DNA of 64,000 nt from an archaeon BMS3Abin17 (GTDB lineage Archaea > Nanobdellota > Nanobdellia > Pacearchaeales > GW2011-AR1): assembly GCA_002897655.1 (NCBI GenBank), contig BDTJ01000038.1, forward strand, positions 66,689-130,688. The letters run 5' to 3'. Of this stretch, positions 1 through 64,000 are shown piece by piece; positions within the stretch are counted from its first letter, which is position 1, and every line of letters starts with the position of its first letter. Under the pieces are notes generated by a model. That model did not search any database, was not told where the DNA came from, and saw only the letters and a list, made by a program, of their open reading frames with translations. Both the position numbers and the translations under genes were made by a program.

Positions 1-184
1 TAGGACATTTTGTTCTTGCCTTTAAATTTGACAAAAAAGAGAATATTATTTATTTTGTAGACTTTGACCATCATGACAATATTTACAAGAAGAAATATTT
101 ATGATTAATACTCAAAATTTCACACACAAATATCAGAAAGGAAGAACCCACTAGTTTTTTAAGCATAGTTTTTTTAAGTAAGAT

Positions 185-1411
185 ATGGATAAAGAGGCGC
201 AGAAATATAAATATTTGACAAAGAAAAATATAGATAAGTGTTTGAGATATATAGATAAATATTGGAAAAAAGTTATAGTAATACATCAGGAAGAAAAAAA
301 GATAAGGCTTCCAAAAACTTTTAATAAACCAAGAGAGGGCAAAATAATACCTGTGCCTTACCCCTTCATATCCCCAAACCACATTATATTTAAGGGTTTG
401 ATGTTTTACTGGGACTCTTACTTTTCTGTTGCAGGATTTCTTGCTGAAAAAAGATATGATTTTGCCAAAAATATTGCAGAAAACTGTTTTTCATTAATAG
501 AGAGATTTGGCTTTGTACCTTATATTAATCGTACTGACCATCTAACAAGATCACAGCCACCTTTCCTAAGCTCCCTTGTTAAGAATATCTATATCTGCTC
601 TAAAGATAAAGGATGGCTGAAAAAATCAAAGGGTTTTATAGAAAAAGAATACAAATACTGGACTACAGAGGCACACCTCACTAAAACAGGTTTAAGCAAA
701 TATCATGATAAATCCGGAAAAAATGCAGGAGCAGAACTGGAATCAGGATGGGATTTCACTCCAAGATTCTTAAATAAGGCAAATAATTTCTGCCCAATTG
801 ATTTAAACTCCCAGTTATATAAATATGAATTAGATTTGTCAGAGTTTTGCAAAATTATTGGGAATAAAAAAGAATCTGCAAAATGGGTTAAAAAAGCAAA
901 GCAAAGAAAAGACCTTATAAACAGATATTTGTGGAATCCTGAAGATGGAATGTTTTATGATTATGATTTTAAGCATAAAAAACAAAGTTATGTAAGAAGT
1001 GTTGCCGCTTATGTTGCATTATGGGCAAGACTTGCAACCAAACAACAAGCTAAATCCCTTGTAAAAAATCTTAAAGCATTTGAATTTTCCGGAGGCTTAT
1101 CTTGCTGCCCTCAAACTTACGGATCCATAAAAAAACAATGGGGCTACCCTAATGGATGGGCCCCCGGCCAATTGCTTGCAATAAGGGGATTAAGGAAGTA
1201 TGGATATTATAAGTCTGCAGAAAGAATAGCAAAAAAATGGCTTGATTTAAATATTGAGCTATTTTTAAAGACAAAGAAAATGTGGGAAAAATATGATGTT
1301 GTTGACAGGAAGATTGGAAATGATGGAGTTTACAAGACCCAATCTGGTTTTGGATGGACAAATGCTGTTTTTCTCGCACTCGTAAAACATGAATTAAAGA
1401 AGATGAAATAA
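185..1411 (+). CDS. Trehalase-like glycoside hydrolase (GH37-like)
   Basis: 408 aa; motifs FYWDSYF and QWGYPNGWAPGQ resemble trehalase family signatures; adjacent to TreT-like gene. Confidence 0.55.
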   Translation: MDKEAQKYKYLTKKNIDKCLRYIDKYWKKVIVIHQEEKKIRLPKTFNKPREGKIIPVPYPFISPNHIIFKGLMFYWDSYFSVAGFLAEKRYDFAKNIAENCFSLIERFGFVPYINRTDHLTRSQPPFLSSLVKNIYICSKDKGWLKKSKGFIEKEYKYWTTEAHLTKTGLSKYHDKSGKNAGAELESGWDFTPRFLNKANNFCPIDLNSQLYKYELDLSEFCKIIGNKKESAKWVKKAKQRKDLINRYLWNPEDGMFYDYDFKHKKQSYVRSVAAYVALWARLATKQQAKSLVKNLKAFEFSGGLSCCPQTYGSIKKQWGYPNGWAPGQLLAIRGLRKYGYYKSAERIAKKWLDLNIELFLKTKKMWEKYDVVDRKIGNDGVYKTQSGFGWTNAVFLALVKHELKKMK

Positions 1412-1451
1412 TTCTATTTCTATTGGCAGAGGCACACAAACCTTATTAGAG

Positions 1452-1646
1452 TTATTTATTTTTAAGAGTTAAATTTTCAAGTTTATTTTGTTTTTGAGAT
1501 TTGTCAGACTTTTTATACTTCTTATATAAACCACAAATTATCTTATATCCCCCGCGAGCAGCATAACTCCCTTGAAGAACAGCATTTGCAATAACCAAAG
1601 AGCCATAAACACCAATTCCAATATACCCCCAAATTTTATTGTCCAT
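1452..1646 (-). CDS. Small hydrophobic protein, hypothetical
   Basis: 64 aa ORF with one predicted TM segment; no recognisable domain. Confidence 0.3.
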   Translation of the reverse strand: MDNKIWGYIGIGVYGSLVIANAVLQGSYAARGGYKIICGLYKKYKKSDKSQKQNKLENLTLKNK

Positions 1647-1803
1647 ATAACTAATAACCCTCCTTATTTTTAAACTTAATTAAGAGAGGAGTAATCATGT
1701 ACGCAATTTAGTAAGATGTTTTATAGTACTAATGGCATTTTTAAGTGTCGCTGATAATTAAGATACCCTAAACTATTTAAAATAAGAAAACCTCTATCTT
1801 TCC

Positions 1804-3801
1804 ATGAGAGGTGCATGGTTAATTTTAGTATTATTTCTAGTCATTCCTATTTGTTCTGCTTCTTTGTCAGAGAACATGGAAGAAGTTAACACATACGTGG
1901 CAAAATATTCTTCTGGAGAGATAACTGCCCCTCAATTAATCGTTTATCTTGAGTATGTTAAGAACAAGATGTATGAGAACCTTGATAAAGAAGGTAGAAA
2001 AGCATTTACTGAAGATGAGATTAGAAGTGTGTTCACAGAAAGCGAGAGAAACAATGAAAAAGACTGGTATAATGCAAAATTTGAAAGAAAATTCATCACA
2101 GACGATTTTCAGGTTGTATTTAATGCACAGTCTTTTTACAGGCATGATAGGGATTATTATGAACAAAGAGAAGAAGATACCACAAACTATTATGTGATAA
2201 GTTTTGATTTAGCAAGTATTAAAGGAGGAGATAAAGAAAGCTTAGAGGAAGAAGCAGAAGATTTTATCAGTGATTTAAAAGCTTTTGTAGATACAGAATC
2301 CGGAGATTTTAAAGAATTAACAAAAAGGTTTTCCAAATTAAAATCAAAGATATTGGACTTAAATGATTGCAAGGAGTTTATGCAGAGTATAGGGATGAGT
2401 GAGTATGAGAAAGATTATGAAACTGAAAGGAGCAATTATTATTATAATATAAAGAATGTAACTGACAAAAATTGCTGGGACGATAGTTCTTGTGAGCAGG
2501 TTTGCGATGATAAAGAAAAGTGTTACACCCCGGATTGCACTCCTGAATGTCATGATGAAGAAACTTGTGAAGAAATTTGTGAAGAATTCTTTAATCAAGA
2601 AACTAACCAGACAGAACAGAATTGTACTGATGAATGCAGTATAGAAGAGATATGTGGGGGATGTGAAGGTATAGAAGAAATATGCGAAACATACACAGAT
2701 TGTCATGAAGAGTGTTCTGGTGATGAAAAATGTGACGAATTTATCAATGGGGAGATAAAATTTGAAGGAGAGTGCAAAGATGGAGGCTCTAATTTTTGGA
2801 TAAATGCATGGGGGGATGGCCTGGATTATTATAATGAATTAAATGAAGGGGAAGACTGGAATTGTGAGCCTGAAATCCAGAGATTGGTCAGTGTAAGAAA
2901 AGCAATACAAAAAGACATGGATAATGAATTCGCAATCTGGTTTTTTGAAGATTTTATGGGTGGAGATGATTATGACAAAATAATCAATGGAGAGCACGGG
3001 TTCAGAGGGGTATTAGATATCTTAATAAGAAATGAGGAAGAGATTGCAAATAATCTTCATTGCTCTGAGAACAAGGAATGGCCATCTGGTTTTGAAAAGA
3101 TTGATATAACTTATGCAAATAACAATACACATGTAGAAGTATGGGAAAAGAATATCCCTGCTGAATGGATGGAAGATACTAAACTTTATACCACTTTGTA
3201 TAAATATTCATGGATTCCTGACAGGGAATTGCTTAAAAGATTAATTGATTACAAACTCTCTGAAACAAACACTTTTGGACCGAGCGCAAAAGATATAGCA
3301 GAGATTAAGGAAGATGAAGGGCAGATGGAAGTAATTAATTCCTTAAGTGATAGATATGGTGGTTCTTTTGATGTAAAACTGGAATTAAAAGAAGAGCAAG
3401 AAGAAGGGTTTAGTATCAAAAAATATCTTCAGATTAATCCAGATGTGATAATCAAATTTTCTGATCAGATAGAAGAAAAGCCAGACATCTCTGTAGAAGT
3501 GGATTATAATACATTATACAATTTTATTAGTTATATGAGTTATGAAATGGAAGGAGACAGAATTGAAGGACCTCACTGGGTTTGGATAGAAGATAAAGAA
3601 GGACCTGGGAAATTTTTTAGCGTAGTTGGGGCAGTATCAAAAATGTGGAGAGAAGGTGTAACAATCAAGCCAAGATATGCATTACTAAAACTCTTCTTTA
3701 ATTCTAAAAACATAATTTCCTTAATTAGAGGAGTGGATTCTAATAAAGATTATGAAGGCGAAAAAGTTAAAATGAGTGGAGAATTTATAGAAGAGAGATA
3801 A
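1804..3801 (+). CDS. Secreted acidic cysteine-rich protein, hypothetical
   Basis: 665 aa; N-terminal signal-peptide-like MRGAWLILVLFLVIPICSASL; central block of repeated C-x3-C/C-x2-C spacings rich in D/E (CEQVCDDKEKCYTPDCTPECHDEETCEEICEE...); no TM anchor. Confidence 0.5.
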   Translation: MRGAWLILVLFLVIPICSASLSENMEEVNTYVAKYSSGEITAPQLIVYLEYVKNKMYENLDKEGRKAFTEDEIRSVFTESERNNEKDWYNAKFERKFITDDFQVVFNAQSFYRHDRDYYEQREEDTTNYYVISFDLASIKGGDKESLEEEAEDFISDLKAFVDTESGDFKELTKRFSKLKSKILDLNDCKEFMQSIGMSEYEKDYETERSNYYYNIKNVTDKNCWDDSSCEQVCDDKEKCYTPDCTPECHDEETCEEICEEFFNQETNQTEQNCTDECSIEEICGGCEGIEEICETYTDCHEECSGDEKCDEFINGEIKFEGECKDGGSNFWINAWGDGLDYYNELNEGEDWNCEPEIQRLVSVRKAIQKDMDNEFAIWFFEDFMGGDDYDKIINGEHGFRGVLDILIRNEEEIANNLHCSENKEWPSGFEKIDITYANNNTHVEVWEKNIPAEWMEDTKLYTTLYKYSWIPDRELLKRLIDYKLSETNTFGPSAKDIAEIKEDEGQMEVINSLSDRYGGSFDVKLELKEEQEEGFSIKKYLQINPDVIIKFSDQIEEKPDISVEVDYNTLYNFISYMSYEMEGDRIEGPHWVWIEDKEGPGKFFSVVGAVSKMWREGVTIKPRYALLKLFFNSKNIISLIRGVDSNKDYEGEKVKMSGEFIEER

Positions 3802-3802
3802 A

Positions 3803-4132
3803 ATGGAAAAAACACAAAAAACCCTAACAATACAACTTATCATGAGGATTGCAATATTTGCTATCTTCTTTCTGGGAGTGTTTATTAAAGTCCCATCTTT
3901 TTTATTATACTTAATTATCCCCCTTATTTTAGCAAATCTTATTTTAGGATTTATTAATCAAAGAAGAAGCATTATGGCAAATATCCTTTTAATTGTATTT
4001 TATCCACTTTTATTTTTACCTCTTGGTTTTGGATATATAGCAACACTTTTAGGAAGTATTGTTAGTTTCATACATGTGTTATTGTTTTATTTAAAGGCTT
4101 ACAAGCAGGATATAAAACCAAAGAAAAAATAA
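3803..4132 (+). CDS. Small integral membrane protein, hypothetical
   Basis: 109 aa, 3 predicted TM helices, starts 2 nt after previous stop. Confidence 0.4.
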   Translation: MEKTQKTLTIQLIMRIAIFAIFFLGVFIKVPSFLLYLIIPLILANLILGFINQRRSIMANILLIVFYPLLFLPLGFGYIATLLGSIVSFIHVLLFYLKAYKQDIKPKKK

Positions 4133-4233
4133 TTCTAAAATGAAGAAACCAAAAGTAGTAATATATTCAATAATTGCACTAATATGCTTATTCTTGATGT
4201 TTGCAGTTGACTGGTTGTTTATTATCCCTGCAG

Positions 4234-5571
4234 TTATTCTTTCTGTCTTGAGCCAGAAGGAGTTGATGAAGAAATAGTCTCTATAACTTTTTGGCAATTA
4301 TATAAGTCATTGAATAGTTCTAAGTAATCTTTTGCATGCCTTGTTATCAGGAAATTTTTTCTGACAATTTCTTTTCCATATTCCCCCATTCTTTTTCTTT
4401 TTACAGGATCAGAGAGGATATCAATAACATACTTTGCAGTCTTATGTATGTGCATATTTCTGTCTTCAATATTTACAGGGCTTCCATCCCCCTTTATTTT
4501 GTACCCTTTAACAAGATACCCGTTTTTCCCATGTTTAATCTGTAAGGGGATTCCTCCTACTTTTGTAGCAACTACAGGGGTTTTTTTCCATAAAGCTTCA
4601 CTTACAGTTAACGCAAAACCTTCTTTTAAGGATTTTTGCAAAACAACATCAGAAACTCTTTGCAGAGCATTTACTAATAAATCATCATGAACTCCAAACA
4701 AAATAATATCTTCACAATACTCTTCCTGCTCTGCCTTTACAACCCTTTCCATCATTTCCCCTTCTGGATCATCTGCCGCACTATTATAAGCCAGAATCAA
4801 TTTGCAATTAATTTTTTTCCTTACTTCTTTAAAAACATCTATGACTCCAATAGGATCTTTCCACTTGTCTAATCTGGAAATCTGTGAGATAATTGGTTTA
4901 TCAGTTGGAATGCAGTATTTTCTTAATATTTTCTTAAGCTCTTTTTCACTTAATTCTTTGTTTTTGTTGGTAAAAGGGTCTATAGAGGGGGGAATAACCT
5001 CATATTTCTTAGGATTTCCCTTAATAAATTCTTTTTTTGAAACAATTGTTTTATCATAATTAGCTGCAAGCCCATAAACATATTTTCCCAATATTTTATC
5101 CGGCTTGCTTGTGTCAATATGTTCTCTCCAAATCCATTTTGACCCATCTTCTTTTCTGTGTATTATGAGGTTTAATGGCTGAGGGTCATGAACAACAACT
5201 ATGTCTGAATCACAAGTATTTTCAAGGCAGTCAATTATGTGCTGGTTTAGTTCCCTTAATTTAGTATCATAAAATCCCTGATATTTCAGTATCTGAAGTT
5301 TTATATCCCCATGGGGTTGGCCCTGAAGGGCATTATGAAATGATTTTGTAGCATTGAAAAAATCTTTCTCCCCATTTAAAACAAGCCATTCTGTTTTTAT
5401 GCCAAGCCTGTTAAGCATAGGGACTAATCTTAAAAGAATTTCTGCTACCCCCCCTCCTTTATTTGTGGAGTTTATCATAATAATTCTTTTATCTTTTAAT
5501 CCTTCTGACAATTTATGAAGCTCATTAATTGCCTTCTCTCCCACAATTTCATTATAATCTCTTATTCTCAT
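4234..5571 (-). CDS. treT: Trehalose glycosyltransferring synthase TreT-like (GT4 family)
   Basis: 445 aa; N-terminus (INSTNKGGGVAEILLRLVPMLNRLGIKTEWLVLNGEKDFFNATKSFHNALQG) closely resembles Thermococcus TreT; GT-B fold C-terminal motifs. Confidence 0.6.
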   Translation of the reverse strand: MRIRDYNEIVGEKAINELHKLSEGLKDKRIIMINSTNKGGGVAEILLRLVPMLNRLGIKTEWLVLNGEKDFFNATKSFHNALQGQPHGDIKLQILKYQGFYDTKLRELNQHIIDCLENTCDSDIVVVHDPQPLNLIIHRKEDGSKWIWREHIDTSKPDKILGKYVYGLAANYDKTIVSKKEFIKGNPKKYEVIPPSIDPFTNKNKELSEKELKKILRKYCIPTDKPIISQISRLDKWKDPIGVIDVFKEVRKKINCKLILAYNSAADDPEGEMMERVVKAEQEEYCEDIILFGVHDDLLVNALQRVSDVVLQKSLKEGFALTVSEALWKKTPVVATKVGGIPLQIKHGKNGYLVKGYKIKGDGSPVNIEDRNMHIHKTAKYVIDILSDPVKRKRMGEYGKEIVRKNFLITRHAKDYLELFNDLYNCQKVIETISSSTPSGSRQKE

Positions 5572-5852
5572 TTTTTAAATATGAAAAATTTAAATCTCAG
5601 AATTCCACTCATCTATTTGACGAGTGGTCAGGCTGAAATTGCCACTCGTGGAATTCTGGCGATATTCAAGAACCAAGACTGTAGCATTACATGCCTCCAG
5701 TCTGTGACTGGTGGTTCTTGACAATTGGACTGAAATTTTAGTACCACCTTCTTTTTAAATATATCTTTTGCTTTTCTCTGCCTTTTTTTGATGGTTTTTT
5801 AAGAATACCAAATTATAAAAACTTATTTAAACAAGTTCGCACAATTTTTTAT

Positions 5853-6497
5853 ATGGAAAAGGGGATAAAAGCAGTTATTTTTGATGTTGGAGGGGTTTTG
5901 GCCCTCCAGAAAAATCCAAAAATTGTAAAACAAAGAGGAAACAAGACTTTCGGAGTCCACAAATATATCGCCAAGAAACTTGGCATAAGCATAGACCAGT
6001 GGTTTGATTCAGTTGATACTATTTATGCTCTGTCTATAGAAGGAAAAATATCTAAGAGAAAAGCTCTTAACGCTCTTTCTGAAAATGTAAAAATAAATGA
6101 AAAGAAAATGGAAAAAATTTTGTCCAATGCATATAAAAAGAATTTCACAACAAATAAGGAACTTTATAAAATAGCATTTAAATTAAAAAAACAGGGTTAT
6201 AAACTAGCACTTTTATCTGACCAATGGCACTTTTCTAAAGATATTCTAATGCCTAAAAGGCACATAAAACAGTTTAATGTATCTATTGCATCATGTAATG
6301 TTGGTATGAGAAAACCAAATCCCAAGATTTACAAACTTGCTCTTAAAAAATTAAAAACTCCTGCAAGACAAACTTTGTTTATTGATAACCAGATATGGAA
6401 TATAAAGCCAGCAAAAAAACTTGGAATAAATACAATCTTATTCAAGGATAATAAACAATTAATTAAAGATTTAAGAAAATTTGGGGTTGAGGTCTGA
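5853..6497 (+). CDS. HAD-superfamily hydrolase
   Basis: 214 aa; N-terminal DxG motif (VIFDVGGVLA) and C-terminal HAD motifs; divergent from treT. Confidence 0.6.
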   Translation: MEKGIKAVIFDVGGVLALQKNPKIVKQRGNKTFGVHKYIAKKLGISIDQWFDSVDTIYALSIEGKISKRKALNALSENVKINEKKMEKILSNAYKKNFTTNKELYKIAFKLKKQGYKLALLSDQWHFSKDILMPKRHIKQFNVSIASCNVGMRKPNPKIYKLALKKLKTPARQTLFIDNQIWNIKPAKKLGINTILFKDNKQLIKDLRKFGVEV

Positions 6498-7327
6498 TGA
6501 ATACTAAAGATTTCCTAGACAAAATAAAAATTGAATTAAAGATATCAAAAAACTCAGAATATACAATTAGGAATTACATTAACTCAAACCTGAGGTTTTT
6601 AAATTTCTCAAAAAAACAACCAGAAGATATAACAGAAGACGATATAAAATCATATCTTGCTGAGAATCTTAGTGAAAAAGCATCAACTTCAATCATTCTT
6701 TTCTTATCTGCAATAAAGTATTCATATCTTAATATTTTGAAGAGAGACCCAACTGCAGGAATTAAAAGACCTAAAAGAGAGAAAAGAATTCCAACAGTTT
6801 TAACAAAGGATGAGATAAAAAAACTCCTAAAGTCTTTTGATGCAAAAAAGTCAAAGTTAATGGTAAGTTTAATGTATGCTTGTGGAATGAGAGTATCAGA
6901 ATTATTAAATCTGGAAATTCAGAATTTTGATTTTGATGAGAAAATAGGGCATATTAGGCAAGCAAAAGGAAGAAAAGACAGGATTTTCAATATCCCTTTA
7001 TTTTTATTTGAAGATTTAAAAGATCAGGCAGATAAACAAAAGAAAGATAATCAAATTTATTTGTTTACAGGTCCGAAAGGGAAATTATCTCCAAGAAATC
7101 TTCAGAAGATTGTTTCAAAAGCAGCTAAGCGTGCAGAAATAAAGAAAGATGTACATTGTCACACTCTGCGTCATTCTTTTGCAACACATCTACTTGAAAA
7201 CAATATTGATATAAGAAAAATTCAGGAGCTTTTAGGACATGCTGACTTATCAACAACCCAGATATACACTCACATCTCAAAAGAAGAATTAAAAAAGATA
7301 AAATCCCCTTTAGATGAATTGATGTGA
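6497..7327 (+). CDS. Tyrosine recombinase/integrase, Xer-like
   Basis: 276 aa; C-terminal catalytic region HTLRHSFATHLLENNIDIRKIQELLGHADLSTTQIYTH (R..H..R..Y tetrad context). Confidence 0.8.
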   Translation: MNTKDFLDKIKIELKISKNSEYTIRNYINSNLRFLNFSKKQPEDITEDDIKSYLAENLSEKASTSIILFLSAIKYSYLNILKRDPTAGIKRPKREKRIPTVLTKDEIKKLLKSFDAKKSKLMVSLMYACGMRVSELLNLEIQNFDFDEKIGHIRQAKGRKDRIFNIPLFLFEDLKDQADKQKKDNQIYLFTGPKGKLSPRNLQKIVSKAAKRAEIKKDVHCHTLRHSFATHLLENNIDIRKIQELLGHADLSTTQIYTHISKEELKKIKSPLDELM

Positions 7328-7770
7328 ATATGGAAGACGAAATTGATAAATTAAAACAAGAAAACGAGAAACTTAAACAAGAAATAGAAGAATTAAAATC
7401 AAAAATAAGTGATAATAACAGAGGGGAAATTCAAAAAAAAGGAATGATGCAGAAGGCCTCTAAAGGAAACATCATGACAAGGCCTGCTTTTGGGTATAAA
7501 TTAGAGAATAGTAAACTAATCCCTGCAGAGAATTTTAGAGAAGTTGAAGAAATATTTGAGGAATTTCTAACAACAAATATTAGCCTGACTCAATTATCAA
7601 AGAAACATAATTTTTCGGTTAACGGATTAAAAAAGATACTGAAAAACTTTACATATATTGGAAAGATTAAATTCAATAACCAAATTCATGAAGGAAACCA
7701 TCAACCAATAATTTCATCAACTCTTTTTAATCATGTTCAGAATAAGTTAGAAAAAATAGGAATCAAATAA
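7324..7770 (+). CDS. Orphan 'Recombinase' (large-serine-recombinase DNA-binding) domain protein with N-terminal coiled coil
   Basis: 148 aa; GTG/ATG start overlapping Xer stop; region RPAFGYK...EVEEIFEEFL...HQPIISSTLFNHVQ matches the pattern of the PF07508-type recombinase domain (APYGY...EAEvVr.IF......HEPIIs.elFe.VQ) but no resolvase catalytic domain. Confidence 0.5.
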   Translation: MNMEDEIDKLKQENEKLKQEIEELKSKISDNNRGEIQKKGMMQKASKGNIMTRPAFGYKLENSKLIPAENFREVEEIFEEFLTTNISLTQLSKKHNFSVNGLKKILKNFTYIGKIKFNNQIHEGNHQPIISSTLFNHVQNKLEKIGIK

Positions 7771-7846
7771 AACTTATTCTGAATCCCCTTCAAATTCCAA
7801 AGAATGCCTACAAGAATTTGTCAGTGTTCAGAATAAGTTAGAAAAA
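7734..7846. repeat. Exact 22-nt direct repeat (tgttcagaataagttagaaaaa at 7734-7755 and 7825-7846) with a 13-bp inverted repeat arm (7771-7783) between the copies
   Basis: Read directly; first copy forms last codons of 7324..7770, second is intergenic before rps9 stop; ttcagaataagtt/aacttattctgaa can form a hairpin. Confidence 0.7.
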
Positions 7847-7860
7847 TGGCATACAATAAT

Positions 7861-8271
7861 TTATCTATAAGAAGTCTGTCTTTTACGTCTTGCTTTACTA
7901 TCTCCTGGCTTATATGTTTCTTTTCTTCTTACATCAGCAATAAGTAAAGACCAATCATAGTTATCAAAAGCTTCTTCAAGTTCTTTTGATTGAGCAAATT
8001 TATTGATTGCTCTAGCTAAAGCAAGTCTAGCAGCTTCTATTTGACTTTTTTCTCCACCACCCTTTACATTAATTTTAACATCAAAATTAATCTTACCAAG
8101 GATATTTTCAGTAATTCTTAAAGGCTCATCAATTTTTAGTTTGTCAAACATTTGAAGTGTTTTATAATCTTTATTATTAACAGTTATCTTTCCAGAACCC
8201 TCTGTTAAAACAGCTCTTGCAACAGCAGTCTTTCTCTTCCCAGAAGTTATTATTTTTTTTATTTCACTCAT
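7861..8271 (-). CDS. rps9: 30S ribosomal protein uS9
   Basis: 136 aa; GKRKTAVARA...GGG.KSQ..A..LALARA... C-terminal RRKRQTSYR; follows rpl13 as in archaeal operon. Confidence 0.9.
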   Translation of the reverse strand: MSEIKKIITSGKRKTAVARAVLTEGSGKITVNNKDYKTLQMFDKLKIDEPLRITENILGKINFDVKINVKGGGEKSQIEAARLALARAINKFAQSKELEEAFDNYDWSLLIADVRRKETYKPGDSKARRKRQTSYR

Positions 8272-8660
8272 TTTGAAAATTCCTTAACTTTTGAATATTT
8301 AATTGGCTTTCCTTTTCCTGCCTTTATTGCTTTAGAATCTTTAAATTCTTTTGGAATTTTATTATAACACCTTATTTTCTTAAAAGCAACTCTTCCTCTA
8401 CCTTTTCTATGCGTGGGAATCATCCCCCTTATTGTTCTCTTAACAATTTTCTCACTTACTCTTGAATGCTTTGGTCCTTTTTGGCTGCTTCCGACTCTAC
8501 TTCTCTTTGCCTCAAAACCTTCTTTTATATTTTTTTTATTTCCACTTATTATTATCTCTTCACAATTAATTATAGTTATTTCTTCTCCTTTTAGAGCTTC
8601 TTTTGCAACATAACTTGCTAATCTTCCTAAGATTGCTCCACTTCCATCTATTATTTTCAT
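8268..8660 (-). CDS. rpl13: 50S ribosomal protein uL13
   Basis: 130 aa; MKIIDGSGAILGRLAS... typical archaeal L13 N-terminus; operon position. Confidence 0.9.
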   Translation of the reverse strand: MKIIDGSGAILGRLASYVAKEALKGEEITIINCEEIIISGNKKNIKEGFEAKRSRVGSSQKGPKHSRVSEKIVKRTIRGMIPTHRKGRGRVAFKKIRCYNKIPKEFKDSKAIKAGKGKPIKYSKVKEFSK

Positions 8661-9025
8661 TTTAGTATTTTAACTCCTTTAGCACTTGGATTTTTTTTAA
8701 TCTCTTCAAGTATATTTAAAACTTCACATTTAGATTTTAATAGTTTTTCTCTTGCCCTTTCTGAAAAGCCTGTGGCAATAATTCTTATTTTTTTATTTAT
8801 CTCCCCCTGAGAAAGAACTTTCCCAGGAATTACAACGACCTCTCCTTCTTTTGTTTTTTTATCTATATCTTCAATATTCATATTGATTCTTTTTCTGCTA
8901 GGACCAGAGAGAATCTCAGATACCTTGAACCATTCTTTGTTTTTCTTAGCAGCAATTATAGTCTCGACTAATTCTTTGTTAGTCTTTTTCTTAAGTTGCC
9001 TTTCAATTTTTGTTTTGCTTTTCAT
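8657..9025 (-). CDS. rpl18e: 50S ribosomal protein eL18 (L18e)
   Basis: 122 aa basic protein; position upstream of rpl13 as in archaea; pattern VVVIPGKVL..G.I.KKIRIIA. Confidence 0.75.
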   Translation of the reverse strand: MKSKTKIERQLKKKTNKELVETIIAAKKNKEWFKVSEILSGPSRKRINMNIEDIDKKTKEGEVVVIPGKVLSQGEINKKIRIIATGFSERAREKLLKSKCEVLNILEEIKKNPSAKGVKILK

Positions 9026-9082
9026 CTTAAATTAAGTAGAAGTAATTAACTCCCACTAACGCGTTAACTCGCAGGTAAAAAT

Positions 9083-9337
9083 TCAAGAAAAAACAGATTT
9101 ATAAAGATATTGGTTACTACGAGCTTTTTTTAACCTTTGGTAATGGGCTTCATTAATCCTTGCGAATTTAGATTTTCTGTCTACAGGCCAATATCCCATC
9201 CAATTTTTCTCCTCTTCCTTTGTTTGAGGAGTATATGTTTTATCATGATAAATACTCATGACTGATTCATTATATTCTACTTTTTGAGGTTTAATAACTT
9301 CATTAACATCCACAACTTTAATAGTTCTTCTTTTCAT
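9083..9337 (-). CDS. Hypothetical protein
   Basis: 84 aa ORF overlapping MscS stop by 4 nt; no recognisable domain. Confidence 0.3.
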   Translation of the reverse strand: MKRRTIKVVDVNEVIKPQKVEYNESVMSIYHDKTYTPQTKEEEKNWMGYWPVDRKSKFARINEAHYQRLKKARSNQYLYKSVFS

Positions 9338-10395
9338 TTTTTAACATGTATTGTCTGGGTTGGGAAGGCAAATCCTATCTTTTCCTTTTCAAATGCCTCT
9401 TTTAAAGAGAGGTTTATTGATTCCTGTGTATCCATGTATTTATTATAATCAGAAGTCTTGAGGTAATAAACAACTTCATAATTTAGACTGAAGTCTCCAA
9501 ATTCCTTAAAATGAACTCTGTCTAACTCAGCTAATTTTTCCTTATCTATTATTTTTTTTACAATACTTTTTATTTTTTCCATCTTTCTTACTGGGGTGTT
9601 ATACTCTATGCCAAAACCAAAAACTATTCTCCTCTTTTGCATACGCTTGTAATTATTAATTCTGCTGCTTGTAAGCTCACTGTTGGAAACCACCAGTTCC
9701 TGCCCCTGAAGAGTCTGTATACGTGTTGTTTTAATCCCAATGTGTTTCACTACCCCCATATCATTACCGAGAATAATAAAATCTCCTTCCTGAAACGGCT
9801 TGTCAAGGTAAATTGCAAATGCACTGAATAAGTCTCCAAGAATTGTCTGAAGAGCTAAGGCAATGGCAATCCCTCCAACACCAATTCCTGCAATTAAAGG
9901 GGTTATTTCAATTCCAAAATTTGAGAGAATCATGAGCAATGCAAGAGTCCAAATAATGACTTTTACAATTACCCCCATAACTTTTACCATTGAGGTATCT
10001 TCTCTTTTTTGTTTTTCTGTTCTTTTTTTTATCTCTTTCTTAACTAAATGATCAACTATTTGTATAATCCCTTTTGTAGCATAAAAAACAATAAAAATAA
10101 TCATCAAATATCCAAGGATTTTTTCAATAATATCTGATAATGCAAGTGTTTTTGCAGATATATACAGGGCAATAAACACAAAAAAAGGCCACTTTATTCC
10201 TTTTATAAAATCTATAATAATATCATCCCAGATTATTTTTGTTTTACGGCTGGCTTTTTGAAGAATGTTTAAACCGATTGTGTCAATTATCTTAAATCCG
10301 ATAAATAATCCGATAAATAATCCAATAGCAACTAATACTTCTTTTGGGGTATTGCTTCCTATAATATAGCTGATTATCTCTTCAAAATCTATCAT
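9334..10395 (-). CDS. Small-conductance mechanosensitive channel (MscS family)
   Basis: 353 aa; 3 N-terminal TM helices then GIGVGGIAIALALQTILGDLFSAFAIYLDKPFQEGDFI...IQTLQGQELVVSNSEL typical MscS core. Confidence 0.8.
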   Translation of the reverse strand: MIDFEEIISYIIGSNTPKEVLVAIGLFIGLFIGFKIIDTIGLNILQKASRKTKIIWDDIIIDFIKGIKWPFFVFIALYISAKTLALSDIIEKILGYLMIIFIVFYATKGIIQIVDHLVKKEIKKRTEKQKREDTSMVKVMGVIVKVIIWTLALLMILSNFGIEITPLIAGIGVGGIAIALALQTILGDLFSAFAIYLDKPFQEGDFIILGNDMGVVKHIGIKTTRIQTLQGQELVVSNSELTSSRINNYKRMQKRRIVFGFGIEYNTPVRKMEKIKSIVKKIIDKEKLAELDRVHFKEFGDFSLNYEVVYYLKTSDYNKYMDTQESINLSLKEAFEKEKIGFAFPTQTIHVKK

Positions 10396-10438
10396 TTTAT
10401 GATTATTAAAAGAAATTTTGTTTTTTATATCTTTTTAT

Positions 10439-10521
10439 GCGGGAGAAAGGATTCGAACCTTTGTAAGCACTAAGCTAACAGATTTTGAGTCTGTCCTGTT
10501 TGACCACTCCAGCACTCCCGC
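10439..10521 (-). tRNA. tRNA-Leu (anticodon CAA), type II long variable arm
   Basis: Hand fold: acceptor GCGGGAG/CTCCCGC, D arm CTG..CAG, anticodon stem ACAGA/TCTGT loop CTCAAAA, 15-nt variable arm, T arm AAAGG-TTCGAAT-CCTTT. Confidence 0.8.
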
Positions 10522-10566
10522 ATAAAAATAGGATAAATCCCCTGTATAAAAAGGTTTAGAATTAAA

Positions 10567-11289
10567 TTATTTACTTATTTTCTTTGAGACTTCAGCCAGG
10601 TCTTTTTTCAGGGCATCAATAGATTTCTTAAGGATTTCTCCTGTTTCTAGCTGCCCAAAAGATTCAAGAGTGATTATTAAGCTGTTTACTGGAGTAATTT
10701 TTACATAATCTTTTTTTATTTTTCTGCATTTCTCAACACATGCTTCACAAAAGTCACACTTGTAAGCATCTTTAACAATAACTTTTCCATTCTCTAATTT
10801 TAATATTTCTTTTGGACATGTTTCTGCAATCTTTTTAGGGCAATCTTTGTCTACTTTTATATCAAAAACATTTCTATAAAACATTAAGCCAGGAGAAAAC
10901 TTAGAGTGTTCACTTCCTGTTCCAAAACCCGTTGTTGCTGTTGCTTCTAATTCCTGCCCCTTGCTTAAAGAGGTTATTGGAATTTTTCCATAAGCAACCT
11001 TGACTTTACCCTTGAACTCTCCTGAATAAACCATTCCTTCTTCTTTTGACTTTATTTTTAACTTCTCACTTTTTTTCTCATCAAGAGTTTTATCCATTTT
11101 TAAGGGAATCAATCCCATCCTATGGGCAATGGTCTCATCATATAATGGAGAATCATTTCTTGAAATTTCAACTTCATCTATAGCAATAACCTGAATCTGG
11201 TTCATATACCTCCGGATAGAATTAGCAAGACCCTCTTCAATATCTGCCTGGAAGGTTATTTGGTTGTCTTTTTTATTTATTATTTTCAT
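10567..11289 (-). CDS. rpoD: DNA-directed RNA polymerase subunit Rpo3 (RpoD) with 4Fe-4S-type cysteine cluster
   Basis: 240 aa; N-terminal dimerisation domain typical of RpoD/RPB3; CDFCEACVEKC cluster; located after rps11 as in archaeal operon. Confidence 0.85.
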   Translation of the reverse strand: MKIINKKDNQITFQADIEEGLANSIRRYMNQIQVIAIDEVEISRNDSPLYDETIAHRMGLIPLKMDKTLDEKKSEKLKIKSKEEGMVYSGEFKGKVKVAYGKIPITSLSKGQELEATATTGFGTGSEHSKFSPGLMFYRNVFDIKVDKDCPKKIAETCPKEILKLENGKVIVKDAYKCDFCEACVEKCRKIKKDYVKITPVNSLIITLESFGQLETGEILKKSIDALKKDLAEVSKKISK

Positions 11290-11325
11290 ATTATCATCAA
11301 AAATTTTTAATTTTTAAACCTATGC

Positions 11326-11790
11326 TTATGGTCTTCTTCCTCTTCTACCCCCTTTCTTCTTTGGTCCACCACGAGGGACCCTTGTTGTGTCAAGTATGTT
11401 TAATATTCTAAATCCAGACCTTGTAAGACTCTTTATTATTGCATTTGCACCAGGTCCTGGAGAAGGGTTTCCTGTTTTTGCTCTTATTCTTACATATAAT
11501 GATTTAACTCCCAAATCTTTTACATTCTCTGCTATTCTTTTTGCAATAAACATTGCAATTGTTGGATTTGCCTTTAATCTTCCGTGCTTTGTGACCATGC
11601 CCCCTGTGACCTTTGCAATTGTCTTTCCGGAAATATCTGTAACATGAACAAGAGTATTATTATATGAAGTGTAAATATTTACAATTGCCTCTACTTCTTT
11701 CTTTTTTTTCTCTATTTTTGGTGTTTCTTTAACTTCTTCCTTAACTTTAGTTTTTTCTTCAGGTTTTTTAGTTTCTTTTTCTTCACTCAT
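11326..11790 (-). CDS. rps11: 30S ribosomal protein uS11
   Basis: 154 aa; IVNIYTSYNNTLVHVTD...; C-terminal GPGANAIIKSL...RVPRGGP...RRGRRP. Confidence 0.9.
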   Translation of the reverse strand: MSEEKETKKPEEKTKVKEEVKETPKIEKKKKEVEAIVNIYTSYNNTLVHVTDISGKTIAKVTGGMVTKHGRLKANPTIAMFIAKRIAENVKDLGVKSLYVRIRAKTGNPSPGPGANAIIKSLTRSGFRILNILDTTRVPRGGPKKKGGRRGRRP

Positions 11791-12335
11791 TTTTCTCTCT
11801 CCTTTACCTCTTCTTGTTTTTCCTCAGATTTAGGTTCTTTGCCTTCTTCAGAGGGTACACCTTCAGGTGCTTTTTTTACTTGTTTCTTCTTTTTAAGCTT
11901 TAAAGTTATCTTGCTTTCAAGAGTTACAGGAACCACATAAGATGGGCTGTCCACAACTTTACCATCTACAAGAACTTTTCTGTGTGTAATCAATTGTCTT
12001 GCATTTTTTGGAGTTGTAGCAAGTCTTTTATTCATAAGAACTGTTTGAAGCCTTCTTTTTAGATAATCAGTTTTATCCAAAGACAAAACATCTGCAATAG
12101 AATTAACATTTAATCCAATTTTCCTCAATCTTTCAAATAAAGCTTCTTGCTCTTTTGGGTCAGCAGAGATTAATTTTTTAGCTTTTTCTCTCATGGATTT
12201 GATTTTTGCCTCTGCTCTCCATATTTCCTTTTTATTTTTTAGCCCGAATTCTTTTTTTATCTCAGCTTCTTCGTCAATTCTTGCCTTGTCAAATGGCCTT
12301 TTTGGCTTTGAATATTGTTTGTGTTTACGCTTCAT
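11787..12335 (-). CDS. rps4: 30S ribosomal protein uS4
   Basis: 182 aa; basic N-terminus MKRKHKQYSKPKRPF, S4 domain; operon position. Confidence 0.9.
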   Translation of the reverse strand: MKRKHKQYSKPKRPFDKARIDEEAEIKKEFGLKNKKEIWRAEAKIKSMREKAKKLISADPKEQEALFERLRKIGLNVNSIADVLSLDKTDYLKRRLQTVLMNKRLATTPKNARQLITHRKVLVDGKVVDSPSYVVPVTLESKITLKLKKKKQVKKAPEGVPSEEGKEPKSEEKQEEVKEREK

Positions 12336-12604
12336 TTTTGAGTTTCTCCGAATTTTTCTTCGTATTTTCCCGTATATTCTCGAGCTAAAAGTCCACTAGC
12401 TCCAGCAACATATAGTAATGCTCCTCCAAAACCAATAAGGTTTTTACCTTTCTTCATATCTTTTTTTATTGTTTCATAGGTAACCACCATGTTCTCTTTA
12501 TTAGTTCTGCTATTACTTAAATCCATATTCATAAATAATGAAGAACCAAAACCAAGTATTCCAACAACCATACATCCAACTAAAATCTTATCTAATTTTC
12601 CCAT
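12332..12604 (-). CDS. Small two-TM membrane protein inserted between rps13 and rps4 (hypothetical)
   Basis: Track ORF 12332..12637; start trimmed to internal Met (MGKLDK...) so it abuts the rps13 stop; two hydrophobic helices. Confidence 0.35.
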   Translation of the reverse strand: MGKLDKILVGCMVVGILGFGSSLFMNMDLSNSRTNKENMVVTYETIKKDMKKGKNLIGFGGALLYVAGASGLLAREYTGKYEEKFGETQK

Positions 12605-12605
12605 A

Positions 12606-13070
12606 TTATCTCTTAACCTTCTTTTTAATTCCAACACCCTTGCTTTTGTTCTTTCTGAAATTTGCCTTTGTTCTCTGCCCTCTTGTAGGCAAGTTACTCA
12701 TGTGCCTAAATCCCCTGTAACTCTTGATTTTCTTTAATCTCTTAATATCAAATTCTGTTCTTAATTCTAAATCAATGCTTGATAAATGCTTATCTTCTCC
12801 TGTCTCAAAATCGCCTCTTCTGTTCGTGAGGTATGCAGGAACTTTTGGATTTTTTATGAATTCAGTTATTTTTTTAATTTCATCATCAGTCAAAGAACCT
12901 ATTTTCCTTTTTTTATCAATTTTCAATATTTTACAGACAGCATTAGCAAAAGCCCATGAAACTCCTTTTATCTTTGTTAACCCGGAATAAATCGTCATAT
13001 TTCCTTCTATATCTCTTGATAAGATTCTGATTATTCTTTCTTCATGTTTTAATGTTTGTTTTGCTTCCAT
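12606..13070 (-). CDS. rps13: 30S ribosomal protein uS13
   Basis: 154 aa; ...RILSRDIEGNMTIYSGLTKIKGV...RGQRTKANFRK... typical S13. Confidence 0.9.
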   Translation of the reverse strand: MEAKQTLKHEERIIRILSRDIEGNMTIYSGLTKIKGVSWAFANAVCKILKIDKKRKIGSLTDDEIKKITEFIKNPKVPAYLTNRRGDFETGEDKHLSSIDLELRTEFDIKRLKKIKSYRGFRHMSNLPTRGQRTKANFRKNKSKGVGIKKKVKR

Positions 13071-13071
13071 T

Positions 13072-13608
13072 TTAATTCACAAATAAATTATATCTTTCCA
13101 GAGTTGTCAATTCCTGGATTATTCTTTTCTCAATTGCTCTTTCAGGGTCAGGAAAGTTTGGAATTCTGTTTCTCATATCCTTAAAACTTTCAAAAGGCTT
13201 TTCCTTTCTTTTCTCAATTATCTCCTTCATATGTTTTTTTCCTAATCCAGGGAGCAATTCTATCTGGTGAAGCCGTTTATTCATTGCTTCTGCTTTATTG
13301 AAAAATTCAACAAATTGTTCTTCTCTTTCCTTAACTATCTTATTTATAAATTCTTGCAATTGTTCTTTAGCAGGTTCTGTAAGTTTTTCCCTGTGAAGTC
13401 TTCCAAGAATATAATATATTTTGTCTCTCTTTCCTTCGCCAATATAAACTTCCTCTCCTGCTTCTAGGTTTTCTTCCTTTCTAGGAACAAGCTCCAAAAG
13501 AGTTAAGTTCTCTTTTCCTATGGCCTGGGCTATGGGCATCATTTTTCTCTCTAAAGGATACCCGTTTGGTAGATATTCTAGTATGATTGCATGTTCTTCT
13601 TTTTTCAT
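13072..13608 (-). CDS. DUF655-family putative RNA-binding protein (OB-fold plus helix-hairpin-helix)
   Basis: 178 aa; archaeal gene conserved between rpoF and rps13; pattern ILEYLPNGYP...ELLPGLGKKHMKEIIEKR. Confidence 0.55.
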   Translation of the reverse strand: MKKEEHAIILEYLPNGYPLERKMMPIAQAIGKENLTLLELVPRKEENLEAGEEVYIGEGKRDKIYYILGRLHREKLTEPAKEQLQEFINKIVKEREEQFVEFFNKAEAMNKRLHQIELLPGLGKKHMKEIIEKRKEKPFESFKDMRNRIPNFPDPERAIEKRIIQELTTLERYNLFVN

Positions 13609-13613
13609 TTTTC

Positions 13614-13919
13614 TTATTTAAATTGTTTAACTGTTTCAAGTATTTTTTTTGTTTCATCCTCGTCTAATCCCACATCTGTAAAAATTTTGTTTAAATCTTC
13701 TGAATTTTCTGGCATTAAGTCAATTATCTTAACTATCTGTTCTGGTTTCATTTTCATGAGTTCAAGCCCTTCAAGAACTTTTCTCATTTCCTTAGCATCT
13801 TTTGGGGTTAATTTTATAAATTTTTTTATAAACCTCTTTACATCAACCTCACTATTCTCATCTTTTTTCACATATCCTAGTGATTCTGCCATGCTTATTG
13901 GTTCTGTATTTTTTATCAT
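13614..13919 (-). CDS. rpoF: RNA polymerase subunit Rpo4 (RpoF)
   Basis: 101 aa acidic protein; conserved position between rpl21e and DUF655; ...KPEQIVKIIDLMPENSEDL... pattern. Confidence 0.6.
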   Translation of the reverse strand: MIKNTEPISMAESLGYVKKDENSEVDVKRFIKKFIKLTPKDAKEMRKVLEGLELMKMKPEQIVKIIDLMPENSEDLNKIFTDVGLDEDETKKILETVKQFK

Positions 13920-13924
13920 ATTCC

Positions 13925-14185
13925 TTATTTAGAGGTTTTTATTTTTTTTAAGTGTATTGGTTGAATTAAAAATTTCTTTTCTTTATTTTGATCCATAATC
14001 CTCACAATATACGCCTTGCCTCTTGAGCCCTCAATCTTTCCTGTTTTTCCCTGCAGTCTTTTTGGAAAACTTGACCGGGCAGCTTTTTCTCTTACCACTG
14101 CAACAGAATCTCCTTTATCAAGTTCTTGAAAATACCTGCTAAGTTGCAGTTTCCCGCGTGTTCTGATACTTTTTCTCTTACCCAT
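13925..14185 (-). CDS. rpl21e: 50S ribosomal protein eL21 (L21e)
   Basis: 86 aa; MGKRKSIRTRGK...GDSVAV......P.R.QGKTGKI.....AY.V typical L21e. Confidence 0.85.
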   Translation of the reverse strand: MGKRKSIRTRGKLQLSRYFQELDKGDSVAVVREKAARSSFPKRLQGKTGKIEGSRGKAYIVRIMDQNKEKKFLIQPIHLKKIKTSK

Positions 14186-14215
14186 AAATTATTCAGAAAT
14201 AACTGATTTAAAAAG

Positions 14216-14428
14216 CTATCTAAACCCTTCAAAACCCTCTAATTCTCTACGGGGTTCTGCAGCAGGTTGTGTGTGGCATAAATCACCATTCGCCCTTGCA
14301 TTCTCCATATTTTGGACAATTGCATTGAACATCTTGTCCCCCCAGACATTTTTCCCGCATTTATCGCAGAAATCAATTACACAATCACTAGAAATCTCTG
14401 CATTGCAATAAATACATTTTTTCACCAT
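14216..14428 (-). CDS. Zinc-ribbon domain protein
   Basis: 70 aa; CIYC...17 aa...CDKCG two CxxC pairs. Confidence 0.4.
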   Translation of the reverse strand: MVKKCIYCNAEISSDCVIDFCDKCGKNVWGDKMFNAIVQNMENARANGDLCHTQPAAEPRRELEGFEGFR

Positions 14429-14481
14429 CTTTTCCTCTTTTTACACGATTGAAAAATCAGAGATGTTTTTAAGTTTTTGGG

Positions 14482-14769
14482 TTAGATTTTGTAGTTATAG
14501 TTATTTATTGATTGCAAAAGAAGTGTATTTATATCTCTATAAGAAATTTTATCTTTATCTTTTAAAGACCCAAATGATACTTTTTCGAGGTTTAAAACTT
14601 CAAGAAGTTCTCTATTTGCTATAATTGCATTTCTTAAACCATTCATATCATGTATCTTTGCCCCCCCTGGTGAGCGTCTTGCTAAATAATCATCTACTTC
14701 CTTTAACAGATCAATAACATTTCTTCCATTCACTATTTTCTCTAATTTTTTTCTTTCCATCTTACTCAT
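14482..14769 (-). CDS. Hypothetical protein
   Basis: 95 aa ORF overlapping the permease start by 8 nt (operonic). Confidence 0.3.
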   Translation of the reverse strand: MSKMERKKLEKIVNGRNVIDLLKEVDDYLARRSPGGAKIHDMNGLRNAIIANRELLEVLNLEKVSFGSLKDKDKISYRDINTLLLQSINNYNYKI

Positions 14770-15973
14770 ACCTCAAGGCATCAGCAACATTTGTCTTAGA
14801 TGCCTGCATTGCGGGAAGAACACCTGAAACAGCCCCGATTATAAATGCAAATCCTAAACATCCCCCAACCAACCATAAGGGAAAACTTACTTGCAACAAA
14901 TTTGTTCCAAGATTATTAATCGCAATATACTCAATTGTTTTTCCAATTCCCATGCCGAGCAAGACCCCCGCAATCCCTCCAACTAAACCCAGCATACCAG
15001 ATTCAATCAAGAAAATCTTTAATATGTCAGAATTTCTTGCCCCAATAGCTTTCATGACCCCTATTTCCTTTGTTCTTTCTAAGATGGAAGTATACATTGT
15101 GTTTGCAATTCCAATTGCTCCCACTAATAATGAGATTGCCGCAATTCCTGCTAAAAATACAGTTATTATATTAAGTATATTTCCAAAACTTTCTAAAAGC
15201 TCTTCAGGAGTCATAACATCAAACTCCTGATTGTCTTCTGTCTCTCCCCGAGCCTTTCTTAATTTTTCTTCTGTTCTTTTTGAAACTTCAACAACATCTT
15301 CTCCATCTTCAACCTGGACCATTATCCAATCAACTCTTTCAGGAATGCCAAATAACTCTCTAAAACTATCAATATCCATTAAAATCATCCTGTCATCATC
15401 TGGATTGCCAACTAATTCAAGAATTCCCCTTACTCTTACTTTTTTATCATTGAGAGTTATTTTGTCTCCCACATTTACAGGCCTTCCAAAAAGATTTCCT
15501 GTTTTATGAAGATTTCCTAGAATTACAGAATAACTATCCCCTTTTTCAAAAAGTCTTCCATCTTCTACTGCAATACCACTTTCTGTGTAAACTCCAAGAC
15601 TTTCAGGAGGTGCTCCCCAAACCAGATGATATCTTGTTGTTCCTGCAAATTCTACTTTTGCATTCCCTGCCACAAAATAAGAAATATCTTTTACTCCTCT
15701 GACTTTTAATATAGTATCAATATCATCTTCTGTAAGGATTACACTTTCAATACTCCCAGGAGGTCCTAAAAAACCAGTTGCAGGCTGGACAAAGAATTTA
15801 TCAGCTCCAAGAAGATTGAATTGTTCTTCTACTGCATTTTGTAACCCAAGCGATAAACTGATTAATATAAAAATTGTAGCAATTGAGATAAATATGCCAA
15901 TCATAGTAAGCCATGTTCGCAGCTTTCTCTTTCTTAAATTCTTCAATGCGAGACTGAAGTAATCTTTTAACAT
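14762..15973 (-). CDS. ABC transporter permease, MacB/FtsX-type (N-terminal TM, large extracytoplasmic domain, C-terminal FtsX 3-TM bundle)
   Basis: 403 aa; MLKDYFSLALKNLRKRKLRTWLTMIGIFISIATI... and C-terminal ...MKAIGARNSDILKIFLIESGMLGLVGGIAG... FtsX-like. Confidence 0.8.
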   Translation of the reverse strand: MLKDYFSLALKNLRKRKLRTWLTMIGIFISIATIFILISLSLGLQNAVEEQFNLLGADKFFVQPATGFLGPPGSIESVILTEDDIDTILKVRGVKDISYFVAGNAKVEFAGTTRYHLVWGAPPESLGVYTESGIAVEDGRLFEKGDSYSVILGNLHKTGNLFGRPVNVGDKITLNDKKVRVRGILELVGNPDDDRMILMDIDSFRELFGIPERVDWIMVQVEDGEDVVEVSKRTEEKLRKARGETEDNQEFDVMTPEELLESFGNILNIITVFLAGIAAISLLVGAIGIANTMYTSILERTKEIGVMKAIGARNSDILKIFLIESGMLGLVGGIAGVLLGMGIGKTIEYIAINNLGTNLLQVSFPLWLVGGCLGFAFIIGAVSGVLPAMQASKTNVADALRYE

Positions 15974-16308
15974 TTTTTGAGAAGTTCCCCCATAGATTCA
16001 GCAATTAGTAAATCTTTACGACTAGGATTAGGGGGTGCAAGAGCTATCTCCTTAATGTGCTCAGGATTTATTACGCCCTCTTTTGGCAAAATATCAACAT
16101 GTCCTGAATAAGCCACCACAATCTCCCAAACATTATTTCTATCCACTTTTATCCTATAATTTACATTATAACCCAACTCTTTTGCTCTGTCAAAATGTGG
16201 CTTTTCCTGTTTGAGAGTGTATAATATATCTTGATAAGGGATTCCAAGTTCTTTCATTCCATTAACAAGTTCTATTTCTGTATTAAAAACAAATTCTTCA
16301 ATTTTCAT
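15967..16308 (-). CDS. Hypothetical cytoplasmic protein (between paralogous permeases)
   Basis: 113 aa ORF, start overlaps the upstream permease stop. Confidence 0.4.
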   Translation of the reverse strand: MKIEEFVFNTEIELVNGMKELGIPYQDILYTLKQEKPHFDRAKELGYNVNYRIKVDRNNVWEIVVAYSGHVDILPKEGVINPEHIKEIALAPPNPSRKDLLIAESMGELLKKC

Positions 16309-16311
16309 CTT

Positions 16312-17529
16312 CTAACTCCTCAAGGCATCCACGACATTTAATTTACTTGCTTGTATTGCAGGAAGAATTCCCGACACAACTCCTACTACAAAAGCAAATG
16401 AGACTGAACCAATTAAAAGAGGATAAGATATTGTCACAAGAAATAAATTTCCCCCAAGAGCCTGATTTGCAAGAGCAGATATTCCCATTGCTGCCCCTAA
16501 ACCTATCAAAGCACCCACAATGCCTCCAACCAAACCCAACATACCAGATTCAATTAAAAATATCATCAAGACATCTTTATTTTGTGCTCCAATAGCTTTC
16601 ATAACTCCTATTTCTCTTGTCCTCTCTAATACAGACGTATACATTGTGTTTGCAATTCCAACACCACCAACAAACAATGAAATCATTGCAATCCCAATTA
16701 CAATTAAATTGATTATATTTAGGATAGTATTTACACTTGAGATTGCCTCTAAAGGAGTTTCTACTGTGAAACTTTCTTCACCTATTTTTTCTTTTCTATC
16801 ATTTCTTAATTTTCTCTCTATTTCTTTTGAAACATCTTCTATTTCATCCTTATCTTCAACCTGTGCAATAATCATATCATACTCATTTTCAATATCCATT
16901 AAGTCTTCTAAATCACTTGTTAATAGCAGGACAATGCTATTCATCTGAAAATTACTTGTTTTCTCAAGAAATCCTATTACTTCAAAATCTTTCCCATTAA
17001 TTTTTACTCTTTTTCCAACTCTCATTTCTCTTCCAAAATCCGGTGTTGTCATGAAATTGTTCCCAAGAAGAACCATTCCATTGTCACCCTGCTTAAGAAG
17101 CCTCCCTTCTTTTGCTTTAAATTTAAGGCTGTCATAAACAAACTCTGCATCTTCAGGGTCATCAGGAATATCTGCAGCATATCCAAATCCTTTTACCCCA
17201 TTATATTCAAGACTTCCAACCCTGATTAATCTGGTTACAACCTTATCAACTCCATTTATTCCCTCGATAATTCTTAAATCATCTTCATTTAATTTTTCAA
17301 CAACAGCACTTCCAGGAGGAGCAAATCCAGTTTGTTTATTTTGTATAGTTAGCCGGTCAACAGATAAAGCTCCAAACTGTCCTGTAACAGCTTCTTTTAG
17401 ACCTGCACCCATTGATATAAGAGCCACCACAGCTGCAATACCAATAAATATTCCAAGAATTGTCAGCCAGCTTCTTAAACCTCTGTGCCTTAAGTTTCCA
17501 AAAGCCAGTGAGAAATAGTCTTTGAGCAT
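16312..17529 (-). CDS. ABC transporter permease, MacB/FtsX-type (paralog of 14762..15973)
   Basis: 405 aa; same N- and C-terminal signatures (MLKDYFSLAFGNLRHRGLRSWLTILGIFIGIAAV... / ...MKAIGAQNKDVLMIFLIESGMLGLVGG...). Confidence 0.8.
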   Translation of the reverse strand: MLKDYFSLAFGNLRHRGLRSWLTILGIFIGIAAVVALISMGAGLKEAVTGQFGALSVDRLTIQNKQTGFAPPGSAVVEKLNEDDLRIIEGINGVDKVVTRLIRVGSLEYNGVKGFGYAADIPDDPEDAEFVYDSLKFKAKEGRLLKQGDNGMVLLGNNFMTTPDFGREMRVGKRVKINGKDFEVIGFLEKTSNFQMNSIVLLLTSDLEDLMDIENEYDMIIAQVEDKDEIEDVSKEIERKLRNDRKEKIGEESFTVETPLEAISSVNTILNIINLIVIGIAMISLFVGGVGIANTMYTSVLERTREIGVMKAIGAQNKDVLMIFLIESGMLGLVGGIVGALIGLGAAMGISALANQALGGNLFLVTISYPLLIGSVSFAFVVGVVSGILPAIQASKLNVVDALRS

Positions 17530-17534
17530 TGGAG

Positions 17535-17885
17535 TTACCTCCTACCAAACCTATCTATAAGTTCTTTAATACCCTTCCAAGGATCCATTTCATTATGATA
17601 ATTCAACATTTCTGCTTTTGCTTTATCTTCTGGATTATATGTATGGCCTGTTCCATAAATTAAACTTGAGGGGTTATCTGCTCTAAGTTTTTTTACATTT
17701 TCAACACTCAAACCATTAACATTAATATGATATCCATCATACCCTTTTGGAATTCCCTTAATTTCACGACCTTCTTTTATAACTATCTTTAAATTCTTGT
17801 TTTCTTCCATTTCTCCTTCTAATAATTCTTTAATATCATCACAAAGTCCAGGACCTTCACTACAAAGAACAAATATACTTTTCAT
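17535..17885 (-). CDS. Hypothetical protein
   Basis: 116 aa ORF in same operon. Confidence 0.35.
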   Translation of the reverse strand: MKSIFVLCSEGPGLCDDIKELLEGEMEENKNLKIVIKEGREIKGIPKGYDGYHINVNGLSVENVKKLRADNPSSLIYGTGHTYNPEDKAKAEMLNYHNEMDPWKGIKELIDRFGRR

Positions 17886-18157
17886 CTTTCAAATCCAGCT
17901 TTATCAAAAATTCTTCTTGTTTCCCTTTCTCCGAAATCTTTAATGATTCCTTTAACAATATTGCCATATTTATTAACATTAATATATTCAAAGGCAATTC
18001 GTCTATAGGTTTTATATTCTTGTAATCCTTGATTAAATGTTTCGGGTTGTGGAAGTTCTCTTGAGGATAAATCTTTTAATGTATTAATCTGTAATTTCAT
18101 AAGTTCATCTAACCCCTCTTTTAATTTTCTTGGTTTAATTCTGTATTTCATCTTCAA
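17882..18157 (-). CDS. Hypothetical protein
   Basis: 91 aa ORF, overlapping stops/starts with neighbours. Confidence 0.35.
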   Translation of the reverse strand: MKMKYRIKPRKLKEGLDELMKLQINTLKDLSSRELPQPETFNQGLQEYKTYRRIAFEYINVNKYGNIVKGIIKDFGERETRRIFDKAGFER

Positions 18158-19020
18158 GCCTCCTTCTTAGAATTCTTTCTTCGTTTCTTTATTCTTCTAT
18201 AAATTATCCAAACAATAATTATAACTGCAACAATTCCATAAGTTGTGTAATTAGATTTCTTGATTAAACCCAATTCAAGAGCCTTTTCTCTTGAATAAAC
18301 TTTTACAGGAAGAGTTATTGTTTCTGTTTGCTCTTGATTATCAAAATCCTTGTAGGTTATTTTTGCAGTTATGCTTGCACTTGTTTTTTCAAAAATAACC
18401 TCAAATGTAGCTAATTCAAAATCATCAGAATCAATTGTTCCAACATATTCTTCCTTACTTGACAAAATTTCTAGACCACTATCTGACGTAATCTTAACAT
18501 TAACAAATCCAACATCACCTAATCCTGAGTTGATTATCTTAATAGAAACTTTTCCTTGCTCTCCAGCAACATTGTTTTTTGCTTCAACAGCATAGCTTAT
18601 TTCTGTTTTTGCACCCACAGTAACACCGATACTCCCTGTTCTTGTTTTTTCCTCATCATCTGAATCTAGGTAAGTAAGTGTATAGGGAATATTATAATCT
18701 CCTGGTTTAATATTAGAAGGAGCTTTTAATGTAAAGCTAAATGTTTCTTTATCATCTTCATTAATTTCATCTTCACTATCTTCAGAACTTCCAACACTTG
18801 TAAAAGAAGTATTTTCTAATTCTAATACAAGAGAAACATCTGTAACATCTCCATTAAGTGTGTTCTTGACTTCCACTTTTAGTGAAGCACTTTGCCCGGG
18901 ATACAACTCCCCCACTTCAACAGAATTAATTATCATTGATGATGCAAGGCTTATGCTTAACAATACTGCGAATATGCTGATAACTATTAAATTAAATTTT
19001 GTTTTCATTTTATCCTCCAA
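18154..19020 (-). CDS. Cell-surface protein with signal peptide, tandem Ig-like/CARDB-like beta domains and C-terminal TM anchor
   Basis: 288 aa; N-terminal hydrophobic signal, beta-rich T/S/V repeats, C-terminal TM followed by RRIKKRRKNSKK. Confidence 0.5.
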   Translation of the reverse strand: MEDKMKTKFNLIVISIFAVLLSISLASSMIINSVEVGELYPGQSASLKVEVKNTLNGDVTDVSLVLELENTSFTSVGSSEDSEDEINEDDKETFSFTLKAPSNIKPGDYNIPYTLTYLDSDDEEKTRTGSIGVTVGAKTEISYAVEAKNNVAGEQGKVSIKIINSGLGDVGFVNVKITSDSGLEILSSKEEYVGTIDSDDFELATFEVIFEKTSASITAKITYKDFDNQEQTETITLPVKVYSREKALELGLIKKSNYTTYGIVAVIIIVWIIYRRIKKRRKNSKKEA

Positions 19021-19330
19021 AACTACCTCTACTCTTCTTTTGTTCTCCTAAAACAATTTTATCACGTTTAAAGTAAAATCGGGGGTCTTCCTCTATTTTT
19101 ATAAGACTTTTTTCAAGGAGTCCTTCCACAGCCTCTCTTGCAGCGGTTAATCCAATATCTCCTTGACTAGTACGTCTTGCATCCAAACCCCTTGCCAAAT
19201 ATGCATCCATATAAACACTTCTCAAATCCTTAATAATCTCTTCAATCCTATGATATTTTTTAGGATAAGCCTTAACTAAAAGCAATGCTTCATCTTCATA
19301 TTCTGTTAATTTTTCATCCATTTTCTTCAA
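19010..19330 (-). CDS. Putative winged-helix DNA-binding protein
   Basis: 106 aa; first gene of the minus-strand operon; weak wHTH-like pattern only. Confidence 0.3.
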   Translation of the reverse strand: MKKMDEKLTEYEDEALLLVKAYPKKYHRIEEIIKDLRSVYMDAYLARGLDARRTSQGDIGLTAAREAVEGLLEKSLIKIEEDPRFYFKRDKIVLGEQKKSRGSFGG

Positions 19331-19423
19331 TTATCCTTTACATCAATCCTTTATAAATATTACTATATTGTTACCTCTCCACAATAACTACAGGATGGAA
19401 AAGTTTATAAATCCCAAATTTAT

Positions 19424-20101
19424 ATGAAAATCATGACAAAGAAATCAAAAAGCATTTACACACCTTCTGTAATAATAGAAGGATTTTGGGAGATTCCAGG
19501 AGTTAATTATAAAGGCAAAAATAAAACTTACAGGATTTTTGAAAAAATGGCTCCTGCAATGAATCATGATGATTTAACAGAGTATTCTATTAAAGAAAAG
19601 AAAGAAGGAAATCCTCATCTAGCAGATTCTATTTTACATTTTTCTATTTTTGATGCATCTTATAAACTTAGAAATAAGCACTCACAAGATATTGAAGGGC
19701 TTAGAAAATTTCTTCAATCAAGCCTTAGGAAATATCCAAATACTTCTACAAGAGTAGTTTATAATCCTCAAGAAGAATTAGATAACATAATTCATAATTA
19801 TGGAACTCCTGATGAATACATTTTAAGAGGAAATTTTGTTGGAGATGATGGTTGGATTAGAAACATAAAGCATAAAAAAGTTTTAACATCTCTTTTAGGG
19901 ACAGATAATATTAAAAAAATAAATGAAATTTCTCAATGGTTAACTAACACTAATACTTATCTTTGGAGATTAAATTCAAAACCACTACAAAAAGACGAGG
20001 GAGTTGTCGGGTTCGGCGCCTATTCCCTCAGGCTTAGCCTCTACTGCGACAGGTTTCCCGCTAATTGGTGTCCTGCTTTTCGGGTATTAGAAGTTAAATA
20101 A
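19424..20101 (+). CDS. Hypothetical protein (3-prime end may be spurious, overlaps GC-rich repeat copy 1)
   Basis: 225 aa ORF, no recognisable domain; last ~30 codons lie in a GC-rich segment repeated non-codingly downstream. Confidence 0.35.
   Translation: MKIMTKKSKSIYTPSVIIEGFWEIPGVNYKGKNKTYRIFEKMAPAMNHDDLTEYSIKEKKEGNPHLADSILHFSIFDASYKLRNKHSQDIEGLRKFLQSSLRKYPNTSTRVVYNPQEELDNIIHNYGTPDEYILRGNFVGDDGWIRNIKHKKVLTSLLGTDNIKKINEISQWLTNTNTYLWRLNSKPLQKDEGVVGFGAYSLRLSLYCDRFPANWCPAFRVLEVK
20003..20090. repeat. GC-rich 88-nt element, copy 1 (candidate structured RNA / element boundary)
   Basis: ~55% GC in a ~30% GC genome; ~80% identical to 20588-20675. Confidence 0.5.
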
Positions 20102-20587
20102 GCTTGAAGTTTTGCTCGCCGGCAGAAAATTATAAAAGATTTCTGGATTTAAGGGAACTGCAAGATAAATTCCACAATTTAGTATTTGACGCTTGTAAAT
20201 TTTGGGTGGTTGTTATAAGTAATTAATTAAGGAACAATTAGTGAAAGGGTGTTCGCTCTAAGATATTAAGAGTTAATAGATTACAATAATCTCGGAGATA
20301 AGTAAGGCAGTAATTATCTTCTAAAATTAGCTTAACATCAACACAAAAAAATTTAAATGAGTTTTTCTTGTTATTCTTGCTCAAAAAGTTTTCTTCCTTG
20401 AGCAAGAAGGAAACTAGATGGATTACACGCCATTTAACTAGCACATTATTAAGATTTATTTTAAGTCATGAAATTCAACCCCGACAATTAGTAGTTGAAA
20501 AATTATGAAAATTGAAGGAGTGGTGCTTCCTTTGAAGAAATTCACTGACTAGGAGACTCCCTATAGGAGAAGTTAATTGGCTATAAG

Positions 20588-20675
20588 TTGTCAGGTTCAA
20601 CGCCAATTCCAACAGGCTTAACCTCAACTGCAACAGGAATCCCGCTAATAGGTATCCTGCTTTTCGAATAGTCTA
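20588..20675. repeat. GC-rich 88-nt element, copy 2
   Basis: Direct imperfect repeat of 20003-20090; intergenic. Confidence 0.5.
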
Positions 20676-20701
20676 TCTGGGCATTTTTATAAGAAGAATT
20701 A

Positions 20702-21430
20702 TTATTTACAGCTCTTCATAGGCTGTTTTTTCCACTTATTCTTGATTTTTCTCTCAATACACTCGACTTTTCCGTCTTTGAGTTTGTATATTATTTTTGC
20801 GTGTTTTCTTGCTAATTCCGGATCATGAGTAACTATAATTATTGTTTTCCCTTTTTTGTTCAGGTTATCCAAAAATTTCATTACATTCTCACCAGTCTTT
20901 GTATCAAGATTTCCTGTAGGCTCATCTGCTAAGATAACTTCAGGATTATTTGAAAGGGCTCTTGCAATAGCAACTTTTTGCTGTTGCCCTCCTGAAAGCT
21001 GATTAGGATAATGATCCATTCTGTCTTTTAAATCAACAAGTTTGAGCAACTCTTCTGCCCTTTCTCTTCTCTCTTCTTCTGAAATTTCCTGAAACAGCAT
21101 AGGAAGCATAATATTCTCTTTTGCAGTAAGATTAGGAATTAGATTAAACTGCTGAAAAATAAAACCAACTTTCTTACCTCTTATCTGGGCTAAATCAGAT
21201 TCACTCAAATCCTTTATATCCTGCCCACCAAGATAAATATCTCCTTTTGTAGATAAGTCAAGACTTCCAATAAGATTCATCCCAGTTGACTTTCCACTAC
21301 CACTAGGCCCCATTATAGCAATAAAATCTCCTTCTTCTATTGAGATATTAACACCATCAAGTGCCTTGATTGTCTCTTCTCCCATCTCATAGTATTTTGC
21401 TGCATTTTTCAGTTCAATTATATTCTTCAT
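20702..21430 (-). CDS. ABC transporter ATP-binding protein (MacB/LolD-type)
   Basis: 242 aa; Walker [10 protein letters not shown], signature [15 protein letters not shown], Walker B ILADEPT, H-loop. Confidence 0.85.
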
Positions 21431-21587
21431 AAAATTAAGCTATGCCCTTTATATTTAAATCTAACTAATAACCAATAGCAAGTTTTAAAAAATAAACAAA
21501 AGGTTTAAAAAACACTTTCAATCTCTATAATATAAGTAAATTTAGATTAATTAATATAGTTAATAGGAGCTTAAAATCATTATACCG

Positions 21588-21773
21588 GTGCGTTGTTTCA
21601 GTTGCGGAAAACCAATTGGCCACTTGTGGGAAGAATTCAAGAAAAGAAGAGACTCAGGAGAAAATATCCAAAAACTTTTAGAGGAATATGGGTTAGAGAG
21701 ATATTGCTGCAGAGCAGTTTTTCTAGGACAACAGGACTTAATCAAGCTTGTTGGAAGATTCAAAAAATCTTAA
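21588..21773 (+). CDS. rpoN: RNA polymerase subunit Rpo10 (RpoN)
   Basis: 61 aa; RCFSCGKPIGHLWEEF...RYCCRAVFLGQQDLI matches RpoN/RPB10 zinc bundle; GTG start in track, in-frame upstream codons ATC ATT ATA CCG would restore the canonical IIPVRCF N-terminus. Confidence 0.8.
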   Translation: MRCFSCGKPIGHLWEEFKKRRDSGENIQKLLEEYGLERYCCRAVFLGQQDLIKLVGRFKKS

Positions 21774-22027
21774 TTAACCTTCCATTTTGAAATATAATCA
21801 CACTTGCTGCAGGTTACTGACTTTATATTGCTCTTGATTCTTATTTTTGGTTTATCATAAGGAGTCAGGCATTTCTTGCAGAATTTTTTCCTCAAATCCT
21901 TTAATTGTATGCTGTTTTTCATTGCAAGTTTTTTTATTTTTTTAACTTGTTTTGGCGTTTTATTTTTTATATCAGAGAAAAAATCACTTATTTGTTTCTG
22001 AGCTTCTGTTTTTGATAGTTTTTTCAT
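21770..22027 (-). CDS. RNase P protein subunit Rpp21/Rpr2-like (zinc ribbon)
   Basis: 85 aa; ...RKKFCKKCLTPYDKPKIRIKSNIKSVTCSKCDYISKWKV resembles Rpr2 C-x2-C...C-x2-C zinc ribbon. Confidence 0.5.
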   Translation of the reverse strand: MKKLSKTEAQKQISDFFSDIKNKTPKQVKKIKKLAMKNSIQLKDLRKKFCKKCLTPYDKPKIRIKSNIKSVTCSKCDYISKWKVN

Positions 22028-22188
22028 CTTTTCTTTTTTAATTGTATCCTACCTTTCTTTATTTCAGTTTTTAATTCATCTCCTTCTTTAAAACCAGCAC
22101 CTTTAATATCTTTTTCGGGAAGAACTATTATGTATTTGTGATATTCTTTATCTTTATATTTTCTTGATAATCTTTTTTGAATTTTCAT
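22024..22188 (-). CDS. AbrB/SpoVT-like swapped-hairpin small DNA-binding protein (unannotated sORF, 54 aa)
   Basis: Hand translation MKIQKRLSRKYKDKEYHKYIIVLPEKDIKGAGFKEGDELKTEIKKGRIQLKKKR; stop overlaps Rpp21-like start (ATGA). Confidence 0.4.
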   Translation of the reverse strand: MKIQKRLSRKYKDKEYHKYIIVLPEKDIKGAGFKEGDELKTEIKKGRIQLKKKR

Positions 22189-22264
22189 GTAATTACGTGT
22201 TAAACATTATTTATAAGTTTTTAGGAGCCGAAAAGTTTATATAGTTTAGGAGCCTAAATATATT

Positions 22265-22960
22265 ATGAATTATGAAGAAATCTTAAAAAATGAAAAGAAG
22301 TCTAAAATTCTAGTAAGAATAGTTGCCCATTTAATGGGAGATGGTTGCGTGACAAAAAGATATTTTGCTTATTACAATAAAGATAAAATTTTATTAGAAA
22401 ATTTTGAAAAAGATGTTCTTAATCTTTTTAAGAAGATTCATTTCACTCGTGGCAGGACTAATTCTGGAACAAGTTTTTTAATGATACAAAACAAACCATT
22501 ACTCAATTTCTTAAAATCATTAATCAGTGATTATAGAAGCCATCATTTATATCTCCCTAAATTTATTAAGAATAAAGAATTTCAAAAAGAGTTCTCACAA
22601 TCATTTTATGATGACGAAGGATGTGTCGCTTTAAGGATTTTTAAGAAGACTAAGGAGACTAAGGAGACTAAGGAGATTAAGAGAAATGTAACCTTATCAT
22701 CTAATTCGTTAAAACTAATACAAGAGATTAAACAAATATTAAAAAACACTTTTGAAATAGAGTCAAATAAAATATCTAAATATGTCAAGAAAAGAGATTC
22801 AAAGATATATATCAATTATGTTTTATCTATTACCGGAAGAGATAATTTTGTAAAATTTAGAGATAAAATCAATTTTACCCACCCAACCAAAAGTAGAACG
22901 TTAGATAAGATGATTGCTTCATATATTAGAATAGTAAAGTTTAAAAATAAAGATAAATAG
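22265..22960 (+). CDS. Free-standing double-motif LAGLIDADG homing endonuclease-like protein
   Basis: 231 aa; motif 1 AHLMGDGCV, motif 2 FYDDEGCVAL; KETKETKETKEIK linker encoded by tandem 9-nt repeat. Confidence 0.7.
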   Translation: MNYEEILKNEKKSKILVRIVAHLMGDGCVTKRYFAYYNKDKILLENFEKDVLNLFKKIHFTRGRTNSGTSFLMIQNKPLLNFLKSLISDYRSHHLYLPKFIKNKEFQKEFSQSFYDDEGCVALRIFKKTKETKETKEIKRNVTLSSNSLKLIQEIKQILKNTFEIESNKISKYVKKRDSKIYINYVLSITGRDNFVKFRDKINFTHPTKSRTLDKMIASYIRIVKFKNKDK

Positions 22961-22968
22961 ATATCTTT

Positions 22969-23083
22969 GAAGACGGCCATAGTAGTTAGGAAACACCTGT
23001 TCCCATTCCGAACACAGATAGTTAAGCTAATTACGTCGTTTGTATTAGTGCCCTACAAGGTGCGAAGCATCGATGCTGTCTTT
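22969..23083 (+). rRNA. 5S ribosomal RNA
   Basis: Contains CCCATTCCGAACACAG and GTTAAGC motifs of archaeal 5S; helix I AGACGGC/GCTGTCT; ends approximate. Confidence 0.8.
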
Positions 23084-23230
23084 CACTTTTTCCTTTTTAA
23101 ATCTTGCTGCCTAATTTTTATTCTTATATAATGAATAATAATGCTTAAAAATAGAATTTAGATGATTTTAATAGGGCAGGAGTAATCAGTGACAAGTCTT
23201 TCGGGATTTACACTGGCTTGTTCTGCCTTT

Positions 23231-24235
23231 TTATTCTATATTCATATATTCTATAAGTTCTTCTTTAGTTGTGGTGGCTGTTCCAGCCTTTCCAACAACA
23301 ACTCCTGAAGCATAATTTGCTAATTCAATTGCTTGAATTGGGTCTACTCCACTAGCCACACCTAAAACATATGCTGCTGCAGAAGTATCTCCAGCTCCTG
23401 TCTCATCTTTCACTTCCTTTGCTCTTGTTGGAATTAATTTGTGAATATCTTTATCTCTGTCATAGAAAAAAGCACCATCCTTCCCACAAGTTATTACTAC
23501 ATATTTTGAATTAATCTTCTCAGATAAGATGCAACCCATTTTGTAAAGTGTATCCGGCCCATTACTATATTCTATTCCACTCATTTTTTCTGCTTCATGT
23601 TTATTTGGGCAAATAATTGTGCAATTTTTAAAATGATTTAAATTTTTTGGTTTTATATCTGCTAATGTTTTAATCCCTTTAGAATTTGCATGATGGATTA
23701 TATCATATGCAAGGCCACTTCCAAATATATATTTATCATAATCAGAAAATATAATAAAATCATAATCTTCCATCTCTTTTTTAACAGAATCTATAATATT
23801 ATTTTTTAATTCATCATTTATTTTATTTAACTTTTTCTTTTCACTATTTATTCTGCAGACTTGTTGTCTGTGTGCCATTATCCTCTCTTTCACAATTGTT
23901 GGTTCATCATTATAATATGCTTTAAAGTTTATACCCCTTTCTTCACAAATTTTTTTAATCCTTTTTCCATACCCATCTTCCCTTTTTTCACTGTTTACAC
24001 CTAAAATTCCATATAAACAACATTTTGCTCCAAGAGACACTATATTATTTGCAACATTTCCAGCCCCTCCAAGCGCATATGTTTCTTCTATTGAATCTAC
24101 ATTGGGTGCTACAGGTTGTTCAGGATTTATTTTATTGACTTCACACCATCTAAAATAATCCAACATAATATCTCCAATAACTAATATTTTTTTATCTTTA
24201 AAACCATCAAGAATTTTTATCACTTCTTTTATCAT
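23231..24235 (-). CDS. PfkB-family carbohydrate kinase, RfaE/HldE domain-I-like (heptose-7-phosphate kinase-like)
   Basis: 334 aa; KILVIGDIMLDYF...NPEQPVAPNV resembles RfaE kinase N-terminus; C-terminal PfkB motif DETGAGDTSAAAYVLG. Confidence 0.6.
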   Translation of the reverse strand: MIKEVIKILDGFKDKKILVIGDIMLDYFRWCEVNKINPEQPVAPNVDSIEETYALGGAGNVANNIVSLGAKCCLYGILGVNSEKREDGYGKRIKKICEERGINFKAYYNDEPTIVKERIMAHRQQVCRINSEKKKLNKINDELKNNIIDSVKKEMEDYDFIIFSDYDKYIFGSGLAYDIIHHANSKGIKTLADIKPKNLNHFKNCTIICPNKHEAEKMSGIEYSNGPDTLYKMGCILSEKINSKYVVITCGKDGAFFYDRDKDIHKLIPTRAKEVKDETGAGDTSAAAYVLGVASGVDPIQAIELANYASGVVVGKAGTATTTKEELIEYMNIE

Positions 24236-24289
24236 AAAAGGAGATATTTTTTTGTTTTATAAGTTTTATTTAGGAAGAATATAGATTAT

Positions 24290-24372
24290 GCGGAAGAAAG
24301 GATTCGAACCCTCGTAAGCACTAAGCTAACACGCCCTTAACGTGTCCCGTTTGACCACTCCGGCACTTCCGC
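24290..24372 (-). tRNA. tRNA-Leu, apparent anticodon AAG (type II)
   Basis: Hand fold: acceptor GCGGAAG/CTTCCGC, anticodon stem ACACG/CGTGT with loop TTAAGGG, long variable arm, T arm GAGGG-TTCGAAT-CCTTT; paralog of tRNA at 10439. Confidence 0.65.
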
Positions 24373-24404
24373 GTAATTCCTAAACCTAATTTATATTTAA
24401 AAAA

Positions 24405-24704
24405 CTATAGAAAACTAAACAATCCTTTCTGTATGATTAAAATACCTACTATAATGCCTATTATTGAGGGGATTGATACTACTGTGAGCAGAATAAATAT
24501 CCCGCCTGTTATGAAATCAATCCAGCTTGCAAAGTCTTTTAGCAATCCAAGAGAGGCCTTGGTCAAAAGAATAATTCCTAATATTAGAAAAACCTTGCTA
24601 GAAAGACTGGCTCTCAATATTAAGATTAATCCTGCAATTATATCAATTATCCCAAATGCTTTCAATAACATCATTTTTAAATAAACCGTACATTTAAAAA
24701 ACAT
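24405..24704 (-). CDS. Small integral membrane protein, hypothetical
   Basis: 99 aa, 3 predicted TM helices; annotated start abuts tRNA-Arg, true start may be internal Met. Confidence 0.3.
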   Translation of the reverse strand: MFFKCTVYLKMMLLKAFGIIDIIAGLILILRASLSSKVFLILGIILLTKASLGLLKDFASWIDFITGGIFILLTVVSIPSIIGIIVGILIIQKGLFSFL

Positions 24705-24831
24705 GCGCTTGTAGCTCAGTTGGATTAGAGCGCGTCCCTCCTAACTTCAAGAACGCAAGTTCTTGGGGTGCTCACGATTGCAGAGCAATAGAGACAGGAC
24801 GAAGTCGTAGGTTCAAGTCCTACCAAGCGCG
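24705..24831 (+). tRNA. tRNA-Arg (anticodon CCU) with ~52-nt intron at canonical 37/38 position
   Basis: Hand fold: acceptor GCGCTTG/CAAGCGC, D arm GCTC-AGTTGGATTA-GAGC, anticodon stem CGTCC/GGACG, loop CTCCTA|intron|A, T arm GTAGG-TTCAAGT-CCTAC; followed by T7 run. Confidence 0.75.
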
Positions 24832-24840
24832 TTTTTTTAA
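24832..24840 (+). terminator. Oligo-T archaeal-type terminator after tRNA-Arg
   Basis: gttttttt immediately 3-prime of discriminator base. Confidence 0.4.
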
Positions 24841-24922
24841 GGAAATAAGATTTAAATTATAATTTAGTATAGTGGTAGTAATAAATAGGAAGATTTATAA
24901 TTCTTCTATTCTTTAATTCATT

Positions 24923-25765
24923 ATGCCTATTTTTATAAAACTAAAAGATAATGATAGGATTAAGTTATTTAGGTCAATAAAAGAAAAAATAAATATTTCT
25001 TGGGATAGTTTTTATCCTTCATTAGGTATAAGACGTTCCATGTTTTTCCATTATTTATCTGGAAAACATAATTTACCTCAAAAATTATTTTTTAAACTAG
25101 AAAGAATAGCAAGATTAAAGATAAGTAATTATGGAGAGGTCAAGCAAGTTAAATATGTAAAAAAAGAAATCAGAGAACCTAAAATGGATATATTTCTTGC
25201 TGAAATTCTTGGAGTACTTAATGGGGATGGGCATATTTCTAATTTTAAATATGAAGTCTGTGTGGTTGGAGATATTAAAGAAAAGAAATATAGTAATTAT
25301 TTGAAGAAACTATTTGAAAAAACATTCGGGATTTCATTTACAATTTATAAAGGAAAATCTTATTTTAAACTTAGAAATTATTCAAAAGAGATTTCCTGTC
25401 TTCTAACTAAAAAATATAATTTGCCAAAAGGAAATAAGATTGGAAAATTAAGAATTCCAAAACAAGTATTAAAATCAAACAATTTACTTATAGCTTATAT
25501 TAGAGGGTTATATGATACCGATGGAAGTTTTTATATAAGAAGGAAGAAAGAACCAGTGGTTCAAATAACAAGTGCAGATTCTTTATTTTTAAGTGAAATT
25601 AGAGATGCTTTAATCTCCTTGAATTTTAATGCAGTCAAGGGAAATCAAAGAATTTTTATATATACAAAAAATCACATTGATAACTTTTTCAAAATCATAA
25701 GACCCGCAAACTCCAAACATTTAAAAAAGTATCAAAATTACCTTAAATTAAGTAAGCGTGGGTAG
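24923..25765 (+). CDS. Free-standing double-motif LAGLIDADG homing endonuclease-like protein with N-terminal extension
   Basis: 280 aa; motif 1 ILGVLNGDGHIS, motif 2 IRGLYDTDGSFYI; ~90 aa N-terminal region of unknown (possibly DNA-binding) function. Confidence 0.7.
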   Translation: MPIFIKLKDNDRIKLFRSIKEKINISWDSFYPSLGIRRSMFFHYLSGKHNLPQKLFFKLERIARLKISNYGEVKQVKYVKKEIREPKMDIFLAEILGVLNGDGHISNFKYEVCVVGDIKEKKYSNYLKKLFEKTFGISFTIYKGKSYFKLRNYSKEISCLLTKKYNLPKGNKIGKLRIPKQVLKSNNLLIAYIRGLYDTDGSFYIRRKKEPVVQITSADSLFLSEIRDALISLNFNAVKGNQRIFIYTKNHIDNFFKIIRPANSKHLKKYQNYLKLSKRG

Positions 25766-25852
25766 GTCAATGGCAGACTCCGAGCCTTCCATAATCTTTT
25801 AGAATCTTCTTGAAGAGAGCTCGTTATCCGGGTTCGAATCCCGGCCGGCGCA
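25756..25852 (+). tRNA. Probable tRNA-Gly (anticodon UCC) with ~26-nt intron at 37/38
   Basis: Hand fold: T arm CCGGG-TTCGAAT-CCCGG and acceptor 3-prime CCGGCGC clear; 5-prime GCGTGGG pairs with one G-G mismatch and one G-U; D arm GGTC/GACT; anticodon stem CGAGC/GCTCG perfect; loop CTTCCA|intron|A; overlaps last 10 nt of LAGLIDADG ORF. Confidence 0.45.
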
Positions 25853-25864
25853 TTTTAAAGAAAA

Positions 25865-26764
25865 ATGCAACAAGAAAACAAAACAGAATCAGGAAAGAAC
25901 TGGCATGACAAGTATTACATGATGTTATTATTAATACCCCTCTTACTTTTGGCTTTCTCCCTTGTTTATCTGTATAATTTTTATCAGGTTAATGATAAAA
26001 ATATAATGTATAAGGATGTATCTCTAACAGGTGGAACAGCTGTAACAATCTATGAAAAGATTAATATTGATGATTTAGAATCTTCCCTTTCAGATAAACT
26101 TGAAGAAATGAATATAAGGGAAGTTTATGATTTGGTAACTAAAGAGCAAAAAGCAGTTATTATTGAGACTAAAACAAAGGGAAATGAAGCAAAACAAATC
26201 TTAGAAGAGTATCTTGGTTATGAGCTGGTTGCAGGTGAAAATAGCGATTTTGAGTTTACAGGCTCAACACTTAGTGAGAATTTCTATAAACAGCTTTTAA
26301 TTTCAATTTTATTTGCTTTTGTTTTTATGGCAATTGTTGTTTTTATTCTCTTTAGAACAATTGTGCCTTCTAGTGCAGTTATTCTCTCTGCTTTTGCAGA
26401 TATTGTAATGACTCTTGCACTTGTGAATATTTTAGGCATGAAGATGTCAAGCGCCGGAATTGTGGCATTTTTAATGTTAATTGGTTATTCTGTTGATACA
26501 GATATCTTGCTTACCACGAGGGTTCTTAAAAGACAAGAGGGTTCTTTAAATGAAAGAATTTTCGGAGCATTTAAAACAGGGTTAACAATGACCTTAACCT
26601 CTTTATTGGCTATAATTTTTGCATTATTTGTTGTAAAATCTTTTTCAATTGTTTTAACACAGATTTTTACAATTCTTGCAATAGGACTAGGATTTGATAT
26701 TTTTAATACCTGGATAACCAATGTTTCAATACTTAAATGGTATATGGAGAAAAAAACACAATGA
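25865..26764 (+). CDS. secF: Protein-export membrane protein SecF (archaeal)
   Basis: 299 aa; N-terminal TM, periplasmic domain, C-terminal 5-TM bundle with GYSVDTDILL motif of the SecD/SecF family; precedes secD. Confidence 0.75.
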   Translation: MQQENKTESGKNWHDKYYMMLLLIPLLLLAFSLVYLYNFYQVNDKNIMYKDVSLTGGTAVTIYEKINIDDLESSLSDKLEEMNIREVYDLVTKEQKAVIIETKTKGNEAKQILEEYLGYELVAGENSDFEFTGSTLSENFYKQLLISILFAFVFMAIVVFILFRTIVPSSAVILSAFADIVMTLALVNILGMKMSSAGIVAFLMLIGYSVDTDILLTTRVLKRQEGSLNERIFGAFKTGLTMTLTSLLAIIFALFVVKSFSIVLTQIFTILAIGLGFDIFNTWITNVSILKWYMEKKTQ

Positions 26765-26876
26765 AAATCATAGATTTTCAAGCACTAAAAAATCAGAGAT
26801 TTTTGGTGCCCCAAAATTCCAGAAGAATTTTTAGGGCATTTAAATCACAGAATAAATTGGAAGAAATTTAAACACA

Positions 26877-28403
26877 ATGAAACTAAAATTTACCTTCAAA
26901 ATCTGGATATTAATTATTGTATTGGCTTTTTCATTATTAGCAATTTTTGGGATGCCCCCAACATTTATTAAATCAGGGGTTTTAATTACAAGTATTGATT
27001 CTAATTCAACTGCATTTGAGCAGGGATTAAGACAGGGGCAGATAATCACAGAAATTGATGGGCAGAAGATAATTAGTTTAGAAGATTTTTCAAATGCACT
27101 TCAGGGAAAATACGATTCTAACGAGAGTGTAAAGACAATAATTAAAACAGAAAACTCAGGGGTAATTCTTTTTTCTGACCAGCCACCCGAAATAACTGTA
27201 TCAGAGATTCCTAAGACTCAGATTAATCTTGGTTTAGATTTGTCAGGGGGGGCAAGAGCATTAGTTCAGGCAAAAGACAAAAAACTTTCTTCAGCAGAGA
27301 TTAATGATCTGGTTGATATAACAAGCAACAGACTTAATGAGTTTGGGCTTACAGACCTGAAAGTTCTTCCTGTTTCAGATTTAGGCGGAGAACATTATAT
27401 GTTAATTGAGATTGCAGGAGCCACTCCAAAAGCTTTGGAAGAAATGATATCTAAGCAGGGAAAATTTGAGGCAAAAATTGGAAATGACACTGTATTTATT
27501 GGGGGAGAAAGGGATATAGCATCTGTTTGCAGGGGAGATGCAACATGTTCAAGAGTGGAAAGACCTGTCCAAATAGAAGGGGGATATGCTTCCAGGTTTC
27601 TTTTTAGCATAACCTTAAGTGCAGAAGCCGCACAAAGACACGCAGATATAACAAACAATCTAACTTTAAGTCTGAATAACTCAGAATATTTATCAAAAAA
27701 ACTAGACTTATATCTTGATGATAATCTTGTAGACAGCCTCTTTATTGGAAAAGGTCTTAAGGGAAGAATAACAACTCAGATTCAGATTTCAGGGTCTGGA
27801 ACAGGTGAAACAGGTGAGGACGCAGTAGGTGCTGCACAAGAATCAATGCATAAATTACAAACAATTCTTATAACAGGAAGTCTTCCTTATCAGCTTGAGA
27901 TTGTTAAACTAGACACTATATCTCCAATATTAGGTGATGAGTTTATAAAATCTATATTTATGGCAGGTATTGCCGCACTTCTTGCTGTCTCTATAGTAAT
28001 CTTTATCAGATACAAGAAGTTCAAGTCTTCGCTTGCATTATTAATCACAAGCATCTCTGAGATCATTATAATCTTAGGAGTTGCGTCTTTTATAAGATGG
28101 GATTTAGATTTGCCAAGTATAGCAGGGATTCTGGCAACAATTGGGACAGGTATAGACCAGCAGATTATCATACTTGATGAGGCAAGACAAGACAAGTATT
28201 TGAGTATAAAACAAAGAATGAAAAGAGCATTTGCTATTATTTTAGGAGCATATTTCACAGCTCTTGTGGCGTTAATTCCACTGTATTGGGCAGGAGCAGG
28301 TTTATTAAAAGGATTTGCTGTGACAACTATTATCGGAATTACTGCAGGTGTTTTAATTACAAGACCTGCTTTCACAGACATGGTAAAGAAGATTGAGGAT
28401 TAA
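26877..28403 (+). CDS. secD: Protein-export membrane protein SecD (archaeal)
   Basis: 508 aa; hallmark [14 protein letters not shown] motif, large extracytoplasmic domain, C-terminal 6 TM. Confidence 0.8.
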
Positions 28404-28407
28404 AACA

Positions 28408-29343
28408 ATGAAAAGAATATTAGTAACAGGCGGGGCAGGATTTATAGGGAGTCATTTGTGTAAAAAATTATTAGAAAAGGGAGATGATGTGCTTTGTGTT
28501 GATAATTTCTTTACAGGCACTAAAAAAAATATCGTTGATTTAATGGATAATAAGAGATTTGAGCTAATGAGGCATGATGTTACTTTTCCTCTTTATGTTG
28601 AAGTAGACCAGATATATAATCTGGCTTGTCCTGCATCCCCAGTTCATTATCAATTTGATCCTGTTCAGACAACAAAAACATCTGTACATGGTTCAATTAA
28701 TATGTTAGGACTGGCAAAAAGAACAAAGGCAAGAATCTTACAAGCATCAACCTCTGAGGTATATGGAGACCCGGAAGTTCATCCTCAACCAGAATCTTAT
28801 TTAGGAAAAGTTAATCCTATTGGACCTCGTTCTTGTTATGATGAAGGTAAAAGATGTGCTGAAACATTATTTTTTGATTATCTGAGGCAGCATAATGCTG
28901 ATATAAAAGTTGTTAGAATCTTTAATACTTATGGTCCAAATATGCACCCTGATGATGGAAGAGTTGTTTCTAATTTTATTGTTCAGGCATTGCAAGATAA
29001 AGATATAACAATTTATGGGGGCGGGTCTCAGACAAGAAGTTTTCAGTATATAGATGATTTAGTTGAAGGCATGTTTAGGATGATGAACAGTGAAAAAGGA
29101 TTTACAGGACCTGTTAATCTTGGAAATCCTATAGAGTTTACTATCAAGGGGTTGGCTGAGAATGTATTAGAACTAATCCCTGAATCTAAAAGTAAATTAG
29201 TTTATAGACCACTCCCAGAAGATGATCCTCGGCAAAGGCAACCAGAGATTTCTCTAGCAAGAGAGATGCTGGGCTGGGAACCAACAATCCAATTAGAAGA
29301 AGGATTAAAAAAGACAATAGCTTATTTCAAGAGTATTCAATAA
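28408..29343 (+). CDS. UDP-glucuronate decarboxylase / UDP-xylose synthase-like SDR
   Basis: Start trimmed to [17 protein letters not shown] (Rossmann GxxGxxG); YxxxK context SCYDEGKR, pattern typical of UXS1/ArnA decarboxylase domain. Confidence 0.8.
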
Positions 29344-29363
29344 AAATTTAAAAAAGAGGCAAC

Positions 29364-29834
29364 ATGTACCCAAAAATACATATTATTTATGGAGCAATCT
29401 TTTCTTTATTACTCTTAGTGATTTATCCCCCAATAGGATTAATAGGATTTTCATTGATATTTCTCTCAAGTTTTTTAATAGATACAGATCATTATCTTTA
29501 TTATGTATTCAGGAAAAAAGACTGGAATCTAAAACATGCTTATTCTTGGTTTGTTAAAGGGGATAAGATGATGAAGGCTTTAAAACAGAATAAGAGAATT
29601 AATTTTTATACTGGTTTTTATTTTTTTCACGGGCTTGAGACATTTTTTCTCTTAATTCTACTTTCAGTATTTGTATCAAAATATTTCTTTCTTATGCTTA
29701 TTGGAGTATCTTTTCATTTAATTTTAGATATGGTTGATGAAATAAAACGTAAAAAAGGTAGAATAGATAAGATCTCTATTATCTATGATTATTTTAGATT
29801 TAAGAAATTAAAACTAATTCAAGATGAAAAATAA
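29364..29834 (+). CDS. Integral membrane protein, hypothetical
   Basis: 156 aa, 4 predicted TM helices. Confidence 0.4.
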   Translation: MYPKIHIIYGAIFSLLLLVIYPPIGLIGFSLIFLSSFLIDTDHYLYYVFRKKDWNLKHAYSWFVKGDKMMKALKQNKRINFYTGFYFFHGLETFFLLILLSVFVSKYFFLMLIGVSFHLILDMVDEIKRKKGRIDKISIIYDYFRFKKLKLIQDEK

Positions 29835-30729
29835 ATTAACAAGGATTGTTAAGAGCATCAGAAAAAATGGTTTTTTACATTTTTTTAAGTTACTAAAATT
29901 TCATTTTATTACAATTATATATTTTAAGACTGAATATCTTAAAACTTTGCTAAAAAATAACTTTACATCCGAGAAGATAGTTCTTTTCTATCCAGATAAA
30001 CCTTCTCATAGACATGTTATCTGGAAATTGTGTAATATGATTGGATATAAAATAATAAATAATCTTTCAAAAAAGTTTTCTTTTGCTATAAACTGGCAGG
30101 ATAAAACATTCAAGACACCCGATGAGAAAATTAAAGAGGTTAATAAAAAAATACCTGTATTGAACATAAACTGCAATGACATAAGTAAGCAAAATATCGG
30201 AGTAGTTTTTAAGAAGATTTTTGGATATTCACTTGATATTAACCCAAAAAAATATGGAGGAAAATGTGTCAGAAAACCAAACTTAAATGCAAGCGGGATT
30301 GGGCATGTAATTAATTGTCCTTCTAAAAAAGAAAAGGGATTTGCTTATGAGAAATTAATCAATACAAAAAATAATGAGGGTCTTTTAGTGGATTTCAGGG
30401 TTCCAATCTTTAAAGATATAATCCCTTGTGTTCAGCTGAGGTATAAATCTCCCAACCCCATATTTATAGATAGTTTAAAGAAAATAGAGATTAAAGAAAG
30501 TAAAGAGATATTTTCAAAATCAGAATTAAAGAAGATTTTTCTATTTTGTAAAAGATTGGGGATGGACTATGGGGAGTTGGATATACTAAGAGATAAGGAT
30601 AATAACAAAATATATATTGTTGATGCAAACACCACTCCATTTGGACCCCATGGCCTTCCGAGGAAGATAACTAAAGAGATATTGAAAAAATCTAGTATTG
30701 CTTTTGCAGAAATGATAAAGAATAATTAA
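29824..30729 (+). CDS. ATP-grasp domain protein
   Basis: 301 aa; KCVRKPNLNASGIGHVI (ATP-binding strand) and MDYGELDILRDKDNNKIYIVDANTTPFGP (C-terminal ATP-grasp motif). Confidence 0.5.
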   Translation: MKNKLTRIVKSIRKNGFLHFFKLLKFHFITIIYFKTEYLKTLLKNNFTSEKIVLFYPDKPSHRHVIWKLCNMIGYKIINNLSKKFSFAINWQDKTFKTPDEKIKEVNKKIPVLNINCNDISKQNIGVVFKKIFGYSLDINPKKYGGKCVRKPNLNASGIGHVINCPSKKEKGFAYEKLINTKNNEGLLVDFRVPIFKDIIPCVQLRYKSPNPIFIDSLKKIEIKESKEIFSKSELKKIFLFCKRLGMDYGELDILRDKDNNKIYIVDANTTPFGPHGLPRKITKEILKKSSIAFAEMIKNN

Positions 30730-31451
30730 TCTTTTCTTTTTATTTCCCCATAAAATCTTTTTATTGCCTGAACCGGGAAAACAATAGCATTTATCAAAAC
30801 AAGATATGGAAGAAGATTAAGAATCCCAAAAAAGAAGATACTATTGAATGTCATAATCCTAAAAAATTGCCATAACTCATCCATGATTGGGTTTTTTCTT
30901 CTGTCTTGAGACTTGAAATTTTTCTGCATCTTTTTCAGTTTAGAGAACTCTTTTTTATCAATATACATTTCATATTTCTTTAATTTTAGGAAATTATTAA
31001 TCATCATAGAATACATTCCAATAAAACCAACTATTAAGAAAAAGATATCTGGAAAAGGGGTCGGGTTGTTGATATATACTCCAATAGCAATTCCCATAAT
31101 AATTAAAGGGTTTATTATGATATGACCTATATAATCAAGATAAAGGCCTTTTTCAGAGTATAATTTTTTATATCTTGCAATCTCCCCATCACAACCATCT
31201 AAAAGGAGATGTATGTGATAGACAAGAACTCCTAGAAGAATATACCCATATCTGCCTGTCATAAAAAGAAAAGCAGATACAATTCCTAAGAAAAGCATGA
31301 CAACAGTTACCTGATTAGGAGTTATTGAAGGGCGAATCTTCAAAAGAAACCACGTAATTCTTATAGTAATCTTTCTTGCAAGTTTTTCTCTCCAAGGCTC
31401 TGTTTTAGCTGGTCTCCCGCAGACATCTTGTATTTCTTTTACTGAAGGCAT
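30726..31451 (-). CDS. CDP-alcohol phosphatidyltransferase family membrane protein
   Basis: 241 aa; signature D-G-x2-A-R-x8-G-x3-D-x3-D present as LLDGCDGEIARYKKLYSEKGLYLDYIGH; multiple TM. Confidence 0.75.
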   Translation of the reverse strand: MPSVKEIQDVCGRPAKTEPWREKLARKITIRITWFLLKIRPSITPNQVTVVMLFLGIVSAFLFMTGRYGYILLGVLVYHIHLLLDGCDGEIARYKKLYSEKGLYLDYIGHIIINPLIIMGIAIGVYINNPTPFPDIFFLIVGFIGMYSMMINNFLKLKKYEMYIDKKEFSKLKKMQKNFKSQDRRKNPIMDELWQFFRIMTFNSIFFFGILNLLPYLVLINAIVFPVQAIKRFYGEIKRKD

Positions 31452-31556
31452 ACTTAATTTTAGAAAAACTTATTTTTAAACTCTTCTAATGATTTGACAA
31501 TACACCCAATATTGCAACTACATTAGTTTTATAAATAACCCATCTTAAATTACTCT

Positions 31557-32288
31557 ATGAAAGCAGTAATTTTGGCAGCAGGTTATAACAGGAGATTAAA
31601 AAATATTATTGATATCCCTAAAACTCTATTAAAAGTGGGAGATACAACAATCCTTGAAAGACAGATTAATGCTTTAGTAGAGTCTGGTTTAAAAAAAGAA
31701 GATATCTTTGTTGTCTCAGGGTATAAACGTGAGATGATTGAAAAGGTTCATAATAATATCATAATTAATGAGAAATATATTGAATATGATAATGCTTACA
31801 GTGTTTATCTTGCATTAAAGTATCTTTTAGAGGATTTAAACACAAAAGAAGAAATCCTGATTTTTGATGGGGATTTAATATATGATGTTGAATTAATAAA
31901 GCCATTAATTGAATCTGAAAAAGAAGATATTTTTGTCACAAGAGAGACTCCTTATTCTTCAAGCATTAAAGATGAGACTATGATAGTCAATCAAGATAAT
32001 GAAATTATGCAGATGATTATACCTTCAGAGGAGACCCCTCTTGATAAATATAAGGATGAAAAATTATTTGTGTATACAGGAATCTTAAAATTATCAGAAG
32101 GAAAAGCAAATGAACTTAAGAGGGTATTAGAAAACCCTGAACTCTGGAAAACATGGTATACAATTCCATTACCAAATATTGTAAACAAGGGAGGATTCTA
32201 TAACCTTCCAATAAGGGAAAATATAAAATTTTGCTTTGATATAGATGATAAAAAAGACCTTGAAAAGCTTAGAAACCTAAAAATTTAA
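31557..32288 (+). CDS. Sugar/alcohol-phosphate nucleotidyltransferase (LicC/MobA-like GT-A fold)
   Basis: 243 aa; MKAVILAAGYNRRL...LLKVGDTTILERQI NTP-transferase N-terminus. Confidence 0.65.
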   Translation: MKAVILAAGYNRRLKNIIDIPKTLLKVGDTTILERQINALVESGLKKEDIFVVSGYKREMIEKVHNNIIINEKYIEYDNAYSVYLALKYLLEDLNTKEEILIFDGDLIYDVELIKPLIESEKEDIFVTRETPYSSSIKDETMIVNQDNEIMQMIIPSEETPLDKYKDEKLFVYTGILKLSEGKANELKRVLENPELWKTWYTIPLPNIVNKGGFYNLPIRENIKFCFDIDDKKDLEKLRNLKI

Positions 32289-32340
32289 TCATATCCTTTA
32301 ACTACATAATTCTTATAAATGTTTCAAATTTCATTTTTTA

Positions 32341-34164
32341 ATGAAAGCCATTATCCTTGCAGGTAAAAAAGACCTTAATATAACCCAAGATATGCCAAAA
32401 GAATTACTAAAAGTAGGGAATATTACGATTTTAGAAAGACAAATTAGTATTCTTCTTGCATCTGGCCTTAAAAAACAAGACATACTTGTTGTTACAGGAT
32501 ATAAGCATGAGAGGATAGAAAAAATACACCCAAACACTGTTTTTAATGATAAATATTTAGAATATGGTAATGCTTACGGAGTTTATTTGGCTTTAAGTGG
32601 CTTAAGTGATAAATCAGGGGGAACAATTAATGAGGATCTTCTTATTCTTGATGGAGATCTTGTATATGATGCAGATTTAATCAATCAAATAATAAATTCG
32701 GATAAGGAAAACCTGCTTGTAACAAAACCTGTAGAATATTTAGCTAAGATTAAAGATGAAATCATTATTTCTGAAAAGAATACTAACCTAATAACAAATA
32801 TGATAATCCTCCAAAAAGGAGAAAAACTTCCTGAAAAATACAAATGCGAGAAATTACATACCTACTTGGGAATAATCAAACTATCTTCAGGAACTGCCTT
32901 TAATTTTAGAAATATCTTTACTAATCAATCTTTTTTTGATGGGTGGTATACTATCCCACTTCTTGAAATAATGAAAAAAGAAGCTTTCTATAACTTGTCT
33001 ATTCCACAGGATTTGAGATTTACAGGAGTTGATACTTTAAATGATTACAATAAAGTTGTTAAAATGTTTGTTGCAGGGCCTGTAAACGTATCACAAAAAG
33101 TAAAAGATTCTACAATTTACCTTGAAATTGGGCATAGGGAACCAGAATTCATGGATTTATTCAAGGAATTAAGAAGAAAGCTTTTGTATTCTTTTGGAGT
33201 AAGCTCTCACTCAGACAAATATGAAACAATTATTTGTGGTGGATCTGGGACCTCTGCAATGGAGATGACACTATCTTCTGTTTTACATTCAAATAAGAAA
33301 ACATTAGTCATCACTAATGGGAGTTTTGGAGAAAGGATTGTGGAAATATGCAATCTGTACAACATTCCAACAATCCATTTCAAGTATGAATGGGGGGAAT
33401 ATCCAAATATTAATGAAATCAATAACAAACTTAAACAAAATCAAGATATAGAATCAGTTGCAATGGTTTTAATGGAGACAAGCACAGGAATGTTAAATCC
33501 AGTAAATGAGATTGGAAAATTGTGTAGAGAACATGAAAAGATATTTATTGTTGATGCAATAAGTGCACTTTGGGGAGAGAAACTTAATGTGATAGAGGAT
33601 AATATTGATTACTGTGTAACTAATACTAACAAGTGTTTGGGTGGTCTTCCTGTTTTAGGGATAATTTGTTATAAGAAATCCTCTCTTGAAAAAGTTAAAA
33701 ATATCTCTCCGCGTTCTTATTCTTTGGATTTAATCAAACATGCCAAGTATGCAGAGAAGGATCAAACCCCATTTACTCCCATGATTCCTTTATTTTATAT
33801 GTTAAATCAGGCACTTGATGAATTAATTGAAGAAGGGATAGAGAATAGAATTCAGAGATATAAAAGAAATGGAGACCTATTAAAAAGTGAACTGAAAGAG
33901 ATAGGGCTAAGTTTCCATCTAAAAAAAGAGGAAATGTCCAATCTCATGGTTAATATTTTAGTTCCTGAAAATCTGACATATAATGATATACATAGCAAAA
34001 TGAAAGAAAGAGGTTATGTTTTTTATCCAGGAAAAGGCCCGCTTGAGGGAAGGACAATACACCTTGCAAATATAGGGACCCTTACAGAGCAGGATATTCT
34101 TCTGTTTTGCAAAGATTTAAAAGAAGTTTTATCTGAATTAAATAAAACTCCTGATGATATTTAA
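32341..34164 (+). CDS. Bifunctional nucleotidyltransferase (N) / class-V (PhnW-like) aminotransferase (C) fusion
   Basis: 607 aa; N-terminal 240 aa paralogous to 31557..32288; C-terminal domain has aminotransferase class V layout (GGSGTSAMEM..., PLP-lysine region NTNKCLGG). Confidence 0.65.
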   Translation: MKAIILAGKKDLNITQDMPKELLKVGNITILERQISILLASGLKKQDILVVTGYKHERIEKIHPNTVFNDKYLEYGNAYGVYLALSGLSDKSGGTINEDLLILDGDLVYDADLINQIINSDKENLLVTKPVEYLAKIKDEIIISEKNTNLITNMIILQKGEKLPEKYKCEKLHTYLGIIKLSSGTAFNFRNIFTNQSFFDGWYTIPLLEIMKKEAFYNLSIPQDLRFTGVDTLNDYNKVVKMFVAGPVNVSQKVKDSTIYLEIGHREPEFMDLFKELRRKLLYSFGVSSHSDKYETIICGGSGTSAMEMTLSSVLHSNKKTLVITNGSFGERIVEICNLYNIPTIHFKYEWGEYPNINEINNKLKQNQDIESVAMVLMETSTGMLNPVNEIGKLCREHEKIFIVDAISALWGEKLNVIEDNIDYCVTNTNKCLGGLPVLGIICYKKSSLEKVKNISPRSYSLDLIKHAKYAEKDQTPFTPMIPLFYMLNQALDELIEEGIENRIQRYKRNGDLLKSELKEIGLSFHLKKEEMSNLMVNILVPENLTYNDIHSKMKERGYVFYPGKGPLEGRTIHLANIGTLTEQDILLFCKDLKEVLSELNKTPDDI

Positions 34165-34244
34165 AAATAAAATGAGATTAATAATTCTCAACATAAATAC
34201 CATTTTAGAAAAATAATAATTTGGATTTAATATTGAATCATTAC

Positions 34245-35369
34245 TTATTTGTATTCAGGATACATCTTTGTTATAGATTCTTCGTTAGGTTCGCAAATCC
34301 CTTTCTCAGTGATTAGTCCAGTCACCAACCTTGCTGGAGTAACATCAAAAGCATAATTTGTAGCAAGACTATTCTTAGGAGTTAAAAGTACTTTCTTGAC
34401 CGAACCTTCACATAAACCTTGGATATATTTTACTTCATCTGTCTCTCTTTCTTCAATTGGAATCTCTTTAATACCATCTTTCATTGTCCAGTCAAATGTG
34501 GATGGAAGTAATCCAACATAAAAAGGGATATTGTTGTCTTTTGCAGCTAATGCTTTTAGATATGTTCCAATTTTATTTGCAACATCCCCTGTACGTGTTG
34601 TCCTATCACTTCCTACAAGGACCATATCCACCAGACCATGCTGCATCAGATGTCCTCCAACATTATCTGCAATCACATGATGCGGTATATTTTCCCATCC
34701 TAATTCCCATGCTGTTAATCTAGCGCCCTGATTCCTTGGTCTTGTTTCATCTACCCAAACATGAACTTTAATACCTTTTTTTACAGCTTCATATATTGGT
34801 GCGGTTGCAGAACCATAATCAACAGCAGATAACCAACCTGCATTACAATGTGTCAATATATTTACAGGTTCACCCCCTTTCTTTTTGCTTATTTGTTCAA
34901 TTATTTTTGAGCCATGTACCCCAATAAGTCTGCAATATTCTGCACCTTCGTCTGTAATTTCTTTTGCGGTTTTCAATGCTATGGAAATTTTTTCTTCTGG
35001 AGAAATTTTCTTTTTTATTGTAGCTAACTGCCTTTTAACAGAACATGCAAGATCTGCCGCAGTTGGTCTTGTTGCTTTAAGCTTTTCTCCAGCCTTTATT
35101 AAGAAATCATCAAAAGAATCATCCTTTGGTGCTTCTAAAGTAGCAAGATACATACCATAACCAGCAGTTGCTCCAATCAAACCAGCGCCTCTAACATGCA
35201 TCTCTTTTATTGCCCTAGCAACATCATCAACAGTTTTTAAAGATTCTATAATAAATTCATGTGGAAGGTTTCTCTGGTCAATTATCTGAATTATTTTTTC
35301 ATCCCCTTCTTTTACCCATATTGTACGATAATGTTTTCCATTGACTTTCATTTTAGTTCTCCTTACCAC
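34245..35369 (-). CDS. eIF2B-like/MtnA family sugar-phosphate isomerase (ribose-1,5-bisphosphate or methylthioribose-1-phosphate isomerase)
   Basis: 374 aa; ...VRGAGLIGATAGYGMYLA... and ...TRPRNQGARLTAWEL...VGSDRTTRTGDVANKIGTY motifs of eIF-2B alpha/beta/delta family. Confidence 0.7.
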   Translation of the reverse strand: MVRRTKMKVNGKHYRTIWVKEGDEKIIQIIDQRNLPHEFIIESLKTVDDVARAIKEMHVRGAGLIGATAGYGMYLATLEAPKDDSFDDFLIKAGEKLKATRPTAADLACSVKRQLATIKKKISPEEKISIALKTAKEITDEGAEYCRLIGVHGSKIIEQISKKKGGEPVNILTHCNAGWLSAVDYGSATAPIYEAVKKGIKVHVWVDETRPRNQGARLTAWELGWENIPHHVIADNVGGHLMQHGLVDMVLVGSDRTTRTGDVANKIGTYLKALAAKDNNIPFYVGLLPSTFDWTMKDGIKEIPIEERETDEVKYIQGLCEGSVKKVLLTPKNSLATNYAFDVTPARLVTGLITEKGICEPNEESITKMYPEYK

Positions 35370-35551
35370 AAAATTCTTTTGCAGTTATTTAAATATTGAA
35401 ATAACTCAAATAAATACTTTTCGATTTTTCAGGTAGCAACACCCCTATTAGCACTTTATGCACTTGGTTAATTTTTTAGTGGAAACAAAGATTATTTTTT
35501 TCTTCAACCTCCTAACCCAACATTTTTAAAGCTTTATTAATAATTAAACTG

Positions 35552-36238
35552 ATGATTGCGATGATTAAGAAGGCACTTAAAGGTTATCTATTCAACAAAA
35601 ATATAATTTTAACCAACTATAATTACCCAAATAAAAAAGAAAGATTCAATTTAATTAAAAGTTTGGGAAAAAGACTTTATTTAGAAGGAAACGAGGCTTA
35701 TCAACTATATACAATAGTAAGAAATATATGTAAAAAACAAAAGGGGGCGTTGGCAGAGGTAGGAATGTTCCTGGGAGGCTCTGGCAAACTAATCTGTGAA
35801 GCTAAAGGGAATAATCCTTTTTATGGGTTTGATACTTTCGAAGGCTTACCAAAACCCCAAGAAATAGATAGGTCAAAACACAAATGGGAGTGTGATTTTA
35901 TTGAAGGACAGTATAAGTCGGATTTTGAAGACGTCAAGAATTATCTTAAAGAATATAAAGATGTTAAGATATACAAAGGACTATTCCCAGATTCAGCAGA
36001 TAAAGAAGTTAAAAAACAAAAATTTATTTTTATTCATTTAGATGTAGATATCTACAGTTCTACAAAAGATTGTTTGGAGTTTTTTTATCCCAAGATGAAA
36101 AAAGGAGCAGTATTATTATCTCACGATTATTCAACATCAAAAGGGATAAGGAAAGCTTTTGATGAGTTTTTTAAAAATAAACCTGAAACAGTTATAGAAT
36201 TGTCAAACAAATCTCAGTGCATATTTATCAAACTTTAA
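35552..36238 (+). CDS. TylF/MycF-like class I SAM-dependent (sugar) O-methyltransferase
   Basis: 228 aa; EVGMFLGGSG...GFDTFEGLP...IHLDVDIYSSTKDCLEFFYPKMKKGAVLLSHDY matches macrocin-O-MT family pattern. Confidence 0.6.
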   Translation: MIAMIKKALKGYLFNKNIILTNYNYPNKKERFNLIKSLGKRLYLEGNEAYQLYTIVRNICKKQKGALAEVGMFLGGSGKLICEAKGNNPFYGFDTFEGLPKPQEIDRSKHKWECDFIEGQYKSDFEDVKNYLKEYKDVKIYKGLFPDSADKEVKKQKFIFIHLDVDIYSSTKDCLEFFYPKMKKGAVLLSHDYSTSKGIRKAFDEFFKNKPETVIELSNKSQCIFIKL

Positions 36239-36282
36239 AAGAGGAACCCTTCAATAGTTATTTAAACGAGTAAAATTTTTTC

Positions 36283-37788
36283 TTGATTATGGGAAAAGTT
36301 TCTAGAAAAGTTGTATCAGAATCTCTTTGGAAGTTCGTTTCCACAATTATAACTAAAGCAGGCGCCTTGATTTTTGTTGTATTGCTTGCACGTTTTTTAA
36401 GACCAGAAGGTTTTGGCGTTTATAATCTTGCAATGGCAATAGTTTTGACTTTCACCTTACTTACTGATTTAGGAGTAAACAGGACTCTTCTAAGATATTT
36501 CTCCTTTTCATTAGGAAAAAAGGATAAATCCAAAGCAGTTGCTTATGCAAGATATCTTTTTAAGATTAAATTTCTTATAGTGACGGTATTTTCAATACTT
36601 TTCCTAGTTTTAGCATATCCTCTTTCATTTTGGGTTTTTAAAAAGCCAGAATTGTTTTGGCCGTTAATTATTCTTTCCATTTACTTAGTTGTTCTGTCTT
36701 TTGAGATGTTTTTTGAGTATTTCTTTTATGCTATCAAGAAAATTAAATTTCTCACAATAAAAGAAGTATTTTTGCAGGCACTTAGAATATCTTTTGCTCT
36801 TTTGGTTTTTGCCTTTTTAATGGGTTATAATAGAATCCTGGGAATTTTTGTAGCTGTCTTGTTTGCACACTTATTCACTTCTATCTTTTTATTTGTGCTT
36901 TTGAAGAAACATGTCTCTTTTATATTTGAAAAATCTGAATCAAAAATCAATAAGAAGAAGTTATTTAGTTTTCTGAAATATCTTGCTGTGGGGGGGATAT
37001 CTGCTATGTTCTTTGTTTATGTAGACATTATTATGCTCGGAATATTTCTCCCCTCAACTTATGTGGGATACTATTCCGCAGCAGTTGCTTTGGTTGGAGC
37101 CCTTATTTTTCTAATCCCCGCATCAAATGTGCTCCTCCCAGTATTTACCCAATTAAAAAAAGGCCAATTGAAAAATTCTTTTGATAAGGTTTTCAAATAT
37201 GTTTGCCTACTTTCTATCCCAGTAATCTTTGGCGCACTGGCAGTAGGGAGATACTTTATTCGTGTTTTTTATGGATATGAATATCTTCCATCCCTAATTC
37301 CCCTTTATTTTCTTGTTTTTTTGGTTTTTAGTGAAGTGTTAACAGGAACTCTTATATCTTTATTTTCTGCAAGGGAAAAACCACAGTATTTTGTCAAATA
37401 TCTCTTGATTTTTTCAGCATTAAATGTAATTTTGAATTATTTTTTAATCAAATTTTTCATTAATTTCTCTTTTGAATTAGCCATGGTTGGTGCCGCAATA
37501 GCAACTTTAACTACAAGATACTCTTACATGATTGCTTTAGGAATTATTTCAGTTAAAAAATTAAATATAAATTATAAACTAACTCACTTTGTAAAACCAC
37601 TAATTGCATCAATACTAATGTTCTTAGCAATATTCTATATAAATTACACTATAAAGGACATGACTTTGCTTCTTGGTCTGGGAGAGATTCTACTGGGAGT
37701 TTTTGTTTATTTTATATTAATGTTCTTAATGAAAGGATTCAGGAAAGAAGACTTCCAGATGATTAAGGACGCAATTAAAAACCTATAA
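36283..37788 (+). CDS. Polysaccharide/oligosaccharide flippase (Wzx-like, MOP superfamily)
   Basis: 501 aa, ~14 TM helices, polysacc_synt-like N-terminus. Confidence 0.7.
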   Translation: MIMGKVSRKVVSESLWKFVSTIITKAGALIFVVLLARFLRPEGFGVYNLAMAIVLTFTLLTDLGVNRTLLRYFSFSLGKKDKSKAVAYARYLFKIKFLIVTVFSILFLVLAYPLSFWVFKKPELFWPLIILSIYLVVLSFEMFFEYFFYAIKKIKFLTIKEVFLQALRISFALLVFAFLMGYNRILGIFVAVLFAHLFTSIFLFVLLKKHVSFIFEKSESKINKKKLFSFLKYLAVGGISAMFFVYVDIIMLGIFLPSTYVGYYSAAVALVGALIFLIPASNVLLPVFTQLKKGQLKNSFDKVFKYVCLLSIPVIFGALAVGRYFIRVFYGYEYLPSLIPLYFLVFLVFSEVLTGTLISLFSAREKPQYFVKYLLIFSALNVILNYFLIKFFINFSFELAMVGAAIATLTTRYSYMIALGIISVKKLNINYKLTHFVKPLIASILMFLAIFYINYTIKDMTLLLGLGEILLGVFVYFILMFLMKGFRKEDFQMIKDAIKNL

Positions 37789-37832
37789 GATTCCTCACAA
37801 AAACTTTTAAACCCCCTTAATATTTTAAAAAC

Positions 37833-38939
37833 ATGATAAAAAGAATAGCTTTTTTCACAGTGGGATTTGCTTTTAATAGGCTTGTTAGAATGAAGTTTTA
37901 TGAGAAGATTTTTCCAAAAAACGTGGAGATTTACTTATTTACTACAAATAAATACCTTGGGAAAGAAAAAGAGAATTATCAGCAAAGATATGAAAAAGAT
38001 TTAAAGAGAACCAAAGTCATTTATGCAGATTATAATCCTCTAAAATTATCTTTTACATTGCGGAAGCTTTGCAAAAAACACCAAATTGATAGGGTAATGA
38101 CTTTAGGCCACAATCTTGGGGGTTTCTTTTTATTGTTTGCAACATTGCTCCTAAAGACAGATTTTTGTATGAATGTTCTTGCAGCTGAATTTAATAGGTA
38201 TAAGATCACTGGAAGCATAAAAGAATCTGCCTTGCTTTTGGCAGATAATATTTACTTATTTGTTCTTATGCAATTTGCAAAAAAAGGCATGTTTACAGAC
38301 GCTCTTGATGCCAAAAGAGCCCCGACATTTTTCTTAAGAGAGAAGAATTCTATGAATCACTTGCCAGCACCAGTTAATACAGATTTATTTAAAATAAAGA
38401 ACAAAGTTAAATGCAGAAAAAAATTAAAATTACCTTTAAATAAAAAAATAATAATCTTTGTTGGGAGAATTGTATTCACAAAAGGGTCTAATTATCTCAA
38501 GGAGTTAATAAAAAAACATAAAGATATTCATTTTATAGTAATTGGAAGGATGATAGATAAAGATTTCTTGAATATGAAATGTAAAAATTTCCAGTGGATT
38601 GAAAAAAAGACATCAAAAGAATTGATTGATTATTATAATGCTGCTGACTTAAGTTTTTGCGTGAACAGGGAAGGGGGGGGAATTGGATTAACTTCAGAAG
38701 AGGCACTAGCCTGCGGAGCCCCAATTATTGTATCAAAATTATTTCGTTTAAAAAAATCCCCCGCACTTTATCAAGTTTCTTTGAATTTTGAGGAGATAGA
38801 TAAAGCTGTTATCGACTTTTTCAAATTATCTAAAGATGAAAGAAAGAAAGTATCAAAAATTTCCAGGAATTATGCAAAAGAAACATACTCTGATAAAGTT
38901 TTAAAAAACAAATATATTACAGCCTATCTGATAAAATAA
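37833..38939 (+). CDS. Glycosyltransferase family 1 (GT-B, GT4-like)
   Basis: 368 aa; C-terminal EGGGIGLTSEEALACGAPIIVS motif. Confidence 0.7.
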   Translation: MIKRIAFFTVGFAFNRLVRMKFYEKIFPKNVEIYLFTTNKYLGKEKENYQQRYEKDLKRTKVIYADYNPLKLSFTLRKLCKKHQIDRVMTLGHNLGGFFLLFATLLLKTDFCMNVLAAEFNRYKITGSIKESALLLADNIYLFVLMQFAKKGMFTDALDAKRAPTFFLREKNSMNHLPAPVNTDLFKIKNKVKCRKKLKLPLNKKIIIFVGRIVFTKGSNYLKELIKKHKDIHFIVIGRMIDKDFLNMKCKNFQWIEKKTSKELIDYYNAADLSFCVNREGGGIGLTSEEALACGAPIIVSKLFRLKKSPALYQVSLNFEEIDKAVIDFFKLSKDERKKVSKISRNYAKETYSDKVLKNKYITAYLIK

Positions 38940-39003
38940 TTTAATTCTCTTGTATGATTTATTCTCTATAAACTTATATACCTCAATTTCCCCCATTTTT
39001 GAT

Positions 39004-39522
39004 ATGGGAAAAAAATTAAATATTGGAAGTGGTAATGATTATAAAGAAGGGTTTGTGAATTTAGATTGTAATAAGAATCTGAAGGCAGATATTTATGCTA
39101 ATCTTGAAAAAAAATGGCCATTTCCAGATAATTCTTTTGATTATATTTATGCTAGTAATATCATAGAACATTTTGAAAATATACATTTTATTTGTGATGA
39201 ATTACACAGGGTTGCAAAGAATGGCGCTATTATTGAGATAATTGTTCCACATTATACTGGGAGACACGCTTTCAAAATTTTACAACATAAAACTTATTTT
39301 GGAATTGGAACTTTTGGAGATTATACTAAAGAATCTGTGGAGAGATTTTATCCAATAAAATTTGATGTTCTTAAGGAACGGCTTTGGTTTTTTAGACCCC
39401 GTTATAGACTCAGTTTTATAAATGGATTTTTTAATCTTAGTAAGAAATGGATGGCGATATCAGAAAGATTTAATCCATTCGGGTTTGATGAGATATATTA
39501 TAAATTAAAGGTAGTAAAATAA
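39004..39522 (+). CDS. Class I SAM-dependent methyltransferase
   Basis: Start trimmed to MGKKLNIGSGNDY... (motif I), DIYASNIIEHF motif. Confidence 0.6.
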   Translation: MGKKLNIGSGNDYKEGFVNLDCNKNLKADIYANLEKKWPFPDNSFDYIYASNIIEHFENIHFICDELHRVAKNGAIIEIIVPHYTGRHAFKILQHKTYFGIGTFGDYTKESVERFYPIKFDVLKERLWFFRPRYRLSFINGFFNLSKKWMAISERFNPFGFDEIYYKLKVVK

Positions 39523-39553
39523 TCTTTATAAACCCCTTTTTGTGTCCTTTCTT

Positions 39554-40435
39554 ATGAAATATCCAAAAGTATCGATTTTAATTATAAATTATAATGGGGG
39601 AGATAAGGTAATCCGGTGTTTGAATTCAGTGATGAAATTAGATTACCCTTCTTATGAGATTATAGTAATTGATAATGGAAGTAGTGACGGGAGTCAGGAA
39701 AAAATAAAAAAAGAATTTAGCCAAATAAAATTAGTGGAAAATAAGGAAAATTTAGGAAGTGTGGGGGCCCATAATCAGGGATTTAAACTTGCTAAGGGAG
39801 ATTTTATTCTTGGTCTTGATGATGACGCTGTCGCGTCTCCTTCTCTTTTAAAAAACCTTGTTAAAGTCGCATTATCTAATAATAAGATTGGAATTGTTGT
39901 TCCAAAAATATATTATTACAGCAAGCCAAATATTTTTAATAGCACAGGATTTTTTCTAAATCCAATAACAGGAAAGATGAAAGATCTTGGAATTGGAAAA
40001 GAAGATAAAGGTCAATTGGACTTTCAAAGGGAAATTGATTATGTGCCAAGTTCTATTATTTTAATCAAAAAAGAAGCATTAAAAACAGCAGGAGGAATGA
40101 ATGAGGATTATTTTGTTTATTACGAAGATTCAGATTGGTGCCTTAGAGTAAGAAATGCTGGATATAAGATAGTTTATACTCCAAATACAAAAGCATGGCA
40201 TGATTGCAAAACCCAGGGGGAGCTATCACCTTTTAGAGTATATCATTATACTAGGGGAAAAACTCTTTTTATGAAACAGAGCAGCACTCCACTCAATAAA
40301 TTTTTATTTATCTTATTTCACATATTTTTGTATTCTCCAGCAAGGATTTTTTCATTTATTTTAAAAGGAAAATTCAATCTAATAAAACCATATATTCAAG
40401 GAACTAAAGAAGGGTTATCCAGTAAAAGAAAGTAA
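39554..40435 (+). CDS. Glycosyltransferase family 2
   Basis: Start trimmed to MKYPKVSILIINYNGG...; DxD (LGLDDDA) present. Confidence 0.75.
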   Translation: MKYPKVSILIINYNGGDKVIRCLNSVMKLDYPSYEIIVIDNGSSDGSQEKIKKEFSQIKLVENKENLGSVGAHNQGFKLAKGDFILGLDDDAVASPSLLKNLVKVALSNNKIGIVVPKIYYYSKPNIFNSTGFFLNPITGKMKDLGIGKEDKGQLDFQREIDYVPSSIILIKKEALKTAGGMNEDYFVYYEDSDWCLRVRNAGYKIVYTPNTKAWHDCKTQGELSPFRVYHYTRGKTLFMKQSSTPLNKFLFILFHIFLYSPARIFSFILKGKFNLIKPYIQGTKEGLSSKRK

Positions 40436-40437
40436 TC

Positions 40438-41472
40438 TTACCACAGCCACCATTCTATGCTTGAATCATAGGCATGGTCGCAATTCTTGCAGACAGGAGA
40501 GGAAAAATCAAAATTTAAATGCTGTTTTTGCAGTTCTTTGAATGCTTTTGATTCTCTTAACTTTTTAATATCATCTCCTTTGATTAAGTTTCCGAATTTA
40601 ACTCTGGATTCATAATCTCTGCAGCAAACAACAAACTCTCCTTTTGAGTGAATTACAATGTGCGTCCATAAAGCAGAACAAGTCCATTGCCTTCTTCCGT
40701 AAGGGATGTTCTGTTCTCCGACATACTCTTTTAATGTTCCTGCCCAGTCTGATGGAAAATATGCTCGGACAGAATCAGAATATTTTCTCCAAAAATTAAC
40801 GAAATTTTGTGCCTTTTCTTCATTTTCTTTTAAAATCATCATAGAAATATTTGTTAATGCAGGCTTTCTTTTTTCCTTGTTGTTTTTTAAAAAATACAAA
40901 ACATTTCTTTTGGTATTCTCATAATCCAGACCCATAACTTTGTTATAATCTTCTTCTATGCCATTTATGGAAAAAGTGACTCTTCCAAGATTTGTTTTTA
41001 ATAATTCATCTGCCCTTTTTTTAGTTAATAACGCAGCATTGCTGTAAATATCCACTTTTAATTTAGGATATTTCTTATTAACATACTTTATTTTCTCTAT
41101 AACTCCCTTATCTGTGAAGGGTTCTCCAAATCCATTAATAGTGAGTCTTTTAATATCATAATTTTTCATAACATTATCCAAGATTTTCTTAAAATTCTCT
41201 AAACCCATAACACTTATCTTTCTCTTCATAGTCTTATGGGGGCACATTAGGCATTTTGCATTGCATGCATTAGTTGTCTCTATTTGCAGAATCTTCGGAG
41301 TTATTCTTTCTGCTTCTTTTTTTATTCTTTTCAGGTAAATTGCACCATATAATCTGGAGTTTACAATTCTGGACAAAGGCGATTGATAAAGGAGAAATTT
41401 CTTAAATGGTCTGGCAAATCCTTCTAATTTAAGATAATATCTTGTTTCCTGAATAAAGTTCTTGATATTCAT
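40438..41472 (-). CDS. Radical SAM protein with SPASM-like C-terminal cysteine cluster
   Basis: 344 aa; CNAKCLMCPH (Cx3Cx2C); C-terminal CSALW...VVCCRDY...CKNCDHAY. Confidence 0.75.
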   Translation of the reverse strand: MNIKNFIQETRYYLKLEGFARPFKKFLLYQSPLSRIVNSRLYGAIYLKRIKKEAERITPKILQIETTNACNAKCLMCPHKTMKRKISVMGLENFKKILDNVMKNYDIKRLTINGFGEPFTDKGVIEKIKYVNKKYPKLKVDIYSNAALLTKKRADELLKTNLGRVTFSINGIEEDYNKVMGLDYENTKRNVLYFLKNNKEKRKPALTNISMMILKENEEKAQNFVNFWRKYSDSVRAYFPSDWAGTLKEYVGEQNIPYGRRQWTCSALWTHIVIHSKGEFVVCCRDYESRVKFGNLIKGDDIKKLRESKAFKELQKQHLNFDFSSPVCKNCDHAYDSSIEWWLW

Positions 41473-41545
41473 GGGGTCCTATATTCTGGGGTATATATAA
41501 AATTAACTACATAATTCTTATAAACTAACATAGTTAGGATTTCTT

Positions 41546-42769
41546 ATGAGAATTGCACATATAAATATGTTTTATCTGCCTACTTTTGGAGGGGTGGAGC
41601 AGGTTATGTATGAGTTAACCAAAAAACAGGTTAAAGAAGGGCATGAGGTCCATGTTTTTTGCTGTGACTCAGATAAGAATAAGAGAATAAATGTAAAAGA
41701 AGAAATAATTGAAGGAGTTCATGTTCACAGGTTTCCTTACTGGTTTAGATTATCTCTAAATACATTTATCTGGCCTTCTTTATTGTGGAGGTTTAAGAGA
41801 TACACTCAAAACTCAAAGAATTTTGGTGCCACAAAATCCATGGCTGTTCGTTCGCACAGGCGCGGGGGCGAGGATTTTGTCGGCTTTGATATAATTCACA
41901 CTCATGTATCCGGGCATGCTTACATATTATTTGCAGGAATTCTGGCTAAATCAAAGGGCATAAAGCATATTCATACAACTCATTGTCCTTGGACAGATAT
42001 GTCTTTTAGACCCTGGATATTAAGGCCCTTTTTGTTCCTAAATGAGCTTTTTTTTAACAGATTATCCTTTAGCCTTATTGATAAGATTGTTTCAATAACT
42101 CCCTGGGAAAAAGAAACCCTGAAAAAGTTTACAGAAGAGGGGAAAATAAGAATTATAAAAAACGGAATGGACGATATTCTCTATAAAAAAATAAAAAAGA
42201 ATAATTTCAAGAAGAATCATAAGATAAAAGAGAAAAAATTAGTTTTGTTTTTCGGGAGATTAAATCCTACAAAAGGGCCTGAAAAATTAGCCCTTGCAGC
42301 AATTAACATCTCTAAAAAAAGAAAAGATATTGCCTTTGTTTGGGTTGGACCTGATGAAGGCAAAGCAGAAGAGGTCAAGAAATTAATCAAACCATACAAA
42401 AATATGAAATATCTTGGCCCTCTTAGAGGAAAAGAAAAAATAGCTGAGATGTATCAGGCATCAGATGTTTATGTTCTTCCAACCTATCGTGAAGGATTAC
42501 CTTTAACACTTTTTGAGGCAATGGCTTCTGGGTTGCCTATAGTAACTTCTCCTGTAAACGGGATTCCTTATGAAATGAAAGAACCAGAAAATGGATTTTT
42601 TTCTGATTACGGGGATATTGAGAGTTTAGAAACTAATATATTAAAAATTCTTGATAACCCTGAACTGGCAAGAAAAATCTCTCTTAATAACTTTAAAAAG
42701 GCAAAACAATATGAGTGGAATATTATTCATAAACAATATATGAAAGAGTATGAATCTCTTTTAAAATAA
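41546..42769 (+). CDS. Glycosyltransferase family 1 (GT4-like)
   Basis: 407 aa; FFGRLNPTKG...EGLPLTLFEAMASGLPIVTS. Confidence 0.75.
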   Translation: MRIAHINMFYLPTFGGVEQVMYELTKKQVKEGHEVHVFCCDSDKNKRINVKEEIIEGVHVHRFPYWFRLSLNTFIWPSLLWRFKRYTQNSKNFGATKSMAVRSHRRGGEDFVGFDIIHTHVSGHAYILFAGILAKSKGIKHIHTTHCPWTDMSFRPWILRPFLFLNELFFNRLSFSLIDKIVSITPWEKETLKKFTEEGKIRIIKNGMDDILYKKIKKNNFKKNHKIKEKKLVLFFGRLNPTKGPEKLALAAINISKKRKDIAFVWVGPDEGKAEEVKKLIKPYKNMKYLGPLRGKEKIAEMYQASDVYVLPTYREGLPLTLFEAMASGLPIVTSPVNGIPYEMKEPENGFFSDYGDIESLETNILKILDNPELARKISLNNFKKAKQYEWNIIHKQYMKEYESLLK

Positions 42770-42893
42770 TAAAATGAAAACAAAAAAATTAAAAACTTCA
42801 AGAACAAAGTTCTTGGCAGTCCCAGAAATTCCAAGTATAACAAAAAGAATTTCTGAGATTTTTAGCATTCATTTTTAAGGAATTAAACAAAAA

Positions 42894-44429
42894 ATGAAAA
42901 TAACTTTAATTTCAACATCCACTTACCCTTCTGATCAGGGAATAAGAACTATTTCAAGTGTTTTAAAAAAAGCAGGGCATGATGTAAAAATAGCTTTTAT
43001 GACATTAAGCGAGGATTATTCAAAGAATTATAATCTGTCAGAATTATCTCAGTTAATGAAATTATGTTCAGGAAGCGAATTTATAGGGGTAAATTCTTTT
43101 GCTTCTACATCAAAAAGAGCATCAAGGATAATTAGTTTTTTGAAAAAAAGGCTTAATGTTCCGATATTGTATGGGGGAGTGCATGCAACAATTTCTCCAG
43201 AAGACTGCATAAAAGATTCAGACATTGTTTGTGTAGGAGAAGGGGAAGGAGCAGTTTTGGATTTTGCAGAAGCAATACAGAAAAAAAAGAAGATAGACAA
43301 AATAAAAAATTTATGGATAAGGAAAGAAGGAAAAATAATAAAAAACCCAGTAAGAGACCTTGTAGATGACTTAGATAATCTCCCCCTCCCTGATTATGAT
43401 GTGCAAGACCATTATTTATTGGAGAATGGAAAAATAAGAAAATTTACAGAATATGATCTTGGGGGGCAGATATTTTTCTTAACAGGCAGAGGCTGTCCAT
43501 ATGGCTGTGATTATTGCAGTAATAGTCTGTTTAATGAACTTTATGAAGGGAGAAGAAAAAAGATTTTAAGATGGAATTCCCCTGAATATATTATCAAAGG
43601 GATTTTATTCTTAAAAGAGAGATTTTCTTCTTTAGGTTATTTTGACATAAGGGACGACACTTTTTCTTTAAGGTCTTTAGAGGATATAAAGAAATTCTGC
43701 GAATTATATAAAGAAAAAGTGAAGATGAGATTTAAGTGCTTAGGGGATCCTAAAACAATTACTGATGAAAAAATTAAATTACTCTTAGATGCCGGATGTA
43801 CAGATATAATTATTGGAATACAGGGTTCAGAAAGAGTAAATAGGGAGATATATCATCGAAATCAAAAAGACGAGTATGTATTGAGGGCAGCACAGATTCT
43901 TAACAAGTATAAGGGAAAAATTGCAGTTATGTATGATGTAATTACCTCTAATCCATATGAACAGCCAGAAGATACTGTGGACATGATAAGGCTTTTGCAG
44001 AAAATACCCAAACCATATTATCTTTCAGTGAACAATCTTGTTTTCTTTAATGGTTCAAAGCTATATGAAAGAGCTAAAGCAGACGGAATAATCAAAACTG
44101 AAAAAGATTCTGCAATAAGTCTTAATTATTGGGATAGAAGTGCACATATACTTTTAAAAAAGAAGAATAAATATCTTGTTTTGATTCTCAATTTGATGAG
44201 GGGAGTTGCAACAGAGAATAGATTTGGGTTTATGCCTAATTTCTTAATCAATTATCTGTTAAAACCAGAGAGAATTAGGAGGAATTTGAGAAATGAATCT
44301 CCAACACTAATGGCCTTAAAATTAGTCAGTGTTTTTGATTTAATAAGGGAAAAAATAGCCAAGCCTTTTTACAGATCCTTGCCTTTGAGGTTTAGAATAT
44401 GGTATGATAGAGCAAGATACAGGGTTTAG
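42894..44429 (+). CDS. Cobalamin-binding (class B) radical SAM enzyme
   Basis: 511 aa; N-terminal B12-binding-like Rossmann domain; GRGCPYGCDYCSN (Cx3Cx2C). Confidence 0.75.
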   Translation: MKITLISTSTYPSDQGIRTISSVLKKAGHDVKIAFMTLSEDYSKNYNLSELSQLMKLCSGSEFIGVNSFASTSKRASRIISFLKKRLNVPILYGGVHATISPEDCIKDSDIVCVGEGEGAVLDFAEAIQKKKKIDKIKNLWIRKEGKIIKNPVRDLVDDLDNLPLPDYDVQDHYLLENGKIRKFTEYDLGGQIFFLTGRGCPYGCDYCSNSLFNELYEGRRKKILRWNSPEYIIKGILFLKERFSSLGYFDIRDDTFSLRSLEDIKKFCELYKEKVKMRFKCLGDPKTITDEKIKLLLDAGCTDIIIGIQGSERVNREIYHRNQKDEYVLRAAQILNKYKGKIAVMYDVITSNPYEQPEDTVDMIRLLQKIPKPYYLSVNNLVFFNGSKLYERAKADGIIKTEKDSAISLNYWDRSAHILLKKKNKYLVLILNLMRGVATENRFGFMPNFLINYLLKPERIRRNLRNESPTLMALKLVSVFDLIREKIAKPFYRSLPLRFRIWYDRARYRV

Positions 44430-44439
44430 TGATATCTTT

Positions 44440-44691
44440 TTAATTAAGCTCTTTTTCTATTTTCTTATGTTTGGAGAAATCATAAGTTAGATTAAATTTT
44501 TCTTTCATAAAAGTTTCATATGTGTGAATCATTGCAATTACAATTCTTTTTTCCTTTTTGGTTAAATTACACATACATGAATTACAATTAGGACATTTAA
44601 AATCTCCACATTTAGGGCATTCTATTGGCTTCCTTGATTTTGAAAACCATTCAAGACATTTAAAACATCTTACTTTTTTTGGGCTACACAT
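44440..44691 (-). CDS. Cysteine-rich zinc-finger protein, hypothetical
   Basis: Start trimmed to internal Met to reduce overlap with queC-like gene; CFKC...CPKC...CPNC. Confidence 0.35.
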   Translation of the reverse strand: MCSPKKVRCFKCLEWFSKSRKPIECPKCGDFKCPNCNSCMCNLTKKEKRIVIAMIHTYETFMKEKFNLTYDFSKHKKIEKELN

Positions 44692-45403
44692 TTTTATAGA
44701 TACTAGAATCTTTAATGTTTGAGAATTTAAATGCTTTTTTTCTTGATTTACATCCCCCGCATATTCCACAGTGAATTGGAATTGTTTTATTCTTTATTTT
44801 CTTAAAACCCCCTCCAACATAACAGCTATATGTATCTCCCAGATTTATTCTTAATTTCTTTGACAATTCAATCAAATCTTCTTTTTCTTTATTTAGAAAG
44901 GGCGCAACAAACTTCAAATTTCCTTTTTGAGTGCAAAATTCTGCTGTTTTATTCATTTGTTTTAAGAATTCAGGAGTTGTATCCTTAAATTGCAGCTCTC
45001 CCTCGTGCTTTATTGCAATATAGACATCATTTTTTTCTTTTTTGGAAATAAATTTAGATTCTGCAATTGCCAGGCCAACTAATAAGAATATAGAGTTCCT
45101 GCAAGGGACATACCAGGAGATTAATTCCTCCTTTTCTTTTATCTTTTTTAATTTTTCTTCACTTATTTTTTTATTTATCAAAGAAGTGCTTATTTCTCCA
45201 AGCCATCTAACATTAATTATCTTTAATTTAGAACCAAGCTTTTTTGCAGTTTTTCTAGCACAAAAAAGTTCCTCTTTTAGGGATTTTTGATTGTAATCCA
45301 GAAAAATAAGCTCAATATCCCTGATTTTCTTTACCTTCCTGAGGTAATATGCCAGAGTTACACTATCTAAACCCCCAGAAGTTAAGACCATTGCTTTACT
45401 CAT
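44684..45403 (-). CDS. queC: 7-cyano-7-deazaguanine synthase QueC-like PP-loop ATPase
   Basis: 239 aa; PP-loop SGGLDS at N-terminus; TYSCY motif and C-terminal HCGICGGC zinc site typical of QueC. Confidence 0.7.
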   Translation of the reverse strand: MSKAMVLTSGGLDSVTLAYYLRKVKKIRDIELIFLDYNQKSLKEELFCARKTAKKLGSKLKIINVRWLGEISTSLINKKISEEKLKKIKEKEELISWYVPCRNSIFLLVGLAIAESKFISKKEKNDVYIAIKHEGELQFKDTTPEFLKQMNKTAEFCTQKGNLKFVAPFLNKEKEDLIELSKKLRINLGDTYSCYVGGGFKKIKNKTIPIHCGICGGCKSRKKAFKFSNIKDSSIYKNV

Positions 45404-45463
45404 ATATTCAAGTGTTTTGTTCTGTATAAAAAACTTTATATAAGTGGATATTACTAATATTTC

Positions 45464-45667
45464 ATGGCAAAGAAAAAGGCTTCAGAATTAAAAGAAGGAG
45501 ATATAATCTCTATATATGGGGAAAAGTCAGTTGTTAAGAAGATAGAGACTTCTGGAAAGGGTATTAAGCAGGGAAAAGTTAAATGTAGAATTGAGACAGA
45601 ATCTTTAGGAGATAAAAGCCAAAAGGTAATCATAAGATTAGCAGACGATATTCTTGATGTGGAATAA
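45464..45667 (+). CDS. Small hypothetical protein (possible beta-barrel)
   Basis: 67 aa; start 3 nt before next gene. Confidence 0.35.
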   Translation: MAKKKASELKEGDIISIYGEKSVVKKIETSGKGIKQGKVKCRIETESLGDKSQKVIIRLADDILDVE

Positions 45668-45669
45668 AA

Positions 45670-46572
45670 ATGATTAATATAATTATCACTTCTTATGGGG
45701 AGCCTAAGGCAACTGCAAAAGCAATTGATAGTTTCTTGAAACAGGATATTAAAGAGAGGTTCAGGATTACAGTTATAGATCCTTTTCCCAAAATAGAGGA
45801 ATTTCTTAAGAAAAGATATGGGGGGAAAGTAGATTTCTTTTTAGACCCTGGAGAAGGAAAGAGCTATGCTTTAAATCTGTTTTTAGAGCAAATATATTCT
45901 AAAAACGAGCAGGATATTATAATTCTCACAGATGGAGATGTTTATGTCTCAGAGAATGCAGTAAAGGAGATTGTCAGGGAATTCAAGGATAAGAAAGTTG
46001 GATGTGTTACAGGAAAACCAACGTTATTAAATCCAAGAGATAATTTTTTTGGTTATGCTTCTCATGTCGCTTTTGGAGGGGTAGACAATGTAAGAAAGAA
46101 GTTATCCAAAAAAGAGAAATTTCTTGAGTGTTCTGGTTATCTGTTTGCTATTAGAAATGGAGTTTTACAAGGGTTTCCTTTGGAAACTTCAGAAGATGCT
46201 ATAATTTCATATTTGTTCTGGAAAAAAGGATATAAGATAAAATATCTCCCTCAAGTTGATGTTTATGTGCTAAATCCTCAAAACTGGAAAGACTTTAAAT
46301 TACAAAAAATTAGGAATATCAAAGGGCATGAAAACCTAAATAAAATTGCTCCAGATATGCCGAGGACAAAATCATTCTTAAATGAAGTTAAAGGAACATG
46401 GTTTGCATTAACTTATCCTAAAAATATAAGGGAAATTTTATTTACAATACCTTTATTTCTAACGAGATTATATCTATATATAAATGCATTTTATAATATC
46501 AAATTCAAAAAACAAGAATATTCTGATGGCTGGAGGGCAATAGAAACAGAATCAACAAAACCTCTGGATTAA
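45670..46572 (+). CDS. Glycosyltransferase family 2
   Basis: 300 aa; MINIIITSYGEP..., DGD motif (LTDGDVY). Confidence 0.7.
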   Translation: MINIIITSYGEPKATAKAIDSFLKQDIKERFRITVIDPFPKIEEFLKKRYGGKVDFFLDPGEGKSYALNLFLEQIYSKNEQDIIILTDGDVYVSENAVKEIVREFKDKKVGCVTGKPTLLNPRDNFFGYASHVAFGGVDNVRKKLSKKEKFLECSGYLFAIRNGVLQGFPLETSEDAIISYLFWKKGYKIKYLPQVDVYVLNPQNWKDFKLQKIRNIKGHENLNKIAPDMPRTKSFLNEVKGTWFALTYPKNIREILFTIPLFLTRLYLYINAFYNIKFKKQEYSDGWRAIETESTKPLD

Positions 46573-46943
46573 GGGTGTTTTGATTTTAATTCTAAAATAG
46601 ACTCAGGGAAATTATAATTAAGTCTGAGGTATCTTCCGTCCTCATCCCTTAAACTGGCCATATTTACTACAGGTTCTTTCCCACACATTTTAATAAGTTC
46701 CTTTACTTTTGAATTGTCAGGATTATATAACACATAAACTAAATGAGATTCTGGTTCAGGTATAAATTCTGGTTCCATCTCTCCTAGAACAGCAATATCT
46801 GAAGGGATTATCTTCACTGAACTATAAATACCGTTGGCACACTCTAAAGATAAGTTAGATAATTCTTTATCAAAACCTGCTTTTTCAATTATCTGCAAAA
46901 CAACATACCCAGAATCCCTAAATTTTTGATGCAAACTTTTCAT
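46569..46943 (-). CDS. Hypothetical protein
   Basis: 124 aa ORF. Confidence 0.35.
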   Translation of the reverse strand: MKSLHQKFRDSGYVVLQIIEKAGFDKELSNLSLECANGIYSSVKIIPSDIAVLGEMEPEFIPEPESHLVYVLYNPDNSKVKELIKMCGKEPVVNMASLRDEDGRYLRLNYNFPESILELKSKHP

Positions 46944-47000
46944 TAATAATCTATCTCAAATTTAGTTTAAAAGAATTATTGTGATGGGAAAAATATGGAT

Positions 47001-47426
47001 TTAATCCATTACTTCTTTTAATTGTTCTAATTCTTTTTTTAATTCATCAATTGACTCAACAATTTTAACTGCCCCCGCAATCACTGCACTTATATCTGAA
47101 ATAGACTCATTTATTTTTCTGTCTGTTTTTAATCCAACAACCTTTTTACCAAGGGCTTGAGCATAACCCATTTCCCATGCTGTTCCTGCCCCGACACAAA
47201 TGCCATTTAATACACCAATCATTGCATCACAGATATAGAGCTCTTCAACATCTCTTTTAGAAATCCTGTCAATGTCTTTTAATTCTTTGTATAATCCAGC
47301 ATCTTTATGAGGTAGGAATGTATCAAAACCAAATTCCTTGCAGATTTTATCTATCTTCTCTAAGAATTTCCGATTCTCTTCTGTGCATAATGGGCCAGCC
47401 ACATATATTTTCCTTATTTTTCCCAT
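47001..47426 (-). CDS. Nucleoside 2-deoxyribosyltransferase-like (NDT/Rcl fold) protein
   Basis: 141 aa; IYVAGPL...GTAWEMGYAQALGKKVV pattern of the PF05014 family. Confidence 0.6.
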   Translation of the reverse strand: MGKIRKIYVAGPLCTEENRKFLEKIDKICKEFGFDTFLPHKDAGLYKELKDIDRISKRDVEELYICDAMIGVLNGICVGAGTAWEMGYAQALGKKVVGLKTDRKINESISDISAVIAGAVKIVESIDELKKELEQLKEVMD

Positions 47427-47486
47427 ATTAATAATCTATATTAGGCATTATGTAATCTTTTTAAACCCCATGTATTTATCCTCAAT

Positions 47487-48632
47487 ATGGCAAAATGGAA
47501 CACAGAATGCAGGTTTTTTAATGATAAATACGCTTGTGATACTCTTTCTAGCGAGAATTATAAAACTTGTGAAGAATGCAGATTTTCCCAGAAATTCTCA
47601 AAAAAGATTTTAATAATCAAGTTAGGTGCAATGGGGGATGTTTTAAGGACAACCCCTATTTTAACTGCCATAAAAAAGAAATATGGTGAAGAAGCCTTAA
47701 TTTATTGGATGACTTCCCCTGAATCAGCAGAAATTCTTCAGGACAACCCTCTTATTGACAAGGTTCTTCAGTATAATCCTGAGAATATCTTAAGAATCCA
47801 GCAGGAAAAATTTGATATGCTCTTTTCCTTGGAGATAGATACCCCTTCAACATTGCTTGCAAATTTAGTAAATGCAGGTGAAAAACTAGGATATTTTTTT
47901 GATAATGGGGCAACTTCATGCTTCAATAAAGGTTCTGAGGCATATTTAGAGACAGCTTTTTTGAACCATGTTAAATTAAAAAACAAAAGGACTTATCAGG
48001 ACCTAATCTTTGAAGCCTGTGAATTAGACTATAATAAAGAAAAATTAATATTTAATTTACAGGGCAGTGATATAAAATTTGCCAATGAATTTAAAGAAAA
48101 AAATAACATTCTTGACTCAGACAGGATAATAGGCATAAACATTGGTTCAGCAGACAGATGGGCTTCTAAATTCTGGGATATTGAAAAGATAAAAGAATTA
48201 ATAAAGAAGATGCCTGTGAATTATAAGATAATAATTCTGGCAGGACCAAATGAAATTGAAAAACAGAGGAAATTAATTGAAGACCTTAAAACCGAAGGGA
48301 TTTCTTTAATCTCCAATAATCCTAATAATTCTTTCAGAGAGTTTGCAGCAGTTGTTGATTTATGCGATAAGGTTATCTGCGGTGATACTATGATTTTACA
48401 TTTAGCTACAGTATTGAATAAAACTTCAATAGCATTATTTTTTTCAACGTCTCCCTGGGAGATTGAAGATTACCAATTAGTTGATAAGATAGTTTCTCCT
48501 TTGCTTGAGGATTATTTTTATATTAATAGCTATATCCCAGAGCTTGCAGAGAGTATATCTGTTGAGCAGGTTTTAAGCCTCTTAAAAGATGTGGGTTCTA
48601 AAATAACAACAAATAAAAACACTCCAACATAA
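47487..48632 (+). CDS. Glycosyltransferase family 9 (heptosyltransferase-like) with N-terminal cysteine-rich extension
   Basis: 381 aa; ILIIKLGAMGDVLRTTPIL... matches GT9 N-terminal motif; C-terminal ...CGDTMILHLA... region. Confidence 0.65.
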   Translation: MAKWNTECRFFNDKYACDTLSSENYKTCEECRFSQKFSKKILIIKLGAMGDVLRTTPILTAIKKKYGEEALIYWMTSPESAEILQDNPLIDKVLQYNPENILRIQQEKFDMLFSLEIDTPSTLLANLVNAGEKLGYFFDNGATSCFNKGSEAYLETAFLNHVKLKNKRTYQDLIFEACELDYNKEKLIFNLQGSDIKFANEFKEKNNILDSDRIIGINIGSADRWASKFWDIEKIKELIKKMPVNYKIIILAGPNEIEKQRKLIEDLKTEGISLISNNPNNSFREFAAVVDLCDKVICGDTMILHLATVLNKTSIALFFSTSPWEIEDYQLVDKIVSPLLEDYFYINSYIPELAESISVEQVLSLLKDVGSKITTNKNTPT

Positions 48633-48640
48633 CTTTTATC

Positions 48641-50341
48641 ATGGAAGAAGAAAGCGGGGAAATTATTGAAAAAAAAGAGGATAATTCAGAGAGTATAATA
48701 GAAGACAGAAGAGGAAAATTAAGATTTAAATTATTTGGCTGGGTTGAGGATAATTATGACAAAGTTTTTCTTGCAGTTCTAATCTTTGCATTTATTCTAA
48801 GGCTGTTGATATTTTTTAAAACACTGAACCAGCCTCTTTGGTGGGATGCAGCCACTTATATGACTACTGCAAAAAAATGGGGGCTAGGATTAGATATTAA
48901 CACTGTTTGGTATTTTAGAAGGGCTTTTTTATGGCCATTGATTGGAGCAATCTTATTTAAGTTTGGTTTTGGTGAAACAGGTGTAAGGTTTGCAGAAGTT
49001 TTATTTTCAACAGGAATAGTTTTTGTTTCTTATTTTTTAATAAAAGATATGTTTAATAAAAAATATGCTTTATTTGCAAGTCTGGGGTTGGCCCTTTCAT
49101 GGGTCATTTTGTTTTTTACAGGAAGACCTTTAACCTCAATCCCTGCAACATTTTTTTTACTAACTTCATTATTATTCTTTTGGAAGGGATATGAATTAAA
49201 ACAGGGAAATAAGTTCATTTATCTTTTTGGATTATTTTATGCACTTTCAATTCTTGTGAGAATGCAGTATCTTATGTTTGCACCTGTTTTTCTGATATTC
49301 TTGTTTGTAAAGGAAAAATTGAATTTTTTAAAAAGTAAACACTTTTGGATTGCTATAGGAATTTTCTTTTTAGTTCTTCTTCCACACCTTATAATATATA
49401 CTATTCATTATGGGAATCCTATAACAGATATTGCATCTCATTATTTTGGAGTAGGGGTGTCTCCTGCAGAAGGCACCCAAAAAGTGCAGTCAATTTCTAA
49501 AATTTTCATGTATTTTCCTGATTTGCCTTATATCCTAACAGGGGACAATCTAAAAGGAGTGTCTTATTTCGGTTCTCTGTCAAGGACTTTATCTTGGGGG
49601 TTATTTCTCTTCTTTTTAATAGGGGTTCTTTCTTTTTTCCTGGAGCTTTTCCTTGGATTTGATAAAATATTCCAGAATAGGAATATACAGAAGAAATTAT
49701 TTATTTTTCTATGGATAATCGCTCCTTTTTTATTTCTTGGATATATGATGAGAATTGTAGAACAAAGATATGTCATGCCGACATTTCCATTTTTATTTTT
49801 AATAGTTTCATGGGGCCTTTTTTCTATAGGAAATCTTACTTTTAAGAAATTAAATAAAAATAACCTTGGGATTCTCATTTTTATAATCTTTTTACTTTTG
49901 TTAATCCCAAATTATACTTTTGGAAATTCTTTGATAGATTCTAAAAAGATAAGCTATAAGGAAGTTATGGATTCAGGAATTTGGATAAAAGAAAATTCAA
50001 ACCCGACAGATATAGTTGTCTCTCAATCTTTCCCCCAAACATCTTATTATTCTGAAAGATCAGTTTATAACTTTGATGAAGAGGGGGATCCAGAGAGTAA
50101 GATTACAAGAGATGAGGAGGGATTTAATAGTTTTGTAGAAAGAGAAAAGCCAAGATATCTTATTTTATCTGCATTTGAAAAACATCCTGAATGGGCCTAT
50201 AGATATCCAGAAAAAAATATGGATAAACTAATAACTGTAAAAGTCTATGAGCAAGAGGGAAAACCTCTCTTGGTTATCTATGAATTTAAACCATGGGAAT
50301 CTAAGATTAGCTCAATAAATGAGACATTTCCTTTAATTTGA
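48641..50341 (+). CDS. GT-C fold membrane glycosyltransferase (ArnT/PMT-like)
   Basis: 566 aa, ~12 TM helices, early loop with conserved acidic residues (WWDAATYM). Confidence 0.55.
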   Translation: MEEESGEIIEKKEDNSESIIEDRRGKLRFKLFGWVEDNYDKVFLAVLIFAFILRLLIFFKTLNQPLWWDAATYMTTAKKWGLGLDINTVWYFRRAFLWPLIGAILFKFGFGETGVRFAEVLFSTGIVFVSYFLIKDMFNKKYALFASLGLALSWVILFFTGRPLTSIPATFFLLTSLLFFWKGYELKQGNKFIYLFGLFYALSILVRMQYLMFAPVFLIFLFVKEKLNFLKSKHFWIAIGIFFLVLLPHLIIYTIHYGNPITDIASHYFGVGVSPAEGTQKVQSISKIFMYFPDLPYILTGDNLKGVSYFGSLSRTLSWGLFLFFLIGVLSFFLELFLGFDKIFQNRNIQKKLFIFLWIIAPFLFLGYMMRIVEQRYVMPTFPFLFLIVSWGLFSIGNLTFKKLNKNNLGILIFIIFLLLLIPNYTFGNSLIDSKKISYKEVMDSGIWIKENSNPTDIVVSQSFPQTSYYSERSVYNFDEEGDPESKITRDEEGFNSFVEREKPRYLILSAFEKHPEWAYRYPEKNMDKLITVKVYEQEGKPLLVIYEFKPWESKISSINETFPLI

Positions 50342-51346
50342 TTATAAATATCCTTCTTTTTTATAATAGTCTACAGTTTTTTTAATTCCTTCATCTAGCG
50401 AGAACTTTGGTACATATTTCAACACTTTTCTTGCTTTTGAGACATCACTATACCATAATTTTTTAGTCATCCAGTCAATTGTATCATGTTTAAAAGGAGG
50501 ACGAAATCCAAATAACTTTCCTACTAATTCCATAGAAAATCCTGCAGAGACAAAAAAAATCCTTGGAAATTTTATTGGAAGAACTTTTTTTCCCATAGCT
50601 TTTTCCATAGAAGACCTAATTTCATTTATACTGTAATGTTCCCCATTTGTAATATGATATGCTTCTCCATTTTCCCCATATTTAACTGCAAGTAAGCATG
50701 CCTGGACTAAATTTTCAACATATAAGAATTCCATACATTTTGATTTACCATCTAGAGGAAAAAATCTTTTTTTGACTGCTTTGAATAACTTAAGCATTTC
50801 TACATCTCTTGGACCAAAGACCATTGGAGGCCTTAGAAATACAATTGGCATCTTGAATTTCTTAAAATATTCCAGAGAGATTTTTTCCTGAGCTAGTTTG
50901 CTCCATCCATAAGTATCAACTGGTTTGCATTTGGTTTTTTCATTAACAGCTTCACTACCATTTGATTGCCCAACTGCAGAGACACTACTCATTATAACAA
51001 TTTTCTTTATCTTCTTTTTTTTACATGCTTCTAATAGATTTTTTGTTCCTTTTTCATTTACTTTAAAATATTCTTCCCTAGGAATAGCCATTGGCCTGGC
51101 AATTGCTGCTAAGTGAAACACTACATCCACATTTTTTACAGCATTATCAAGAGATTTTTCATCTAATAAATCTCCTTGAATTATCTCTACATTTAATTTT
51201 TTTAATAGCCCAAGAATCCCTCTTTTATCTTTACTAGAATCTTCTGTTTCTCTTACAAGAACTTTTACTTTATGCCCTTGTTTTATGAGTTCTTCTGTTA
51301 GGTGACTCCCTATAAAACCAGTTGCGCCTGTTACTAAGGCTTTCAT
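50342..51346 (-). CDS. NAD-dependent epimerase/dehydratase (extended SDR)
   Basis: Start trimmed to MKALVTGATGFIGSHL. Confidence 0.8.
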   Translation of the reverse strand: MKALVTGATGFIGSHLTEELIKQGHKVKVLVRETEDSSKDKRGILGLLKKLNVEIIQGDLLDEKSLDNAVKNVDVVFHLAAIARPMAIPREEYFKVNEKGTKNLLEACKKKKIKKIVIMSSVSAVGQSNGSEAVNEKTKCKPVDTYGWSKLAQEKISLEYFKKFKMPIVFLRPPMVFGPRDVEMLKLFKAVKKRFFPLDGKSKCMEFLYVENLVQACLLAVKYGENGEAYHITNGEHYSINEIRSSMEKAMGKKVLPIKFPRIFFVSAGFSMELVGKLFGFRPPFKHDTIDWMTKKLWYSDVSKARKVLKYVPKFSLDEGIKKTVDYYKKEGYL

Positions 51347-52818
51347 GGTAGTAGTGGAGAAAAGACCCATGCAAGATTCGCAGCTGTCTTTCTCATTATT
51401 TTATTTTTTACTAATAATTTAGCAAAGTTTTCTGTAAGAATAGATGCGAGAATTTTCTCAAATTTAGGGTAGTCTTTTCTTTTAGGAGAGTTTCTGCAAG
51501 CCCAGACATGTCCAAGTTGAGCTAAAAATATCATTTCTCTTGAATTATAATTCTTAGTGTATAAAGGAGCATTTCCTGTTTTCGGATTGATATAGTTTAT
51601 CCATAAATCCTCATTTATAATTTTCTCTTCCTTAGCTATATCATAGACTCCTGTTCCAGGATAAATTGTTAGGGCATTAATGCCTATCCAATCAGGGTGA
51701 GTCTCCTTTATGAGCTTAAAAGTTTCCCAAGTTTCATTAGGTCCTTCTTTCAAAGAACCAACAATTAAAAAGTATTTTAAATCAATTTTAGCTTCCCTAG
51801 TAATATTAACAGCATTTTTTATTCTATCAATTGTAATATTTTTCCCCACCTCTTTTAATACTTTATTTGAGCCAGATTCTGCCCCATATTCTATTAAATC
51901 ACACCCTGCTTTTTCTAATAATTTTAATTCCTCCAAATCAACAGTATCAACTCTCGCTTGTATCCTAAATCTTATTGGTAATTTACTCTTTATTAATAAT
52001 TCACAAAACTCAATTACTTTTTCCCTTTTCATTGTGAAAAGGTCATCTGCAAATCTTATATAATCAATGCCAAAATTTTCATAGAGATATTTCACTGTTT
52101 CAAATAGTTTCTTAGCAGATGTATTTCTTATCTTCTTACCCCATGCATGTGTTGTTTCACAGAATTTACAGCCCATTGGACAACCTCTTGAAGTAGTGAT
52201 TAATGATGTTTGATTTACTTTACCTTTAATATCAGGAGGCAATGTATATTTTTTCATAGGAAAAAGATCATAGGCTGGAAAAGGTAGATCTTCAATACTT
52301 GGCATAAAAGGCCGTGAGGGGTTTGCTATTATTTTACCCTTTTTTCTGTAAGTTATCCCTAATATTTTCTCAAGAGGTTTTTTGTTTTTTATCTTTTTAA
52401 TTAATTCTAAAAGAGTTTCTTCCCCTTCCCCTCTTACTACAAGATCAACAAAAGGATAATTTTTGAGAATAATTTCATCTGTAAATGTAGCATGAAGCCC
52501 GCCAATTATTGCAATTATCTTAGGGTTAATTCTTTTTGCTTCTTTAAGTGTCTTTAACGCAGCATATCTATTTTCTGTTAAGCAACTTATTCCAATAATC
52601 TTTGCACCTGTTTTTATAGCAACTTCTGCAGTTTCTTTAATATTATATTCTTCTATTACAGCATCAATAACTGCAGCATTAATTTTTTCCTTCCTTAAAT
52701 AAGCTGCAAGTGAGGCTATTCCAAGAGGAATTCCTGACATTGGAAATTTACTAGTAGTTTTCTTATCCAAAGGAGGATTGATTAAACATATCTCAAAAGT
52801 GTTATTTTTTCCTTTCAT
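51343..52818 (-). CDS. Cobalamin-binding (class B) radical SAM enzyme
   Basis: 491 aa; B12-binding-like N-domain; SRGCPMGCKFCET. Confidence 0.75.
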   Translation of the reverse strand: MKGKNNTFEICLINPPLDKKTTSKFPMSGIPLGIASLAAYLRKEKINAAVIDAVIEEYNIKETAEVAIKTGAKIIGISCLTENRYAALKTLKEAKRINPKIIAIIGGLHATFTDEIILKNYPFVDLVVRGEGEETLLELIKKIKNKKPLEKILGITYRKKGKIIANPSRPFMPSIEDLPFPAYDLFPMKKYTLPPDIKGKVNQTSLITTSRGCPMGCKFCETTHAWGKKIRNTSAKKLFETVKYLYENFGIDYIRFADDLFTMKREKVIEFCELLIKSKLPIRFRIQARVDTVDLEELKLLEKAGCDLIEYGAESGSNKVLKEVGKNITIDRIKNAVNITREAKIDLKYFLIVGSLKEGPNETWETFKLIKETHPDWIGINALTIYPGTGVYDIAKEEKIINEDLWINYINPKTGNAPLYTKNYNSREMIFLAQLGHVWACRNSPKRKDYPKFEKILASILTENFAKLLVKNKIMRKTAANLAWVFSPLLP

Positions 52819-53915
52819 CTTAAAATATCCACAATATCCTTCATTTTTAAGGTTTTATCTTTTTTATTAATGCTTTTATTAGAGAGGAAGAATCCATCAA
52901 GTTCTTTATTGTCAGGATATCCATGCATTGAGACAAATCTCTCTTTTAAAGAACCCTGATAGAAATTTGGAAAAAAGTATCTACCTTTTTCAATAAAAAT
53001 AAACAAATCTCCATACTTTCTATCCAAAGGAATTTTATAATTCTTTGCTAATTTTTTATCTAAGATTTTTACTCCTTTAATTTTCTTCACACATTCTAAA
53101 ACTTCTTTTTTTGCATCATTATTATTAAACCAAAAATGGGCACTTGTTCCAGCAATAAAATACAGAAAATCTTTTCTTTTTGGCAGCATTTTTTCAATAT
53201 CTATATACTCTTTAATATCTGCAAATCCGTGGTCACTCCAGATTATTATCTCATTTCTATTAAATTTTTTAATAAAATTTTCAAGTACTTTATCAATTTT
53301 TCTTAATTCTTCTTTAGTTCTTGCGCTTTTTTTACCATATTTATGGATTATCTTATCAATTTGCATAAGTTGAACATAATAAACATCTTTTTTCCTAGAA
53401 GATAATAATCTTTTCAACCTATTAGAATCATCTTCATATCTAAATAAAATACTTTTTCTTACCTCAGTGTCTTTTTCAATAAAAAAAGGCCATTTATACA
53501 AAACATAACTCCTTTTTTTAAAGAAATCAAGGTCCCATAACCCTTTTTTAGAGCTAGAATCAAAAAATTTAAGACTATTTCGTGGAAGATTATGTAACCC
53601 TACAATATAATCTCTTTTATTTAGTAGTTGGATTAAAGCACCAAGATAGTTTCTTAGTTTTTTGTTAAATGAGAAAAATCTTAAGAAAAAGTTATTAAAA
53701 ATAGATTTATCTGATTTTTCAAAATCAAACCACAAACCAGATTTTTCAGGGGTTTCTCCACTAAAGAAACAATACTCAATCCCTGTAAATGCAAATAGTG
53801 TTTTTAATCTAGAAAAAAAGTTATCTTGCCCATATTTCCATAAAAAAGGCATACTTTTCTCTGTAATAAGATCTTTTCCTAGGCCATCTACACATATAAT
53901 TACTTTAGGAATCAT
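52815..53915 (-). CDS. Alkaline-phosphatase-superfamily metalloenzyme (phosphomutase/phosphodiesterase-like), hypothetical
   Basis: Start trimmed to MIPKVIICVDGLG (metal-binding Asp context); later IIWSDHGF and HGYPD motifs. Confidence 0.45.
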   Translation of the reverse strand: MIPKVIICVDGLGKDLITEKSMPFLWKYGQDNFFSRLKTLFAFTGIEYCFFSGETPEKSGLWFDFEKSDKSIFNNFFLRFFSFNKKLRNYLGALIQLLNKRDYIVGLHNLPRNSLKFFDSSSKKGLWDLDFFKKRSYVLYKWPFFIEKDTEVRKSILFRYEDDSNRLKRLLSSRKKDVYYVQLMQIDKIIHKYGKKSARTKEELRKIDKVLENFIKKFNRNEIIIWSDHGFADIKEYIDIEKMLPKRKDFLYFIAGTSAHFWFNNNDAKKEVLECVKKIKGVKILDKKLAKNYKIPLDRKYGDLFIFIEKGRYFFPNFYQGSLKERFVSMHGYPDNKELDGFFLSNKSINKKDKTLKMKDIVDILR

Positions 53916-55165
53916 CAAATTTTCTGAAGAAAAAATGCTATATAAGCATTTGCATAATCTATGCTCGTATTCTCCCAATTTTTACTTTTTGAGGGATAAA
54001 CTCTTCTTAAAATTTCTTGCCCCTTTTTTAATATATTTTCATCTACCCCTTCTTCATTTATAGAAGATATTAGATATATCAAAGAACTAAAAATAACTAG
54101 ATCAGGAGATCTTGTAAAAAAGACAGATGGTTTATTAATCTTAATCTTCTTTAATCTCTTATAATACTTGTATTTTAATAATAAGGAAACAAAAGGAAGT
54201 AATAAATTTTCAGCACCTCCTAAGTTGATAATCTTTTTTAGATAGGGATTATAGAATTTTTTCTGCATATTGAATATAGCCTTTGATAATTCTTCATTGT
54301 TTTTTATATCCTTCTCTAGAAATTTACTAAAGAAATATCTAGATACTTCAAGAAGATTTTTTCTTGCAATAAACCACTCTTTTTTTATATCTTTGATCAA
54401 GGGTTTATTAGGGTTTATCCTCCATTTTACATATTGTAAAATTTTATCATCAAGATCCGGAATTTTCTTATAAAGTTCTGGAAATTCTTTTTGATATATC
54501 TCTTTGAGTTTATTAGCTGATTTTAAATAACCTATATCATATTTCTTAACCAATAATAATAAGGAGGTACAACATGCAGTATATGCTTGTTGTATTACAT
54601 AACTTAAGAATTCTTTATCATATATCTTTTTTGTAGAATAATATTCTATCAATTGGCCCATTCTATCAAGAAGAAGCTTTGCCCCTTCTGACAAAGGAAT
54701 TTTTTTTAGTTCATAATTAGGGATTATCTTTCTTAGGTCTTTTCCCCACAAGACAAGAGAATTGTTTCTTAATTCATAGGTCCTTATTCTAGGTAATAAT
54801 TTTTTCAATTCTTTTGGTGTGTCACACTTTAAATCTATATAGAAATTATCTACTATTTTTTGTTCTTCTTTCTTAAATGGATAAAAATTAAGGATCCCTT
54901 TGTGTCCTATTTTCTTTGAAATTTTTGTGGAAATCTCATCAATTTTATCTTTATCAACATCTTTGCTACTAATTATTTGTATATCATAATCATTATAGGG
55001 GTGAAATTCCTTTCCAATCTTCTTTATTGGCCCCTCTCCTCTTGAAAAGCCTCCTGTGAGAATTATCGATAAGATTCCAGGAATACTCTTTTTTAACTCA
55101 TTTATGATAATTTTCATATCTTTTTGGATTTTTTTATTACCTTCTATAGAGGATACATATTTCAT
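53915..55165 (-). CDS. Hypothetical protein with minimal nucleotidyltransferase-like motif
   Basis: 416 aa; LTGGFSRGEG...YNDYDIQII resembles hG[GS]x9-13DhD of Pol-beta-like NTases. Confidence 0.35.
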   Translation of the reverse strand: MKYVSSIEGNKKIQKDMKIIINELKKSIPGILSIILTGGFSRGEGPIKKIGKEFHPYNDYDIQIISSKDVDKDKIDEISTKISKKIGHKGILNFYPFKKEEQKIVDNFYIDLKCDTPKELKKLLPRIRTYELRNNSLVLWGKDLRKIIPNYELKKIPLSEGAKLLLDRMGQLIEYYSTKKIYDKEFLSYVIQQAYTACCTSLLLLVKKYDIGYLKSANKLKEIYQKEFPELYKKIPDLDDKILQYVKWRINPNKPLIKDIKKEWFIARKNLLEVSRYFFSKFLEKDIKNNEELSKAIFNMQKKFYNPYLKKIINLGGAENLLLPFVSLLLKYKYYKRLKKIKINKPSVFFTRSPDLVIFSSLIYLISSINEEGVDENILKKGQEILRRVYPSKSKNWENTSIDYANAYIAFFLQKI

Positions 55166-55261
55166 GCTTTTTAGCAGTGCAGATTCAATTAAAAAACTTT
55201 CTAATTATTAGGCCTATTGAATCATAATTAATTTTATATATGCTTCAAACACCCTACCCTT

Positions 55262-55951
55262 ATGAAAAGCTTATCTTTGGTGGTTCCTGCACGTAATTCT
55301 TGCCATTTTATAAAACCCTTTTTAAGGGGATATTACAAGGTTTTTTCTGAGAAATTTTTCCCTTTTGAGTTAATCGTAGTATGTAATGGATGTACTGATA
55401 ATACAAAAGATATATGCTCTTCCTTGACTTCTGAATTTCCCTTAAAGGTTATGGATATCCCAAAAAAAGGCAAAGGAAGGGCGCTTGTAGCTGGTTTTAA
55501 TATAGCAAGAAATGAAATATTGGGCTTTTTAGATGCAGATAACCCATTTAATCTAGATGAGGTAAAAAAGATGATAGACCTTTTAGAGAGTTATGATGTT
55601 GTTATTGCATCTAAATATAAAAAAGGAAGGGCAAGATCTCAAGATTCTCAGTTTAGGAGGTTAATCTCTCTTGGAGGAGCAGTAGTTTCTTTGACTTTGT
55701 TTAATTTAAGACTTACAGACACTCAAGCAGGAGCAAAGTTTTTTAGAAGAAGAGTCTGGGATTCAATAGATAGAGATTTTATATGCCATAATTTTGATTT
55801 TGACATAGAGTTCTTATATAAAGTAGGAAAGAAAGGATTTTCAATTAGAGAATTTTATATTCCCTTTCAATATAGAAAATTTAGCACAGTAAGCTTAAGA
55901 TATCTTCCAGGAATGCTTAAGAGATTATTGATGCTTAGATTATTAAAATGA
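55262..55951 (+). CDS. Glycosyltransferase family 2, Dpm1-like (polyprenol-phosphate sugar synthase-like)
   Basis: 229 aa; LSLVVPARNS...DADNPFNLDEV. Confidence 0.7.
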   Translation: MKSLSLVVPARNSCHFIKPFLRGYYKVFSEKFFPFELIVVCNGCTDNTKDICSSLTSEFPLKVMDIPKKGKGRALVAGFNIARNEILGFLDADNPFNLDEVKKMIDLLESYDVVIASKYKKGRARSQDSQFRRLISLGGAVVSLTLFNLRLTDTQAGAKFFRRRVWDSIDRDFICHNFDFDIEFLYKVGKKGFSIREFYIPFQYRKFSTVSLRYLPGMLKRLLMLRLLK

Positions 55952-56733
55952 AAAGAATTTTATTGACTTTTGATGTTGAAGAATTTGACCTTCCAAGAGA
56001 ATTTAATCAAAATATATCTGAAGAAGAGATGTATGAAATATCCAAAAATGGATTATTTGCAGTGATTAATTTGTTAGATAAGCACAGCATTAAAGCGACA
56101 TTTTTCACAACTTCTAATTTTGCAAAAAAATACCCTAAAATTATAAAAGACCTATCAAAGCAAGGGCATGAGATAGCGTGCCATGGTTATAGCCATTCAG
56201 ATGATTATCTTAACAGCTTATCGAATATAAAAATTGCCAAACAAGAGATTGAAAAAATAATAAAATCCAAGATAAACGGATTTCGGGCTCCGAGATTCAA
56301 GATAAAGAATATTTTAGGATTATCTGAGTTTGGATTTATTTATGATTCATCACTTCACCCAACCTGGATTCCTGGAAGATATATGAATTTATTCAAAAAA
56401 AGAAAGATACACAAGATAGAAGACATAACAGAGATTCCCCTTTCAACACTACCAATTCTCAGGCTGCCTATTTTTTGGCTTGCATTTAAGAATTTTGGAT
56501 TAAATTACGCTAAATTATTCACTAAAATAAACTTTTTATTCTCAGATTATACTATGTTATTCTTCCATCCTTGGGAATTTGAAAATCTAGAGAATTTTAG
56601 AATCCCTGAGTTGATTAAGGGGAAATCTGGGATCAGATTAATTAATCTATTAAAGAATTATATCTTATTCTGTAAAAAAAATAATTATTCTTTTGATACT
56701 ATCTCTAATTATTTCCAAAAATCCTTAAGATGA
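55948..56733 (+). CDS. Polysaccharide deacetylase (CE4/NodB-like)
   Basis: 261 aa; LTFDVEEFD... and ...GHEIACHGYSHSD motifs. Confidence 0.7.
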   Translation: MKRILLTFDVEEFDLPREFNQNISEEEMYEISKNGLFAVINLLDKHSIKATFFTTSNFAKKYPKIIKDLSKQGHEIACHGYSHSDDYLNSLSNIKIAKQEIEKIIKSKINGFRAPRFKIKNILGLSEFGFIYDSSLHPTWIPGRYMNLFKKRKIHKIEDITEIPLSTLPILRLPIFWLAFKNFGLNYAKLFTKINFLFSDYTMLFFHPWEFENLENFRIPELIKGKSGIRLINLLKNYILFCKKNNYSFDTISNYFQKSLR

Positions 56734-58163
56734 CCTATAACTGCCTTGACTCCCCTTAAATTAAATTTTAATTCTCCCCAACTATTTATGCTCTTTAATC
56801 TCGCAAATATATATTTTGGAGTTAGGAAGATAGTATATATCTTTCCACAGATAGCGGCAATTTCTTCTGGTTTAGAATTTTTTGTTTTCAAAACAGACTC
56901 TCTTTGATCAAATCTCTCATATTCAAGAGGATTAAACAAAAACCATTTTTTTTCTTTAGCTTCTTTATGTAAAGGAGTGCCTGGATAAGGGATAAGAACT
57001 GTTGCCTGAAGCAAATCTGCTTTTCCAGATTGCATTAATCTCTTAGCAAGTTTAAACGTGTTCAGAGCATCTTCTTTTGTCTCCCAAGGATAACCAACTA
57101 TCATTGTTAGGTGTGTTATTAATCCTGCACTTTTTGCCATCTTGCATCCATCTATAATATCTTTGATTTTTATACCTTTATTCAAATTATCAAGAGTTTT
57201 TTGATTCCCAGATTCAAGTCCAAATTTTAAGAGCCTAAAACCTGCTTTTTTCATCAGATTATAATCTTCTTGTTTTAATGCTCCAAATCTCATATTGCAG
57301 GAATATTTTATTTTCTTATTATACCCCCGTTCTATTAATCCCCTGCATAAATCTTTTAACCATTTTCCAATCATCAATGTTCCAGAATCATCAAATATTT
57401 CTTTTACATCATATTTATCAATCAACATTCCAATTTCATCCAAGACATTTTTAACACTTCTAACTCTAAATTTAGGATAAAGAGTTGGCCATGCACAGAA
57501 TTTGCATTTTCCCCACCAGCAATCTCTCCCAGACATAATATAAAAATAAGGTTTTCCTATGAGATTATATTCTTTTTCATATAATTTCCATTTTGTCAAA
57601 TCTCTGTCAGGGTAAGGAAGTTCATCCAGATTATGCTTCAACTCAAATTTACCAGAATTAATTATCTTGTTAGCTTTTCTATAGTATATTCCTTTTGGAA
57701 CTTTTTTTATTTTTTTATCTATCCAATCAGCAAGATCTGCGCTCATAAAATCAAAATCTCCCCCGCATAAAACAAAATCTACTTTGGAATTTTTCATTGT
57801 TTCTTCAGGAAGAGCAGTAACATGATCTCCAAGAATAGCAATTTTCATCATAGGAAAGATTTTCTTTAATCTATCTATTGTTTCCCAGTGCTGTTTTACA
57901 ACAGGAGTTTTGGTCTCAAAAATAAATAAGTCTGTTTTTTCTTTCTTAATAATTTCTACAAATTCTTCCCAGTGAATTTTTTCAGCAACACAATCAATCC
58001 AACTAACATCATGACCTTTGTTTTTAAGGAGTGTTGCAGAAGTTCCCATAACAACAGGATAAAAAAAACTAGGATTGCTAAACCACTGAAACTGCCTGTT
58101 TTGCCCGAGGGTGGCTATCCCTTTTTCTGATTCTGTAGGAGGATATCCTATAATGATTTTCAT
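56709..58163 (-). CDS. Cobalamin-binding (class B) radical SAM enzyme, variant cluster spacing
   Basis: 484 aa; B12-binding-like N-domain; DCWWGKCKFCAW (Cx4Cx2C rather than Cx3Cx2C). Confidence 0.7.
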   Translation of the reverse strand: MKIIIGYPPTESEKGIATLGQNRQFQWFSNPSFFYPVVMGTSATLLKNKGHDVSWIDCVAEKIHWEEFVEIIKKEKTDLFIFETKTPVVKQHWETIDRLKKIFPMMKIAILGDHVTALPEETMKNSKVDFVLCGGDFDFMSADLADWIDKKIKKVPKGIYYRKANKIINSGKFELKHNLDELPYPDRDLTKWKLYEKEYNLIGKPYFYIMSGRDCWWGKCKFCAWPTLYPKFRVRSVKNVLDEIGMLIDKYDVKEIFDDSGTLMIGKWLKDLCRGLIERGYNKKIKYSCNMRFGALKQEDYNLMKKAGFRLLKFGLESGNQKTLDNLNKGIKIKDIIDGCKMAKSAGLITHLTMIVGYPWETKEDALNTFKLAKRLMQSGKADLLQATVLIPYPGTPLHKEAKEKKWFLFNPLEYERFDQRESVLKTKNSKPEEIAAICGKIYTIFLTPKYIFARLKSINSWGELKFNLRGVKAVIGHLKDFWK

Positions 58164-58164
58164 A

Positions 58165-59031
58165 TTATCTTAAATTATTAAGGAATTTAATTGCATTTCT
58201 TCTTTCCCCTTGTGAAGGTATTTTTGAATCTCCCCAGTTTATATCAAGTTCAACTGTGAGATATCTTTCATATTGTTCCTTCTTTAAATAACCTATGAAC
58301 TCTTTAAAATCTATATTACCCTGTCCTAAAGGCAAGTGACTATCTTTATATCCTTTATTATCATGAATATGCATATCAAAAACATTAATTCCTCCAGAGA
58401 TAAGTTTCTTGTAAAAATCAATTGGCTTCATTATGGTGTTTGCATGCCCTATATCAAGAGTTACACCTATATTATCTAACCCTTTAGTCAAAAAGATTAA
58501 ATCATCTGGATAATAAGGAATTTCATTAACATGATTTCCAAGATGATCTGTAGTAGGGAGGTTTTCTATACCTAACTTAATATTCCTTAATTTCTTAGAT
58601 AATGATTCTATACTTTTCCTTAAAATTGTAAGATGTTTCTTATAGCTTTTATGATTTTCACAATAACCTCCATGAACAGTAATTAATTTTGCATCCAATC
58701 TTTTTGCTATATTATAAGTTCTCATAACTTCTTCTATACTAAATTCTCTTGTTTCTTCTTCCAGACTTGCTAAATCAAATTTTCTTCCCTTCAGGGTTTC
58801 TGGAGCTTTAGTGTAATGTAGCATAGGATGTAATATTAACTCAAAATCTTTTAAGCTTTTTATCCTCTCTATCTGCTGAGATGTTAATGCAGATGGTCCT
58901 GTATGTGGATATTGAAGTGAGATTTCTAGATGATTAACACCATCTTTTTTTAGATTTCTCACAAAACTAAATTCCTGCTCCCAGAATTTTTCAGGAAAAC
59001 TACCAATTTTGATAAAAGTTCCAATTTTCAT
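58165..59031 (-). CDS. Sugar phosphate isomerase/epimerase (xylose isomerase-like TIM barrel)
   Basis: 288 aa; ...ITVHGGY... and ...TLDIGHANT... metal-binding pattern. Confidence 0.65.
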   Translation of the reverse strand: MKIGTFIKIGSFPEKFWEQEFSFVRNLKKDGVNHLEISLQYPHTGPSALTSQQIERIKSLKDFELILHPMLHYTKAPETLKGRKFDLASLEEETREFSIEEVMRTYNIAKRLDAKLITVHGGYCENHKSYKKHLTILRKSIESLSKKLRNIKLGIENLPTTDHLGNHVNEIPYYPDDLIFLTKGLDNIGVTLDIGHANTIMKPIDFYKKLISGGINVFDMHIHDNKGYKDSHLPLGQGNIDFKEFIGYLKKEQYERYLTVELDINWGDSKIPSQGERRNAIKFLNNLR

Positions 59032-59043
59032 AATGATTTCTAA

Positions 59044-59952
59044 TTAAGAAGTATTATAAATGTTTCTTTCCCATTTATCTTTGCTATGGAGTATTTGCTC
59101 TCTTATCTTAACTTCCCAAACAGCCCATTTTACCCAGTCTTTCAAAGGAAGATAACCTTCTTTTGTTCCAAAGTCTTTTCTTTTAATTATATTTATCAGG
59201 CTTTTTGTGATACTCTCATCATCTTTAGTGTCTAAAAAACCAGAGTTGAATTCAATATTGGCTGTTCCTATATGCTCAATTGCATTTGAGTCATCATTTG
59301 CAATAAATGGAATACCAAATCTCTTAGAAATTTCCTTTGCTTCTTGATTTCTCTGTTTACTATAACTTCCAACTACAGGGGTCCATGAAGGACAGCTTGG
59401 AAGAGCAAGTTGCGCATTATGTTCTATTGCAGTCAATTTCCCTTCTCTAGCAAATTCTTCTGTTCTTTGTTTTCCTATCCCATGGTGATCCACACATAAG
59501 ACATGTTCTCCAATTCCAGGAAGTCCCTCTCCATCAAGATATTTAAAAGTTTCATTAAAACCCATTAAATTTGGAACTTTATTAGTCCCGAAAGTTAAAA
59601 TTTCATAAAGATTATCCTTTTCTTTTACTTTTATGCTCTGGCCATTAAGAAAGATTACTTTTTTATTACCCACATCTTTAGCAATTACAAAAGAATTTTC
59701 ACCAAGAGTATGCAATTCATATGGTCTTGATAATCTTTTAGCATGTTCTAATACAAATTGAAACCTGTCACTTACTCTTCCACTATTATCTTCATTATCA
59801 TACTCACTTGTAATTGCATAAACCTCTAAACCTTTTTCAAAACACTTTTCAGCAGCAACTTGCGCTATGTTTTTACCTGTTAAATCAAATCTTTCTAACC
59901 AGTAGGCACTAAAATCAGGATTAAAATGCCCGTGGAGGTTTGCTTTTGTCAT
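59044..59952 (-). CDS. Hypothetical metal-dependent hydrolase-like protein
   Basis: 302 aa; N-terminal ANLHGHF His-cluster; weak. Confidence 0.3.
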   Translation of the reverse strand: MTKANLHGHFNPDFSAYWLERFDLTGKNIAQVAAEKCFEKGLEVYAITSEYDNEDNSGRVSDRFQFVLEHAKRLSRPYELHTLGENSFVIAKDVGNKKVIFLNGQSIKVKEKDNLYEILTFGTNKVPNLMGFNETFKYLDGEGLPGIGEHVLCVDHHGIGKQRTEEFAREGKLTAIEHNAQLALPSCPSWTPVVGSYSKQRNQEAKEISKRFGIPFIANDDSNAIEHIGTANIEFNSGFLDTKDDESITKSLINIIKRKDFGTKEGYLPLKDWVKWAVWEVKIREQILHSKDKWERNIYNTS

Positions 59953-60369
59953 ATTAATGGGTTTATATTAATGGTTTATAAATATTACCTAAATCTTTTT
60001 AAATTCAGAATATTCATTCTTTTGATGGCACAATTAAATAATACAGCCTCAAGAGATAAAAGAAAAGACGCTTTAGTTGAGATTATTAGAGAAAAAATTA
60101 AAGATGATTCTTCTTTAAGACTTTTTGAGACTCATAGGGGGGTGGTCTCAAAATCATTTAAAGGATTTGTTATAGGAAAAAAGATATTGATATTTCCCTT
60201 TCACTCTGAATCTATTGAGATTAATGGAGTTGATAATCCTAATGGTTTTAAACCAAATCGGATGATTGTAAATGATAACAGTTATCTTTTATTGGCACAA
60301 GATATTGCAAAAAAATATGAAGAAAGATTTCCAGACGCAAATTTTCTTATAGAGCATTACAGTCCGTAG
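59926..60369 (+). CDS. Hypothetical protein
   Basis: 147 aa ORF; true start probably internal (MAQLNN...). Confidence 0.3.
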   Translation: MPVEVCFCHINGFILMVYKYYLNLFKFRIFILLMAQLNNTASRDKRKDALVEIIREKIKDDSSLRLFETHRGVVSKSFKGFVIGKKILIFPFHSESIEINGVDNPNGFKPNRMIVNDNSYLLLAQDIAKKYEERFPDANFLIEHYSP

Positions 60370-60382
60370 ATATTTCTCTAAA

Positions 60383-61282
60383 TTATATACTAACAAAATA
60401 TACCCCAAGAATTAGAATCATAATTGCTATTATCTTCAATAAGATTACTCCCTTGCTTGTTTCTTCTTTAAATATATGACTAAATTTAAATGAGAAGATT
60501 AAGGCAATTACTAAAACAAATAATGAGTGGAATCCCCCCAAGGAGAGTACAAGTGCTGCAGAACTTAAGCTTATTGCAACATTTCTTAATCCAAGCCCTA
60601 TAACTGAGATTACCCCCACAGAGATTATTAATATCTTGGCAATTAATTTTAGATTTTTGATATTTTTTATGCCTTCTTTTCCATACTCTTTAAAGAAAAT
60701 AAGAGTCATTGCTGAAAATAAAATTCCCATCTGGATAAAGAAAAAAGAACTCCAATAATCATAATTTTTAAACAGATAATCTGTACCTATAAAAAAACCA
60801 GCCAATATGAGATTCGTTAAAATCATATACCATAATCCTTTTGACATTTTTAGAAGTCCTTTACTCTTTTTTATGGAAATAATAGAGCTGCCTATGATAA
60901 GCAGAAAAAATCCAATATATTGGTTTGAACTTAATCTAAGATTAAGTATTACTATCGAGCCTATTAAAACCAAAACAGGACCAAGATTAAATAACGGGGC
61001 TATTCTAGAAACTTCCTCAAATTCTAGGGATCTCATATAAGGTAGAAGCCCATAAACATAAAATAATCCTGTAATAAAAGCAACAATTAAAAAGAAAAAC
61101 CCATAAAAATTAACTTCTTTAAATAAAATTATAAAAATTCCAATAAATCCTTGTATGAATGTGCTATAAAAGAGCCACATTTTTGAACTTTTAACATATT
61201 TCTTAATAGAAATACTATCTATTATAGAACCTATAGCAAACATTAAGAGGGCTGAAAGAGCAAATAAAACCCATAACATCAA
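60383..61282 (-). CDS. Multi-pass membrane protein (DMT/EamA-like transporter?)
   Basis: 299 aa, ~10 TM helices. Confidence 0.4.
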   Translation of the reverse strand: MMLWVLFALSALLMFAIGSIIDSISIKKYVKSSKMWLFYSTFIQGFIGIFIILFKEVNFYGFFFLIVAFITGLFYVYGLLPYMRSLEFEEVSRIAPLFNLGPVLVLIGSIVILNLRLSSNQYIGFFLLIIGSSIISIKKSKGLLKMSKGLWYMILTNLILAGFFIGTDYLFKNYDYWSSFFFIQMGILFSAMTLIFFKEYGKEGIKNIKNLKLIAKILIISVGVISVIGLGLRNVAISLSSAALVLSLGGFHSLFVLVIALIFSFKFSHIFKEETSKGVILLKIIAIMILILGVYFVSI

Positions 61283-61357
61283 TACACAAATAAAAATAAG
61301 TTTAAAAATTTACTTAAACATACGAATCTTTAAAAATAATATATTAATTGCCTTATA

Positions 61358-61837
61358 ATGGAATTTAAAGCCAGATTAGCCAGAGATGAAGATGTTCCAA
61401 AATTAGTAAAGATAATTCATGAAGAATATGGGGATGATATAGAATTCATGAAAAACAGACTTTCTTATTCTATAAAAAATAATTTTGTTTGTATTGTTGA
61501 AGATTTATCAAATGGAGATATTGCGGGAAGATTAATCTTTCAGGCTAAAGAAAATCCTTTTTTAGGAGTGGGAGAATTAGAGGCAGTTACAGTTAGTGAT
61601 AAATATCAAGAAAAGGGTGTTGGAACAAAATTATTGGAAGAATCAATTAAACAATCAGTGAATTATTTTGAAAGATACAACACAAAAATAAGAAAACTTT
61701 ATCTCATGACTCGCTCAAACAACGAAGTAGCAATAAAATTCTATGAAAAATTTGGCTTTAAAAGACAGAATACTATCGGAAAGATTTTTGTGGATAATGA
61801 ACCAGAGGAGTTAGTTATGCTCAAGAGTTTTGATTAA
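61358..61837 (+). CDS. GNAT family N-acetyltransferase
   Basis: 159 aa; ...VSDKYQEKGVGTKLLEESIK... acetyl-CoA binding motif. Confidence 0.7.
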   Translation: MEFKARLARDEDVPKLVKIIHEEYGDDIEFMKNRLSYSIKNNFVCIVEDLSNGDIAGRLIFQAKENPFLGVGELEAVTVSDKYQEKGVGTKLLEESIKQSVNYFERYNTKIRKLYLMTRSNNEVAIKFYEKFGFKRQNTIGKIFVDNEPEELVMLKSFD

Positions 61838-62784
61838 ACTTGTTCATGTTTCTTAAACAACCCATATAACCAGCCAATTCCGTAGGAGAAATGAGTTAGA
61901 ATTGTGGTGCATGTTGTAACAAGAGTCATTCTTAAATTTTCATGCAGACTTGTAAGGAATATTATTGATAAATAGATAAGGATGAAAATGAGAAATATAT
62001 TTCTAAAAAAAGAATTGAAAATTGAAATAAAAATTCCTTCTATAAACAAGATTACAAAGATGCCAAGTATTGAATAATATATCTTATCAAATGAAAAGTC
62101 TTTTTTTGAGAGCCAGGCAATATCCCTTCCATAAATAAACATCTGTTTAACATGCCCTTTAAGAGTGTCTCTTCTATGGTGATATACTCTTACATCTCCT
62201 GCATACAATACCTTATATCCTTTTTTTGAGCAAGTAAAGCAAAATTCTGAATCCTCTGCTGTTAAGAATCCTGGGTCATATTCAGAAGAAGCCTTTTTTC
62301 TGGATATATAATTGCAAGAGGGCAATTCTCTGACAAATCTGTTTTTTGCTATTTTATATCTTATATTTGCAAAACCTGCTGACCAAAAATTGCTTAGAAC
62401 ATAACCAGAGACTCTCTCCCAGAAATTTCCTTCAGGAGGGGTTAAGTTTGGACCTCCAACAATGCCTATCTTAGGATTATTAAAATATTTCATTGAATTT
62501 TTTAACCAATTTTTTTCAGGGTAAGCATCAGAATCAATAAACCCAAAAAATTCTCCTCTTGCTTTTTTCATCCCAATATTTCTCTTAAAGGCTGGTTTGA
62601 CTTTCCCTGTTTTTATTATCTTGATTTTCCTGTTTGAGAATTTCTTAATTGTTTTTTTATCTGCATTGTCAGGTAAAACTAAGATTCCAAAATCCTTATA
62701 ATTCAGATTTAAGCATTCTTTAATGCATTTTTCAGTCATTAAGTCAATCTCTTTGCAAGGGATTATAATTGAAACCTTTCTCAT
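61834..62784 (-). CDS. Glycosyltransferase family 2 with C-terminal TM helices
   Basis: 316 aa; VSIIIPCKE..., GFIDSDAYP (DxD). Confidence 0.75.
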   Translation of the reverse strand: MRKVSIIIPCKEIDLMTEKCIKECLNLNYKDFGILVLPDNADKKTIKKFSNRKIKIIKTGKVKPAFKRNIGMKKARGEFFGFIDSDAYPEKNWLKNSMKYFNNPKIGIVGGPNLTPPEGNFWERVSGYVLSNFWSAGFANIRYKIAKNRFVRELPSCNYISRKKASSEYDPGFLTAEDSEFCFTCSKKGYKVLYAGDVRVYHHRRDTLKGHVKQMFIYGRDIAWLSKKDFSFDKIYYSILGIFVILFIEGIFISIFNSFFRNIFLIFILIYLSIIFLTSLHENLRMTLVTTCTTILTHFSYGIGWLYGLFKKHEQV

Positions 62785-63716
62785 ATTCTTTTCTTATCTC
62801 TAAGGATTAAAAAGATTCCTATAATAGAAGGAAGTATACCTGAGATCAGCAAGCTTATTATTGACATTGAGAAAATCTTTGTTGCTCCTACACCTGCTAA
62901 TCCAAATAAACTTATAAGGACAGCCTCTCTTGTTCCAAGTCCGCTTATTGTAATAGGTAATTGCCCTACAAACGTCGCTATTGGCATTATTGCCAGAAAA
63001 TAAAAGAAAGAAACATCTATCCCCAAAGATAATCCCACAAAGAATACACTCATATATAGAACAATCCAGTTTAAGAAATTCAATAAGAAAAATAAGATAA
63101 AATACCTTTTTTTAGGCATATTCTCATAAAATGAATAAAATTCCCCCTTTAATTTTAATTTTATCTTTTCTGGGACAAATTTCCTATAAAATATACCCAA
63201 TATTGCTTTGCTTCTCTCTTTACTTCTAAAGACTATGAGCAAACTAACGAGTAACATGAAAACTAGTATAGCATAATATAGATAATTATTAGAGAGGATT
63301 TCTCTAAAGACAAATGAGAATATTGCTGCAAGAAGAACTAATGAGCATAAATCAATCATCTTGTCTAAAACATAATTACTAATTCCTTTTCCGATTTTTC
63401 CATCATTATATTTTTTTAAGTATTCTGCCCGTATAACTGCCCCAACTCTTGAAGGAGTTATAAATCCGTAAAACAGGCTGATCAAATTAATCTTAAATGC
63501 TTCTAAAAATCCTATTTTTGAGGTTTGCACTCTTGCAATGGAAAACCATTTTAGTGTTTGAGTTATAAAAGTTAGAAAAACAAGAAAGATGGCAATTAAT
63601 AAAAGATTAATATTAGCTTTACTTATCTCTTTTAAAACATTATATATATCTAATTTAAGTAGGATATAAATAAAAATAGATATACCTATTATCGGAAGAT
63701 ATTTTTTGAGATTCAT
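62781..63716 (-). CDS. Flippase-like / LPG-synthase-TM-like membrane protein (PF03706-like)
   Basis: 311 aa, ~8 TM; translationally coupled to downstream GT2. Confidence 0.5.
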   Translation of the reverse strand: MNLKKYLPIIGISIFIYILLKLDIYNVLKEISKANINLLLIAIFLVFLTFITQTLKWFSIARVQTSKIGFLEAFKINLISLFYGFITPSRVGAVIRAEYLKKYNDGKIGKGISNYVLDKMIDLCSLVLLAAIFSFVFREILSNNYLYYAILVFMLLVSLLIVFRSKERSKAILGIFYRKFVPEKIKLKLKGEFYSFYENMPKKRYFILFFLLNFLNWIVLYMSVFFVGLSLGIDVSFFYFLAIMPIATFVGQLPITISGLGTREAVLISLFGLAGVGATKIFSMSIISLLISGILPSIIGIFLILRDKKRI

Positions 63717-63910
63717 TAAAAGATAGCCCCCTTAAATAGAATTAAACCCAAGATGATTACCAGTATCTGAAAAAAGTTTATCATATAAACAACTTCTTGT
63801 TCATAGACTTTTTTACTTTTTTTACTTTTTTTTAATAGGTATATTGCAACATGCTCCAATCCATAGAATTTTTTATAAGGCATATCCAGGCTTCCATCAT
63901 TATTCACCAT
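63716..63910 (-). CDS. Small hypothetical protein
   Basis: 64 aa ORF; another minus-strand ORF runs off the window end (63913..64000, partial). Confidence 0.25.
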   Translation of the reverse strand: MVNNDGSLDMPYKKFYGLEHVAIYLLKKSKKSKKVYEQEVVYMINFFQILVIILGLILFKGAIF

Positions 63911-64000
63911 TGCAAGACTTTCTTTTCTCAGACCCCCTCTTACTTTTAAGCCTGTTTCAATAATATAAGGTATAAAGAAAAAGAGGGCAATTTTCTCAAT

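What the first reader, a model, noticed from the sequence alone, without database searches (positions are those of the whole stretch)
44440..47426. QueC (preQ0 synthase) homolog, a zinc-finger protein and a nucleoside 2-deoxyribosyltransferase-like protein embedded in the glycan locus
44684..45403 has the PP-loop SGGLDS and the QueC-specific TYSCY and C-terminal zinc-site motifs. It is not accompanied by queD/queE or a tRNA-guanine transglycosylase in the window. Instead it overlaps a small Cys-rich zinc-finger ORF and lies 1.6 kb from an NDT/Rcl-fold protein (47001..47426), with a GT2 between them. QueC-type amidating PP-loop enzymes and N-glycosidic-bond-manipulating NDT-fold enzymes are both used in 7-deazapurine nucleoside and DNA modification pathways. 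Their placement among glycosyltransferases suggests either a 7-deazapurine or other base-exchange modification of a nucleotide-sugar, or a repurposed amidotransferase acting on a sugar carboxylate.
Basis: inference. Interest (0 to 1): 0.55.

Follow-up and report, generated by a model that had tools for sequence, protein, structure and literature searches.

The report
Archaeal QueC locked beside deoxyribosyltransferase gene
A normal-looking gene for making the precursor of a modified tRNA base sits, in a whole lineage of tiny host-dependent archaea, in a fixed five-gene block with a nucleoside-exchange enzyme, two sugar-transferases and a half-length translation factor; this most likely marks a scavenging route for the modified base, not a new sugar chemistry.

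Summary
In detail: QueC (44684..45403, -), a Cys-rich 83-aa ORF overlapping its stop codon (44440..44691, -) and an NDT-fold protein (47001..47426, -) are real.

QueC belongs to an archaeal (TACK + DPANN) branch of the preQ0-synthase family. It keeps the residues that bind ATP, zinc and the deazaguanine. In Thaumarchaeota and other TACK relatives its orthologues sit directly behind QueT transporters (24 loci), QueE (3) or the same zinc finger (11). A repurposed sugar amidotransferase is therefore very unlikely.

In Pace-/Woesearchaeota the gene is locked in a block: GT9 <|> NDT >|< GT2-aIF5A(N-domain) <|> QueC.
- Picking loci by QueC: GT2 in 23/23, NDT in 20/23, GT9 in 19/23.
- Picking loci by NDT: QueC in 30/34, GT9 in 46/47.
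- None of about 50 TACK/Hadarchaeota loci has the block.

Genes inserted at the one permissive junction include a YhhQ/COG1738 preQ0-type transporter (three lineages), a QueF-like protein, dNK/TMK-like kinases and a NUDIX.

Best reading (about 0.45): QueC and NDT, with the transporter where present, form a 7-deazaguanine salvage module inside a glycan island. The glycosyltransferases are probably neighbours through shared promoters. I could not search the whole genome for arcTGT, queD or queE. Interest is moderate.

The parts
44684..45403 (-). QueC, archaeal (TACK/DPANN) branch of the 7-cyano-7-deazaguanine synthase family, 239 aa
   Evidence: Pfam QueC 138.8 bits; TIGR00364 119.7, below the 150.3 cut-off. 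Motifs SGGLDS, Y37-x-Q39-(x)5-E45, VPCRN, F139-K-D141-T, K174, C194-Y...C212-x2-C215-x2-C218. Orthologues sit behind QueE or QueT in TACK archaea.
44440..44691 (-). 83-aa Cys-rich zinc-finger protein, translationally coupled to QueC (its start overlaps the QueC stop by 8 nt)
   Evidence: Sequence read; gene call. Homologues lie directly upstream of QueC in 11 Thaumarchaeota loci and directly downstream in 4 DPANN lineages. The family is tiny: 40 cluster representatives in 1.84 billion. No Pfam or NCBIfam family.
45404..45463 (.). 60-bp divergent intergenic region between QueC and the aIF5A-N/GT2 operon, with back-to-back A/T-rich TATA-like boxes (ctgtataaaaaactttatataag)
   Evidence: Sequence. 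The 47-91 nt divergent spacing recurs in related loci. Promoter function is inferred.
45464..45667 (+). 67-aa protein consisting only of the N-terminal (hypusine-loop) domain of translation factor aIF5A
   Evidence: NF003076 aIF5A E=3.4e-6, profile positions 5-66 of 129. A profile of 13 orthologues hits the aIF5A structures 1BKB (3.7e-12), 1IZ6 and 8PUT over the N-domain only. The invariant K35 aligns with the hypusine lysine. Present at about -250 nt from QueC in nearly all DPANN loci.
45670..46572 (+). GT2-family glycosyltransferase (300 aa), co-directional with aIF5A-N with a 2-nt gap
   Evidence: Pfam Glyco_tranf_2_3 57.3 and Glycos_transf_2 47.3 bits. Conserved at -1.1 to -2.4 kb from QueC in 23/23 DPANN loci with enough flank. 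No solved relative by sequence.
46569..46943 (-). 124-aa ORF, a lineage-specific insertion at the NDT/GT2 convergent junction
   Evidence: No Pfam or NCBIfam hit and no tblastn match in any other locus. In other lineages the same junction holds other inserted genes.
47001..47426 (-). Nucleoside 2-deoxyribosyltransferase-fold protein (141 aa) with the catalytic Glu conserved (E85 in GAGTAWEMG)
   Evidence: PF05014 67.8 bits. PDB by sequence: 7O62 2.1e-10, 6EVS, 7M5H. AF2 pLDDT 87.9; Foldseek 7O62 TM 0.78-0.87. Invariant Y8, D42, E85 in 24 orthologues.
47427..47486 (.). 60-bp divergent intergenic region between NDT and GT9
   Evidence: Sequence. The GT9|NDT divergent pair is kept in 46/47 NDT-selected loci.
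47487..48632 (+). GT9-family (heptosyltransferase-like) glycosyltransferase, 381 aa, with a Cys-rich N-terminal extension
   Evidence: Pfam Glyco_transf_9 60.6 bits. PDB 3TOV 2.8e-11. The most constant neighbour of NDT.
42894..44429 (+). B12-binding radical SAM enzyme (511 aa), convergent with QueC/ZnF; a frequent flank of the block
   Evidence: Pfam B12-binding plus Radical_SAM. 47-83% identical copies lie 0.7-1.9 kb beyond QueC in most DPANN loci. The best solved match is only a weak generic hit, OxsB at 6.7e-4.

Best explanation
QueC here is an orthodox enzyme of 7-deazaguanine metabolism, not a sugar enzyme. It is a PP-loop/zinc ATPase that adenylates the 7-carboxylate of 7-carboxy-7-deazaguanine (CDG) and turns it, via the amide (ADG), into preQ0, the base that archaea put into tRNA as archaeosine.

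The 83-aa zinc finger is its translationally coupled small partner. It is conserved next to this QueC branch in two phyla. Its role is unknown, probably regulatory or adaptor.

In Pace-/Woesearchaeota, QueC is fixed in an old, tightly packed block: GT9 <|> NDT >|< GT2-aIF5A(N) <|> QueC.

The NDT protein is a true N-glycosyl-transfer enzyme with its catalytic Glu kept. The genes repeatedly dropped in next to it are YhhQ/COG1738 preQ0-type transporters, a QueF-like protein, dNK/TMK-like kinases and a NUDIX. These say its business is nucleobase and nucleoside salvage tied to 7-deazaguanine.

The most likely working model is as follows. These host-dependent archaea scavenge a 7-deazaguanine nucleoside or base. 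The NDT-fold enzyme frees or exchanges the base. QueC converts CDG or ADG to preQ0. A tRNA transglycosylase encoded elsewhere installs it.

The glycosyltransferases are most likely neighbours held in place by shared 50-90-bp bidirectional promoters and overlapping 3' ends, not chemical partners.

Shown: gene identities, conservation of the block, the contexts of orthologues, the inserted genes. Inferred: the direction and substrates of the NDT step, the salvage logic, and the passive role of the GTs.
For: QueC motifs, compared with the experimentally defined canonical signature (PMC13329287):
- Kept: SGGxDS, Y/Q/E of YxQxHxxE, VPxRN, K165 equivalent, CY plus CxxCxxC.
- D141, F139 and R102 align with Cap9 D117, Y115 and R86, which hold the deazaguanine.

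Context of the same subfamily in TACK archaea:
- QueT family gene ending 17-57 nt upstream in 24 loci.
- QueE homologue directly upstream in 3 loci.
- ZnF directly upstream in 11 loci.
- All 39 invariant columns are shared between DPANN and TACK members.

Block conservation:
- QueC-selected GTDB loci: GT2 23/23, NDT 20/23, GT9 19/23; 0 of about 50 TACK/Hadarchaeota loci.
- NDT-selected metagenome loci: QueC 30/34, GT2 31/34, GT9 46/47.
- Also seen.
- The DPANN QueCs form three deep clades, all with the block.

NDT: PF05014, catalytic Glu invariant, best structural matches are real NDTs.

Insertions at the NDT 3' junction:
- Vut_1/YhhQ at 160-161 bits in three lineages, twice as an NDT->YhhQ operon. 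It occurs nowhere else in the roughly 1.7 Mb of loci.
- NDT->TMK/dNK-like kinase->QueF-like in one locus, NDT->kinase in another, and a NUDIX in a third.

Literature:
- YhhQ/COG1738 is a validated preQ0 transporter with archaeal homologues (PMC5372724).
- Independent precedent: PF06508 'Cluster 4' in Proteobacteria is about 89% adjacent to a PfkB-PF05014 fusion (PMC13329287).
Against: - No genome-wide check. I could not establish whether these genomes have arcTGT, or lack queD, queE and folE. Only the window and +-6-10 kb of relatives were searched.
- The strongest pairings are GT9-NDT (46/47) and GT2/aIF5A-N-QueC (23/23), each across a shared promoter. Both are tighter than NDT-QueC. In L130 and L099, GT9|NDT persists without QueC. 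That pattern could equally mean the GTs are functional partners.
- In one widely sampled lineage YhhQ is co-transcribed with GT2/aIF5A-N, not with NDT.
- Most insertions at the junction are unrelated genes. The QueF-like hit is just below Pfam's cut-off, 26.2 against 27.3.
- NDT could simply be general deoxynucleoside salvage.
- The subfamily lacks the His of YxQxHxxE and the literal YPDC, and scores below the TIGR00364 equivalog cut-off.
- No member of this branch has been assayed.
Confidence: 0.45

Rival explanations
1. Frozen synteny with no functional link. QueC (tRNA archaeosine), NDT (general deoxynucleoside salvage), aIF5A-N (translation) and the GTs (envelope) each do their own housekeeping job. 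They stay together only because the genome is so compact that every junction but one carries a shared promoter or overlapping gene ends, so rearrangements are lethal.
For: Intergenic distances are 47-91 nt at the divergent pairs, about 2 nt for aIF5A-GT2, and overlapping ends for NDT/GT2. All insertions and the two observed break-ups occur exactly at the one convergent junction. The flanks (PMT_2, GT4, rSAMs) are reshuffled while the core is not. Most inserted genes are unrelated.
Against: Rare 7-deazaguanine genes (YhhQ three times, QueF-like) and nucleotide genes (two kinases, a NUDIX) are strongly over-represented among about 16 insertion types. They occur nowhere else in the loci. An unrelated lineage independently pairs a QueC-like protein with a PF05014 domain. 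The block survives to 42% QueC identity.
Confidence: 0.25
2. The whole block makes one product: a 7-deazapurine-containing nucleoside sugar or glycoconjugate, or glycosylates a 7-deazaguanosine. NDT puts the base on a sugar, or exchanges the base of a nucleotide-sugar, and GT9/GT2 extend or use it.
For: Each nucleobase enzyme is paired with a GT across a bidirectional promoter: GT9|NDT in 46/47 and GT2-aIF5A|QueC in 23/23. YhhQ is co-transcribed with GT2 in one lineage. From my own knowledge, not tested here: vertebrate tRNA queuosine is glycosylated by GT enzymes, and actinomycete deazapurines carry sugars.
Against: GT2_300 carries one C-terminal hydrophobic helix, and its weak family matches are to membrane lipid or polymer GT2s such as PgaC, HpnI and NodC. 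GT9 resembles LPS heptosyltransferases. The surrounding 35 kb is an ordinary flippase/GT/epimerase/PMT_2 island. The block contains no nucleotide-sugar enzyme specific to it. GT9|NDT persists without QueC in L130 and L099.
Confidence: 0.1
3. DNA (or nucleotide-pool) modification. NDT transfers 2-deoxyribose onto preQ0 made by QueC, a dNK/TMK-like kinase phosphorylates the product, and a 7-deazaguanine deoxynucleotide enters DNA before replication, for protection from host or viral nucleases.
For: The closest solved relatives are true 2'-deoxyribosyltransferases. NDT->dNK/TMK-like kinase operons occur in L022 and L027, with a QueF-like gene following in L027. 7-Deazaguanines are known in phage and bacterial DNA (PMC6884629, listed).
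Against: The kinase is present in only 2 of more than 60 loci. No DpdA, polymerase or dNTP-sanitising gene is in the block. All known 7-deazaguanine DNA systems are post-replicative transglycosylations.
Confidence: 0.07
4. Protein deazaguanylation. Like Cap9 and QatC, this QueC ligates activated CDG to a protein amine instead of ammonia. The target would be the conserved hypusine-site lysine of the adjacent aIF5A N-domain protein, or the zinc-finger partner. NDT and the GTs would then elaborate the free N9.
For: Cap9 keeps the canonical QueC active site yet modifies a protein, so sequence cannot exclude this. aIF5A-N is the most constant neighbour of QueC and keeps K35 invariant while the flanking GKHG motif drifts to IKQG in the window lineage. 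From my own knowledge: the EF-P/IF5A loop tip is a classic target of unusual modifications. The Cap9 authors note that N9 remains free for ribosylation.
Against: TACK orthologues with identical active-site columns have no such neighbour and sit with QueE or QueT. The Cap9 and QatC targets are flexible N-terminal tails, not lysines. The ZnF N-terminus is part of the Cys motif. There is no evidence of physical interaction.
Confidence: 0.06
5. One reading: a repurposed amidotransferase acting on a sugar carboxylate, of the WbpG/PseA type.
For: Location in a glycan island. PF06508 does contain sugar amidotransferases (Cluster 5, WbpG).
Against: The protein has the QueC zinc motif and the QueC-type substrate residues, not the SGGxDSxY / CxxC(x)6CxC / YDC order of Cluster 5. 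It is orthologous, with identical active-site columns, to QueE- and QueT-linked genes.
Confidence: 0.02

Closest known systems
[quoted passage not shown] 2026)
   Same: Same fold family and length. Shares the PP-loop SGGxDS, VPxRN, the conserved Lys, a four-Cys zinc site with the essential Tyr after the first Cys, and the Y/Q/E of the YxQxHxxE motif. Relatives sit in QueE-QueC operons.
   Different: 27-30% identity. The His of YxQxHxxE is missing and the motif is one residue longer. YPDC is replaced by [F/L/M]-K-D-[T/N]-T. The zinc loop is 13-17 residues instead of 8. There is an extra insert before VPxRN. It scores below the TIGR00364 cut-off. No queD or queE is nearby in DPANN.
Bacterial queuosine-precursor salvage modules: transporter YhhQ/COG1738 or QueT/QrtT plus, in some pathogens, a nucleoside hydrolase
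   Same: A 7-deazaguanine transporter family gene (Vut_1/YhhQ) is clustered, and twice co-transcribed, with an N-glycosidic-bond enzyme and a Que enzyme. QueT-QueC operons occur in TACK relatives.
   Different: The N-glycosidic enzyme here is NDT-fold, not a ribonucleoside hydrolase or DUF2419. QueC, which acts upstream of preQ0, is the retained enzyme, implying salvage of CDG, ADG or an archaeosine-derived compound rather than preQ0, preQ1 or queuine. The setting is archaeal.
PF06508 'Cluster 4' QueC-like proteins of Proteobacteria, next to PfkB-PF05014 fusion proteins (Libby et al. 2026)
   Same: An independent, strong genomic association between a QueC-family ATPase and an NDT-family domain, plus a kinase. 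Compare the NDT->kinase operons in L022 and L027.
   Different: Cluster 4 proteins have a remodelled C-terminal half and a CH(x)5CxxCxGCxK motif. The window protein keeps the canonical-type motifs. Here NDT is a stand-alone 141-aa protein on a separate transcription unit.
Nucleoside 2'-deoxyribosyltransferases (Desulfotalea 7O62, Chroococcidiopsis 8PQR, L. leichmannii) and DNPH1/Rcl
   Same: Same fold (TM up to 0.87). Shares the IYxAGP N-terminal strand with Tyr, the FLPxxD acid and the GTxxExG nucleophile Glu.
   Different: 28-31% identity at best. LDG becomes LNG and DxGT becomes GAGT in the sugar-binding region. Substrate unknown. Always divergently paired with a GT9 gene.
Cap9 / QatC protein-deazaguanylating QueC homologues (type IV CBASS, QatABCD)
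   Same: Cap9 matches at E=1.7e-8 and shares the Y/F-x-D and R-N substrate residues. A small conserved partner protein is encoded next door.
   Different: No CD-NTase, TGT-like Cap10, QatA, QatB or QatD in the neighbourhood. NF041925 QatC scores only 25.9 bits against a cut-off of 280. The protein is full length rather than the minimal Cap9.

Membership tests
[quoted passage not shown] | PP-loop SGGxDS ATP pyrophosphatase motif | tested here: met
   S9-G-G-L-D-S14, invariant in all 14 aligned relatives and in E. coli QueC.
[quoted passage not shown] | C-terminal four-Cys zinc site C(x)8CxxCxxC, with the essential Tyr after the first Cys | tested here: met
   C194-Y195 ... C212-x2-C215-x2-C218, but the first spacer is 17 residues (13-17 in the subfamily) instead of 8.
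[quoted passage not shown] | YxQxHxxE motif (Y35 essential in E. coli) | tested here: inconclusive
   Y37, Q39 and E45 are invariant. The His is absent and the motif is one residue longer, as in the Cap9 Y/FxQ(x)5E variant.
[quoted passage not shown] | VPxRN motif (R99 essential) | tested here: met
   V-P100-C-R102-N103.
[quoted passage not shown] | YPDC substrate motif (Y131 essential; Y131F partly active) | tested here: not met
   F139-K-D141-T in the window; [F/L/M]KD[T/N]T in the whole archaeal subfamily. Only the Asp is kept, with an aromatic or hydrophobic residue at the Tyr position.
[quoted passage not shown] | Curated model scores | tested here: inconclusive
   Pfam QueC 138.8 against GA 22: met. 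NCBIfam TIGR00364 119.7 against 150.3: not met. The same holds for five relatives (111-145 bits), whereas E. coli QueC scores 295.8.
[quoted passage not shown] | Genomic linkage to queD, queE or other 7-deazaguanine genes | tested here: inconclusive
   None in the window or in DPANN loci. Orthologues in TACK archaea follow QueE (3 loci) or QueT (24 loci). DPANN blocks acquire YhhQ and QueF-like genes.
[quoted passage not shown] | Catalysis of CDG -> ADG -> preQ0 | not testable with these tools
   Needs an enzyme assay or delta-queC complementation.
Nucleoside 2-deoxyribosyltransferase family (PF05014) | Family model above the curated cut-off | tested here: met
   67.8 bits against 28.8; PF15891 30.4 against 30.
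Nucleoside 2-deoxyribosyltransferase family (PF05014) | Catalytic Glu nucleophile in GTxxExG, N-terminal Tyr, acidic residue after FxP | tested here: met
   E85, Y8 and D42 are invariant in 24 orthologues. They align with the equivalent residues of 7O62, 6EVS and 7M5H.
Nucleoside 2-deoxyribosyltransferase family (PF05014) | NDT fold | tested here: met
   AF2 pLDDT 87.9. Foldseek top hits are 7O62 (TM 0.78-0.87), 7M5H and 8PQR, then DNPH1.
Nucleoside 2-deoxyribosyltransferase family (PF05014) | Deoxyribosyl transfer between bases (as against hydrolysis, or nucleotide substrates) | not testable with these tools
   Sequence does not discriminate NDT from Rcl/MilB-type N-glycosidase activity.
LOG (cytokinin riboside 5'-monophosphate phosphoribohydrolase) family | PF03641 match / LOG fold as best match | tested here: not met
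   No LOG family in the Pfam output at E<=0.01. No LOG structure among the 50 best Foldseek PDB matches.
WbpG/PseA-type sugar amidotransferases (PF06508 Cluster 5) | SGGxDSxY P-loop, CxxC(x)6CxC motif, YDC triad in reversed order, 300-400 aa | tested here: not met
   239 aa, QueC-order motifs, QueC-type zinc site.
QatC / Cap9 defence QueC homologues | Model score and defence-system neighbours (QatA/B/D, or CD-NTase/Cap10) | tested here: not met
   NF041925 25.9 bits against 280. No such neighbours in any of about 170 loci.
aIF5A (for the 67-aa neighbour) | N-terminal KOW-like domain with the hypusine-loop lysine, plus a C-terminal OB domain | tested here: inconclusive
   The N-domain and the Lys are met (1BKB 3.7e-12; K35 invariant). 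The C-terminal domain is absent in all 58-67-aa orthologues.

The most novel reading that the evidence does not exclude
The five-gene block is one pathway that builds a nucleobase-based hypermodification. QueC would activate 7-carboxy-7-deazaguanine and ligate it to an amine other than ammonia, most attractively the invariant hypusine-site lysine of the adjacent single-domain aIF5A protein. The NDT-fold enzyme would then add a (deoxy)ribose to the free N9, and GT2/GT9 would add sugars. Alternatively the same enzymes would make a free glycosylated 7-deazaguanine nucleoside. Either would be a previously unseen use of the queuosine/archaeosine precursor in archaea.
Probability: 0.08. Interest if true: 0.9.

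Novelty: new variant of a known kind. Interest (0 to 1): 0.5.

Why it matters
If the salvage reading is right, it has three consequences.
- It identifies how the most reduced DPANN archaea obtain the universal archaeal tRNA base archaeosine without a de novo pathway.
- It points to salvage of intermediates upstream of preQ0 (CDG, ADG or archaeosine breakdown products), a route not yet described.
- It gives the NDT fold a role in 7-deazaguanine metabolism, matching an unexplained QueC-like/PF05014 association in Proteobacteria.

The analysis also turns up two uncharacterised, testable items: a cross-phylum zinc-finger partner of archaeal QueC, and a single-domain aIF5A. If instead the block is a single pathway, it would be a new class of nucleobase-derived modification.

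Tried and rejected
1. LOG-family identity of the NDT protein: rejected.
2. Sugar-carboxylate amidotransferase: rejected on motifs and orthology.
3. Defence-system QueC (QatC or Cap9): scores and neighbours do not fit.
4. Riboswitch or other RNA in 44-48 kb: the Rfam gathering scan found nothing there.
5. queD, queE, tgt and queA in the window and in DPANN loci, using E. coli queries: none found. QueE was found only in three TACK loci. This is a weak negative, since only +-10 kb was searched with bacterial queries.
6. Word-indexed homologue search for the zinc finger gave only 5 hits. The exhaustive search gave 40 representatives with no informative fusion apart from rare HTH or OCD fusions of the Cys module.
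7. Solved relatives of GT2_300: none. For the B12-rSAM, only a weak generic hit to OxsB, which I do not interpret.
8. Literature searches for the cluster in Pacearchaeota, or for aIF5A in DPANN, found nothing relevant. The DPANN protein-family paper discusses only the bacterial QueA/QueH/Tgt pathway.
9. Genome-wide presence of arcTGT, or of a full-length aIF5A, on the 647-kb or 158-kb contigs could not be tested with the tools available.
10. orf124 has no homologue or family anywhere, so its reality is unproven.

Full report
**1. What is there**

The window is a ~31% G+C stretch of a DPANN archaeon. It carries archaeal ribosomal-protein, RpoD and SecDF genes. The identical NDT protein is named in GenBank as from 'archaeon BMS3Abin17', and the identical zinc-finger protein as from a Candidatus Pacearchaeota archaeon.

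The interval 44440..47426 holds six ORFs, not three:
- QueC, 44684..45403 (-).
- An 83-aa Cys-rich protein. Its ATG at 44691 overlaps the QueC stop codon by 8 nt. Two GenBank assemblies call it that way.
- A 67-aa ORF, 45464..45667 (+).
- A GT2 glycosyltransferase, 45670..46572 (+).
- A 124-aa ORF, 46569..46943 (-).
- The NDT-fold protein, 47001..47426 (-).

A B12-binding radical SAM gene lies on one side and GT9 plus PMT_2 genes on the other.

**2. QueC is a genuine 7-deazaguanine enzyme of an archaeal branch**

Scores. Pfam QueC scores 138.8 bits, but the NCBIfam equivalog TIGR00364 scores only 119.7 against a cut-off of 150.3. Five relatives score 111-145, while E. coli QueC scores 295.8.

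Motifs. I compared the protein with the experimentally refined canonical signature of Libby et al. 2026 (PMC13329287).
- Kept: SGGxDS, the Y, Q and E of YxQxHxxE, VPxRN, the conserved Lys, and the Cys-Tyr plus CxxCxxC zinc site.
- Changed: the His is missing, YPDC is F-K-D-T, and the zinc loop is 17 residues rather than 8.

These deviations are not peculiar to this gene. They are shared by a whole subfamily found in Thaumarchaeota/Nitrososphaeria, Thermoproteota, Bathyarchaeota, Hadarchaeota, Woesearchaeota and Pacearchaeota.

Substrate contacts. In the Cap9 structure the deazaguanine is held by D117, Y115 and R86 (10.1101/2025.04.06.647259). These align with D141, F139 and R102 here.

Context in TACK members of the subfamily:
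- A QueT-family transporter gene ends 17-57 nt upstream on the same strand in 24 loci.
- A QueE homologue is directly upstream in three loci.
- The zinc-finger homologue is directly upstream in eleven loci.

All 39 invariant alignment columns are shared by the DPANN and TACK members. A change of substrate to a sugar acid is therefore very unlikely. The WbpG-type amidotransferases of PF06508 have a different motif set.

**3. The zinc finger**

It has no Pfam or NCBIfam family and belongs to a very small family: 40 representatives at E<=1e-3 among 1.84 billion. Full-length homologues (about 45% identity) sit immediately before QueC in Thaumarchaeota. They sit immediately after it in at least four DPANN lineages: the window, L004, L095 and L173.

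The Cys module is occasionally fused to HTH domains, which hints at a regulatory or adaptor role. This cross-phylum QueC-ZnF pairing has, as far as my searches show, not been described.

**4. The NDT protein**

- PF05014 scores 67.8 bits.
- By sequence it is closest to bona fide nucleoside 2'-deoxyribosyltransferases: 7O62, 6EVS and 7M5H.
- Y8, D42 and the nucleophile E85 are invariant in 24 orthologues.
- An AF2 model (pLDDT 87.9) matches the Desulfotalea NDT at TM 0.78-0.87, then the Chroococcidiopsis NDT and DNPH1. No LOG protein is in the top 50.

**5. The association is conserved**

Look-ups of QueC homologues at 52-79% identity all showed the same order:

PMT_2 - GT9(<-) NDT(->) GT2(<-) 64-67aa(<-) QueC(->) [ZnF] B12-rSAM(<-)

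Homologues at 47-48% identity from non-DPANN contigs did not.

Forward test. A scan of one genome per GTDB species returned 79 loci. tblastn with the window proteins shows, among 23 distinct DPANN loci with at least 3 kb of upstream flank:
- GT2 in 23.
- NDT within 2.6 kb in 20.
- GT9 in 19.
- The spacing is nearly constant: about -250, -1150, -1550 and -2750 nt from QueC.
- None of about 50 TACK/Hadarchaeota loci has any of these genes.

Phylogeny. In a neighbour-joining tree the DPANN QueCs form three deep clades, all with the block. The TACK and Hadarchaeota sequences form one clade without it.

Reverse test. I chose loci by NDT in JGI metagenomes.
- QueC is present in 30 of 34 loci with enough downstream sequence.
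- GT2 is present in 31 of 34.
- GT9 is present in 46 of 47 with enough upstream sequence.
- Two further NDT look-ups agree.

The two tightest pairs are GT9|NDT and GT2-aIF5A(N)|QueC, each across a 47-91-nt divergent spacer. In L130 and L099 the GT9|NDT pair persists next to unrelated housekeeping genes.

**6. What the variable junction says**

All insertions and break-ups occur at the convergent NDT/GT2 junction. Most of the inserted genes are unrelated to each other: orf124 in the window, HD-like, LigT-like and toxin-antitoxin-like genes, a B12-rSAM plus TrmB pair, and ORFs with no family.

Some are telling:
- A Vut_1/YhhQ (COG1738) transporter at 160-161 bits sits there in three lineages. 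In one it is co-transcribed with GT2. In two it is co-transcribed with NDT.
- L027 has NDT -> TMK/dNK-like kinase -> QueF-like T-fold protein. The QueF-like hit is PF14489 at 26.2 bits, just under the 27.3 cut-off.
- L022 has NDT -> kinase, and L019 has a NUDIX.
- None of these genes occurs anywhere else in all the fetched loci.

YhhQ is the experimentally supported preQ0 transporter, and archaeal homologues were proposed to salvage preQ0 (PMC5372724). Libby et al. independently report that a proteobacterial QueC-like cluster is about 89% adjacent to a PfkB-PF05014 fusion.

Rare 7-deazaguanine genes turning up repeatedly at this one site is hard to ascribe to chance. It ties NDT, not only QueC, to that metabolism.

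**7. Interpretation**

Best supported (about 0.45): QueC and NDT, with a transporter where present and with ZnF as a QueC accessory, form a 7-deazaguanine salvage and processing module of host-dependent archaea. The NDT-fold enzyme cleaves or exchanges the N-glycosidic bond of a scavenged deazaguanine nucleoside or nucleotide. QueC converts CDG or ADG to preQ0 for a tRNA transglycosylase encoded elsewhere.

The QueT-QueC operons of Thaumarchaeota suggest that salvage of a pre-preQ0 intermediate is a wider archaeal habit.

The glycosyltransferases are, on present evidence, neighbours fixed by shared promoters in a compact genome. The substrates and direction of the NDT step, and the absence of a de novo pathway, are inferred, not shown.

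Main rival (about 0.25): no functional link at all, only frozen synteny.

Smaller rivals:
- Pre-replicative DNA modification via NDT plus a kinase (about 0.07).
- Cap9-like protein deazaguanylation, for example of the neighbouring aIF5A-N lysine (about 0.06).
- A sugar amidotransferase (about 0.02).

**8. The 67-aa neighbour**

A profile of 13 orthologues (58-67 aa) matches the archaeal aIF5A structures 1BKB (3.7e-12), 1IZ6, 8PUT and 1EIF over the N-terminal domain only. The hypusine-site lysine is invariant.

Woesearchaeal versions keep S-K-I-G-K-H-G. The window lineage has S-G-K-G-I-K-Q-G. It is always 0-12 nt upstream of GT2 and divergent from QueC. I could not test whether it is the only aIF5A of these organisms.

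**9. Limits**

- No whole-genome search was possible.
- The tree is a quick NJ tree rooted on a distant outgroup.
- Gene calls in the fetched loci are mechanical.
- No member of this QueC branch, of this NDT clade or of the ZnF family has been assayed.

**10. Verdict**

QueC is an ordinary enzyme type in an unusual, conserved context, so I class this as a new variant of a known kind. The sugar-chemistry reading is not supported. A 7-deazaguanine link between QueC and NDT is supported by context. Interest is moderate (0.5), with a small chance of something much more novel.

Noticed in passing
window 45464..45667 (+); orthologues in L003-L027, L045-L083, L093-L173: A 58-67-aa protein that is only the N-terminal (hypusine-loop) domain of aIF5A. 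Its hypusine-site Lys is invariant. It is always the first gene of an operon with a GT2 and divergent from QueC in Pace-/Woesearchaeota. In the window lineage GKHG has become IKQG. A single-domain aIF5A does not seem to have been described.
   Followed up: partly
L009, L026, L029, L032, L036, L038, L040, L044, L047, L048, L050, L052-L056, L059-L061, L064, L068, L070, L086, L089: In 24 Thaumarchaeota/TACK loci a QueT-family transporter gene ends 17-57 nt upstream of this QueC branch. This suggests import of an intermediate upstream of preQ0 (CDG or ADG), which is not a described salvage route.
   Followed up: partly
window 44440..44691 (-); L030, L031, L033, L035, L037, L046, L049, L051, L057, L078, L087; L004, L095, L173: The small zinc-finger protein (C2, CxxC x3, CxC, then a helical YDFS-x-H tail) is paired with archaeal QueC in two phyla. 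It lies upstream of QueC in Thaumarchaeota and downstream in DPANN. The family is tiny. The Cys module is rarely fused to HTH_17, ParB-HTH or ornithine cyclodeaminase.
   Followed up: partly
window 20381..20589 (+): Rfam RT-16 RNA match, 90.3 bits against a gathering score of 50, full length. It lies between a 225-aa ORF and an ABC-transporter ATPase gene.
   Followed up: no
window 22265..25765: 5S rRNA at 22969..23084 (+) and a 127-nt, probably intron-containing, tRNA at 24705..24831 (+) were found by Rfam but not by ARAGORN. ARAGORN's tRNA-Leu(aag) at 24289..24372 (-) is not in the Rfam gathering list. Two LAGLIDADG-like ORFs (22265..22960, 24923..25765) flank the region, and a PfkB/RfaE-like sugar kinase (23231..24235) lies within it.
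   Followed up: no
window 40438..44429, 51343..52818, 56709..58163: The island holds three paralogous B12-binding radical SAM enzymes (511, 491 and 484 aa) and a SPASM radical SAM. The 511-aa copy is a frequent convergent neighbour of QueC in relatives. Its only solved match is a weak one to OxsB (6.7e-4).
   Followed up: partly
window 47487..47600 (+): The GT9 glycosyltransferase has a ~35-residue N-terminal extension with four Cys (C-x9-C ... C-x2-C) ahead of the heptosyltransferase-like domain.
   Followed up: no
window 46569..46943 (-): 124-aa ORF at the NDT/GT2 junction with no family and no homologue in any of about 170 related loci. It is either a lineage-specific gene or not a gene.
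   Followed up: partly
window 32341..34164 (+): A 607-aa fusion of a nucleotidyltransferase-like N-terminal half, paralogous to the preceding 243-aa gene, with what reads like a class-V aminotransferase half. This is judged by eye only and was not checked against any family library.
   Followed up: no
L027 1261..2549 (+): A Woesearchaeota locus with an apparent operon NDT -> thymidylate/deoxynucleoside-kinase-like -> QueF-like T-fold protein, next to GT2 and QueC. It may mark a nucleotide-level 7-deazaguanine pathway.
   Followed up: partly
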